This document shows, piece by piece, positions 1 through 64,000 of a DNA stretch of 64,000 nucleotides. Location: NCBI RefSeq assembly GCF_009914755.1, contig NC_060930.1; one strand, given 5' to 3'. Source of the stretch: the human T2T-CHM13v2.0 reference genome, Homo sapiens. The notes under the pieces were generated by a model, which was not told where the DNA came from, did not search any database, and was given only the letters and a program-made list of their open reading frames with translations. The first letter of the stretch is position 1. Each line of letters begins with the position of its first letter. The position numbers and the translations under genes are program-made.

Positions 1-1716
1 TAAACAGCAATAAGAAAGGTTAAGTAGTGGGTGGTCAGAGAATTGGATTCAATGTCAATACTTTGATCCTCTGATAACAAGATAGCTTTATTGTTAAATT
101 AATAGTTGATATAATTTTAAAAAGTTTCAGAAAAGGGAATAAACATTTAATATTTAATGTGGAAAAAGTACATGAAGACTATCTAAATATTGAGATATGA
201 GCTATTGGAAGGAGAATGATAAATTTGCACCCAGAAATTCTTGCGCACTATATCAACTGGGGCAAATAAGTACATTCTTTTCAAGACTGGAACATATGGG
301 AAGCAAAGACAGTCTTAGACCATCTTTTTCTGTGCTTTTATCTTAGAAGGAACATAATTTAGCAATTTTTTTTCCATTGGCATTTATAGAATTATATAGT
401 TTTTCTTAATTAAGAAAATGAAAAGAATTCAATATTTTTGTGTGAATCCATGTAGGTGGTAAAATATATAAACAAGACAAGAAAAGATGGTACACACAAA
501 AAAAACACAGCCTTTTCAAGCAAATTGGAAGCTATAAAACATCATATGTCACAATTTTTTTGGTGGAATGTGATGTGCCAAGCTACTTGGATTTTTTAAA
601 AGTCAGCCATCAACTCATTAACCAGTGTCTGCAAGCAGATGTTGGCTTAAGCTGTGGTGCTCTTTTGTGTGCTTAAGAATGTGTAGATGGATATCAGCTT
701 TTCAAATAGAAAGTAGCTACAAAACATAAAAAATGATTTCTTTCCTCAAATTTTACTTGTCATATTATGTTACATTAGATGGTGAAACAGAATGTTAACT
801 GTGTAATGAGACAAGGATACTAAAATGTAAAGGAGAACACACTTTTTCAGCTTAGATACATGCCATCCTTTTAGACATGGGTAGCCATTCTGAAATGATA
901 GAAGAATTTTTGTTAAATGCAAATCAGCTGCTTGTGAATTTATAATATGAAAGTTTAACAAGTTTGAAAACTTTTCAAAACAACACAAAAGGTGCATGAG
1001 TGATACTTTGCTATTTTAAACAGAGATAAAAGACTGTGTTGGCAATGCGTAGCCACTTAGCACCTGATGTTTTTCTACCAACATTAGTGTTAGTGCCCAT
1101 GGCCCCTTGTTGATGTAAGCACCCCAATTTTGGGATTGCTGATGCTTTCTAATACTGTACCATGTGATTCTTTTGACAATAGTGGATATGTGGGCTTCTA
1201 GACCTCTATTAAAGTAACTGCAGTTTACCTCTCAAAAGAGAATATAACACAGGTATTTTGCAAAGCAGATAGACTGCATATTTGATTTATATTACAGTGA
1301 AAATTAATATTTATATAAAGATAAGAGAAGTTAACAAGAAAAGGCAACTGTTAGTGGAAAAGTAAAAGAATGTTGGAAGTGTACACAGATGGGTGGCTGG
1401 TGAAATCACTTTTGTTTTTAATGGAATCTGTTATTCTCTGTCGTTGAATCATTCTTACGTGTGTACTAATTGATTTTTTAACTCTTTCAATGCATCTCAT
1501 AATTCTCAACATCATTTAATCTGAATAATTCTGGGTTGATTCAGTCCTAAATGATTCCAGAAAGATAATCACTTATTTTATTCTTTTAAAACCTTGTCTA
1601 GAAAGAAATATTACAAACTAATTTGGGTTAAATTCCCATCTTTCTTAAGCACTGGTTGCAGCTGTGCTCCCTGGGAAGCGAACTCTGAGACTGAGATTAC
1701 ATGCAAGATTGCTCTC

Positions 1717-1850
1717 AGAGAAGAGAAGGGAAGGGAAGATGGAGAAAGGGAAAGGGAGAAGAGGGAGGAGAAAGAAGGGAATGAATTGGATGTGAGAGCA
1801 AAGAGAGGAAAAGGAGGGAGGGGATGAAAGGGAGAAGTGGGGGAGGCAGC
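1717..1850. repeat. GA-rich low-complexity polypurine tract
   Basis: AGAGAAGAGAAGGGAAGGGAAG...GGAGGGAGGGG; almost purine-only on the + strand. Confidence 0.85.
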
Positions 1851-1862
1851 AGGATTGGGCAG

Positions 1863-2215
1863 CACAATAGGCTAAATGTTTTGTGTACCCCCAAAATTCA
1901 TATGCTGAAACCTAATGCTCAATGTGATGGTATTTGGAGCTGGGGCCATGGGAGGTAATTAGGTTAGGAAAGTGGAGCCCTCAGAATGGGATTAGTGCCT
2001 TTATCAAGAGGCCAGGGCATTAGCTAGCCCTCCTTGTACAACGTGAGAATACAAGGAGAAGTTGGCAGTATGCAGTCCAGAAGAGTGTCATTAACAGAGC
2101 CTGACCGCAAGCATGATTTCAGACTTCATGTCTCCAGAACTATGAGAAGCAAATTTCTGTGTTTTATACATCAACAAGCCTACGGTACTTTGTTGTAATA
2201 GCCTAACCTAAGACA
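1863..2215 (+). mobile_element. MaLR solo LTR (MLT1A-like)
   Basis: CCCCCAAAATTCATATGCTGAAACCTAATG...GTGATGGTATTTGGAG...GGGATTAGTGCC...CTCCAGAACTATGAGA, ending CTAAGACA. Confidence 0.8.
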
Positions 2216-5200
2216 CAAGCCGAAGGAAAAATTGTAGCTGTCACGGTGTCTCAATAACAAAGAGTTATCCCATACTTCAGTGAGGGTGCTGGATCCTTAC
2301 ATCCTATTCAATATGCTGCATAATTTACTGCATAATATACTGCATAATTTATACTGTACAGTGATATAGAGTTTATGCTATATACTATACTTTAGAAATT
2401 ACACCAGTCAGTGGGTGCTGCTGCCCCAGGAAGGAGGCTTACAGCTAGGCAAGACTGCTCTCTGTAGTCCAGGACAGTTTCTTGAGAAGGCTAACAGCTG
2501 AGGACAGCTCTTCTAGCATCTGGAGAAACAAGTCCCAAAGTCTCAAAGGGGGATTTATACAGCTTGTCACACATTCACTATAGCATTAAAATGAGGAAGA
2601 TTATTTTAATTTCTAACCTAAATTACTCCTATTAAGTCTAGATTTTTAAATTCTACCTTCTTTGAAAGTACTGAGTAGCTGCTTTTCCTTGTATAAGCTA
2701 CACATTTCAATCATGATGGAGTGAGTCTACTAATGTAACTGAAAGCTGGATGAACAAGCCCAGTCCACTCCTTTCTAAGCTTTAAAAGCATTGCTCTTAT
2801 GTTTTCTTGAATGCATTGCTCTTGTGTTTTCTTGAATGCACTGGCTAAATCTTGAACATTTATTAATTTTTTATACCATTGTTGCAAAGATTGTAAGAAT
2901 AAGACATACCACATAACAATGCTTGGAGGACACGGTTATAATTTTAACTACCTGGAGAAGGCTAGCTATTTAGTAACACAATATTTTCATTTCATAGTGA
3001 ACTGTGGGCAAAGATATGTATAAGCACATTTTGGGATCATACAATAGGATCTTGGGCTTATTTAATTTAGAAACAGAGGTAGTAGATATTTAGGAGAGAA
3101 TAGAAAAATTTATCTTTCTTGGATTGAATAAGAAAATATTTGATGATGTAAGAAGCAATGAGATGTTGAGTACATCAGTTCTCTGTGGGGCCACGCAAGC
3201 TCAGTGACCTCCGTCAAGTGACTAAAGGACACTTAATGGGAGCTAAATGAAGCTAGGGCATTTTGTTGACCCTCCAGTCGTGAGACTATTGAGAAACCAC
3301 TACTTCAACCCCATAATGTTTCTCTGAGCCACTGGGGGAATCAAATAAAGAGGATTTCCAGTCAATACTGTGATAGAGACATAACTTTCTTTTTGTTGTG
3401 TTAAAACCAACAGGAAATATAAGGAATTTGATGGAACCAATCTTATATTTCCAGGAAATATAAGATAGAACCAACAGTAAATATAAGGAATTTGATAGGA
3501 TCAACAAAAAAAGTATAAGGTTTGGGTTAATGAAGTCTTTAGAAAAATAACTAATGCTGGTGAATTGGGGAAGGATATTTCAGATTTTAGGCCACCTTGG
3601 ACACACTAAGGATACGCATGTTCTTCAAAAATCTGCTCATATTAGAAATATTACAATTTTCAGTTTTTAAGGAACTCAGGAAAGTTCTTCCTGATTCATA
3701 TGTTTAAAAAATACATAAAGTATTACCCTGTGCATTACAACTTGATGACAGCAGCCATTCTTAGGACAGTTGTTTTATGGGAATCTTCCAGTAGCAGAGA
3801 TGGGTAAACCAGAATTATAAAAAATGATCCATCAAGTTATGGAGTATTTCATTGCAAAAAAAAGAGGCTCTAAATCTGGCTAGATGAATATGTCTTTTAA
3901 AAACGACACCTTCAAAACAACTAGACAGCTTTAAGTAGGAACTTCAAGATACAACAGTAGCATAGTTTGTTTCTCACTAAACTTGCAATTTCTTTTTTTG
4001 TTTGTTTGTTTCAGATAAGAAAATGAGGCTTTTGGTGAGGATTTGTAGAGGTTGTGCTTTCCATTCTTCTCCCTCTAGAACAGTGTGAGTGTTCAGGTAG
4101 ACTCTCTGTCATTCTCCATAGGCAGAAATAAAATCGCTGTTCTTTTATAGAGAAGTTGCCCTCTAAGTACTTCCAGCCAAGATTGTAAGTTATATAAATC
4201 TTGTGGAAAAGTGTGAATTTCTTCTCCAGCTACTGGAATTACCTTTGCTCCATCATAGCAAGCTTTTTTAACCCAACATTTTTCCACATCTTTGTATTTC
4301 ATTATTTTATTTACTTTACACAAGTGAATGTCCATATGTTAGACCTCTGTAGAGATTTTTTTGTGCCAAAGTGGCTAATAGGCAATATGATAAGTATAAA
4401 CAAATACTGAGACTATAAATGGGTCCTGCCTCTAGGCCCATACAGAACACACAGATCCTTCTTTCCTACTTCTTTTCTGTGTGAATAAACAGCATTCTTA
4501 AAATTCCTAGGATAAAGAATTGAAATTTCTCTTTCTCCTTTATTGTCTAGTATTTGACTAGCCTCAGGTTTTAGAATCTGAAAAGTTGAAATGAGTCATT
4601 AGGTTTTCAGTTGACTTGGACTGAAGAAAAAACCTAATTGTACATTTTTGCAAGATTTTAAATAAATAACATCTGCTGTCTTAGCCATGGATGATTTAAT
4701 TTTTTAACACGTGCTTCCACCCTTTAATTTTCTGCAAAGCAGCCACATCAATTATTAATTCATCTATATTTCCTCAAAGCGAGTCAGACTTAAGATCCTT
4801 CATAAATATTTAAGAATACTGCTGCAAAATAAACAAAAACTTCTACTTAACTTTTAATTGCAAGTTCGAGAACCAATGCTTGCAAAAGCAACAAAAAACA
4901 AGACAAACATGATAAAAAAAAAAAAAAGAAAACCCTGAGAAGTAAAAAAGCAGAAACTAAAAGAACAAGGAGGCCAGACTTCTGTCATTGCCTGTTTTAC
5001 AATGTGAATCTCATTTACTGCACATTTAACTAATGGAATAAATGGACATGGCCAAATTTAACTCAGGCCTGATGATAGCACTTAATTTTTGATAATTCAC
5101 TTTTTCTCTTCCTCTTTCTTTCACACACATTGCCACACATGGTGCACACTCTTTACCATTAATACTGAACAAGTTACTAAAATAATAAATACAGGAATAT

Positions 5201-5286
5201 GCAAAATAGCCTGCATGTAATTAAAATAATGAGGGAATAGCTCAAACTTTCCTTTCTTATTATATTAACAAGGCTTCTGAGAAAGA

Positions 5287-5730
5287 TGCTATTATGAATT
5301 GAATTGTGTACTCCAAAAAGACATATTGAAGTCTAGCCCCCTATACCTGTGAATATGACCTTATTTCGAAATTGGGTCTTTGCAGATGTAATCAAATAAA
5401 GATGAGGTCATGCTGAATTAGGGGGAGCCCTAATCCAATATGCTGGTGCCCTTATGAGAAGAGGAGAAAAGCCACACAGAGACGCAGAGAAAAAAATGCC
5501 ATGTGACAATGTAGACAAAGACTGGAGTGATGCATCTATGAGTCAAGGAATGTCAAGGATTTTGGGCAACAGCAGAAGCCAAGAGAAAGGCATAGATTAG
5601 ATTCTTTCCTAGAGCTTTCAGAAAAAGTGCAGCCCCAGTGACACCTTGATTTCAGACTTCTAACTTCCAGGCATGTGAGAGAATAAATTTCTGTTGAAAG
5701 ACACCCAGTTTGTGCCACTTGGTTACATAG
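5287..5730 (+). mobile_element. MaLR solo LTR (MLT1C-like)
   Basis: GAATTGTGTACTCCAAAAAGACATATTGAAGTC...GTGAATATGACCTTATTT...CTTTGCAGATGTAATCAA...GACACCTTGATTTCAGACTTC...GAATAAATTTCTGTTG. Confidence 0.8.
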
Positions 5731-6908
5731 ATGCTATATGCTAATCTGTTCTTTTTGCTTTCTAATATTAAAAAGCATAGATACTATGGATAGAATATAT
5801 GTACAGTTTTAAAATTATAAAGCAAATATCCTTCTGATCACCCTCCAGGTCAATAAACAAGAATGATATTTCTGAATCCTTGGAAGGTTCTCTTATATAC
5901 CCCTTTCTTATCATAGCCTACTTCTTTCCCCCACTGCCTGATAATCCTTTAGCAGCTTTTCTTTATAGTTATATCACCTATGCAATTATACTATAACCAA
6001 TATGGTTTAATTTTCCCGCTGATAAATCTTTAAAGGAGAAGATATTTGGATGAACCAAGCTGATGAAAATGCATTTTAGAGCTTTGCTTAGGCAAATTCA
6101 CACGTTACTTACTGATAAATATAAATTGAAACTACACTCTGTAAAATTATATTTTGAATAAGCATATTCATTCAGTTGATTCACTCATTGAAGACTTATT
6201 ATTAACTGGGGACATACTGGGCAAACTTTATTTTTCAGGCATTTTCCAGATAAGAGATTAAAAGTAATGTCAATAATTCCACTTTAACAAAATATATAAT
6301 TTAAAGCAAAATTAAATTATCTGAAAATCATACTTACTTGTTACTTATGCACACACACAAGAGTTTGTGTGATTTAATAAGATTGTATTATAGAACAATT
6401 GATTAATATGATGAATTTTACCAATTTATAGATTAACTTCATTTATTCATATAAACATAAGAGCATAGTTTTAGAGGTGCTACACATTTTAATTTTCATT
6501 AAGTTATTAGATTATCTAGATTTGCTTAGTTACTGAATTTGCCCAGTCTATGCATATTAATTCTTCTTGGAATTTCCATGTATTTACTGTTAATAGAAAA
6601 TATACAAGTCTTTTTTTGATTTTATAGACTGCTTAATATAACACATGTTTAACTATTACAAAGTGTTAGATATAAGGAGGTAAAGGGATTCAAATGAGTT
6701 TTTTGTTTGGTAGTAAAATGCTTGTGAATAGGAGTCTGTCAGATGTTTTAGAAGACACTGGAACACAAGTGTCTCCTGCTTTTCAAAAAGCTTATGGTTC
6801 CCAGAAGAAAAGAATGGGTTGGCTAATGACTATAATATAATATAATATGATGCATTCTGTAGTCCAGGAAAACTTGAAGTGGATCTAGCTCAAATATGAA
6901 AGTGATGA

Positions 6909-7221
6909 GACCAGGTGCAGTGGCTCATGCCTGTAATCCCAGCACTTTGGGAGGCCAAGGCCAGTGGATTGCTTGAGCTCACAGGTTCGAGACATGCCTG
7001 GGCAATATAGCAAAATCCTGCCTCTATAAAAAATACAAAAATTAGCCAGGCATGATGGTGCACACCTGTAGTCCCAGCTACTCAGGAGGCTAAGGTGGGA
7101 GGATTGTTTGTGCCCAGGAGGAGGAAGCTGCAGTGAGCTGAGATTGCTCCACTGCATTACAGCCAGGTGATGGAGTGAGACCCCATCTCAATTAAAAAAA
7201 AAAAAAAGGAAAAAGTAAAAA
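6909..7221 (+). mobile_element. Alu, full length (AluJ-like)
   Basis: Dimeric Alu with GGATTGCTTGAG J-type motif and A tail. TSD GAAAGTGATGA at 6898-6908 and 7222-7232. Confidence 0.95.
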
Positions 7222-7631
7222 GAAAGTGATGAATTCTACCTGGAGAGAAACAGATTTGTTCCCATGGGACATGGCATATATAAAGCCATTGTTGAGTATT
7301 GAAGGGCGGGAGTTTGCAGACAGAGAATCCCAAGGTCAAATAAGGGCAAAGTGTTTGGCCTGTATCAAATTTGTTTTTAATGTCAGGAAATAAATCTCAA
7401 TAATATTTATCTCTAGATATGTATTATATTACGTTTGTGCCAGCTTTTAATTAATCTTGGAAAGTTATCAACTTCATATACTTATTGATAGATTATAATT
7501 TAGTTAACAAAACATGTCACTGGCGAATATGATTCAGTTGACATGCTCACTATTACACGCATTTATTTCCAGATTCAAAGTTCCTGATACTGCACATTAT
7601 CAACTGCAAATTATTTCTTTAAAAAATTTAT

Positions 7632-8040
<409 letters not shown>

Positions 8041-8049
8041 TTATTCTTT

Positions 8050-8412
8050 TTTAAGTTTTGTTTTTAATTGACAAATAATAATTTGTATATTTATGGGATT
8101 CAGTGTGATATTTTGAAACATTTATACATTGTAGAACGATCAAGTCAGGCTAGAATATCCACATCTTAAATATTTATCATTTCTTTTTGTGGTAAGAACA
8201 GCTAAAATCCTCTTTCTTAAAATTTTCAGCTATTTTGAAATGCATTAATAATTATAGTCACCATGCTGTACAATGAAACACCAGCTCATACTTCTCCTAA
8301 CTGAAACTTTGTACTCGCTAACCAACGTCTCCCTTTCACCCATTCACCCCTCCCATAAAACTAGCCAGTGAAAACCATTATTCTACTCTCTACTTCTATG
8401 TGTTTGACTTTC
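8050..8412 (-). mobile_element. L1MA-type LINE-1 3' UTR fragment
   Basis: TTTTAATTGACAAATAATAATTTGTATATTTATGGG...TATAGTCACCATGCTGTACAAT...ATTCTACTCTCTACTTCTATG. Confidence 0.75.
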
Positions 8413-9384
8413 TCCCTTGATTTTTTTTTTTTTTCTGGCTTTTTTCTTTTGGTATTGTGGTAATTTTGCTGTGGGTTGTAAAAATGTCCCTAGATAGCAG
8501 TTTCTTGGAACTTTATGAGTTTACTCAGTTTTCATGTTAATTTTTCAACTTGAAATTTCCACACAACATTAATAGATTCAAATTACACTAATACATTCAA
8601 ATTTTACAGCTAGGATGGCACAGGCTCAGAGGTTGAATTTTTCCAATTAGACTCAATCCACACAGTACCCATCTCCTCCTCCTCTTGCCTGACACTGGAT
8701 TGCCTAAATGAATAGCTATTTTCAATATCATTACACTCAGATGCAGCCTTTCAGATTTCTTTTTATGCATGGTCTTACATCTTGCTTTCTATCGTGCACA
8801 AGTCCAAGTTTACTCTGTTCCCATGTGAGTGGTCAACTTCCTTGGGCCAATATCTAAGTCCCTTTGGCCTGCTGAAGGATTAGTTAGTGTATTCTGTATT
8901 CTGGCCTTGACTCCTTTCTTTCTTCATTTGCAGAGACTTCTGTTATTTAATTAAAGCTTGACAACATTGTCAATCTTTTGGTATGCTTTATAATTTCTGC
9001 ATTTTTGTTGCTGAGGACTAAGAAGGGGGAAAAAGAGGGCCTATTTGTTTAAATTGCTAAATTACTAGAACTAGAATTAGATTTTTTTTGGATAAGAGTG
9101 TAAGACAATTTGGAGATCTGAGATAAGTACCAAAGGATGATGGCAGAAGGATGGGGAAGGAGTGGCGAGTTGGAGATCAAGGAACCTTGATTGTGCACAG
9201 ACGTGTAAGAGCCAGTAAATGAAGAGGTGCTGCTGGAAAAGGGAAACAGAAGATTCAGGAGACTGGTGTCACAAAAACTGCAGGGGCAGGAGATTTCACG
9301 AAAGTTTTAGGATATTTAACATGTAGCATCCCTATCTGGTAAAGTTTAGCATCACAGGGAAAAAGCTCATTGGCTTTGGCACTT

Positions 9385-9828
9385 AGTCATTTCCAGTCTT
9401 CTTCCTCTCAGTTGGTGGCAACCCCATCAGGTTGCTCAGTCAAAAACCTTGGTGCCATCCTTGACTTACCAACCTCTCTCACAAGATCTATATCTAATTC
9501 ATCAGGAAATTCTGTTTTCTTGGCCTTCAAGATATGTCTGCACTTTGACTACTCACCACTACTAATTTAAAATTGCAAACTGAATATCTCCCCTTCCCAC
9601 TCTCAACAATTTCAATATTGGTTACCCAGCTCTCTTATTGTTCCATAGCATTTTTCATCTCCAGAATCGTGGATGGCATCCTCATTTATTACAGTGATTG
9701 CTTACTGCCTGTCTTCTCTCACTAGACTACTAGTCCCATGAGGGCAGGGTTCTCTGCTGTGCTTTAAGGGCTTAGAGCACCTGTACCTGGCACGTAGTAG
9801 TGACTCAATAATTGTTACATAAATGAAT
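9385..9828 (+). mobile_element. L2 LINE 3' fragments
   Basis: AAAAACCTTGGTGCCATCCTTGACT; CTAGACT...CCATGAGGGCAGGG; CCTGGCACGTAGTAG...CTCAATAA...AAATGAAT, the L2 terminus. Confidence 0.7.
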
Positions 9829-9894
9829 TGTAATCTTGTTGTATATTTAACTAAAATTTCATTTGAGCAAATTTTAGTTAAATATATAACAGAC

Positions 9895-10618
9895 TCCAGT
9901 TAGAGCTATATAGTTGGAGCTGCATGTTTTAGGCATGTAAGCCTTATTCAATTCTACTTTGAATATAATTAATATTTTAGTAAAAATTTAATCTCTTATC
10001 CTATTATAGGAATTCTGTGCTCAAGAATTTTTGCAACCATCAAATCCTAGAAATTAGAGTCCAAACATTACTATCAGATACCATTTTTACCTTATAAACT
10101 AATTAAAGATTTTAGCCAAACTTCTAAATAATGAGATTTAAAACATTCATAAGGAATTAATATTCTAGCATTTCTTCTTCACAAAGTACTTACCCAGTGA
10201 ACAAAGAAATTTCAACTTACCAAAACAACAAAATACTGCATATATTTGAGGATTCTTCCAACTGGAACTAAACAGTTGGAGCTGTATGTTTTAGGCATGT
10301 AAGCCTTATTCAATTCTACTTTGAATATAGTTAATATTTTAGTAAAAATTTAATCTCTTATTCTGTTATAGGAATTCTGTGCTCAAGAATTTTTGCATCC
10401 ATCAAATCCTAGAAATTAGAGTCCGCACATTACTACCAGGTACCATTTTTACCTTATACCCTAATTAAAGATTTTAGCCGAACTTCTAAATAATGAGATT
10501 TAAAATATTCATAAGGAATTAATAATCTAGCATTTGTTCTTCACAAAGTACTTACTCAGTGAACAAAGAATTTTAAATTTACCGAAAAAACAAAAGACTT
10601 CATATATTTGAGGATTCT
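9895..10618. repeat. Head-to-tail tandem duplication, 362-bp unit x2
   Basis: 9912-10256 aligns without gaps to 10274-10618 (AGTTGGAGCTG...TTTGAGGATTCT), about 23 mismatches in 345 bp by eye. The first 17 bp of each unit are more diverged. Confidence 0.97.
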
Positions 10619-11446
10619 CAGTATGTCCTTCAGGTGGGAGCTAATCATAATTCCAAAACAAACAAACACAAATGCCATAGTCCCAAGTGTTGAAATTCCA
10701 AAAGATCAAAATACTGAAAATATAATTCTAAAAAAGTTTAAAAAATTGTATTTACACTTTTAAAAGGAGATTTATTTGAGAAACATAAAAACACAACAAA
10801 ACACTTCCTAGGCCATTTTACATAAGAAAATAGGCAATAATAACATGCATATTTTTGCAAGCATTAACACTTTGGCATACTAATGACAGTTGCATGGGTA
10901 TAACAGTTATAAGCAGTCAAGTTGTATTCATATAAATAGGTCAAAAGTGAAATATATACTATAGTTGGTAATTACGTGTGTCTAGCTTTATAACTTTGGT
11001 CATATGAAACATAATGACAGACAACATAAATCTTGTCTTGGCGAGACTGTTGGAAAACCATGATGAGATACTGTCACAAATGTAATCACCCAAAGAGTCA
11101 AGATCTCAAGAAATTGTATCTTTCACAAATGCAGATCTACAAAAAGGACATTTCTTCATTTAGTGAGGAAATTTCAACATTTCTATATAAATGTGCAGTG
11201 CTTATACATAAAGTCAACATTGTGATAATGCACTTCAATGGAATCAAATTTGCAGCATAAAACAAATTAGAACTCTCTAAAAGTCTCCACACAATTTAGA
11301 TCTCTAATATGGGATATGATGTGAAGATGAAATACATAGCATAACAAATTGGCGCTATGTGTGAAGAGGTAGAAGTTATATGTGATTGGATAATTTGGCT
11401 TGGAGGACTTCTTGTATTTTTCATCTGTGTTTTTACTTCTGTGATC

Positions 11447-11665
11447 TGTATTTGGACAGTGGTTGTGGTCTACAAATTTTGTAAGTATATGCAGTCCATC
11501 TGAAAGTCTGATTATTGCTTGGCCTTTGCAATTAAGGGATTTTCAGCTTTTGCAGCACCAATAATAATTAGCTTTTAAACTTTTATCTTTCACTATTAAG
11601 AAGCCTCATACACTTAACTTATCACAGCCTTTTTGTGAGGGAACAATTTCACAGATCTCTTCCAC
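11447..11665 (-). pseudogene. Decayed MULE transposase N-terminus (FLYWCH zinc-finger domain)
   Basis: Manual translation: VEEICEIVPSQKGCDKLSV*GFLIVKDKSLKANYYWCCKS*KSLNCKGQAIIRLSDGLHILTKFVDHNHCPNT. It has the FLYWCH pattern S-x-KG...G-F...YWxC...C...HNH-x-P and two in-frame TGA stops. Confidence 0.8.
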
Positions 11666-11721
11666 TGTGTTGTAAGGAATACAGTAGCAGGAATGATACT
11701 TGGCTTCCTCAACGCCAAGTG

Positions 11722-12569
<848 letters not shown>

Positions 12570-12614
12570 GGTTGGCGCACTGTCAATTTAGCACTCATAT
12601 ATAACCCCTTAAAC

Positions 12615-12838
12615 CAAGCTTGTCCAACCTATGGCCCATGGGCCACATGAGGCCCAGGATGGCTTTGAATGTAGCCCAATGCAAATTGATAAGCTTTCTT
12701 AAAACATTATGAGAATTTTTGTGATTTTTAAAAAAATCTCATCAGCTGTCGTTAGTGTTAGTGTATTTTATATGTGGCCCAAGGCAGTTCTTCTTCTTTT
12801 AATGTGGCCCAGGGAAGCCAAAAGATTGGACACCCTTG
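12615..12838 (-). mobile_element. MER30 (hAT-Charlie MITE)
   Basis: CAAGCTTGTCCAACC...GTGGCCCAGGGAAGCCAAAAGATTGGACACCCTTG. Perfect 8-bp TSD CCTTAAAC at 12607-12614 and 12839-12846. Confidence 0.9.
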
Positions 12839-13927
12839 CCTTAAACCATACTTAATTTCCAAATAAAGACAATAACAAGTTAATAGCTCTACCTAACATA
12901 ATGCAACTATTCTGTGACTGTGAATTTCAAGATTTTAGACATTGGGGATTTTAGACTTTAGAAATTTTGATCTTTTGAGATTTCAACATTTGGGATTATG
13001 GCATTTAGGATTGTGTCTTTTGGGATTATAATCCAAACCCCCTTTGGGCAAACTCATTTAACACACATTCTCATAAGTCTGTATATATTTAAATAAGGTT
13101 GTGACATGAGTATACAACTTTTCGTTGAATAAAGATACAAACTGATTCCCTTATATCAGCAAGTCATATAGATTCTCTTTGTCAGAAGATATTTACAATT
13201 TTAATTTTTTGCTTTATAAATTCTAGTAAGAGCTTCTGGCCTTTCTTGGCTGTGAGTTAAAAAACTGACTTCATAATTCCTTCCTTCCTTCTTTTCATTC
13301 TTCCATATGTCTTTTTTCTTTATTTTGCTCTTCTGCCCCCCACCATCTTCAGTCCACTCAATAGCCAGTTCCTACTCTAAAAACAGCAAATGGAATTACA
13401 ATAAACTAATATACTTAACTTGTCTTGCAGAGTCCACTGCGTCTTTTGGTTCATCATTATTTTGTGCGTAGAGATTTTTGTTTTTTCACCGAATATAATT
13501 GCATTGACTTCCTACCAAGTGGTATAATTCTCAATTCTTTCTCACACATCTCTTTCTTACACATTTAGAAGTTGAGCCCACACCCATTCTCTAATCATCA
13601 CAGCTGACGTTCATTTGCTGTTCTCTCGTTATTTCAATCATTTGCTTCTTGGGTTTTAGAGTCTGTTCATTTTTTTTTTTTTTTTTTTTTTTGCTTGACC
13701 AAAAGAGACTAGAAGGCTGTGAGTTGTGGCTCTTCTTACGAATTGCATGTGCTTAGTTTACTGTTTGTATTAACATCTCACCTGGGAGGCAGAGACACAT
13801 GAAAACAAGATTCAGAGCTCTAAGGACATTACTGATGATGCAAGCTGATACAGACAGGAAAATCAACAGAGCCCAGCAACATCAAAGCAGCACTTGCTCT
13901 TTGGTCATTTAGGAATTGAATCAAGAA

Positions 13928-14075
13928 TACCTAATGTTAAATGACGAGTTAATGGGTGCAGCACACCAACATGGCACATGTATACATATGTAACAAACAT
14001 GCACATTGTGCACATGTACCCTAAAACTTAAAGTATAATTTAAAAAAAAAGAAAAGAAAACCTTAAAAAAAAAAA
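13928..14075 (+). mobile_element. Very short 5'-truncated L1PA 3' end
   Basis: TACCTAATGTTAAATGACGAGTTAATGGGTGCAGCACACCAACATGGCACATG...CCCTAAAACTTAAAGTATAAT followed by an A-rich tail. Confidence 0.92.
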
Positions 14076-16507
14076 CAATGGGGTCTCATTTTCTTTTTCG
14101 TTACAAGTTTTACGAAAAAGTTATATGAACCAATATTGATAAATATTGAAAATACAGATTGATTTTCAAAGTTTGACAGGAAAATACAGAATCTTTTTCT
14201 GGCTAAAAGCAAACCAAGTGACTCAGTTTGAAAATGGCCTGAAGAGAGAGTGCTGTCTTTCTCCTTCTCCTTTTCCTTCTTCCTCCTTCTTCTCCCTCTC
14301 TTTTTCTTTTGCCTCCATTCACTTTTCTTTGTCTTCCATATCTTTTAATCTTTTGCGTTAAAAGAAACTATTTAACTGAATGAGGTGAACTATGTTCTAT
14401 TTGGATAATTTGGCATTTTGTACTTTTTATTTTATTTTCTTCATGAAAATTTTAAAATGATTTTAGCCTGCAAATAAAGATTGCATTGTCCCATTTTCTT
14501 GACATATAGTAAGGGTCAACAAAATAAGTGTAACTATTAAGTTTTCATTGGCTTTCAATATAATTTGATTACAATGATAAACAGAGGTGCTAAAAGCTAT
14601 AGTTAACATAGTAGCTTCTATAATTCAGTTTTATTTTTATGAGAAATAAAAAGCAAATAGAACCGCAGATCTTTGTGTGCACACAGTAGAGAAAGAGCAC
14701 ATTTAAAAAATTTTTCGAAGTATAAATACAGAAAACACTTATGAAACTTAATATAATTACATTATAATTTCCAAAATTATGCTATTCCTCCAACTATGGT
14801 GATTATGTTGTGGGAAACTGATAATGGCTACCAAATTCTCTTGTTTAATAAAACCAGAATAATGTTAATAATGATTTTTTAAAATCATTAATTGTATCCA
14901 CAATTCAAAATAGTAATCTTTATATCAAATAACAACTAAAAAGCGTAGTCTAAGGATGTATTTTATGAGACAGAAGAGATCAGATTTTTCTATTCTCTAT
15001 ACCTTTTCTTCATATCTTATTTTGCTGATAGTGAAAAAGAAGCAGAGTGGGAAACTAAAATTGAAAAAATCTGATTTTTGGAAAGTCCTATTTTGCAAAT
15101 CAAATTAATTAACATAGGTGACTTCAGATTATATCAGAATTGCCATAGCTCCCAATAAGTTACTTTTTAAACTAGAAAAAAGCCACTCGTTGTAAGAAAT
15201 AATAGTAATAAGCTTATGTGTTTTAGATCCTTTTTTGAACTTGCTCTCCCCTTTGTTATACAAGAATTGCACACAAAAGAGGGAGAAAAAAGTAACAAGA
15301 CAGCATTGCCAGTCCTATACTTTGTCCATGTGCTAATATCTGCTGATGAATTCGAAGAAAAAGGTAGATTTGACTGTTAACATGAAACTCTGATTGAAAC
15401 CAAGCCAGAAACAAAAACCAAGTTATGACATCTGTATTATTTTCATTATCAATATCTGTGTAAATCAGTTAAGTACTTTAGTCCTTGAGCCATTTATAAT
15501 GTAGTAGTCTGTATTATTTATCTTTATTTTGTTGCTATAATAAATACTTCTCTTATCATATTTAGATATTGAAAATAATAAATCTTAAGTGGTGCGTATA
15601 AGCTGTATATGACTGAAGTAAAGACAAGCAAATCTCAGAAACAGAAAATACCTTTTAGGGAGGGGATGGGGTTAAAAGGTACACAAAATATGGTGTGTTT
15701 TAATTTTTTTTCTCTTCTTATATCTTCTTGCTTTAATGTAGTTTTATGTTTATTTTTTTGTGACTTTATTTTAAAAAAACAGCTGATGTGTTTTTTATTT
15801 TCCAACTTAATTGCTCCTATAGGCTTTGCTGCAGAAAAATAAACTTAAAAAGCAAAACTTCAGGCTTGTTCTAATTTCTTTTTATTCTCCCTCTGTGTAA
15901 ATCCAAGTCACAGCCCAGAAAATAGTACAAAATGATTTTCTTTTTCTTCTGAAACTCATTACGGTACATTCACAAAATGGTATATTTAATGTTCCATTGT
16001 TATTTCCACAATATAATTTGTTAATCAAAGATTATGTTGGTTATATTTTTGTAAAATAATCTTTAATTGTTTTGCTTGAAAAACTCCAACTTAGATTATT
16101 CATTTGAAAATGATCATCATGACTAAGAATAAAGTACTTCTAGGCTGCTTGGAGATGTGTACAGCATGTGACTGTATGTGTAAGTTTTTGTAACTTTCTA
16201 CACTTCTTTAAAATCACCTCCTTGGTACAAAAAAAAATATATATATATATGTGAGAAAACTAACCTGCTGTTCAGGTGCTGTTCTTTAATCAACAGAAAT
16301 AGTCTGGTAAAAAACTTGCTAAGTTTATATAAATATAATAATACTTTTGTCATTTTAAGCATGAGTAATTTGTGTAACAAAAAACATAATTTAGCCAATC
16401 ATGCAATTAATCTTGTATTGAAATCTCTGTGCTGTGGATGCAAAGGCCAAGGATTCTGCCCTCAAGGAGCTCACAGTCTGGCAGAGGTCTCAAAAATACA
16501 CATAACT

Positions 16508-16914
<407 letters not shown>

Positions 16915-19900
16915 TCAAGTGTCAGAAAATTGCATAAAGATTGTAACATTTCAGTATTCATATGAAGAGAGACAAGGAATTGTGTACCCAGAAAGGGAGT
17001 AGAAGGACACGACCAGTCACAAAATGCAGAGAACACATGGGATTTACCGTTAATCTCCTGACTCTTAAACTTGCATGTCTCTCACTTGCATGGACTCCTT
17101 CCGAGGCTCTATAGCTGTTTGCATTTCTCATTTTGTATTTTTTAAAAGCACCCCCTTCCAAATTGTGCAAGCGTCATTTTCCACAAAAGTCAGATTCTCC
17201 CTTAGGATATGCATGGTGTGGAAGAGAGAAAAGGCATATTCACACAACCACAGTAGCCTCTTTTGGCTCTGCGGTAGAAGATGAAGCTGAATGCTGACAT
17301 CTCGAACCGAATTTTAGCAAACAGGGATCACATTCTTCATTGTCTCCAAAGCAAATGTTGAAATTGATTTCCTCAATTTTTGTTGTTCAGTGTTGTCTGC
17401 AGAGGAGGCAGCATGGCAGGGTTCATAAAGCTAAGAGAAAGAAGTTCAGACCATTTCTAATTATTTTTTTTTAAATTTTTTTGTAAGGGAGCAGCTGAAT
17501 ATGAAATAGTACAGTAAGATATATTTTTATTTTATCATCTCACCAACACCACTCATTAATTAATTCATTCTTCTAATATTTATTGAATGCTTCTTATATC
17601 TTAACTCTCCTTATTTTTCTATTGTGCCTAGAGCATTTCAGCCTTTTCTATTTTATTGATGTTTATCAGCATTTGCAGAAGATGTAGGTTAGGAAAAAAA
17701 CATATTTAATTATTAAGAGAAACCATGCCCTGCTTGATTTTGCTTCTTTTTCTTGAATGACAATATTTTATTCTCTCCACACTATATTTATTTTCTCAAC
17801 CAAGTCCTATGATTACTTTCAGACTGAACTCAAATGACATCCTTAATGAAAGTTCTTTAACTCTTTCCCAAGAGAATCTTTATTCCATGTTTTAATAATT
17901 TTAGCTCTTTAGTTATTGTTTGAGACCCTTGTCTATGTGTCTAGGGATAATTGTCCAGCTATTTTATATGTGCATATCTTGTCTTCTCTCCCTTTAAAAG
18001 GTGGAACCACTGTCTATCTGTATCTTTCTTGTCTGGCACAATGCCTAAAGTCTTTTAAATGATAATTAAGGAGTAGAAGGATTTACCTCTTAAACACTGA
18101 ATAAAACCTAGGACTATAGGAAGGTTCGAGATAACCAAGTGTGAAAACTTCAGGTAATATTTTATTTTTTCCTAAATAAGAATATTGAGGAGGTGGCACA
18201 GTTGAACAAATGGATGAGTTAAGTGACATGAAAAAGCTGTGGGGAGTTGAATCAGATGTTATGTAAATAACTGAATTTCTTATGCCTCAATTTTTCTATC
18301 TTTATTGTAGTCTCTATCACAAGGCTATTAGCTTCAAGAATCTTGCTGGAAAATTCTAACAATATTTAGTTTTTAAGTTGAATTTTTAGGACTGACTCAC
18401 TACTGTGATTTTTTTAAACCTTCTTGTCTACCTCCTTTATTCTACCCTAAATCACCAAATAGACGGGTTATCCCAGAGTTCACTGACCTTTTATTCACCC
18501 TCTAAGAGAGTAAAATTGTCCAGGAGTCCAGTAAACTATATTTCTGAATTACTTATAGAAACAATTTCATCTCAACCATGATGGGCAAGATGCTCAAATT
18601 TTAAAATGAATTTTCTTTGCTCCTATGTGTTTTGGATTGAGGAGGCATTAGTAAATCCTTGTCCTTCAGTGTCCTTATCCTCATGACAATGCTAGAACTT
18701 TCTAGTCCTTTATCTTGGAAAGAAAAACTATTTTTAATGCCAAAACAATAGAAAATTTGTCTTTAAATGATTCAGGGGAAAATCCAGAGAAAGAGTTGTC
18801 CATTTATAGGAAATCAGAAGAAATAGTGCCTATCAAACTATATTTCATTCATAAACTATTTAAAGAATCTAATTTTTGTTTATAGTAAGGCCAAGTTTCA
18901 CTGAAAATTCCTTCAGCTTTTGCTTTCTCTGCCTCTGAGTATGCTTTTCATTGAGAGTGTGCTCACAGAAAACAGGAGAGAGAGAGAGAGTGATTTTAAA
19001 AGATGAATACTTACAGGTAGCTTGGATGTGAGAAGATAGGGTATTTATGAAGGAAAAATTGATAATCTGATAATCTGTTAATGTACTGCTTTGATGCAAC
19101 TCACAATCCCATTATATTCTATTCTATTCTACCATGTATGAATCCATCACACACAGTCTTACCCCAGTCTCAAGGTTGGCTGCAGGACAACTGCTTTGAA
19201 CTGATGTCACACAGGAGATCAGCTATTTCTCACTGCGGTTCCCCATGGACACCTTGCAGGGAGCTTGTTTATTACTCCACTGTGGGGCAGATTGGCTTAT
19301 CATTACAAAATCAGCCTAAAATAGTGCCCAGATTCTGCTTTATGTCATCCAATAGTAGAAATTTCCACACTTCCAGGTGGGATATCTGAAGAATGGAATC
19401 AATATCTAGATACAGGAATAGACATTAAAATGGATTTTGGCTTATATCATAACATAATGAGGTAGCTTTCCTTCCAAGGTTTGCAATTGAATGCAGTTAT
19501 TATGAGTATGGTGAGAAGAAGGAAAAAAAATGTGTCTGGGCTTTTTTGCTGGTTTTTGTTCTTGAAAAATTGAAAATACTGATTTACAATTTTCTTCCTT
19601 TTTTTTTTTTTTTTTGTAAAAGCAAAAAGGCCTTTGTAGTTGAAGTACTGGTGACCTTTCACAGGAATTATGCAGGCAGCCATGGAGGGCTGTTCTAATG
19701 GTGATGCTGTGGTACAATCAGTTTTACTGAAAAAGAGCCCTCTGGGCTGCAGGGTAACTAGCTTAATAGCTTCTCAAGAGGACAAATCTGATACAAGACT
19801 TTAAAATGCACTTTAGGTATTTAGTATTAAATGGGCAGATAGGGGGAACTCTAGAGGATGCACAGAGGTGGATGAAGACATACTGCAAATACAAGCTGTT

Positions 19901-20334
19901 ACAACCTGCTGCCCTCTCACCAGCACAGAGACTGTCCTGCTTTACAGCCAGTTTGGGTCTATGACAACAGGCAATTTTTTTTCTCAATGCTTCTAAGTCC
20001 AGGGCGCTCTGTGTAAAGCTAGTTGCTTCAGAAATACATCTGCTTTCTCTTTGTTTTACTTTTTAAAAAAATTGTTCTCACCCTTTTTTCACTTCCCTTG
20101 GTTAAAATATCCTTGAACATCACCAGTAGAATATCAAAGGATGACTCTACCTAGAGCTTAGAGAGTTTGTTCAGCCATTATCTCCATTGAAAGGAGCCAG
20201 GAGTTAATGCTCTGAATGGTGCCTGTTGAAATGCAGTTGTAACTGTGATTCTGGTATAAAATAATGTTTAACGACATCTCCAACCTTGGTGTAAATGTTG
20301 ATTTGTGTAGGTGAATTTGGGAGGACATAATAAC

Positions 20335-20558
20335 ATTGCACTCAAGGACCCTGATCCTAGAAGCAAAATCACCTGGGTTCTGATGCCAGCTCTACCTCTC
20401 CGTTTTAGGTCCATTTAACTTCTTTAAGCCTTAGTGCCCTCACGTGGAACTGGGGACTCAAAATTACATCTACCTTATAGTGTTGCGATAATTAAATGAA
20501 ATATTTTAAGTGGCTAGCACAGAGCCTGACACATAGTAAGTTCTCAATAGATGATTAA
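20335..20558 (+). mobile_element. MIR SINE
   Basis: CCTGGGTTCTGATGCCAGCTCTACC...TTTAACTTCTTTAAGCCTTAG...GCCTGACACATAGTAAGTTCTCAATA. Confidence 0.7.
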
Positions 20559-21028
20559 CCAAAAATGTTTTCTATTTCTTAATTATTTTATTGGGCAACT
20601 TCACTATCATTGTTTGGAACTTAATTTTTTTCATTATTTTCCTTTATTATGAGAGAAGCATGCTTCATCATTTGGTATGAATTGACATTAATTAAAAGAA
20701 AAAACAAAAATGTTTGACTGATTTCTAGTATAGTGGAGGTAAAGTAGATGAAGATGCATGAGCCAGTAATTCATTCTAGAATCAATTTAGAAGCCGCCTG
20801 CTCTTGGACTGGAACATTCTAGAAGAAAGAGGATAGCTCAAAAGCCACAAGCCAAGTTTAACATTGGAGGACAGTTTCGGGGAAGGTGTGAAAGGCAGTC
20901 AGAGAAACAGAGACAGAGAAACAGAAAATTTTCATACATAAAGGGAGACATGAGGCCCAGTATTGGAAGTTCTATATTTCCTCCTGAAGCTGTGAGGAAG
21001 TATGATGAGAATTATTTATTCATTCAGC

Positions 21029-21070
21029 AAACATGTAGCAAGTGTTACTAAACATGTAGCAAGTGTTACT
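21029..21070. repeat. Perfect 21-bp tandem duplication
   Basis: AAACATGTAGCAAGTGTTACT x2, within an L2-like remnant. Confidence 0.95.
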
Positions 21071-21774
21071 GTTGACTGTTTTCTGCTCTGTGCTAAATCT
21101 GAGATACAAGGGCAAGCAATGGTCCCTGCCCATCAGGAAGGCAGATTGTATAACTGTATTAATTATAGATTAGCATATTTCTAAGTAAATTTACGATTTT
21201 GTTGGAAGGAGTGAAGGAAGTACTGAGAGAATGATTCTATCACATCAGTAAGAATAACCAGAGCATTGTCAAAACTATTTTTAAAATGTAAATAATGATT
21301 TTTCATAACTACAAACACATTGCAGTATTACAATGATTTAAACAATTTGGAAAGGTTGTGAAAATAAGGATCAATAAAAAAGAAGAGATAGGAGGCAGGA
21401 TTGTCAGAAAGTTGTGGCTTTGATATCTAAAGAGACCAGCATTGTGATATATTGTCAGTGAACAAGAGGTTCTAAAGCATCTGAGTGAAATTTTTAAAAA
21501 AATAGGCCTCTGTATTAAGAAATCTCACTCACTCTGATGTCAATCAGTGAGCATTTTTTAGAATTTAAGAGAAAGCTTTTGAATACATAGAGGTGGGTGC
21601 AGTTTTTTTCTTTAAATGTACCTATTGTAGCAAAAAACTTACGGAACATCTTATCCTAAATTGTCACTCATCAAGTTAAATAAGTTCCTCATAAACTTAA
21701 TCAGGAAATTTTGGTTTTGCTTTTGACAAAATAAATTATTGTGTCCCTTTAAAATTAAATATGATAAGTAATAT

Positions 21775-22165
21775 ATTTTTTAATTTTTTTATTTCCATAG
21801 GTTTTTGGGGAACCGGTGTTACATGAGTAAGTACTTTAGTGGTGATTTGTGAGATTCTGGTGTACTCATAAGCTGAACAGTATACACTGAACCCCATTTG
21901 TAGCCTTTTATCCCTCACCCGCTTCTCACCCTTTCCCCTCGAGTCCCCAAAGTTCATTGTATCATTCTTATGGCTTTGCATCCTCATAGCTTAGCTCCTA
22001 CTTATGCGTGAGAACATATGATGTTTGGTTTCCATTCCTGAGTTACTTCACTTACAATACTAGTCTCCAATCCCATCCAGGTTGCTGTGAATGCCGTTAA
22101 TTCATTCCTTTTTGTGGCTGAGTAGTATTCCATCGTTTCTTTATCCTCTCGTTGATTGATGGGCA
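21775..22165 (-). mobile_element. 5'-truncated L1PB-type 3' end
   Basis: TTTCCATAGGTTTTTGGGGAAC...GAGTCCCCAAAGTTCATTGTATCATTCTTATG...GTTGATTGATGGGCA. 19-bp TSD TAAATATGATAAGTAATAT at 21756-21774 and 22166-22184. Confidence 0.9.
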
Positions 22166-23699
22166 TAAATATGATAAGTAATATTTTATGACAAAAAACA
22201 TTGGCACATTATAGAATATACAATATATAAAGGACATGCTTGTGGGTGATGGCAGAGTCAAAAAGCATCATATATGGCCCTGTAGTCACACTCTGAGGAA
22301 CGGAGGCAAGGAAAGGCACTTACAAGACTTAGGATACAAGTATATCTGCTTCAGGATACTGGTAGCCTCTCCATTTTGAACAGTGCAGTTATTAACTTAA
22401 CTCCCACCTGGGTCTCTGACAGCTTTGTTTAAAATTATTCATCTCCTTTTTTCCTGTTTGACCTCATAAACCCTCATGTAGAAATTATGATGGGCAATTT
22501 CTAAGTGGTCTACCAGTTGGCCAATATTTCACCTTTCCCGGAGGAACTTAAAAACTCTTTAAATCTTTTTAACTCTTTACAATTCAACATGTTAAAATGC
22601 AAGACGTGAAAAATATTAGGAGTACATTTATACATTCAGCACCAATTCTTTGGAAAAAAATTAGTCCAAAACCCTCTTGCATTTCCAAATAGAGAGCTAT
22701 TCTCCTCTATTCTCATTAAACCCCCAAACAGCTGCTAAAACCTAAAGACAGCTGCTGAGAATTAACAAGATAAGTCTTCCCTCCAAGTTTTACGCTGCTC
22801 TCTATGGAACGAGCCAAGGCCATTTATTCTGGATAATCATGCCGTTTTATCCTGACTCCACACCTGATCTGAAGAATGAGCTACAGGGACTAGAGAGCTC
22901 TATAGGGATTTCTAGTCTAATCTGATGCATAGTTTCGGATTTATGCCTCCCCTTTCTGAGAGTATTCAGAAAAGTGGGACTTTAAGTTGAGAAGAAAGGG
23001 GAGATAAAGCAGATGGCATAAAAGCTGCAGGATTTATGCAGTGTAGGATCATATATGGAAAGGCGAGGCAAATGTACCCAAAGTTTCAATTATTGCCATG
23101 TGAGTGTGGGAGAGAGGCTCAACTGTGAAGAGAGGATGGATTTAGCCTACTGATAGCACTGTGACTGCCACAGAGGGAGACAGAGCTTGATACTTTGGCC
23201 AGGATTGCTATTTAGGACCTCTCAGTAACAGAGCGCCTGATTTGCAGGGCTTTTCTATTTCCGATGCCTTGATAACTCTGGAGTCATCACAGCAGAATTT
23301 AGGAGGCAGAAGCCCCACAGTTTCAAATTTTGCCTATGAGTTCTAGCATGGTAGACTCCAAAATTTCCTGTCCCAAATACTGGTAATGTCCCAGACCCTG
23401 CTTCCTTATTTTCTTCAAAGGAGTGTTTGGCAATATCCTGAGGGCAGGCTGTGAGATAAAATGTACATTATATCAAAAACTTATTTTTAAAGACCAAGGA
23501 GACTTGATTAATGGTGAGAAATTTTTCAAGCCTTTCTCCCGCCAATCTCTCCACAGCATAGGTGATTATTACTAATTTGAAAATGTCAATGAACAATTTG
23601 CAGCAAAAAAAGTAAGAGAAACAGGTAAAACTAGAAAAAGATGGATTATTACATCACAATTTGGGTACTTAGGAAGCCAATTTTAATTTAAAAATTTTA

Positions 23700-24632
23700 A
23701 AATTTAATATGCATTAATATCAACTTTTTGGTGTATAGTTAATTAATTTCAACAAATAGATTTAAATAACCACTCCCACAATCAGAATATGGAATTAGAA
23801 TCACCAACCTGATTCCTCCTATCACCACCCTGGTAGTCACTGATCTGCTCCCATTGCTATGGTTTTTCCTATTTCCAGAATGTCATATAAATTAGTTCAT
23901 TTATTAAAGACTTTTGAAAATTGGATTTTAAACTTAACATAAAGTTTTCAAAATTCGTCCACGTTGTTGTGTATATCAATTCCCCATTCCTTTATATTGC
24001 GGAATATATTCCATTCTATTTTTGAACTATAGTTTTTTTACTCACCCATTGAAAGACATACAGTTATTTTCATGTTTGGGTGATTATAAACAGAGCTTCT
24101 ATGAAACATTCACATACAGGTTTTTGCACACGCGGAAATTTTTGTTTTGCTAGTTAAATAGCTAGGAGTGGAATTGCTGGGTCATATGGCTAAGCATTCA
24201 CTTAAATATAAAATATTGCCTGTTTTCCAGAGTAGCTGTACATTTTTGCATGTTCACCAGCAATGTATGAGATTTATAGTAGTTTTACATTCTTGCCATC
24301 ACTTGGTATTGTAAGATTTCTTTAACTTTTAACCATTCTCATAAGTTCATAGTGGTATCTTATCATGGTTTTAATTTGTATTTCCCTAATGGTGAATAAT
24401 ATTGAGCATATTTTCATGTTCTTATTTGCCACTCATACATCTTCTTTGGTGAAGCTGTTCAAATCTTTGTCCCATTTTTTTATTGAGTAATTTTTTTCTT
24501 ATTTTGTTGAATTTTGAGGGCTTTTAAAAAAATTCTGGATACAAGTTATCAGACTGGTGACTTGCAAATTTTCTCCCAGTCTATGGATTATCTTTTCATT
24601 CTCTTAACAGTAACTTTTATGGAGCAAAAGTT
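23700..24632 (-). mobile_element. Old L1M (MB/MC/MD) 3' region
   Basis: CCAGAATGTCATATAAAT...CTAGGAGTGGAATTGCTGGGTCATATGG...CACCAGCAATGTATGAG...GTGGTATCTTATCATGGTTTTAATTTG. Confidence 0.8.
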
Positions 24633-26578
24633 TGGGTATGTTTTAAATTCCCTATCTTTATTGACTTTATTTTCTATCCTATACCTGAATATAAATCTTA
24701 AAGAAGCATGCCAGAGACTTAGTGTGAGTGACTAGCTCAGTGAACTGCGCAATGGAAACCATACCTCTAGGAACAGGCACTCTTCATTCCTAGCTGCTGG
24801 AGAACTCATAGTCTTCAGAAGTCTGTTTGATTGGAAAATACCATTGCAAGACAGTGACCAATATTATATAAGACTTAAATACAAGATTTAAGAGAAACTT
24901 TTTTCCTTACTGAAATCTCAGGAGGCCAACACATTAATCTTGAAATTGCTGTCACTTACCGAGACTATTTTATAATGCAAAATTAATGTTTGTCAGTATC
25001 CTTTTAGGTTGCTCTGGAGATTAAATATAGGAGAAAAGAGCATTTTCTCAGGTCTGCACAGGCAAGGCCAAGTGGGAAAATTGAAGCAATTTTCTGAATA
25101 ATGTAATAAACCCCTTCTTTTATTTAATTATTCAAATAAATCTTTATTTTTCCTTCCTTTCTCTGGCCATAGAGACTTCTTTGTCATCTAACTTACATTT
25201 GAAAAGTGACAGGCCTTTATATATCTAGTAAAGGCTTAAAACTTTTTAATATTTAAGGTTATCTGACCCTTAAAATAATTAGTAGAGATTCTAAAACTCC
25301 GATCTTCATAGCAGTGTTGAAGATAACTGAAAAAGCATAATCTCATGTTTTCACACATTTAATTCCATGCTCTAAAGAAACTACTACTTGCTTCTAATTT
25401 CCAGCTGCCAACATCTGCAATTAGAAACTAGCAAAACAATTACCCTAACAGCTGCTAGAAACATAGTTTACAACAAAATGTCAAATGTGTTTTTGAATGT
25501 TGAATTAAAAAACACTAATTTTTATTTCAGCTATCACCTAACCTTTCTCTCGATTAATTAATCATTCTGTTGAATAGTTTCCCAAAGAGAACACATTCCA
25601 TTAGTATTCACCACATTTATTTTTAGTAAAGAGATAATGGAACTACAAGGAACATTCAACTGTAAACACAAGCATGAGTTACAAAGCCTGCTATCTAGAT
25701 GACCTCTGTAGTCCCCTCTATCTCTCAGACCCTAGGATGATAATAAAAGGAAAGGCTTTCTCAGGTATATACAAAACAACAATGACAACAAAAACACATT
25801 CCTATCCCTTGTGGCCTTCAATGCTATTTACCAAAGTTACAAATGCTTTGTGTTCTCCTCAACTGCAAATATTGTTCAAAATGCATTATTTAAATTCAGT
25901 TGAGAATCATATTTGTCAAGGCAGCAGACTTTCCTAAAATACTCCTGAAGCAGTGTCATTTGATCATAGAGGTTAAAGTAGGTGTACCAGTTTGCCCACC
26001 AAATTGCAGGTGAGACACAATCACAATACTTTTCTGTTAGTTGTTGTGAAGAATGCAAATTAATGAAAAAAAAATCTTATGGTAAGTGATTTGCTATTAC
26101 AGAAATTCTGTGTCTTAAAAAATGGTATCATGAAATGGGTATACACATTATATAACATAATTCATTCATTTTCTAAATTCATCCAACTGCTGTTTTCCAC
26201 AAGAGATAATTATTATAATGGAAAACATGATCTAATTCTGTTTGTCTATTTTAAAGATAATTAGACTTTATTTAAAAATTCTCTGAACATATTTTCTTCA
26301 GTATTGTTTGGTACTTAAGCAGGCTGAATTCTATGGAGTCAGGGAAGATAAGATTATAAATTTATTCAAAGATGAACCTCAGTTTCTTCCACCAATAACC
26401 ACACACATACCCATGCACACCTGGCCTGAGATATCAGTTTATCAGAAAGCAAAGTGGCCTCCAGAGATTTCTCCAGTATAGGAGAAATAAAACTTAACAA
26501 CCTACTGGTTTAATATTTGTAAATTCTAAAATAAATATGACAATGAAATTCGTATATATTCTAAAGTTACAGAGTTGA

Positions 26579-26874
26579 TTTTGTTTATTTCTTTGAGAGT
26601 CACTCTGTCACCCAGGCTATAGTGCAGTGGCACAATCATAGCTCACTGCAGTTTAAAATTTCTGGAATCAAGTGATCCTCCCACCTTAGCCTCCCCAGTA
26701 GCTAGGACTACAAACATGTGCCACCACACTCAGCAAATTTTTTATTTCTATATTTTTTTTTAGAGATAGGGTCTCATTATGTTGCCCAGCCTGGTCTCCA
26801 ATTCCTGGCCTCAAGTTATTCCTCTGCTTTGGCCTCCCAAAGTGCTAGGATTATAGGCATGAACCACTGAGCCT
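26579..26874 (-). mobile_element. Alu (AluJ-like)
   Basis: CACTCTGTCACCCAGGCT...ATCATAGCTCACTGCAG...TCAAGTGATCCTCCCACC...CCCAAAGTGCTAGGATTATAGGC. Confidence 0.92.
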
Positions 26875-27211
26875 CAGGGTTCATATGTTTTACATTGCTA
26901 CATTTAGTATACAATTATTTTAAAACACAGAATTAGATATATAATTACTATAACTAACAGCAAGTATAGTTCATACAGGTCATTGTACTTTCTTCCGTAA
27001 TATACCATCATTAGTATGACATAAAACATTTTTTGTGACTCTAATTGGTTTGTAAAAATAAAGCTTCTGTTGATTTTTACTGTATCTTAAAGTGTAAACT
27101 ATAAAGAAATAAAATAATTGAAAGTCCAAATATACTACTACAGTAAACATGACCTTTAATAAAAAGTATCCTTCTGTATATATTCTCTACCCATCCAAAT
27201 GCATGGCAATG

Positions 27212-27283
27212 TGAAGAGCTTGGAAAACAGTAGTTCAAAATAGAATGAAGAGCTTGGAAAACAGTTGTTCAAAATAGAATGAA
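27212..27283. repeat. 34-bp tandem duplication
   Basis: TGAAGAGCTTGGAAAACAGT(A/T)GTTCAAAATAGAA x2, followed by TGAA. Confidence 0.95.
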
Positions 27284-27404
27284 CAGAAAGATGCTATATG
27301 GTTAGCCTACTTTGGTTGAGCTTCCTCTATAATTATCCAACAAAACATATAAAGAAAAAGACTAAAAAACAAAAATAATATTAAAAATCTAGGAAAATTT
27401 AAGG

Positions 27405-29410
27405 AAGTGGCAGTGGTTGTCTGCAAAGAGGTTGCACAGAGGAAATTTTAGGATAAAGGAAACATTCTGTGTGGTCCTGGGGGGATGATACACTACTATA
27501 CATATCAAAATTCCTAGAATTATACATAGAAAGTAAAGTTTAATGTATGCAACCTAAAAGAAAAATCCTAACAAGTAACTTTGGTAAATGAAATTTTTAC
27601 TAGAAATTGTAAGACTGCAGAAAAAGAACTAGACATAAACACCGTACTCTAGTTGGTATTTTTTTTTTTGCACAGGCTTATGGGTTAACAATTCTAAAAG
27701 TGCTTTACATGTATACTGAGGTTGAACAAATATGTAAATGGCTTTTGGGTGTGGGGGCCAGGTTTCTCACTGTTAGAGAAGGAAGTCACTGATAAATAAG
27801 AAAAAAGGTCCATAATGAGCTCCACACTGCTGGAGTAAAATTGGACACATTGGTATAAACTAATGTTTAGCTTACTAAAGCTAAATATTGGATAAATATA
27901 TCCAATATAAATATATCCAATTTATTGGATAAATATATCCAATAAATATATCCAAATATTGGATAAATATAGAAACAATTATAGATATACAGATTAGTAT
28001 ATTTTACCTAGCGCTATCTTCTGAGAGGTTCTAGAAACCATGACACCCACTAGCAATGAGCACACTGCACATTCAGATCTTTCTTGGTTTCTAAATATTG
28101 TTTTCTAATAAAAGCAACAGGTTTCTTGGAGAAATGGCTGATTCTGGGACCAGGACAGGAAAAATACAAGATGAGCCTGGAATATCTTTTAGTACCAGAA
28201 AGTAAAAAAAGTGATTAAAAAGCAAAAGGATGGGGGCATGTCAAAGAGACATAGGAAGCAACCTGATAGAGCGCTCAGTGGCCCGCAATGGAACAATTTG
28301 AACAACAAAGGGATATAGTATTAGATTGTAATCCAAAGTATATACATGAATCTATCCTGACATGGATAAATGACAGAATAAAGAAATAAATGAGGAAAAG
28401 AAACAACTGTTTCTTACAGAAGAATTTCAAATAACATATGTAGATACTCCCCAGTACAAGAAGTGAAGTTTAATTCCTTCTACCTGCTAGGGCATTCTAG
28501 GCTTTGTAGCTTATTTCCAAAGAATAGAGAAAAAAGCAGGAAAAGTGATAGGTTTACTAAGAAGAATCCTGGCGAAAGCCCCCTTACCAAACTGATAAAG
28601 GTTAATGTCACTGTAATGTCATCTAGATGTCACATACACCCTGATATAATGGGATGCACCTTTGTTGCATGATTTCAAAAATTCATAACCTTAGTGTGAT
28701 GGTCAGGTTTATGTGCCAACTTAGGCTCAGCAACAATACTCAGTTACTCAATCAAACATGAATTTAGGTGTTGCTGTGCAGAGACTTTGCAGATGTGTTT
28801 AGCCTGTATAATCAGTTTAAGCAAAAGAGATTATCCTAAAAAATCTGAATGAAAAGAAGTGAGATTTTCCTGAGGAAGCAGAAATTCTGGACTGCAGATT
28901 CAATGCCTGCCTGAAAGTTTCCAGCCTACCTTTTCTGATGGCCTGTCCAGCAGATTTTGGTCTTACTGAGCATGTCCCATAAGCCAAGTTCTTGCCATCT
29001 ATCCATCTATGTATTGATCGATCTATCCATTCTAGCTCTTTTTCTCTGGTGAATATGAACCCAGATTGGAAAACATTCTACAGACTACTTGCCAGTCCCC
29101 CTCAAGACTTTCAAAGACATAAGAAACAAAGGAAGACAGAAAGTGTAGAAGTCCAGGAGACTTAGGAGGTGTGACTTTCAAACATACTATGGTACCCTGG
29201 ATTGAATTCTGGAACAGAAACAGAGCATTAATGGGAAAAAAAACGGTGGAACACGAATTAAGTTTAGGGTTTAGTAATATACTAACATTTATTTCATATA
29301 CCATGATAAAATAAGATGATAAAAATGGATAAAACTGGGTAAGTGATATATGAGAACTCTTTGTACTGTCTTTGAAACATTTTAGCAAATATAAAATTTT
29401 TCCAAAAGGA
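27405..29410 (+). mobile_element. L1MC/MD-type 3' UTR, interrupted by an MLT2 LTR
   Basis: GCCAGGTTTCTCACTGTTAGAGAAGGAAG; TTGGAGAAATGGCTGATTC; CAAGATGAGCCTGGAA; GAATTCTGGAACAGAAA; GAACTCTTTGTACTGTCTTTG. Confidence 0.7.
28695..29060 (+). mobile_element. MLT2 (MLT2D-like) ERVL LTR
   Basis: TGTGATGGTCAGGTTTATGTGCCAACTT...AATCAAACATGAATTTAGGTGTTGCTGTG...CTTTTTCTCTGGTGAA. Confidence 0.7.
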
Positions 29411-29438
29411 AAAGGTTTTGTTTGATTGTTTTTTGTGA

Positions 29439-29701
29439 TTTTTTTTTTTTTTTTAAGAGAGCGTCTCACTCTGTCGCCCAGGCTGGAAGGCAGTGATACC
29501 AACATGGCTCAGTGAAGCCTCAGCCTCCTGGGCTCAAGTGATCCTCTCACCTAAGCCTCCTGAGTAGGTGGGACCACAGGTGTGTGTCATTGTGTTCAGC
29601 TAATTAAAAAAACAATTGTAGAGATGGGGTCTCACCATGTTGCCCAGGCTGGTATCAAACTCCTGGGCTCAGGCAGTCCTTCTGCCTCAGCATCCCAAAG
29701 T
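29439..29701 (-). mobile_element. Alu (AluJ-like), 5' end lost
   Basis: T tract, then GTCTCACTCTGTCGCCCAGGCTGG...CTCCTGGGCTCAAGTGATCCTC...CCCAAAGT. Confidence 0.9.
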
Positions 29702-29853
29702 TTTTTGGGCCTAGCCAAAAAAGTTTTTCATGTACATGAAAAATTACATCTATCTGTCTCTATGTCTCTATCTTTGTATTTCTATGTATCTATATGCCTA
29801 TCTGTCTGTCTATAAACAGGCATAAGGACAAATGCCAATCATTTGGAAAAGAC

Positions 29854-30841
29854 TGTCAATAATTATTAGGCAAATAGAAATGGCTTGATATAAAATCTTC
29901 AGGCTTCAGCTCATTTCAAGCCTTGGTTCCATATCACAAACCATATTATCTAACAAAAATGAACTATACTTTATACCTCTCTTCTCCCATACCCATTTGG
30001 TGACTTTAGACCTAAGGTATGAACAAAATATATATCTGGGCACCCTCTTTACATCTCAGGCGACACTTGGTGAGTCAGTTTCTGCAACCCAGGAAGATAA
30101 TGAAAAGCTCAGAAAGCAAGTGGCCATGTTTTACATCACTAATTCTGAAGAAGAGCTCAGAACAACAACAACTAAACATCCAAATCAATAATGTTCTCCT
30201 GAGCTGAAGAAAGACATGTGCATGCACTAAAAGCCGAAACTATTAATATCTACACCCACACCATTCCTGTTTACATTAACATGGCTTTATTATTCCCAGA
30301 AACTCCTGCTCTGGAAGGTAAAAATTGCAAATGACTTTTATTGTCTGCAAATAATTTTATTGATTACTCCAGAAACTTCCTGAGAGACCCACCAACTCTT
30401 CAACAGGAAGCAAATGTTATATCCCGAGATATTTCTTTCATCCTCCAATTTATTTGATAATGTGGGGAAATTTGAATACTTATATTTAATGATATTAAAA
30501 ATATTATCTTTTAGGAATGATAATGCTATTGTGGCTCATTTTTTTCCCAAAACATTTTGAACCTTTCTCTTCAAAATCCTCTCCTTCCTATGCCTACCAA
30601 TGCTATATTATTCTATCATGATCCTTACCCAATCCTAATCAAACCTCTTCCTTTCCTCCTTCCCGTTAAAAGACCTATGTTAAGCCAGACTTCAGAATCT
30701 CATAAATATCTTTGTGCTTCTTCTTCAGAGGTGCTGTTAACACTGGGAGTAGTGCTTTCTCTTATTGAGGTAAGCAATAAACTCAGCTCTGTCTTATTAA
30801 CAGGTTGATTTGGTGATATTTTAGAAAGCTAGTATTCAACA
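29854..30841 (+). mobile_element. Probable old ERV1-class LTR (MER67-like)
   Basis: TGTCAA...TCAACA termini; GCAATAAACTCAGCTCTGTCTTATTAACAGG poly(A) signal/U5-like end. The family call is from memory only. Confidence 0.4.
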
Positions 30842-31057
30842 GTGGGTTGAAAAACGTCACTGTATTCCAGGAAGAATACAATGAAAATACAATGAAAACA
30901 TATCTCCATCTGATCACAGAATAAAAAATATTGAACTACATAGATTAAAATGCTTTATAAGTATCTAAGTTGACAAAAGTAATTGGCCTTTCAAGGAGAA
31001 AAATTCAGTTTTGTCACATGTTGTCCAATGCAAAATGAATGCCAAAAAAATATTGAA

Positions 31058-31297
31058 AGCTGGGCATGGTGGCTCACGCCTGTAATCCCAGCACTTTGAG
31101 AGGCTAAGGTGGGAGGATCACTTGAGCACAGGAGTTCAAGTCTAGCCTCTCTCTCTAAAAAAAAAAAAAAGCAGGTGGTCCCAGCAACTTGGAGGCTGAG
31201 GCAAGAGGATTGCTTAAGCCCAGGAGGCTGAGCAAGCCATGATTGTACCACTGAACTCTAGCCTGGGTAATGGAGTGAGACCCTATCTCCAAAAAAC
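31058..31297 (+). mobile_element. Alu (AluJ-like) with several internal deletions
   Basis: GCTGGGCATGGTGGCTCACGCCTGTAATCCCAGC...GGATTGCTTAAGCCCAGGAGGCTGAG...GTGAGACCCTATCTC. Confidence 0.88.
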
Positions 31298-31849
31298 AAA
31301 AGGGTATAAAAAGTTCTGTAACCTAAGAATTTTATCATCCTATCATTCAGATAATAGAATGGTAATTTCAGATTTTATTAAGAAAATATTGTCTACTTTT
31401 TTGAAAAATTATTAGTGATACCATTCAACAGAATGAGGGATAAAGCACAGAAGTATTAAAAAAATTTTATTGAAATCTGTTAGAGAAAAATTGAAAATAC
31501 TTTCATTGTTACAATTAAAGTTTCAAAAATTTATTCTTGAAAATGTATATCATGCAAAATTAATAATTTAATAATAATGCAACAATAATAATTTATATCA
31601 AATATATCAAACTAAATTAACAAAGGCTGAAAAATGGAGTTGGAAACTGTATAGTAAAGGAATCAAAATATGAAAAAGTAAGTAACTTATATAAATGAGA
31701 CCTAAAATAAAATTTTTCATTTGGAACTGGCATTTAAATAAATACATCTTTAAAAGCTTTTGTAAAAAGAAATACCATTAGAATAAAAGGTAAGAAAAAT
31801 ACTTTCCAAAATTTGAGTAGGGCATAAAGTGGGGTGAACAGAAGTAAGC

Positions 31850-33285
31850 AAGTTGAAAATGAATTTGGTAGAGGTGAGCAGAGGCCATGTCATAAAGGAC
31901 AATGCAAGCCATATCACTGTGTTTGAACTCTAATGATGCAAGTTTTGTTTAAGAAAACTTGGAGTAAGAATAGATACAGTATGACTAGTTAAAAGAGCAT
32001 GGAAGTAATCCAGTTGAAAAATGGTGGTGGCCTGGACTAGGACATTGGCAATGGTGATGGAAAGAAGTGGAAGGCTTTGCAAGATATAAGAAGATTAAAG
32101 TAGATGTGCTTGTCAATTGATTGGTTGGCAGGGTTGAAGTGGATAGAAGAATCGGGGTTTCTGATCTGATATCAGTGGATGATAGAGCCATTCACTGAGA
32201 TTGGTGGTTGGTGGGGAATGAAAACTGAAGTCTGGGCTGGAGATTGTCTATCAGTTACATATACATTCAATTGTTCTACAACTAGCAAATGAACACTTGT
32301 GTTAATTAGATACCCTGCTAGACTCTGAGAAGACCACGATAAGTAAGAAAGACACAATTCATGTTATTGCAGGATTTATGGTTTATCTCAGAGCTTAAGA
32401 GAAATTTGAATGTGATGACTACTTTTCTCAGAATTATCAGGAGTGCTTGTTAAAACACTAAATTTGTCCCCACCTTTGTCTACTAGATCGAATTTTCCAG
32501 TTGATTCTTACAGTAAGATTTGAAATCCACTAATTTATATAACTGAAACCTTTCACTTGTGACATCACTAAAACGAAGTGAAGAGAAGGAACACACCACC
32601 AGTGTTTATCAGAAGCCCAGAGGAAGAGCAGTTTATAAAAGACACTGAGAATTGATGGCCCAACATTTAAGAAGAAAACTAGAGTTTGTGTTGTGTTGGA
32701 AGACTAGAGAAAGGAACCGTTAATGTAGGAAAGTTTGTTTAACATTAAAACTGCTACCAAAGAGTCACTAAGATGAGATCTAAAATATACTCACTGAATT
32801 TTGTCACTCTAGTGAGAGCAAGGTGAGCAATTTTGAAGTGGTAGGTGAGGAAGCAAATACCATACCAAGAGCTAGCAATGCATCCAAGAAACCTGGGAGG
32901 AAAAGGGTCAAGAGAGAGTAGTAACCAGAATCTCAAGGGAGTTTGAGGGATAATTGTTTAAAAAAGAGAACTGAATATGACATTCTGATAGGAAAAAGAA
33001 ACTGAAGAAAAAACAGTGAGAGGAGAGTGTTTTAAAAAAATTTCAAAGAAAGTCTTGTGGGATAAGATAAAGAACACAGGGTCTAATATAGATCTAATAA
33101 GATTTAGTAAGATCTAATAAAACAGGCAGTAAGAAAGGAAGAAAGGATGTGGTTCTGTTTGGAAGAGAAGAGTAATCTTGAAGAGTGCAGGCACCTGTCT
33201 CTCTTCATCTCTTTATAAACAGTACCTGTTATTGTGCCTGGCAGACAGCATACCCTTAATCAATACTTATTAAATGAATGAATGA
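31850..33285. mobile_element. Cluster of decayed L2 fragments (mostly minus; a plus-strand 3' end at about 33170-33285)
   Basis: GGTGGCCTGGACTAGG...GGCAATGGTGATGGAAAGAAGTGG; GCCATTCACTGAGAT; GTGCCTGGCAGACAG...AATACTTATTAAATGAATGAATGA. Confidence 0.6.
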
Positions 33286-33901
33286 TTAGGGAAGCGGTCA
33301 GTAGTTCATCTTCAATTTCTCTGTAAAATATTAGTTAAAAATCTATGATAAGTAAAGGAGAGGGTGATGGGGTCAGAGACTGATCAGAGTGAAGAAGCAT
33401 TGGAACAGTTTCTGTAGGGAAAAAATGAGACAAAAAAGTTGCAGGAGACCATGGAATCTCAGTAGCATCTGTTGCACAGAGGTTGATTTTCTCCATCAGC
33501 ATCCACAGAAGATGAAGAAAGCAATTAGGTTTGTCCATTTTTTCCAAGGACCTAGTTTACAGTTAGGATAGGTCTTTGTTATCTTCTGCTGCCTGAGAGA
33601 TTTCTCCATTAAACTCAAGATGCGCCCTCTCCTGCAGTACTGTCTTGAGCTTGTAATGAATATTCCACCTAGAGACACACCTCACCAAGGTGTGTTCTAC
33701 TTCCTGATAATCACGGGCTTATTCCATTCCACCTGTCCTTTTGGTCATGACACTGTTCTGGGTGACATAAACCTAGTTCTGGTATCCCTGAGACCCCATT
33801 TTCTCCATAACAGCTTCCCCAGTGGGACATACCATCTGAACACGTTCTGTCAGAATCCCAAGTGTCTTTCCAACTTCCCTTCTTGTCATCAATTGATTTA
33901 A

Positions 33902-34128
<227 letters not shown>

Positions 34129-35989
34129 CTGGATTAGCAAAACTGTTGTATGATTTTTTGTTTCTCTTAATGAAGCCTGCTTAATCCTCATTGCATAGTG
34201 TTTTCACCATTCATCCAGAACACATACATCAGATCCAAGGGCCAAGTTGCAGCTAGGTTATATAATGCCTTCGTGCAAATAACAAAACAATGCCTCTTCT
34301 AAGCAGGTCAATTAGGGAAAACAAAAGCATATTCCTGTGAGCCAATGCAGCACCAGGAAACATTTGGAAGAACAGGTGGTACATTTGTGTCGAAAAAGAG
34401 GTGCTCTTTTGGGAAAGAGCAACTGCCAGGCAGGGTAGCTATGGTTAGTTAGTGGAACAGAGGTGGGACTTGGGCCCCATTTATCACTGTGGCTGGAGCC
34501 TGTGGGCAGAGTGGAGGCCCTCATGCTTCAGAAACTGACTCATACAAAGTTTCATATAGATGAAAGGGTGATGAGGTAACAGCCACAATGCATCCACAGA
34601 AAAGGTCATTTTCGTGTACTGAATTTAGGTCATTATTTAAATACAAAGATAAGGAGTCTTTTGCTTTCAATTATATGTCCTTTGTAAAAAAAAAAAATGA
34701 AAATGACAACATGGCACTTTTGTAGTCTTAGTGCCATGCACCACTTCTGTTTTATCCTTGTTTAAATTACTAAACTGAATGTTTTTGTTTATAAACGTGA
34801 GAGGAAAGGGAAAAGCCAAAATATTGCACAACTAAAAAAGCCCATTGTTCTGAATAATAAAACTGCCAGAGAAGGTAAATTGTGCTTCAGTGCATGAATT
34901 TATTTAAAGAAGATAAAAGACTTTGTTTCCTCAAACTCTCTGATAGAGACACTAAATCAAACCCCAAATCTGAAGTAGCAGATATTAGATGTCAGATGCA
35001 TGGGTCATTCATTCATCTCCCCCTTTCCTTGCTATAACTCAGCTCAGAACAAGGGAAAAAGAGTCAGCTGTAATTAAGATGCAAAGACTAAATCTCAATC
35101 CTCTGGGCGCTGACGGCAGTGTCTGAGGTAGCAGTCTCTGAAGTATTTGTGCATGACTGAAGAAACCTTATGATGGGGAAAGATTTGAAGGCAGGGGGCA
35201 GTGGATAAGGTAAGATATAATATGATTTTTTTCCCCATTAATCTCTTATTTTTCCCTCCAGATGCAGGTCCAAAGCCTGTGGGAGAATTTTTTTGCAAAT
35301 ATGATGAAAAATGACTCTACTTCCCTTCAACTTTGATATTTTGGAAATTGGGTCTATAAAGACTAAATATTGTGATGAACCTTTTAGTTACAGTGTTTCA
35401 ATTGATTCCAGATTAAGTGAAACCCTCTAAGGCCTGAATTGATGGGTTTATTTTGGGACTGTCCTAAAATCCAAATCTTTATAATTCCCAAACTGCATGA
35501 GTCTTATGCTTACATTGTGTCCCCTCTAAATGGGGAGGAACAATTTAGGCCCCAAACAGGCATTCTTTTTCCAGTGCAATACCAATTCAATTTCAACCAT
35601 CTGAAAAATTACTCAATTAAAGTCTATTTTCTGAATGCAAGTGATTGCCCATCCTGGAATAGCTCTCCTTGTCTGCGGCCTTTTCTGCAGAGTAGCTGAT
35701 AAGGGGCTGGCTGGGCTGACAACATGTATGTGTACAAACTTGCACACTAGAGTAATGATCCTAGGGATACCTCTGTACTCAGGAACTTTGTGTTGATGTT
35801 GGATAATCCTTGGGTGTTTGAGGGTTTTTTTTTTAATTACATTGTTCATGAATTCATTATATATTTGTTTAAGGCACACACTAAATTTTAAATATCTGAA
35901 ATGACTAATTTACAAAATTCATTTCTGAAGCCAGAATTGGGTGAGGAGTTAAATTCAATCTTTCATAAAAACATAATGAACACCTGCTG

Positions 35990-36950
35990 CGTTAAGCAGG
36001 GGAACTAGAATGAATAGGACACAGCCTCGGTCTTGAGAAGTATACATTCTAGTTGGAGGACTGAGAAAAGAATACAAATAATTACAATATAAAGCAGGTG
36101 AGGATGAGCGTTTAGGAGTACAAAGTGAAGTGAGTTCATAGGAAGGGGTTCTCATCCATTTGAAACTACAAAGTATTTCTATGGAACTTTGAAATTTAAG
36201 ATTGCCTTGAAAGATGAGTTGAATTTGACAGAATAAAATATTATGCACATAAGGAATAATATAACAAAGGCACAGAGAGGAAAAGACTGCATAGCAAATG
36301 GTTATTTTTTGGCTGGAGAATGGGGCTCATACGAAAGAACATCGGGCATTAAAGCCAGAATGCACTTTAACCTGGGAGCAGTGTAGACTAAATTGGAGTG
36401 AAGAAAGAAATGAATGTGAAGGTGGAGGGTGGAGCTGGTTCAGGGAAGAGACCAGAACAATAACCCTAGGGAGGTAAAGAGGAATTTAGCTAAGGTGGTA
36501 ATAGTGGGGAAAGAAAAGAAGGGATGAATATGAAAAACTTTCTGAAGGACTGCTTGCTGGGAACTGTTAACACCTTAGATGTGGTGAATAGGGAGAGAAA
36601 GAGACCACTGGTGGCTGAGAATGAGCCTAGTACTAACAGAGTGGTGTTGCCTGAAGACAGAGATAGGAAAGTCAAGAGGAAGAATTGGGGGTGGAGAAAC
36701 CAACATTTTTGTTGAGATTTAGTTTATTTGAATACTTGGGATAGCCAGGAGTTAAGGAGATACCTTTTAGTCATACACATCCACATGTCAAAGCCATCAC
36801 ATTGCAGCTGTGGGTATACATTTGGGTGCCATGCGCTTAATGATGGAAGTTTAGATGGGAAGATGTTGGGCATTATGAAAGAGAAAAGCAAGGGAAAGAG
36901 TAAAGGCCAAAGAGAGTATCAGGTTGTCAGAATATCAAATTTTGCAGACA
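35990..36950 (-). mobile_element. Decayed L2 segment
   Basis: TACATTCTAGTTGGAGG; CCTTGAAAGATGAGT; CAAAGGCACAGAG; TTGAGATTTAG. These are L2-like motifs in the expected order. Confidence 0.5.
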
Positions 36951-37140
36951 AGTGGGCAACAAAGCTAGTTTTGGGTGCTTGGGTGATCACTGGCAACATT
37001 AAGGAGAACTTTTAGTCTAATGCTGGGAGTAGGGTCCAGAAATAAAAGTCCCAGGTGAGGCAAAAATAATGAGAGAGAGAGAGAGACTGAGCTCTCCATC
37101 TGGTGTGGTTGATTTTGTGACTTGAACTGTGATGTGCTCT

Positions 37141-37270
37141 TAGGGTGGCCAGATTGAGTTAAGCTGACCAACCATCCCAGTTTGCCCGGGACAGTCCCGT
37201 TTTAGCACGAAAAATCTGCATCCCAGGAATCTCCCTAGTTCTGGGCAAGCTGGGATGGTTTGTCACCCTA
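37141..37270. mobile_element. MER81 (hAT-Blackjack MITE)
   Basis: TAGGGTGGCCA...CCCAGTTTGCCCGGGACAGTCCCG...GGGATGGTTTGTCACCCTA, with terminal inverted repeats. Confidence 0.75.
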
Positions 37271-37461
37271 CAATTCTTAGGGCAACATACGGCGCTTAGT
37301 AGGTTTTCAGTAAGTATTTGTTGAGTGAATGAAAAAAAGAAAAAAAAAACAGAGACAGATTAACCTCTCTGGGGCTAAGTTCCTTAAATTTGTAAAATGA
37401 GGTTAGAAATATCTGTAATAGCCAGCACATGAGGTTATTTTGACAACCAGATGAAATAATG

Positions 37462-37597
37462 TTTCATGCGCGTCCGTGTGAAGAGACCACCAAACAGGCT
37501 TTGTGTGAGCAACAAAAAACGGCACCAAATTTCATGCGCGTCCGTGTGAAGAGACCACCAAACAGGCTTTGTGTGAGCAACAAAAAACGGCACCAAA
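37462..37597 (-). repeat. Two extra 68-bp units (LTR-terminal 53 bp + oligo-A/T + 9-nt PBS fragment + AA) appended to the 3' LTR
   Basis: TTTCATGCGCG...GAGCAACA-AAAA-ACGGCACCA-AA repeats with period 68 (starts at 37462, 37530 and 37598). Confidence 0.97.
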
Positions 37598-38050
37598 TTT
37601 CATGCACGTCCGTGTGAAGAGAACACCAAACAGGCTTTGTGTGAGCAACATGGCTGTTTATTTCACCTGGGTGCAGGCGGGCTGAGTCCGAAAAGAGAGT
37701 CAGCAAAGGGAGATAAGGGTGGGGCCGTTTTATAGGATTTGGGTAGGTAAAGGAAAATTACAGTCGAAGGGGGTTTGTTCTCTGGTGGGCAGGAGTGGGG
37801 GTCGCAAGATGCTCAGTGGGGGTGCTTTTTGAGCCAGGATGAGCCAGGAAAAGGACTTTTACAAGGTAATGTCATCAGTTAAGGCAAGGACCGGCCATTT
37901 ACACTTCTTTTGTGGTGGAATGTCATCAGTTAAGGTGGGGCAGGGCATATTCACTTCTTTTGTGATTCTTCAGTTATTTCAAGCCATCTGGGCTTATATG
38001 TGCAAGTCACAGGGGATGCGATGGCTTGGCTTGGGCTCAGAGGCCTGACA
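37598..38050 (-). mobile_element. HERV-H 3' LTR (LTR7)
   Basis: Minus strand TGTCAGGCCTCTGAGCCCAAGCC...GCATGAAA; AATAAA at 37662-37657. Confidence 0.97.
37657..37662 (-). terminator. Poly(A) signal of the HERV-H 3' LTR
   Basis: GGTGAAATAAACAGCC on the minus strand, at the canonical LTR7 R position. Confidence 0.8.
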
Positions 38051-38063
38051 TTCCTGCCTTCTT
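38051..38063 (-). other. Polypurine tract (PPT)
   Basis: AAGAAGGCAGGAA directly abuts the TGTCAGG start of the 3' LTR. Confidence 0.85.
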
Positions 38064-38699
38064 ATATTAATAAGAAAAATAAAACAAAATAGTGTTGAAG
38101 TGTTGGGGCGGCGAAAACTTTTGGGGGGTGGTATGGAGAGAGAATGGGCGATGTTTCTCAGGGCTGCTTCAAGCGGGATTAGGGGCAGCGTGGGAACCTA
38201 GAGTGGGAGAGATTAAGCTGAAGGGAGGTCTTGTGGTAAGGGGTGATATTGTGGGGATGTTAGAAGAAACATTTGTCTTATAGAATGATTGGTGATGGCC
38301 TGGATACATTTTTGTATGAATTGAAAAACTAAATGGAATAACAGAAGGAGAAAAACAGGTATAAAAGGTCTAAGAATTGGGACGACTCAGGATATCTGAT
38401 TAGAGAGTGCCTAAGGAGATTCAGCATAGTCCTGCCAGCAAAGATTATTTATTTACTTCAAGAGTTAAGAGTGGCAGTTTGGGGATAGCACCAGGAGATA
38501 TCAGCTGTGATGGCTTGGAAAAACAGTGTAAACTGGCAGTGTAAACAAGAGCAGGGCATGTTTGAGTAGTTGAGAACGGTGAATAGGAGTATGACTAGAC
38601 AGAAAATAGTAGGGATGACAAGTTTTTGTTTTTTTTTTTTTTTTTTTTTTTGAGGCACAGTCTAAGTTGGTCTTGTGTCTGGAATGAGACTGGGGCCTA

Positions 38700-40460
38700 A
38701 TAAAAAAGAGCGTCTATACAGGAGCTTAAATGGGCCGTACCCTGTAGCATTCCGAGAACAGGCCTGAATTCTGAGAAGGGAAAGTGGTAAAAGTATTGTC
38801 CAGTCCTTTTTCAGTTGGTGGCTGAGCTTGGTGAGGTGTGTTTTTAAAAGACCTTTAGTCTATTCTACTTTTCTTGAAGGCGGAGGACCATAAGGGATAT
38901 AAAGGTTTCACTGAATACTAAGAGTCTGAAAAACTGCTGGCTGATTTGACTAATAAAGGCTCGTCTGTTATCAGACTGTATTGAGGTGGGAAGGCTAAAC
39001 TGAGGAATTATGTCTGACAGAAGGGAAGAAATGACTGCGGTGGCCTTCTCAGACCCTGTAGGAAAGGCCTTTACTTATTCAGTGAAAGTGTCTATTTAGA
39101 CTAAGAGGTATTTTAGTTTCCTGACTCGGGCATGTTTTGTAAAGCTAATTTGCCAGTCCTGGGTGGGGCAAATCCTCGAGCTTGATGTGTAGGGAAGGGA
39201 GGGGGCCTGAATAATCCCTGGAGTAGTAGAATAGCAGATGGAACACTGAGAAGTTATTTCCTTGAGGATAGATTTCCATGATGGAAAGGAAATGAGAGGT
39301 TCTAAGAGGCAGGCTAGTGGCTTGTACTATAGCATAACCTGCCTTTGCCGGTGTGTGGCGATTAGGCCTGGTGGAACCGCCATCAATAAATCAAGCGTGA
39401 TCAGGGTGAGGAACAGGAAAGAAGGAAATTTGGGGAAATGGGGTGAATGTCAGGTGGATCCGAGAGATACAGTCATGAGGGTCAGGTGTGGTATCAGGTA
39501 TAATGTGGGAGGCCGGATTGAAGTCCGGGCCAGGAACAATGGTAATTGTGGGAGACTCAACAAAGAGTGAGTATAGCTGAAGGAGCGGGGAAGCAGAAAG
39601 TACATGCGTCAGGTATGAGGAAGAAAACAGATTTTGGAAGTTATGAGAACTGTAGAGAGTGAGTTGAGCATAGTTTGTGATTTTGAGGGCCTCTAAAAGT
39701 ATTAAAGCAGCGGCAGCCGCTGCACACAGACATGAGGGCTAGGCTAAAACAGTAAGGTCAAGTTGTTTGCAGAGAAAGGCTACAGGGTGCGGTCCTGGCT
39801 CTTGTGTAAGAATTCTGACCGCACTAACTATGCCTAGGAAGGAAAGCAGTTGTTGTTTTGTAAGGGATTGAGGTTTGGGAGATTAATTGGACACGATCAG
39901 CAGGGAAAGCACGTATGTTTTTATGAGAATTATGCCGAGATAGGTAACAGATGAGGATGAAATTTGGGCTTGACTGAAGTAATGGGGGCTGTCTATGAAG
40001 CCTTGCGGCAGTACAGCCTTGGTAATTTGCTGAGCCTAATGGGTGTCAGGGTCAGTCTAAGTGAAAGCAAGGAGAGGCTGGGATGAGGGATGCAGGGGAA
40101 TAGTGAAAAAAGCATCTTTAAGATCAAGCACGGAATAGTGAGTTGTGAAGGAAGGTATTGAGGACAAAAGAGTGTATGGGTTGGGCACCACAGGGTGGAT
40201 AGGCAAAACAATTTGGTTGATAAGGCGTAGACCCTGAACTAACTTGTAAGGCTTGTCTGGTTTTAGGACAGGTAAAATGGGGGAATTGTAAGGAGAGTTT
40301 ATAGGGTTTAAAAGGCCATGCTGTAGCAGGCGAGTGATAACAGGCTTTAATCTTTTTAAAGCGTGCTGCGGGATGGGATATTGGCGTTGAGTGGGGTAAG
40401 GGTGATTAGGTTTTAATGAGATCCAGGAATAGTCAGGGAAGCAGATTATTTAGTTAAAGT
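38700..40460 (-). pseudogene. pol: HERV-H pol remnant (deleted and frameshifted)
   Basis: Minus strand near 40130-40090 reads GTGCTTGATCTTAAAGATGCTTTTTTCACTATTCCCCTGCATCCC = VLDLKDAFFTIPLHP, a retroviral RT motif. No long ORF; boundaries are approximate. Confidence 0.8.
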
Positions 40461-40463
40461 GTC

Positions 40464-40688
40464 TCAGCCTAATAAGGGAACTGGGCAGGAGGGGATAACT
40501 AAAAAGGAGTGCTTAAAAGAGTATTGTCTAAGTTGGCACCAGAGTTGGGGAGTTTTAAGAGGTTTAGAAGCCTGGCCGTCAACACCCACAACAGTTATGG
40601 AGGCAAGGGAAACAGGCCCTTGAAAAGAAGGTAATGTGGAGTGGGTAGCCTCCGTATTGATTAAGAAGGGGACGGGCTCACCTTCCAC
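40464..40688 (-). pseudogene. pro: HERV-H protease remnant
   Basis: ORF contains FLINTEATHSTL (degenerate D-T-G-A active site) and PVPLLG. Confidence 0.8.
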
Positions 40689-40754
40689 TGTGAGAGTTAC
40701 CTGAAGCTCGGTGTCCGTGATGGTCTAGGGGGCTTCCGAGGCGATCGGGCAGTG

Positions 40755-41069
40755 TCAGTCTTCAGCCGCTAAGCCGAGAAGATCTGGGAAGGAGTCAGAG
40801 AGCGTTCCCGGGGCTCTGGGAGTGGCTGCCAGGTGAGTTGAACAGTCTGATTTTCCGTGGGGTCCCACACAGATGGGATGCAGCTTAGGAGGAATCCCAG
40901 GCTGCGGGCATTCCTTGGCCCAGTGGCCAGATTTCCGGCATGTGTAGCAAGCTCCTGGGGGAGGAGGTTCTGGAGGAACGCCTGGCCACTGCAGTTCAGG
41001 TGTTTGGAAGTTCTTGTGTGCTGGAGATGTGGCTGGGGTTTGTCTCACAGTGGAGGCAAGGAATTGCAA
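40755..41069 (-). pseudogene. gag: HERV-H gag C-terminal remnant with nucleocapsid zinc knuckle
   Basis: CYTCRKSGHWAKEC matches CX2CX4HX4C. A second degenerate knuckle is HPICVGPHGKSDC. Confidence 0.88.
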
Positions 41070-42058
41070 CTTTTTTTCTGTTATTGTACACCTTGTAGGT
41101 GAGGTTAATTAAGTCCTGTTGTGTGGTTTGAGGGCCAGATTCCAATTTTTGGAGTTTTATTTAATGTTGGGAGCAGATTGGGTAATATAATGTATATTGA
41201 GAATAAGACGGCCTTTTGACCTTTTAGGGTCTAGGGCTGTAAAGCGTTTCAGGGTTGCTGCCAAAAGAGCCATGAACTGGGCTGGGTTTTTATGTTTGAT
41301 GAGAAAGAGCCTAAATGCTTCTGATTTGGGATAAAGAAAAAGGAGCATTAACCTTGACTATGCCTTTGGCTCCAGCCACCTTTTTAAGAGTAAATTGCTG
41401 GGCAGGTGGGGGAGGGCTAGTCACGGAACGAAACTGTAAGCTAGACCAGGTGTGAGGAGGGGAGGCGATAAAAAGATTATAGGGTGGAGAAGCGGAGGCT
41501 GAGGAAGAATTGGGACCTAGCTCGGCCTGGCGAGGAGCAGCCTGGGGAGGAAGGGAGAGGTCAGATGGGTCTGCAGAAAAGGAAGATTAGAAAGACTCAG
41601 CGACACTTGGGGTTGGTACTGAGGGGACAGGCGGGAGGGAAAGAAGGAAGATTTGGGACGAGTTGCACTGGGCACAGAGACTAGGAAGGGACTGATGTGT
41701 AAAAGAATGCCTGGACGTCAGGCACCTCAGACCGTTTGCCTATTTTATGACAAGAATTATTTAGATTTCGCAGGATGGAAAAATTCAAAGTGCCATTTTC
41801 TGGCTATTTGGAACTACTGTCGAGTTTGTATTGGGGTCAAGCGGCATTGCAGAAGAAAATAAGGCATTTAGGTTTTAGGTCAGGTGTGAGTTGAAGAGGT
41901 TTTAAGTTTTTGAGAACACAGGCCAAGGGAGTAGAAGGAGGAATGGAGGGTGGAAGGTTGCCCATAGTGAAGGAAGCAAGCCTAGAGAAAAGAGAGAGTA
42001 GAGAAACGGAGGGAAGGCGTTCGGGGGTTCTTACCTTCCAGAAAAGTGGGAAAAGGGG

Positions 42059-42480
42059 TTGGGGCGCAGAGATAAGAGGTCAGGGCATGGAAATAAGGGA
42101 TTGGGGTGCAGAGATATAAGAGGTTGGGGCATGGAAATAAGGGATTGGGACACAGAGATATGAGGTAGGGGCACGGAAATAAGGGATTGGGGCACAGAGA
42201 TAAGAGGTAGGGGCACAGAAATAAGGGATTGGGGCACAGAGATAAGAGGTTGGGGTGCGGAAATAAGGGATGGGGGCACAGAGGTAAGAGGTCGAGGTGT
42301 GGAAATAGGGGATTGGGGTGCAGAGATAAGAGGTTGGGGCACAGAAATAAGGGATTGGGGCACAGAGATAAGAGGTTGGGGCACAGAAATAAGGGATTGG
42401 GGCACAGAGATAAGAGGTTGGGGCGTGGAAATAAGAGATTGGGGCACAGAGATAAGAGGTTGGGGCGTGAAAATAAGGGA
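42059..42480. repeat. Minisatellite in the HERV-H leader: 20 x 21-bp units arranged as 10 A/B dimers
   Basis: Alternating TTGGGGCACAGAGATAAGAGG / TTGGGGCAC(A/G)GAAATAAGGGA; 422 bp = 20x21+2. Confidence 0.95.
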
Positions 42481-42852
42481 TTGGGGGTTCTTGCCCCGTA
42501 GAAAAGCGGGACTTGCCGCTAAGGGTGAAGGAGAAGGGGTTGAGGGGTACTTGCCCCTCTCCCAGAAAAGCAGAGAAGGGGTAGAGACAAGGAGAGAAGG
42601 GGTTGAGGTACTTGCCCTTTTGGGTGTTTAATCAGAGAGGCGTCCCTGCAATGATTAAACACCAAGGGAAGGCTGCCTTCCCAGTCCGTGACTGGCGCCG
42701 GAGTTTTGGGTCCATGGATAAAACGTGTCTCCTTTGTCTCTCCCAGAAAATGAAAGGAATTGAAATTAAGAGAAGGGAGAGGTTGAAGAGTGGAAAGGAG
42801 AAAGTGGTTGAGGGACAGTGAGAGAGGTTGGAGAAGAGAGTAAGAAGAGGCC

Positions 42853-42861
42853 GCTTACCTG
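42853..42861 (-). promoter_or_regulatory. Splice donor in the HERV-H leader
   Basis: Minus strand TTTTAAATCAG|GTAAGC, about 125 nt downstream of the PBS, where HERV-H has its known donor cluster. Confidence 0.65.
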
Positions 42862-42984
42862 ATTTAAAATTGGTAAGATGTTCCTTGGGCTGGTCGGTCT
42901 GAGGACCTAAGGTCATAGGTGGATCTTTCTCACGGAGCAAAGAACAGGAGTACAGGGGATTGATCTCCCAAGGGAGGTCCCCCG

Positions 42985-43002
42985 ATCCGAGTCACAGCAC
43001 CA
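42985..43002 (-). other. Primer-binding site, tRNA-His
   Basis: TGGTGCTGTGACTCGGAT matches the complement of the tRNA-His 3' end (TGGTGCCGTGACTCGGAT) at 17/18. The mismatch is CpG->TpG. Confidence 0.93.
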
Positions 43003-43004
43003 AA

Positions 43005-43457
43005 TTTCATGCGCGTCCGTGTGAAGAGACCACCAAACAGGTTTTGTGTGAGCAACATGGCTGTTTATTTCACCTGGGTGCAGGCGGGCTGAGTCCAAAA
43101 AGAGAGTCAGCAAAGGGAGATAAGGGTGGGGACGTTTTATAGGATTTGGGTAGGTAAAGGAAAATTACAGTCAAAGGGGGTTTGTTCTCTGGCCGGCAGG
43201 AGTGGGGGTCGCAAGATGCTCAGTGGGGGTGCTTTTTGAGCCAGGATGAGCCAGGAAAAGGACTTTTACAAGGTAATGTCATCAGTTAAGGCAAGGACCG
43301 GCCATTTACACTTCTTTTGTGGTGGAATGTCATCAGTTAAGGTGGGGCAGGGCATATTCACTTCTTTTGTGTTTCTTCAGTTACTTCAGGCCATCTGGGC
43401 GTATACATGCAAGTCACAGGGGATGCGATGGCTTGACTTGGGCTCAAAGGCCTGACA
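43005..43457 (-). promoter_or_regulatory. HERV-H 5' LTR (LTR7), promoter/enhancer
   Basis: 453 bp, about 16 differences from the 3' LTR by eye. TATAAAA at 43141-43135; two ACAAAAGA motifs at 43370-43363 and 43320-43313. Confidence 0.95.
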
Positions 43458-45769
43458 TAATGTATATGAGTATATTAGGAAAAACTGAACACTATACAAA
43501 TATATACAAATTTATGCTTGATTAATTTTTTATTTTATGCATCCTATGCATACTATTATTTGTTGAAATTTTTACTTGTCTTTTTTTTTTTTTTTTTTGG
43601 TCGACTAACCTCTCATTTCCAATGATGTGATATTGGCACTGAAGTTAGTAATTAATTTTGTTTATATGGCACCCAACACCCAAGAGCCTCTAGGCACATG
43701 GCCAAGTCCTTTTTTTAAATATAGTCATTAAATATAGGAAAAGAGCCAAGCAAATTCCTAAACTGGCAAGTGAAAAAAAGCGCAACTAGAAAATGGGGAA
43801 ACAAAAGAATTAATAACAAGTATCAATTAAGAGAATTTCTTCCATTATCTAGGGACAAAAACTGCATCCCAAACCTAATAGAAAATAGGTTGTATAACAT
43901 TAGCCACCTAATCTCCCAACCTCTTGATAAAAGAGCTCCTGAAGTATGAATTTTTTTTAAATGAAAATTTCCGTTTTTTAAAAATTGAAAATATAATTAG
44001 GCTTTTCACTTAGCAAATTCTCATGTTAAAGTGGGAAGAGACCTTGGAGATCATCTCATTCTACCTTCTTATTTGATATGTGCTTTTTGTAGGAACAGCT
44101 CTGGGTAATGTTTTATTAACATACTTAGCTCCACAAAGTGAAGGGTAAACTCCCCTGTGAATGAAGGACTCTGCAGATTTCAGAGTGTAGACAAAGAATG
44201 GATCAGAGTTCTTAACTGGACTGTCTAAGTCCCTTCATCCATATCTAGCTCTCTCCTCCCGACTGGACAGGATCCCAGTCTCATGGTCCTAGAATATTTT
44301 GACTAAACTCTGAGGGCTGCACTGCAAAGACATTTGTTTTCTTTCCTGCTTTGTCTTCTTGCCTTTTCTCAGCTTCTGATGCTCCTTTTGCTTTTCTCTA
44401 TTAATAGCTGTACATATTTCTAGAAATGGTAGATGCAATATGACTCAGAGAAATATTATTCAAAGACTTCAACTTTTTTGCCCAAGAAATTCAGCAAACT
44501 TTAAACTTTTCTTTGATTACCCCACTCTCCTGTCTTTGAAGATTTCCTTTGGAGACACCCTATTTTGTGGTGTCTCTTTTATTTGAAGTTGATTTTACAG
44601 CAACGAAACAGTTTCAAAATTAGACCTTCTTCACAAATAAGTTATTAGATAATTTGCAGAGATTATTTATTTTACAATTCAAAATTCTCTGCCTAATACC
44701 ACTGTGCTATGCCAACTATATATATATATAGTCATTTGTGTATATATATATTTCATATATAGTCATTTGTACACTATATATACAAATTTGATCTGGATAG
44801 GCAAATTGTGAGATATTTATTCTACATGAACCCTGTTATATAATGTCTGATCTATTGTACTGATCAAATTATCACTCTCATATGTTCATATTTGATACTA
44901 TTAGCAAGGACATATTGTTTACTATAGTATTTATTTCATGCATGTATAACTTGTCATACAAGTAGATTGTGTCAAATTGTGACATAAATATACTTCTCAC
45001 TTTCCCTTTTAAACCCTTAATTCCTCAGTCTATACAGAGGGGTCTATTGTTGAGAAGAGCTAAAATGTTACTGCTTCTGGAGTACTTCCACGTTTAAGAT
45101 GGAAAATATTGAGGGCAACTGTATGGAATTGTATATCAGACCCTGAAAGTGGAAACCACTGTGTCTTAGGCTAAGAGGAATGGTGCTGGAATATAAGGAA
45201 CTCTGATATGATGTCATAAGACTATGTTCACTTCTGATTTCAACATTTATTAGCTATTTGACATTAGATAGGTGAACCCTGATAAGCCTTAATTTTCTTA
45301 TCTATAAAATAGGAACACATATTTTATAAATATAATACAAATAAATAAAAAAGTGATATACAAATGCCATGTATTATTATTATTTCTTTACTTCTTTTCC
45401 TATAATGCCTTTTTAGATGCACATTAAATACTTTTCAATAAATGGTGGCATAAACTTTCTAGAGCAGTTATAATATAGTTATTTGTAATAATTAGATATT
45501 TTGGGGGAGCTGCGTATCTTTAATTTTATTTTTTAGAAGAGTCCTGGAAATGCTATTATTTGGAAACTATTTTTCCCTTGATTATCTGGAATGAAACATT
45601 TCAAATAAGCCTCACAAGCCAGGCACAAGACTACCCTGTAATACTGGCTACAAATTTCTGAAACAGGATTGCATTTCATTCTCAAAACCAATTTTACAGT
45701 TTAATAACATGTTCTCTCTTTTTCTTTTATAAAGAAATCCAGCTTCTTTGTTCATATGGTACTTCCTAT

Positions 45770-46204
45770 GTGGGTATGGTTTAATTTGTCCTCACCAAAA
45801 CTCGTGTTGAAATTTGATCCCCAATGTGGTAGTGCTGGGAGGTGAGGCCTAGTGGGAAGTACTTGGGTCACGGGGGCAGAGCTCTCCTGAATGACTTGGT
45901 TCAGTTCTCATAGTAATGAGTGAGTTTCTGCTATGGGAATACTGGATTAGTTCCTCCCAGAGTGGGTTGTGATGAAGTCAGGATACCCCTCAGAATTTGT
46001 CTCTTCACACGTGTCTGCTTCCCCTTTGACCTTCTGCCATGTCTTGACACAGCACGAAATGCTGTCACCAAAAGCTGAGCAGATGCTAGTGTCATGGTCT
46101 TTGAACTTCCTAGCCTGCAGAACCATAAGCTAAACAAACCTCTTTTCTTTATAAACTGCCCAGCCTCAGTCAGGCATAGCAACAAAAAAAAACAGACTAA
46201 GATA
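45770..46204 (+). mobile_element. MaLR solo LTR (MSTB-like)
   Basis: CACCAAAACTCGTGTTGAAATTTGATCCCCAATGTGG...GCCTGCAGAACCATAAGCTAAACAAACCTCTTTTCTTTATAAA...CAGACTAAGATA. Confidence 0.85.
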
Positions 46205-49129
46205 GTATTCTCTTAGCCAAAATTTGGTCTGTAGGTTTTGAATCTTTTCCTTCTTCAAATAAACAAACCAAATAAACTAATAGTTACTTGTAAAATTTTT
46301 CCTATAAAATTTACATTTTGTTCTGCTCTCTTTTTCTTTTGGGACAAAGTAGTGATTGTAAGGGGCACTGTCTGGATGCATTTAAGAGAGATTTCTATTT
46401 TTAAGCTTCTTAGAAAAATTACCTCTGTTCTTTGGGAATCATCTGAAGGGATTTATCTCAGTGATTTTATTATGTAGAGTTAAAATACACACTTGGCTGA
46501 TTTAGCACTTGATAAAATATAGTACCTAAATAGATTTATACATTTCTTTGATATACATATATCCCCTCCAAAAGTCTCTGATATCTTGCCATTTTCTTCT
46601 TTCTCCAAAGTCCCATGAAGGTATTGAATTTTTACAAATAAATTAACTGTGCATAAGCAAGTTCTCCCTGTTTTAATCCCAGTCCTTGGGCCAAAACTCC
46701 TTTAAAATAAGCATTGCCCTAGGATCTTTGTTTTTTTTTACTTTCATATCAAAGACTTCTTTCTAAAGCTGTATCAATAATCATGCTGAGGGAACTACAC
46801 TGTACTCAGTTCATTACCCACAGAAAAAATGAGAATTTATTTGTTTCTGTCCAGCTTTGACTTCATGACTAGAGGTAATCTGAACTAGTACCCAGGCCCA
46901 GTCTTAGACCACACATGATGGGTAACATTCTCACATTTGATGACAATCTTCTACCATTCTTTTTAATTTTTTTGAATCATTTTTGAGTGTGGTGGCAGAT
47001 GGCACGTCTCTCAGTGAAATCAAAGGCATATGGCAAGCTGTTTTCAATAGTGCCATGCCACCTAAGTTGCAGTATTTATATTTCAAGGAAAAAATAATTT
47101 AGCTTCTGATACCAAGCTTTGGATGTAGTCATAATGAATATATATTTCCCAAACACCATACATTTTGAAATTTCTAAATGATTGTGTGGAAATCCTCTTT
47201 TAATCATAGTGAGCAGTCAAGTTCAGAAATGTAGAAACTGGCTTTTAGATGGATCAGACAAATCTAAGAAAGAGACCAAAAAGGATCATTTTTTTGTTTG
47301 TTAGAAAAAGAAAAGTCATCTTAATAGGTTCTATAGCCTGAGAGAGGATATTCAATTTTTAAAACAATATTGTCTATTTAGGTTAAGAAAATAATACATT
47401 CATTTTACCATTTTCCATTCTCTTTTCTGTTTGTTCATTAAATTATATACAGGTCAGAAGCCAGGGGTTGAAACTTCCTTAAGTTACTTGTACACTTCAT
47501 TAATTCTATTCAAATAATTCATTTCAGAGTATTAGTTGTTAATTAAAACCAGAATGACAATGGCAACAATTAAAAATCTTAAGAAAATAACTTATATTCA
47601 GTATTTTTTCTTATAACACAATGAACTCATGTCTTCCCAAACTAGATTCAGGCATATTGTTAACTCACATTGTCATAGCTCTCTAGAGTCCAAATTTTTT
47701 GCATGTAGAAAATCAGCACTATGCAACAGGGACAGCTGCCGTGATAGCAACCCTGTAATTGTTGGGGCTGGACTCCCAGGGGAGTAAGAAAGGAGGGGTG
47801 GAGGGAAGAAACACCACCAATACTGAGAGAGAGTCCATATTTTATGAGTATCTCAACACTTAAAATCCTGGCAGTTTATATGTCTGAGTTCAGTGGTGAT
47901 ATTTGCTATTTTATTAAGTGAAAAAAGATAGAGTTTTATTTTCTCTGCAGATACATGTTTTTTTTTTTTTTCTGTCTTTTAATGAAATTATTATTTGCTA
48001 ACAAGTCTTAGGGCTTTTGCAGAACAAATCTCTTAGCTCAAGCTGTTACATCATGGCCAGTTCCCATAAGACAAGTTGATAATCACCCTTTTTGCTTTCC
48101 TTCAAATTTGACAAACCCACTAAAAACTACTAGATATTATAAACACTATCCCTTCTCTTCCTTAGATTTCTAAGAGAATTTTACTATTCTCTTAGCGTTC
48201 TCCTATTTTTATGAAGTGCCATGCCACCTTATATGCATTTCTTTCCTATCAGATACACTATATTTATATTTATGCATCAAAATTGTGGTGCTATCATTCA
48301 GAAAAGGCAACTTTTTAAAAAATTTTATTATTATTATACTTTAAGTTTTAGGGTACATGTGCACAATGTGCAGGTTTGTTACATATGTATACATCTGCCA
48401 TGTTGGTGTGCTGCACCCATTAACTCGTCATTTAGCATTAGGTATATCTCCTAATGCTATCCCTCCCCACTCCACCCACCCCACAACAGTCCCCAGTGTG
48501 TGATGTTCCCCTTCCTGTGTCCATGTGTTCTCATTGTTCAATTCCCACCTATGAGTGAGAACATGCGGTGTTTGGTTTTTTGTCCTTGCGATAGTTTGCT
48601 GAGAATGATGGTTTCCAGTTTCATCCATGTCCCTACAAAGGACATGAACTCATCATTTTTTATGGCTGCCTAGTATTCCATGGTATATATGTGCCACATT
48701 TTCTTAATCCAGTCTATCGTTGTTGGACATTTGGGTTGGTTCCAAGTCTTTGCTATTGTGAATAGTGCCACTATAAACATATGTGTGCATGTGTCTTTAT
48801 AGCAGCATGATTTATAATCCTTTGGGTATATACCCAGTAATGGGATGGCTGGGTCAAATGGTATTTCTAGTTCTAGATCCCTGAGGAATCACCACACTGA
48901 CTTCCACAATGGTTGAACTAGTTTACAGTCCCACCAACAGTGTCAAAGTGTTCCTATTTCTCCACATCCTCTCCAGCACCTGTTGTTTCCTGACTTTAAT
49001 GATCGCCATTCTAACTGGTGTGAGATGGTATCTCATTATGGTTTTGATTTGCATTTCTCTGATGGCCAGTGATGATGAGCATTTTTTCATGTGTTTTTTT
49101 TGGCTGCATAAATGTCTTCTTTTGAGTCA

Positions 49130-50885
<1,756 letters not shown>

Positions 50886-51269
50886 TCAGGTGTCACCTCT
50901 CTCAGTACTGCAAGGCTATTTATCTACACCTCTTCCTATTTACTGTTTGTTGTACCCTTTAGATATGCTAAGGGGTTTGCAAAAAACACCTTCACTTAGG
51001 ATGATGTGACTATTACTCTGAAATTTCTTGACTGCTGGAAAAGACGCAGGATTTGTCCTATATAGCATGATTCCTCTGATGTCTGGTCGATCACCCCTGC
51101 CCATCTTTTGGAGGTAGAGGATTGAAGTAGTCCTTTTTATCAACTAGAATTACTCACATTGACATTCTGTCTTGTTATAGTAAATCCTGGTGTACAAGCA
51201 GCATGTAGTGGTACATTTTAATAACTAAGTGTAAAAAAAATGGCTATTGGAACCTACTTAGTATTTGTA

Positions 51270-51845
51270 TAGCATGGTCTGGAGTCAATGGCTGGGTTAA
51301 ATCATGGTTCCTTCATTTATCAGTTTTTTGACCACAAACAAGTTGCTTGAGCTCTTTGTGCCTCAGTTTTGTCACCTGTAGAATGGAAACAAAACACTTC
51401 TCTCAAAGAGTTATTCAAAATATTGAATGAATTAATACATATAAAGCACTCAGAACAATGCCCAGAATATAGTGAACACTTCTTAAAAGTTAGACATTTG
51501 TTTTTAAAATACAGTATAGACTAGAAAAATGTAAATCAATGCACATGAAACATTGTATTATAAGTGTTTTGCTGGCCCTGTAATTCTCTGCCATTGGGCA
51601 AATCACTTAGCCTCTCTGACCCTTAGATTTTTCATCTGTGTAATGGGGATAATGACAGTTATTTTAGAAGGATTTTTGTGAATATCAGAAACAAAATATA
51701 TATATATATATAAATATATATATAAATAAATATATATATTATATATATATTTTATATATTATGTATATATTTTATATATATATATATATATAACTCCTAG
51801 TCCAGTTCCTGGCACAAAGTAGGCACTCAATAAATGTGTTAGTAG
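51270..51845 (+). mobile_element. Two MIR copies, the second containing a (TA)n-rich tract at about 51696-51791
   Basis: CTTTGTGCCTCAGTTTTGTCACCTGTAGAATGG; TGGGCAAATCACTTAGCCTCTCTG...CATCTGTGTAATGGGGATAAT; CCTGGCACAAAGTAGGCACTCAATAAATG. Confidence 0.75.
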
Positions 51846-53159
51846 TATCGTAACTCATATTTGCTAAGCTTAATGCTCTAATGCACAGAGAACTGATTTC
51901 AGAAGAAAAAATGTGTGTGAAAGCATTCTCTATATTTCCATTGAAAGCAAACTAATGAGGAACATATTTAGAAAAATTCAGAAATATGGAGCAACTGATT
52001 AAGCTAATGTTGTACCTCTTTATCAATCTGTCCTGGCTGAGCATAGGGAAGATCAGGCCAAATTCCTTAGCTCAAAATTCAGACTGGTGCCAAGGGAGCT
52101 ATCATCCCTGATGTGGGCTAAGAGCGGTTAATGTTGATTCGCATATGGTTTTCTTTTTACTAAATGAGATTATTTCATTGAAACTGCTGTGTTCCCAAGG
52201 TCAATGAGAACTTTGCTCTTCTGCAGGTGCGCCTGTTCTCAGAAAGGTAGGATTTAGATGGTTTAAACTAGCTGAATTTCAAGCCTTAAATCAAGGAGAA
52301 AGAATGGATTTAACTACATGAGAGAAGGAGACAATAGAACTAACTAAGGAATAATATGCATGCTCTCAATTTTAATGTTAAATGAATTTAAAAGTACAAA
52401 TATAAAGTTTTATTAACATTGTTCTGGAAATTTTTGTCTAAAACACAAAACATAAATAAATAAAGCATATCAAGGTTTTTCTTATGTGTTACGTTCTGCA
52501 TTTACATTGACATTTAATTTCCAAGTACTTACTGGCAGAAAAAGTGCCTATTTTGTGCATTTTTCTGTTTCTGTCCTATTTTTGCTTATGTGACATTTTT
52601 TCGTTGGAGGAATAAACATGTTTTAAAAAATATTTTCAGTTTGTCATTTTAATAAACAACTTAATTACAATGAGCTAAAATAAGCAAGTCACATAATTTT
52701 CTTGGGTGTATATAACATTAGTTAAATCCTTTAATAATTTTAAAATAAGAACTTTAACTTTTGTCATCCCCTCTCCCTCTTAAAAAAAAACACACAGATA
52801 TAGAAACATGCATGTACAAACTAAAGAAAGCTCTTTTCCCTTTTTTTCTGTATTTTTTCATATTTCCTTTTTATTTTCTAAAATAGTGAATCTCAACTGT
52901 TTTAGTCTTCTAAATAAGTCCAAGGGTGGCAAGAGGAGGATAATTTTCAAATTTCTCTGAAAGTCTGTCTAGTGATGATAAAACAGCAATAATATGAATC
53001 AAATACTGTACACTAAAAGGATACGAAAATAAATTTATAAAATAATTCACTTACAAGATATTCATGTTGACGTGTTGATTCTGGGTTACTTTATTATGAT
53101 CTAAAATATCATCATCTCTTAAATATTAGTTCATGGGACTGGATAGTGATTGACTTTTG

Positions 53160-53703
<544 letters not shown>

Positions 53704-55420
53704 AAGGATTCACATCTGTATCTTCACCTTGATTTCCTAAACCAGAACTGAAAGTTATTTGTCAGTCAGGGTGGAGACTTTCTAGCACAGTGGATCTCAT
53801 TACTGGCTACATATTAGAATAACCTCGAAAGCTTTCTAAAAACATCTATGCCTAGACCATATCTGAAGGGTATAAAAAATACAACTCTACCTTTTGATAT
53901 TTGAAATACAACATTTAGCAATTAAATACAGTGGCTTCTTCTATTCTGTGTGTCCTATTTGGTTTTTAACCTACGATTTGAATAGAGGTTCCACAAGGGT
54001 CATATTTTTGAGCATGTGTATTTCCCCAAGTAATGGTGCTGGGTAAAAAGGAGTTGCTCAAATAATACTCTTTGCATTATAGAGATTGAACTGGAAAGAA
54101 GAAAATAATGGGATAATGAGTTCAGAATGAAGCAATTTTTTAAAAATAGTGGTGTCCTACAGCGGTTTGAGCAATATCAAGCAAAAGAAAGGGAAGTAAC
54201 TCACTAGACAGAAGCATGAAAATTGAGAGGATGTGATGAGCTTGAAAGCTGTGCATCAGCAAAGGTTTATTTCTTCCCCAGGGCATTGTGAAAGAGGGTT
54301 GTGGTCATTACTGCCAAGACTGGTGGGGGAATTTCAGGTGCCGTGAGGGGGCAGGTACACTATATCCATCTTATTCAGGTTCTTAGAATAAGAACCTGAG
54401 CTTATTCTAAAATTGATGATAAGAGAGAATTTACAACTGCCAGTGGACATTAAATAGGCCCCTATTCTGACTATTTTATTAAACATTCTTTATATAGTAA
54501 TCTGCTTTTTAAAATGCTGTTTTTTGATTAAAAAACTAGTATTCTAATTGCAATGACCAATTTTAGGAGTTTAAATAAATGTTTTTCTTTGGGGGGTTTT
54601 AATTTCAAAAGGTCTTTTTCTGAGTTTCCCCAAACATTGCTTTGCCTTTCATTTCTTGATGCTTTGTCTAAAAATGGAAGCCGTTATGAATCCCTAACAA
54701 GACCATCTTGTAGATTACAGTTGTCTCTTAACTTTTTGAGAGATGTGGCTCTCAGAATTGTAGGATACATGGAAGATATTGGCTAAGTCAGCAGATTTTA
54801 ACTAGAGTAAGAACTATGATGGCTCTATGTTAATATATAAAAAACAAGAATTGTTGGAGTCAGTAATTATAAAGAGGGATAGCTATCTTATGGTAAACTA
54901 AACAAACTTATTTGAGAATGGGGGCAAAGACTAAATATCTATCCTAAGTTCAGTGTTAGGATGGTTTACATAGTAATTTTTGGGCTACAGGATTATTTTA
55001 AGATGATAGCATTTGTAAGACTGTCCTAGTGCAAATTGTGAATGGCAAGTTGGGGCTATGATTTAAGTATGAAATAGTAAAAGAAGATAGAATTGTTTCT
55101 TTATAGTTATTCAACTAGAGTAGAAGAAAAGGCATTATCTGGGGACATACATACAGTCAAAAAAACAGTGTCATATGAATATAATATAGTTATACTGGAA
55201 GAAGAAGAGCTGCAAAATGTTTCTAGGAAACCTTATGAAGAAAAATACTGTAATTCTAATGTCTTTCTATCAACATAGATTGAGTACCAGAATGTGACAA
55301 TAGTGAACTTAAAATTTTGATACAAGTGGGTAAATTCATTCATGTAAAAATGACTGAGTCTAGTTGAGTTATGACTCATGATTAGAATTGCAAAGATAGG
55401 ATTTTTAAAAAAAAAATTTC

Positions 55421-55722
55421 TATTTTATTATTATTATTTTTATTGCGATGGAGTCTCGCTCTGTCACCCAGTTTGGAATGCAGTGGTGCAATCTCGGCTC
55501 AAGGTAACCTCCACCTCCTGGGTTCAAGCAATCCCTTCATCTCAGCCTCCCGAGTAGCTGGGATTACAGGCTTGTGCTACCATGGCTAATTTTTGTATTT
55601 TTAGTAGTGATGGGGTTTCACTATGTTGGCCAGACTGCTCTCGAACTCCTGACCTCAGGTGATCCAACCACCTTGGCCTCCCAAAGTGCTGGGATTACAG
55701 GTGTGAGCCACTGTGCCCAGCC
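55421..55722 (-). mobile_element. Alu (AluSx/Sz-like)
   Basis: GATGGAGTCTCGCTCTGTCACCCAG...CCTGACCTCAGGTGATCC...GAGCCACTGTGCCCAGCC. Confidence 0.93.
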
Positions 55723-58228
55723 CATCTTTTTCCAAAGAAACTAAAACTTCAAAAAAGAAATTTGTCTTTCCAAACACAGCAATAATTGTGATGGCTTATT
55801 TTTCTCTTTTGGGTCTCAATTCAAAAGTGAATATTATTTGGAAATTTTCCTTCGTGGGAAAGTGAGAATAAGTAATCAGAAATGGATACACTTCTTTTAG
55901 GTAATCCAATATTTTTGAATTTTTTTGAATCATATTTTAGTGTGATCTTTATAAAACACATAAGTCTAAGTCTTCTCTAGTTATTTATCGTGTTCAAGTA
56001 TTTAATAACAATTATATATAAACTTTATATGAAGAGCATTTGATCAATCTGCAGTCTAAAACTTTTAGGTTATACTTAACTTTTTATTAAAACTTCAAAG
56101 CAAGCGATCTTGAGTTTTAATAAAATACACATAAAACCTTGCCTATCTCCCCTCCCCCAGGGTTTCACTTTATGTATTTGTCATGGCTCCATGCTCTTGG
56201 TGTAAATGTCACGTACTTATCTCTTCTCTGCAACAGGGAGTAAAGCTTTAACCAAACTCCATTAAAAAATAATAAGATGACAACTATAGTCAAGTCACCC
56301 ATTTGCACAGAAAAGTGTAAGCGGAGACTTGACTTACACCTGTCAAATAGAAAAGAGTAATTCATTGATCAGGGAACTGGTATTTTTCACTGCATGTCAT
56401 CTGCATTTGTTACAGGTGAGAATCAAATGGAAGCGTGGCCCTTTCGCCTCTAATTTTTCTTTCCTTTAATCTCCACTCCCACACCAGTTGCCTCTGAAGG
56501 CAACATTACCATGGCAAAAGAGTGCTTGCTTTTTCTTTTTTTAAGTAGGAGTTGACATCTGGATGCTTCAAGCTGCCAGGTGGACCCCATGTAGAACCAC
56601 AGCTGTTCTTTCTGGTAACTGGAGAAATAAAGAGCAAGAAGGAGCTGGGTATTCGAAGTCAACAAAGGACAATATACTGTTATCATTTCAATCACACAGG
56701 GCTAGTGATTTGTATTATAATTGCAATACAATATTTTTAAAAGTTAATGTTATTTGAGGAAAAATAACTAGCATGTCATTTTTCATAGCCCCAAAGATCA
56801 CCAAGAAGAGCTAAGCTTTGGCACATAAACCAAGAGAGAGGGAGCAAAGATGATTGTCACAGTTTCTGAAGCCATCAGTTTAATAGAGAGGTTAATGAAA
56901 CAAGAAGTAAAAATAAAATACTTTCTCTAGTTAATCCACCATGATGCCATCCTTCCCATCATCACTTTTTATCATGAGAGATTTTTATCTGCTATTTTTC
57001 CACTTAAATATATTTTTAACTTATAGTTTTATAAAATATAATTTTACTACTAAATTATAATTGCTTTATGTTTATACATGTATATATTTAAAAGTTGATG
57101 ACTATAGATAATTGTATTAGGCTATACAAAAAGTCAAAGTCAAATAAAATATTTTAAAATAACATTTGACTACTTTGTATGGATCAACCATGATATACAC
57201 CTAGATTTCACTAAAACCTCAATATGTTTATACAGTTAATCTAGGCTAAGATAGCATTACTATAACAACACGAGCAAACAGATGGCTGTTAGCAGATTGT
57301 CTTAAGGCAATACTATGTTAATCAATAAGATTACCAGTATAGATTTAGTAGAAGATTTTTGGATTCAGTGTTCATACATTGGTGAGATATTTTACTGAGG
57401 ACAGCATTTCTTATTTTTTAAAACATATATTCATTATATTAGAATGTACATATATTAGATTTAACTGTTATGCTTTTCATTATAAAATATAAAATGAATA
57501 TCTAAAATGTGTTGGAAGGTATCACAAATGCAGAATCGAATGTACCACCAGTTACTTTGTTTACTTATAAATATTCAATTGTTTTTGAGAGCCCTCTCTA
57601 TGCCACAGATTGCTCTAAGATGCTTACATTCTAGTGAAACAAGGCAAAGAATAAACTATAAAAATTTCGGTAAATATTATTAAGAAAACTAAGGAGAGGA
57701 CAAAAGTGACAAGAATACTGTATTAGATGGAGTGATTGGGAAACCTCTTGGATAAGGTCAGACATTTTAAACAAAGATAAGATTGAAGACTGTCCTTGAA
57801 GATTGGGATATGTACTTATCTTAGACAAGATATTTCCAAGTTAATTTGAAATAAGAAGTGGAATTCATGTATTGGTAAATTGCTATAAATATTTCCCTAT
57901 TCAGAAGATATTTATTGAGCACATACTAAGTCCTAAGGACTGTGCTTAGCAGAAGGATTTCAAAGATGAATAAGATACAATCCCTGTCATCAAGAGATTC
58001 ATGAAGAAACACATAAAAAGGTAATTATAATAAGAAATACTAATTACCATGATGGAGCTATAATGCATAGGACACTTAGGTGTAATTCCTACATTTTGTA
58101 TTGATTACACTATTAACAAGGATAGGGCCCCCAACTCTAATTTGTTTTGATGAAAAATTATACTTTCAATTAATGTGGTTACATAATCAGGGGAATTGAG
58201 TCCAATTCTGGCTCTCTGGCTCTAATAC

Positions 58229-58790
58229 TGTATTAGACAGGACTTGTTCTCTTGCATTAATAGAAACCCAACTCTAGTTTAAACAAAAGGGGTATTTATT
58301 AGCTTTTGCTACTGGCAATTCCAAGGATTTTGCACGAGCTTCAGCTACAGGTGGTTTTAGAGGATGTCATGGGATTCGCTCTCTTTCCATTTCTCTGCTC
58401 TGCCTTTCTCAATATTGGCTTTATTCACCAGCAGGCTATGTTTGTGTTGTGACAAAGAAGGCCTTTGGCACCCTAAATATGGGCAACATGTAGCACTCAC
58501 TATCATAAAAGCAGAAAGATTATTCTCTCCCAGCATCCACATCTGTTGCCTGACCTCTGTTCCTGCAAGAATCACAGTTTCCTCCTAGATCAATCACTGA
58601 ATCTACCGTGATTATCCATTCTGGTGGTGGGCTTAAGTCAGCAAATAAAACACAGGGCCATCCACATAAATGACATATCTACCAGAATCCTGCACAGGGT
58701 AGAGTAGACAGTAGGAAAATAGTTCTACTACCGGAAGAAAGGGAAAGAGTACAGTGTTGGCAAAGCCAAACAAATTTTGCTACAGACAGA
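58229..58790 (-). mobile_element. Old MaLR LTR (MLT1K-N-like)
   Basis: TGTATTAGACAGGAC...TAGAAACCCAACTC...TTAAACAAAAGGGGTATTTATTAGCT; highly diverged. Confidence 0.45.
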
Positions 58791-59025
58791 TTCATTCTGT
58801 GACCTTGGTCAAGTCATGTCACTTGACCAAGAGTCTCGGTTTCACCACCCATTACTTGCCAACCTCATAGTGTTAAATTATATAAGGAAGGTTGTGTGCC
58901 AAGGTTAAACATATAGAGAAAAATGCCTAATGAATAACTATATCAGCAATGTTACTACTGATAAACAAATATGGTTTGCATCAGATTTCAGGTACTGGGA
59001 ACTAAAGTATTAAAAAAGATGAAGG

Positions 59026-59270
<245 letters not shown>

Positions 59271-60334
59271 GATAAAGGGTGGACTCTTCCCTTGCAAATA
59301 AAATGAAATGACAGAGCCAGCTAGTCTTGATGCCTGTGTAATCTGCTTGAGTGGTCCCCAAACAGGGAGTGGAAATCTGTCTACTTTGGACACAAGAAAC
59401 CACTTAGTTGCAAGATGTAGCTCTGAATGGAATTTCAACCTAAAAATATGTAAAAGCTGCCTTCTTATTGCTACTTTTTAAATATACTAAGATAATTAAC
59501 ATTTTGGTGAGTTTAAAAAAATGCAGATTCTCTTAGTAATATTCTTATTCAATTAAGCTGATAATTTAAATGAAGCAGTAAATTTAAATATACACTCCCC
59601 TTCTAGAATGATATCAAATTATTTTCATTTTGAATACAATACAAATGTGACATTTTTATGTTTACTGAATTGGCTCTTAGGTAGAATTCTCTTCACTGTT
59701 CAAGGCCAGGTGTTGCAGCCCATGGCCTATAGAACAAATTTAAATTTTTTTCCTGTTTTTGAATTTAATTCTCCTCCTGCTTAGTTCCTACTCTAAGAAT
59801 GATTTTTACATTTTATCTGGCCGTTTTCAGGAAAAGTTGAATGACTCCTTTTTCAAGTTGAGCTTTTTCTTTAGAATTTTATCAACCACCCGCCCTCCCA
59901 CACTTTTTTTTTGCAGTTCCTGTTCCATTCTTGATGAGCAGCTCAGTGTATGTCCCCTGTGCTGTTCCAGACAGTTGATTCAAAAGAATGCCTCTGAATG
60001 GGAACAAGGAATTTTGCCCCAGGTGTACTTTCTGCACATCTTGTTAATTTTACCACTAACATGTTTTTTTCTCCAATACCTTCAGATAGCTTTATGCATG
60101 CCTTCTCTCTCCTAGGATCTGATGATTAGCATCTCCATTAGAGTTCCGACTGAATTTTATCCTTTTATTCTCTGCTCCTTATCACTGATCATGTGGACTG
60201 GCACTGACAGTGTGGGCTTTTGACTGACCGTGGACTTCCTCAAATCTACATACCAGGCCCCTTTTGCCAGCTTATTACTCAGCAGATCTTCAGAGGATAT
60301 ATACAGATTAGGAGATGTAAAGGGGCAGAGCCAC

Positions 60335-60748
60335 TGTGTTGGTTTGCATTCTTCAATAAGCAGACACAAAAGGATGTATTAGAGGGAAAATTGGGGAAGG
60401 TAGGAGAGCTCTCACATCATGATGCAGGCCTGACCCCTGTAAAGTAGAGAGGGAAGGGAGGAAGATTGAGCAGGAAAAGTCAAAGGGATCAGAGTAGTTT
60501 TAAGAAACTTTTGGCAAAGCCTATGTGTAGTCCCTGAGCCAAAGTCACATGGCAGAGGAGTTTGAGTCTCTCAAAAATGTAGCTGCCTCAGTATCCCTGC
60601 TGCGCTCAATCATTGCCTGGGAGCAGCACATGGGAAGCATGGCCTCAGCCAACTCAGTGCTGGATTCAGAATACAGCAATGGGTCCCTTGGTCAATTATG
60701 CTCCTCTCAGTTGCAGTACTGCAAGGCACATTCTCCTGTCTACCACAG
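60335..60748 (-). mobile_element. Old ERVL-class LTR (LTR16/LTR33-like)
   Basis: GATGCAGGCCTGACCCCTGTAAAG...GGGAAGGGAGGAAGATTG...GCTCAATCATTGCCTGGGAGCAGC. Confidence 0.55.
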
Positions 60749-62664
60749 CCATATTGAATGATAAGGACAAAACAGGACATACAGCTAAAGGCTGGGAAGG
60801 AAAGCAGGCCCTGGTCACAGAGAAAGAAATGAGGAATAAGAGAAGGAAACTGGTAGACAATGTGTCTCCCGTCTACTACTACCTTGGATTGATTCTCCCA
60901 GAAGAACTGACTGCTGAGAAAGAAAGAATGGAGTTGCATTGTCCCTCAACACTTACGGAGTTGGGGTAGCCATGTAAGGCAGCCAGCAAGAGTCTGGCAT
61001 GGACCAAAGGGGTAAAAGAAGTGTGTTTAACATGTGTAGGAAAAATATACCTTTCCATCCCATAGCTAGAGAACAGGGCTGGTGAGCAGTCCATTCCCTG
61101 TGCTTTGAAGTCTAGGCTTGACTTTTGCAATTTTCTTCTCATAGGTGTTTCCATTTCTAACTTGTCTCTAAGCCATCTGTTCAAGATGCTGCTGTTCAAA
61201 TAATTTTTCCTGACAGCTGCCACAACAACAGGGAGAATGATGAGCATGGCTGAGCTGCAATTCAGGATAGGGGCTCTTTTTCTATAGTTGCCCTCAGTGA
61301 CATGGCAACAGGCAATTTCCAGATCTGGTGAAGGTAGTCGAAGTATGATGTCTGGTCTATTAAAAAGAATGTCCTTCAATTGATAGCGCTTCCATTTGTT
61401 CAGTTTCCTTTAACATGTTAATTAAGGGAGGAAAAGTGGGAGAAATGCTTCTTAAAATGATGATACATGTGAGATTTTGAACTTCTGCATTTTTTATTTT
61501 AAGCATCTCTAACAAAGCTTGACACTGACCTGGAGTTTTCAGTATAAAAAGGAATGACTTGATATTCTATCAGCTTTGGCTTTCTTCTCATGTGTGTGTG
61601 TATGTGTGTATGTGTGTGTCTTTCTATACTCTCATTCCCAAGAGACATGCAATTTAGCTGTTATGCCCACTGTTTATTTGAAACCAATTTAACAGGTAAT
61701 AAAGGTGAGAGTATTTACCTTTTCAGTGGACTTTCATCTACTTTGTAAAGATTGAGGAGTGCAGAAACGTATGCAAATAAAGCTATTTAGTCTTTTATAA
61801 CTCCTTTGAAACTACAAAGGTAAAACTAACTTTCTGTTCTTTACATTTCCTAAGTTCTTTCTACTAATGTAGGCCTATGTAAGAGATACACATTTTCTCG
61901 GTTTTCCAATAAGCTGTTGTTGGGCTTTCCTTTTGTGTATGTGTGTAGAGAAGTAGCAACTTGCACTTGTTAAGAAATGAATGAGAAAAGAGAACATAAT
62001 CTCTACCAATTTGAGGTTTTGAACACTCTTTTCCAACCAATTTCTTACCCATTTGGAGGACTATATCTCTCAGTCAGATATATGATATACAGATGAACTC
62101 ACTTCCATTTTTTTTCTTTCTCTCTGATTTTTGACATGTGGAGATGGTTTTAGAGTCATTTTCAACTAATTTTTGATTGACGAATATGTCTTTTGTTTAA
62201 TGACATTCCTATCCATTAGAATCATAGGTAAGTTTCTAGCTTTGTACTTCTTTCAAAAGTGAGAGACACTGAGTCTTGAAAAATAACTAACAAAATATAA
62301 TTTCTCAGGGGGAAAAGCTTTTTAAAAATGTTTGCTTTTCCATTTTAATTCTATCTCTATTATCAGCGAATGTGGAAAACATTTTATTGTCTAATTTAAT
62401 GTTAAAGTTATTTTTATAACCAATACATGTGGTGTTTCACGTTATTATTTGTGTAAGAGTTTAGTTAGAATATAGAAAATTCTAATTTTTAAGTAGTGAG
62501 AACTTTTATGAAAGAAGAAAATTCCAAAGCTCACACAAGGAAAAATTTCATATAGCTTTTTTTATATTGTACATGGCTTCTGTAATCTGAAAAGTTACAA
62601 ATCTATAATAAAATAATATTTTAAAATATCATATTAATTTTATTGTTTTTGTTAATTTCTTTTG

Positions 62665-63605
62665 TTTTCATGTTTTAAGATAGAGCAGTTTTAGGTGCAT
62701 AGCAAAATTGAGGGGAGTGGAAAGAGACTTCCCATATATCCTTGTCTCCACACAAGCATATCCTCCCCCATTATCAACATTCCTTACCAGTGTAATACAT
62801 CTATTACAATTGATGAAGCTTGCATTAGCCATTTTCACACTGCTGTAAAGAACTACCTGAGACTGGGTAATTTATAAAGAAAAGAGGTTTAATTGACTCA
62901 CAGTTCCACATGGCCAAAGAGGCCTCAGAAAACTTACAATCATGGCAGAAGACGAAGGGGAAGCAAGCACCCTCTTCACAAGGTGGCAGGAGTGAGAGAG
63001 TGAGGCGGGAAGTGCCGCACTTTTAAACTATCAGATCTCATGAAAATTCACTCACTATCATGAGAACAGCATGGGGGAAATCCACCTCCATGATCCAAAC
63101 ACTTCCCACCAGGTTCTGCCCCTGCCATGTGGGGATTACAATTTGACAGGAGATTTGAGTGGGGACACAGAGCCAAACCATATCAAATCTTCATTGATAC
63201 ATGACACCCAGAGACTATAGTTTACATTAGGGCCCACTCTTGATTTTGAAAATTTTATCTATGGGTTTGGTCAAAAGTATAATTAAATGTATCCATCATT
63301 ATATTATCATACAGAGTATTTTCACTGCCCTATAAATCCACTATCCTCTGCCTATTCATCCTGTCTTCCCACTAACCCCTGGCAACCAATGATGTTTTTG
63401 CTGTCTCCATAGTTTTGCCTTTTCCAGAATATCATGTAATTCAAATCATATAGTATGTAGCTTTTTCAGATTAGCTTTTTTCACTTAGCAGTATGGGTTT
63501 AGGTTTCCTCCATGTCTTTTCGTTGCTTGTTGGCTCATTTCTTTTTAGCACTGAGTCTGGAGGTATCACAGTTTATCCATTTACCTATTGAAGGACATGT
63601 TTGTT
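62665..63605 (-). mobile_element. L1MC1/2-like 3' UTR, interrupted by a THE1 LTR
   Basis: GAGCAGTTTTAGGTGCATAGCAAAATTGAG...; CATACAGAGTATTTTCACTGCCCT; CTGTCTCCATAGTTTTGCCTTTTCCAGAAT. Confidence 0.8.
62821..63185 (-). mobile_element. THE1 (THE1D-like) MaLR solo LTR
   Basis: CATTTTCACACTGCTGTAAAGAACTACCTGAGACTGGGTAATTTATAAAG...GGGGACACAGAGCCAAACCATATCA. Imperfect 5-bp TSD AAGCT/AATCT. Confidence 0.9.
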
Positions 63606-64000
63606 GTGCTTGTTTATACTTTATCATAAACATTGTTATCTTTATCACAAGCATTAACAAATCTCTATTAAATCCTTATAATATGCATTGGCCCATAATA
63701 TTCATGTAATGAACATACTTTTAATTTAAACAGGAATCCAGATTGTTGATTTTGGAAGTTTATTTTTAATTAAAACATTCATGTTAATTGTATTCCTTTT
63801 TTGTCTCTTTTAGTTTTAATTTTATCATGGTGTTTAGCACTAGGAATGTTAGTAAAAAATTTAAGTTAGAAGAAGCTACAGAAGCCCAGAAACTTAAACA
63901 TGAAAGAGGCTGATGGCAGACAGAGATACATACTGCTGGGCTTGCCATATGCTCTACAGGTTTCTTTTACTCCCTGTCAACAAATACTATTTTTGTTCTT

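What the first reader, a model, noticed from the sequence alone, without database searches (positions are those of the whole stretch)
37457..37662. HERV-H 3' LTR ends in a U5-tRNA(His) concatemer, an apparent fossil of aberrant reverse transcription
Seen, proviral sense: normal LTR end ...GCATGAAA, then twice [TT-TGGTGCCGT-TTTT-TGTTGCTCACACAAAGCC...GCGCATGAAA], then the TSD. So the last 53 bp of the LTR occur three times (period 68). Each junction holds the first 9 nt of the PBS (ACGGCACCA on +, at 37519-37527 and 37587-37595; the tRNA-His 3' end including CCA) plus four bases found in neither LTR nor PBS. Established: a 3' LTR is normally followed directly by host DNA, and PBS sequence sits there only transiently while RT copies the still-attached tRNA primer. 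Simple local slippage therefore cannot create the first unit. Both fragments keep the tRNA-matching CG, whereas this provirus's real PBS has decayed to TG. The TAATG TSD abuts the outermost copy. Inference: RT copied 9 nt of primer, gained non-templated bases and re-primed at R/U5, and integrase used the regenerated outer end. The second unit came from a repeat of that cycle or from later unequal exchange. An alternative is early ectopic copying from a 5' LTR-PBS junction. The extra U/GU-rich blocks downstream of AATAAA could also change 3'-end formation.
Basis: partly seen in the sequence, partly recalled or inferred. Interest (0 to 1): 0.8.

Follow-up and report, generated by a model that had tools for sequence, protein, structure and literature searches.

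The report
Shared HERV-H U5/primer-site duplication, not one-off
The triple LTR end with bits of the tRNA-His primer site is real, but the very same junction sits in two other human loci, so it is a single old reverse-transcription accident that was then passed on or copied, not an event of this one insertion.

Summary
It is a 68-bp array of 2.8 copies (37462-37650). Each junction holds TT, 9 nt of the tRNA-His primer binding site (PBS) with CG intact, and four extra T. The 5-bp target-site duplication abuts the outermost copy.

The exact 30-mer junction occurs four times at three loci of this genome.
- chr1:228.553 Mb: one unit lies between the 5' U5 and the true PBS, the only place from which it can be passed on through RNA. 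That provirus has a normal 3' LTR.
- chr5:137.074 Mb: the chr6 3' LTR, the array and 781 bp of chr6 host flank sit inside another HERV-H provirus.

The identical T6 filler points to a single origin.

Best reading (about 0.5): a progenitor RNA carried the duplication upstream of its PBS. Ordinary minus-strand strong-stop synthesis copied it into this LTR, and the 5' LTR lost it.

Rivals: ectopic DNA conversion from a chr1-like 5' junction (0.25), or the founder event happening at this integration (0.12).

An aberrant strand transfer is still the likely founder event, but its locus and strand are unresolved. Interest is moderate.

The parts
37457..37461 (.). Target-site duplication TAATG (CATTA in proviral sense), on the 3' side of the provirus.
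   Evidence: The same 5 bases occur at 43458-43462.
37462..37514 (-). Outermost copy (unit 2) of the last 53 bp of the LTR (end of R plus U5), ending in GCGCATGAAA directly against the target-site duplication.
37515..37529 (-). Junction 2. In proviral sense it reads TT, then TGGTGCCGT (the first 9 nt of the tRNA-His PBS, CG intact), then TTTT filler.
37530..37582 (-). Unit 1 copy of the last 53 bp of the LTR, identical to unit 2.
37583..37597 (-). Junction 1, identical to junction 2.
37598..38050 (-). Native 3' LTR of 453 bp (TGTCAGG...GTGCATGAAA). AATAAA lies at 37662-37657. It differs from the two extra units at 2 positions within its last 53 bp.
   Evidence: 3043 first-look candidates genome-wide, of which 40 were scored: the self-match and two 53-bp partial matches to this array's own units, the other 37 at 96-97% identity.
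38051..42984 (-). Internal HERV-H sequence of the provirus.
   Evidence: 1171 candidates, 40 scored, 90-96% identity.
42985..43004 (-). TT followed by the true PBS TGGTGCTGTGACTCGGAT (CG decayed to TG).
43005..43457 (-). 5' LTR of 453 bp with a single normal U5 and no extra unit.
   Evidence: K2P distance to the 3' LTR is 0.036.
43458..43462 (.). Target-site duplication TAATG, on the 5' side of the provirus.
36676..37456 (.). Host flank that, together with the array and the 3' LTR, has one other full-length copy in the genome, inside a chr5 HERV-H provirus.
   Evidence: chr5 at 95% over 1-778 of 781; every other scored match is 32-123 bp long. Also.

Best explanation
The array is a lineage feature with a single origin, not a private scar of this integration.

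Founder event. Once, in some HERV-H replication cycle, reverse transcriptase made an aberrant strand transfer between the primer site and the R/U5 border. The result was the arrangement U5-TT-(8-9 nt of PBS)-T run-(last 53 nt of R/U5)-TT-PBS. There are two possible routes. (a) Nascent minus-strand DNA stopped about 55 nt from the primer, received non-templated A residues and resumed on the PBS of a genomic RNA. (b) Plus-strand strong-stop DNA copied about 9 nt of the tRNA and re-aligned in R. I cannot tell which route was used.

Propagation. An RNA with this duplication upstream of its PBS is transmissible. When tRNA-His primes at the true PBS, minus-strand strong-stop DNA copies the extra unit or units, which then become part of U5. 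The chr6 provirus got its extended 3' LTR in this ordinary way.

Loss from the 5' LTR. The units were lost either by an early plus-strand transfer at the partial PBS or by later deletion between the 64-bp direct repeats.

Two units. The second unit, and the perfect identity of the two units, reflect repeat gain or homogenisation within the array.

Shown here: the anatomy; the presence of the identical junction at three loci; the chr1 layout between 5' U5 and PBS; and the old age of the array. Inferred: the route into chr6, the loss from the 5' LTR, and the strand of the founder event.
For: 1. Distribution. The exact 30-mer junction has 4 matches at 3 loci, with 0 matches for the reversed control. 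Looser and gapped patterns add no further locus. (up to 3 mismatches): the same 4 matches; 4 of 8 matches are the junction and the other 4 are ordinary LTR variants; 4 of 27; 4 of 12, the other 8 being point-mutated PBS sites; 4 of 5.

2. Single origin. The filler and the breakpoints are identical in all copies. Independent errors would not be expected to repeat a non-templated filler.

3. chr1 provirus. It carries U5-TT-TGGTGCCGT-TTTT-U5 tail-TT-TGGTGCTGTGACTCGGAT at its 5' end. It has its own target-site duplication (AAGAA/AAGAG, in an Alu tail) and a normal 3' LTR. So the unit exists in the one position that is transcribed into genomic RNA.

4. Standard reverse-transcription model (passages of PMC11241228). 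U5 of both LTRs is copied from the RNA stretch between R and the PBS. Plus-strand strong-stop DNA ends with a copy of the tRNA and pairs with the PBS.

5. Age. The chr5 copy of LTR, array and flank has at least two partial-PBS pieces. It is 95% identical in the flank and has a K2P distance of 0.065 in the LTR. The array with two junctions is therefore old and not an assembly artefact.

6. Site 422 of the LTR alignment (U5, not a CpG). It is A in the chr6 5' LTR and in the chr5 inner U5. It is G in 28 of 28 other LTRs and in the extra units of chr6, chr5 and chr1. This fits units that were not copied from this provirus's own U5 in its own round of synthesis. The evidence is weak: I estimate a 0.1-0.2 chance of coincidence.

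7. PBS state. The true PBS is CTG in both chr6 and chr1, against 1 of 7 other 5' junctions in the fetched loci (5 CCG, 1 CCA, 1 CTG). This is a mild hint of shared ancestry of the PBS region.
Against: 1. No locus has both LTRs extended, which is the simple expectation for a daughter of such an RNA. chr6 is extended only at the 3' LTR (2 units) and chr1 only at the 5' end (1 unit). Each therefore needs one extra loss or an unusual transfer.

2. Only two independent integrations carry the feature, so any such lineage was tiny.

3. chr1 and chr6 show no special kinship.
- chr1 LTRs are not among the 40 scored best matches to the chr6 LTR (only 40 of 3043 candidates were scored).
- The chr1 internal region is 91.9% identical to chr6, while 35 other proviruses score 93-96%.
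- In the first 760 bp after the LTR, chr1 is the second closest of 8 (94.7%), but no variant is shared exclusively by chr1 and chr6.
- Each provirus has LTR variants shared by its own two LTRs and absent from the other: chr6 at columns 196 and 247, chr1 at columns 231, 270 and 385. Neither looks like the direct parent of the other.
- Intermolecular first-strand transfer could explain unrelated bodies, but that is an assumption.

4. The chr5 locus shows that DNA-level ectopic copying did involve this very LTR. That makes the conversion rival credible.
Confidence: 0.5

Rival explanations
1. Ectopic DNA-level conversion after integration. The chr6 provirus integrated with a normal 3' LTR. Later a chr1-like 5' LTR/leader (U5-partial PBS-T run-U5 tail-PBS) served as a repair or conversion template. 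One unit was inserted, with the tract ending inside the U5 tail, so the target-site duplication stayed in place. A second unit arose by unequal exchange.
For: A donor-type arrangement exists on chr1. Ectopic copying involving this LTR is documented on chr5. There, the chr6 3' LTR, the array and 781 bp of host flank sit inside a provirus that keeps its own CTTAT/CTTAT target-site duplication. That provirus has a 3' LTR of another subtype, only 82% identical to its 5' LTR, and the joint lies at a 14-nt microhomology. chr1 and chr6 show no overall kinship, which is what transfer of a short patch predicts. The chr6 5' LTR needs no loss event under this reading.
Against: It requires a rare interchromosomal conversion with only 53 bp of homology on one side, plus a later duplication. 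It does not explain the shared CTG state of the true PBS in chr1 and chr6, although independent CpG decay could. The array with two junctions already existed when the chr5 copy was made, so the gain and the duplication would both have to be early.
Confidence: 0.25
2. The founder strand-transfer error happened in the reverse transcription that produced the chr6 provirus. The chr1 and chr5 copies are secondary, arising through chr6 RNA or through conversion.
For: chr6 has the most units and the least decayed ones. The chr5 copy clearly derives from chr6. A minus-strand version of the error (stop after about 55 nt, added A residues, resumption on a PBS) would extend the 3' LTR, and the A-rich filler on the minus strand fits the recalled preference of reverse transcriptases for adding A. 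LTR divergence does not make chr1 older than chr6: K2P is 0.027 for chr1 and 0.036 for chr6.
Against: The extra U5 of a 3' LTR is not transcribed into genomic RNA. chr1 would therefore need a chr6 5' LTR that was once extended and has since lost its units, or a conversion. chr1 carries none of the chr6-specific LTR variants (columns 196, 247, 422). Column 422 suggests the units were not copies of this provirus's own U5 (weak evidence).
Confidence: 0.12
3. Recurrent independent errors at a hotspot: the same structure arose separately at chr6 and chr1.
For: A GCCGT/GCCAT similarity lies next to the acceptor site in R and could favour repeated switching at the same place.
Against: Both breakpoints and the T6 filler are identical in all complete junctions. 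Genome-wide searches found no variant junctions with another filler or breakpoint.
Confidence: 0.02
4. Assembly artefact or a recent local slippage with no link to reverse transcription.
For: None was found. The two outer units are identical, as a recent duplication of one unit would be.
Against: The array is 189 bp, and the inner copy differs from the outer ones. A 95%-diverged paralog on chr5 keeps two partial-PBS junction pieces. The unit contains 15 nt that a normal 3' LTR end lacks, so slippage alone cannot create the first unit.
Confidence: 0.01

Closest known systems
PBS/tRNA-primer sequence retained next to U5 in aberrant retroviral DNA ends (the 'U5 mispriming' class of HIV-1 2-LTR circle junctions)
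   Same: An unprocessed U5 is followed by primer-site sequence. This is attributed to faulty removal or copying of the tRNA primer (passages of PMC5618025 read).
   Different: Those are unintegrated, dead-end circles seen in cell culture. Here the primer-site piece is only 8-9 nt, is followed by a filler and a re-copied R/U5 tail, is integrated in the germline, and is present at three loci.
Retroviral vectors with two primer-binding sites (Voronin and Pathak, J Virol 2004)
   Same: As I recall it, initiation at the downstream PBS carries the sequence between the two sites into U5 of the LTRs. That is the logic by which a chr1-type RNA would give a chr6-type LTR.
   Different: Only the title was seen, in the reference list of PMC4227088; the paper is not held, so its content is recalled and unchecked. 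Here the upstream site is a 9-nt fragment rather than a full PBS, and the system is natural.
Direct-repeat deletion and duplication, and non-templated addition at strand transfers, during reverse transcription
   Same: Template switching between repeats and A-rich non-templated insertions at transfer points would explain the founder junction, the change in unit number and the loss from one LTR.
   Different: No experiment ties it to HERV-H.
Ordinary LTR minisatellites, such as the 50-bp U3 repeat of this same LTR
   Same: Head-to-tail copies inside an LTR, and likely unstable copy number (37868-37964 and 43275-43371).
   Different: The U3 repeat is made only of LTR sequence and is present in both LTRs. 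The U5 array contains primer-site sequence plus filler and is present in one LTR only.
Capture of host sequence by read-through transcripts and recombination during reverse transcription (the model for oncogene transduction)
   Same: The chr5 provirus has, in order, an LTR, an extended U5, a partial PBS, 781 bp of chr6 host DNA, a 14-nt microhomology joint, and then HERV-H internal sequence.
   Different: The model is recalled. The two LTRs of the chr5 provirus are of different subtypes (82% identical), which reverse transcription alone cannot produce. DNA-level repair is the simpler reading.

Membership tests
HERV-H (LTR7-family) provirus | Two LTRs of the family flanking internal HERV-H sequence. 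| tested here: met
   The LTRs are 37598-38050 and 43005-43457, with a K2P distance of 0.036. For the LTR, 3043 candidates were found, of which 40 were scored: the self-match and two 53-bp partial matches to this array's own units, the other 37 at 96-97%. For the internal 1571 bp, 1171 candidates were found and the 40 scored are 90-96% identical.
HERV-H (LTR7-family) provirus | A 5-bp target-site duplication. | tested here: met
   TAATG at 37457-37461 and 43458-43462. chr1 has AAGAA/AAGAG and chr5 has CTTAT/CTTAT.
HERV-H (LTR7-family) provirus | An 18-nt PBS complementary to the 3' end of tRNA-His. | tested here: inconclusive
   The PBS TGGTGCTGTGACTCGGAT lies two bases after U5. The CCG form occurs in 5 of 7 other 5' junctions.
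Slippage-born tandem repeat (minisatellite) | The unit is composed only of sequence already present at the site. | tested here: not met
   Fifteen nt of each 68-nt unit (TT, TGGTGCCGT, TTTT) are absent from a normal 3' LTR end. Compare the chr1 3' LTR and the 28 other LTRs.
Slippage-born tandem repeat (minisatellite) | Head-to-tail copies with homogenisation between units. | tested here: met
   Period 68, 2.8 copies, 98% matches. Units 1 and 2 are identical over 68 of 68 bases. This may explain the second unit but not the first.
One-off aberrant reverse-transcription or integration product of this provirus | The junction is unique to this locus. | tested here: not met
   There are 4 exact junctions at 3 loci, including a 5' LTR/PBS position on chr1.
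One-off aberrant reverse-transcription or integration product of this provirus | U5 is followed by primer-derived sequence. | tested here: met
   TT plus TGGTGCCGT follows GCATGAAA twice.
LTR extension inherited from an RNA with a duplicated U5/PBS region (two-PBS logic) | A relative carries the unit between its 5' U5 and a full PBS. | tested here: met
   chr1: unit at 228,553,334-228,553,400, with the PBS from 228,553,403.
LTR extension inherited from an RNA with a duplicated U5/PBS region (two-PBS logic) | Both LTRs of a daughter provirus are extended alike. | tested here: not met
   The chr6 5' LTR has 0 units and its 3' LTR has 2. The chr1 5' end has 1 unit and its 3' LTR has 0. A loss or an early plus-strand transfer has to be assumed.
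Interchromosomal duplicate of the chr6 locus (chr5 copy) | Homology runs across the LTR/host junction into unique flank. | tested here: met
   The 781-bp flank has one other full-length copy, on chr5 at 95%. It is contiguous with the array and the LTR.

The most novel reading that the evidence does not exclude
The partial primer site was actually used in replication. On this reading, the chr5 provirus is a HERV-H that transduced 781 bp of chr6 host DNA. A transcript started in the chr6 3' LTR and ran through the U5 array into the flank. It was reverse transcribed from the outer 9-nt tRNA-His site; on chr5 the piece TT-TGGTGCCG sits exactly where a PBS belongs, right after an LTR extended by one unit. 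It then joined HERV-H internal sequence by a template switch at the 14-nt microhomology GAGGAAGAATTGGG. That would be a germline fossil of host-sequence capture by an endogenous retrovirus, and it would show that the concatemer created new, functional priming sites.
Probability: 0.22. Interest if true: 0.7.

Novelty: new variant of a known kind. Interest (0 to 1): 0.4.

Why it matters
Errors of strand transfer and primer removal are well known from cell-culture retroviruses, but germline fossils that keep a piece of primer-site sequence are rarely pointed out.

Here one such error can be followed through at least two integrations and one ectopic copy. It therefore gives a natural record of three things:
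- how a U5/PBS duplication behaves in replication, a natural two-primer-site element;
- how unstable it is, since the unit number differs at every LTR;
- how HERV-H LTRs exchange sequence between chromosomes.

It also warns against reading a single locus as a one-off event. For genome function it is probably neutral. A possible effect on polyadenylation of this LTR is untested.

My three full-text searches that bear on it found no description of this structure in HERV-H. The library lacks most subscription journals, so earlier RTVL-H/HERV-H papers may describe it.

Tried and rejected
1. More carrier loci. Five further genome patterns were tried, with mismatches, CpG-degenerate letters and variable gaps. 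None found a carrier beyond chr1, chr5 and chr6. The extra hits were ordinary LTR polyadenylation-region variants, point-mutated PBS sites, and one unrelated chr6:97.1 Mb match. Copies with decayed anchors could be missed.

2. Kinship of chr1 and chr6. LTR site table, best-match lists and leader alignment: no exclusive shared variants.

3. Whether the chr5 provirus's odd 3' LTR was converted from the neighbouring provirus. It is 95% identical to the neighbour's 3' end. It is equally close (93-95%) to the 39 other LTRs scored, and the neighbour is not among those listed. No support was found.

4. A one-step mechanism for the truncated outer unit on chr5 (TTTGGTGCCG|AAACAT). I found none. It reads as two later deletions of 55 and 8 bp, or as one 63-bp deletion plus three substitutions.

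5. Literature.
- One search failed because a term was too short.
- Searches gave nothing specific on this structure.
- (dual initiation, two primer-binding sites) only led to a reference-list title.
- three papers are not held.

7. Orthologous sites in other primates and other human haplotypes could not be examined with these tools.
Full report
**1. What is there**

The window holds a 5,996-bp HERV-H provirus on the minus strand, at 37462-43457.
- The 5' LTR is 43005-43457. It is followed by TT and the PBS TGGTGCTGTGACTCGGAT at 42985-43002.
- The native 3' LTR is 37598-38050.
- The 5-bp target-site duplication is CATTA in proviral sense (TAATG on +), at 43458-43462 and 37457-37461.

Between the native end of the 3' LTR and the target-site duplication lie two extra 68-bp units. 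Each unit is TT, then TGGTGCCGT, then TTTT, then the last 53 bp of the LTR.
- Tandem Repeats Finder gives period 68, 2.8 copies, 98% matches and score 364.
- The two partial PBS pieces keep CG while the true PBS has TG.
- The filler sits in a run of six T, so the PBS piece is 8-9 nt and the filler 4-6 T.
- The 5' LTR has a single, normal U5.

**2.

The window's genome could be searched.
- The exact 30-mer junction occurs 4 times at 3 loci: twice in the window, once at chr1:228,553,327-356 and once at chr5:137,074,131-160. The reversed control pattern gives 0 matches.
- Allowing 3 mismatches and CpG-degenerate letters gives the same 4 matches.
- Gapped patterns that would catch any short spacer between an LTR end and a re-started R/U5, or any truncated PBS, add no further carrier: 4 of 8, 4 of 27, 4 of 12 and 4 of 5.
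- The remaining hits are ordinary LTR variants, point-mutated PBS sites and one unrelated match.

So the structure is neither unique nor common. It is confined to three loci, with identical breakpoints and an identical filler. This argues for one origin followed by spread, not for a recurrent mechanism.

**3. The chr1 locus**

This is an independent provirus at chr1:228,552,877-228,558,798. It inserted in an Alu tail, with target-site duplication AAGAA/AAGAG.
- Its 5' end reads U5 ...ACGCATGAAA, TT, TGGTGCCGT, TTTT, a U5 tail of 52 nt, TT, TGGTGCTGTGACTCGGAT, and then the normal leader.
- Its 3' LTR ends normally in GCGCATGAAA, directly against the target-site duplication.

The unit therefore exists between U5 and a full PBS. 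This is the only position from which it is transcribed into genomic RNA and can be passed on.

**4. The chr5 locus**

The chr5 junction lies in a stretch that is homologous to the window across the LTR/host boundary.
- Window 36676-37456 (host flank) has exactly one other full-length copy in the genome, on chr5, 95% identical over 1-778 of 781. Forty of 58 candidates were scored, and all other scored matches are short (32-123 bp) partial hits.
- The flank copy is contiguous with a partly deleted array and with an LTR that has a K2P distance of 0.065 to the chr6 3' LTR. The array there is: native U5, one full unit, then TTTGGTGCCG joined to AAACATCTGG.
- The whole stretch lies inside another HERV-H provirus, chr5:137,068,912-137,074,606, which has its own CTTAT/CTTAT target-site duplication.
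- In proviral order that provirus reads: a chr6-type LTR; the array; 781 bp of chr6 host DNA; a joint at the 14-nt microhomology GAGGAAGAATTGGG (shared by the chr6 flank at about 36680 and HERV-H internal sequence at about window 41500); HERV-H internal sequence; and a 3' LTR of a different LTR7 subtype.
- That 3' LTR is only 82% identical to the 5' one. It is 93-95% identical to the 39 other LTR7 copies scored.

Reverse transcription makes two identical LTRs. The simplest reading is therefore that an ordinary LTR7-type provirus had its 5' LTR and about 1.5 kb of leader overwritten by DNA-level ectopic repair, using the chr6 3' LTR and flank as template.

A retroviral transduction of a read-through transcript remains possible, and two details fit it.
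- TT-TGGTGCCG sits exactly where a PBS belongs.
- The chr5 LTR lacks two U3 variants shared by both chr6 LTRs (columns 196 and 247) while sharing a U5 variant (column 422).

That reading would need a later replacement of the 3' LTR, for which I found no evidence.

For the finding in hand, chr5 shows three things. The array is real. It already had two junctions when the copy was made. And it is old: flank divergence is 5%.

The two chr6 LTRs have a K2P distance of only 0.036. That is less than the chr5/chr6 distance, although the chr5 copy must be younger than the integration. Together with the two variants shared only by the chr6 LTRs, this suggests LTR-LTR homogenisation at chr6.

**5. Mechanism**

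In the standard model (passages of PMC11241228), the steps are as follows.
- tRNA primes at the PBS.
- Minus-strand strong-stop DNA copies everything from the PBS to the 5' end of the RNA. After the first transfer it becomes the U5-R of the right-hand LTR.
- Plus-strand strong-stop DNA copies U3-R-U5 plus 18 nt of the tRNA, then pairs with the PBS copy at the other end.
- It follows (my inference) that plus-strand strong-stop DNA ends up in the left-hand LTR.

Two consequences follow.

First, an RNA of the chr1 type (R-U5-unit-PBS), primed at the true PBS, yields LTRs whose U5 includes the unit. This is how chr6 could acquire the array with no error of its own.

It would not place it at a 3' LTR end. 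In that proposal, the plus strand copies 9 nt of tRNA, gains filler bases and re-primes in R.

The founder event could equally have been a minus-strand error. In that case, DNA extended 55 nt from the primer, stopped 8-9 nt upstream of the likely poly(A) site, and received about five non-templated A residues. It then resumed on the PBS of the co-packaged RNA at position 8-9.
- The A-rich filler on that strand fits the recalled preference of reverse transcriptases for adding A.
- The GCCGT/GCCAT similarity next to the acceptor site fits a switch on either strand.

I cannot decide between the two.

**6. The asymmetries**

No locus has both LTRs extended.
- chr6 (units at the 3' LTR only) can be produced from a duplicated RNA in one of two ways. 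The plus strand may transfer early, from the first partial PBS. Or the 64-bp direct repeats in the 5' LTR may later recombine.
- chr1 (unit at the 5' end only) fits three readings: a plus-strand founder, priming at the partial PBS, or later loss from the 3' LTR.

The two chr6 units are identical over 68 of 68 bases. Meanwhile the inner U5 has two changes, and the chr5 unit has two others. For an array this old, that points to recent homogenisation or re-duplication, so the unit number may vary among people.

**7. Which route into chr6**

For inheritance through RNA:
- the chr1 layout;
- the shared CTG state of the true PBS, against 1 of 7 other junctions;
- column 422 (A in the chr6 5' U5 and the chr5 inner U5; G in the extra units and in 28 of 28 other LTRs). 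This suggests the units were not copied from this provirus's own U5. It is weak: I estimate a 0.1-0.2 chance of coincidence.

Against it, and in favour of a patch transfer, is the lack of any overall kinship between chr1 and chr6:
- chr1 LTRs are not in the 40 scored of 3043 candidates;
- the chr1 internal region is 91.9% identical to chr6, while 35 other copies are at 93-96%;
- no exclusive shared variants occur in 760 bp of leader;
- each provirus has private variants shared by its own two LTRs, so neither is the plain parent of the other.

Intermolecular first-strand transfer would uncouple U5 from the rest of the genome, but that is an assumption.

The chr5 case shows that ectopic DNA copying did involve this LTR.

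My odds are:
- inheritance from a duplicated progenitor RNA: 0.5;
- post-integration conversion: 0.25;
- founder event at chr6 itself: 0.12;
- recurrence or artefact: about 0.03 together;
- the rest unassigned.

The broader statement, that there was one origin and the feature spread beyond this locus, I hold at about 0.85-0.9.

**8. Comparison with what is known**

- PBS or tRNA-primer sequence next to an unprocessed U5 is a known class of aberrant HIV-1 2-LTR circle junction (passages of PMC5618025).
- Vectors with two primer-binding sites are the closest experimental analogue of the inheritance logic. I saw only the title, in a reference list; the paper is not held, so its content is recalled.
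- Three full-text searches that bear on it found no description of a U5/partial-PBS concatemer in HERV-H. The library lacks most subscription journals, where the early RTVL-H/HERV-H work sits, so this is not proof that it is unpublished.

I rate it a new variant of a known kind. It is of moderate interest as a traceable germline fossil, with a more interesting but less likely side story on chr5.

**9. Not tested**

- Orthologous sites in other primates.
- Unit number in other human haplotypes.
- Poly(A) site use.
- Complementarity of the PBS to a tRNA-His gene, which is recalled.

Ages are not calibrated here. With recalled neutral rates of 1-2 x 10^-9 per site per year, the distances and the 5% flank divergence put these events roughly 10-25 million years ago.

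Noticed in passing
L019/L020, chr5:137,068,912-137,074,606; window 36676-37456 and about 41500-41514: A chr5 HERV-H provirus with an intact CTTAT/CTTAT target-site duplication contains 781 bp of chr6 host flank directly after a chr6-type LTR and U5 array. The flank joins HERV-H internal sequence at the 14-nt microhomology GAGGAAGAATTGGG. Its two LTRs are of different subtypes (82% identical). This is either ectopic DNA repair or host-sequence transduction.
   Followed up: partly
window 37598-38050 vs 43005-43457: Both chr6 LTRs share two derived U3 variants, at alignment columns 196 and 247. These are seen in 0 and 1 of 28 other LTRs, and the chr5 copy lacks them. The LTR-LTR distance (0.036) is also smaller than the distance from chr6 to the chr5 copy (0.05-0.065). 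This suggests gene conversion between the two LTRs of this provirus, so its LTR-based age is an underestimate.
   Followed up: partly
window 37462-37597: The two extra units are identical over 68 of 68 bases and keep all four CpGs each, although the array is old. This suggests recent homogenisation or re-duplication, and possibly copy-number variation between people.
   Followed up: no
window 37462 and 43005; c1 8798; c5 8912: In all three proviruses the integrated U5 end is ...CATGAAA directly against the target-site duplication. The right LTR end is therefore AA rather than the usual CA, while the left end is the usual TG.
   Followed up: no
window 42053-42486: A 42-bp tandem repeat of 10.3 copies (87% matches) lies in the proviral leader. 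It makes leader alignments between copies unreliable: chr1 versus chr6 is only 84% identical there.
   Followed up: no
window 37868-37964 and 43275-43371: A 50-bp duplication (1.9 copies, 82% matches) is present in the U3 of both LTRs. It is an ordinary LTR-internal repeat, in contrast with the U5 array, which is in one LTR only.
   Followed up: no
chr5:137,060,001-137,090,000 (L019-L021): Three HERV-H proviruses in the same orientation lie within 30 kb (c5 3525-7980, 8912-14606, and from 27922 on). The first two are only about 930 bp apart.
   Followed up: no
L035 and L038 (leader, alignment columns about 590-675): Two of the seven other proviruses share a block of 15 substitutions plus several insertions in the leader. 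This marks a distinct leader subtype among copies whose LTRs are 97% identical to the chr6 LTR, and hints at mosaic (recombinant) HERV-H genomes.
   Followed up: no
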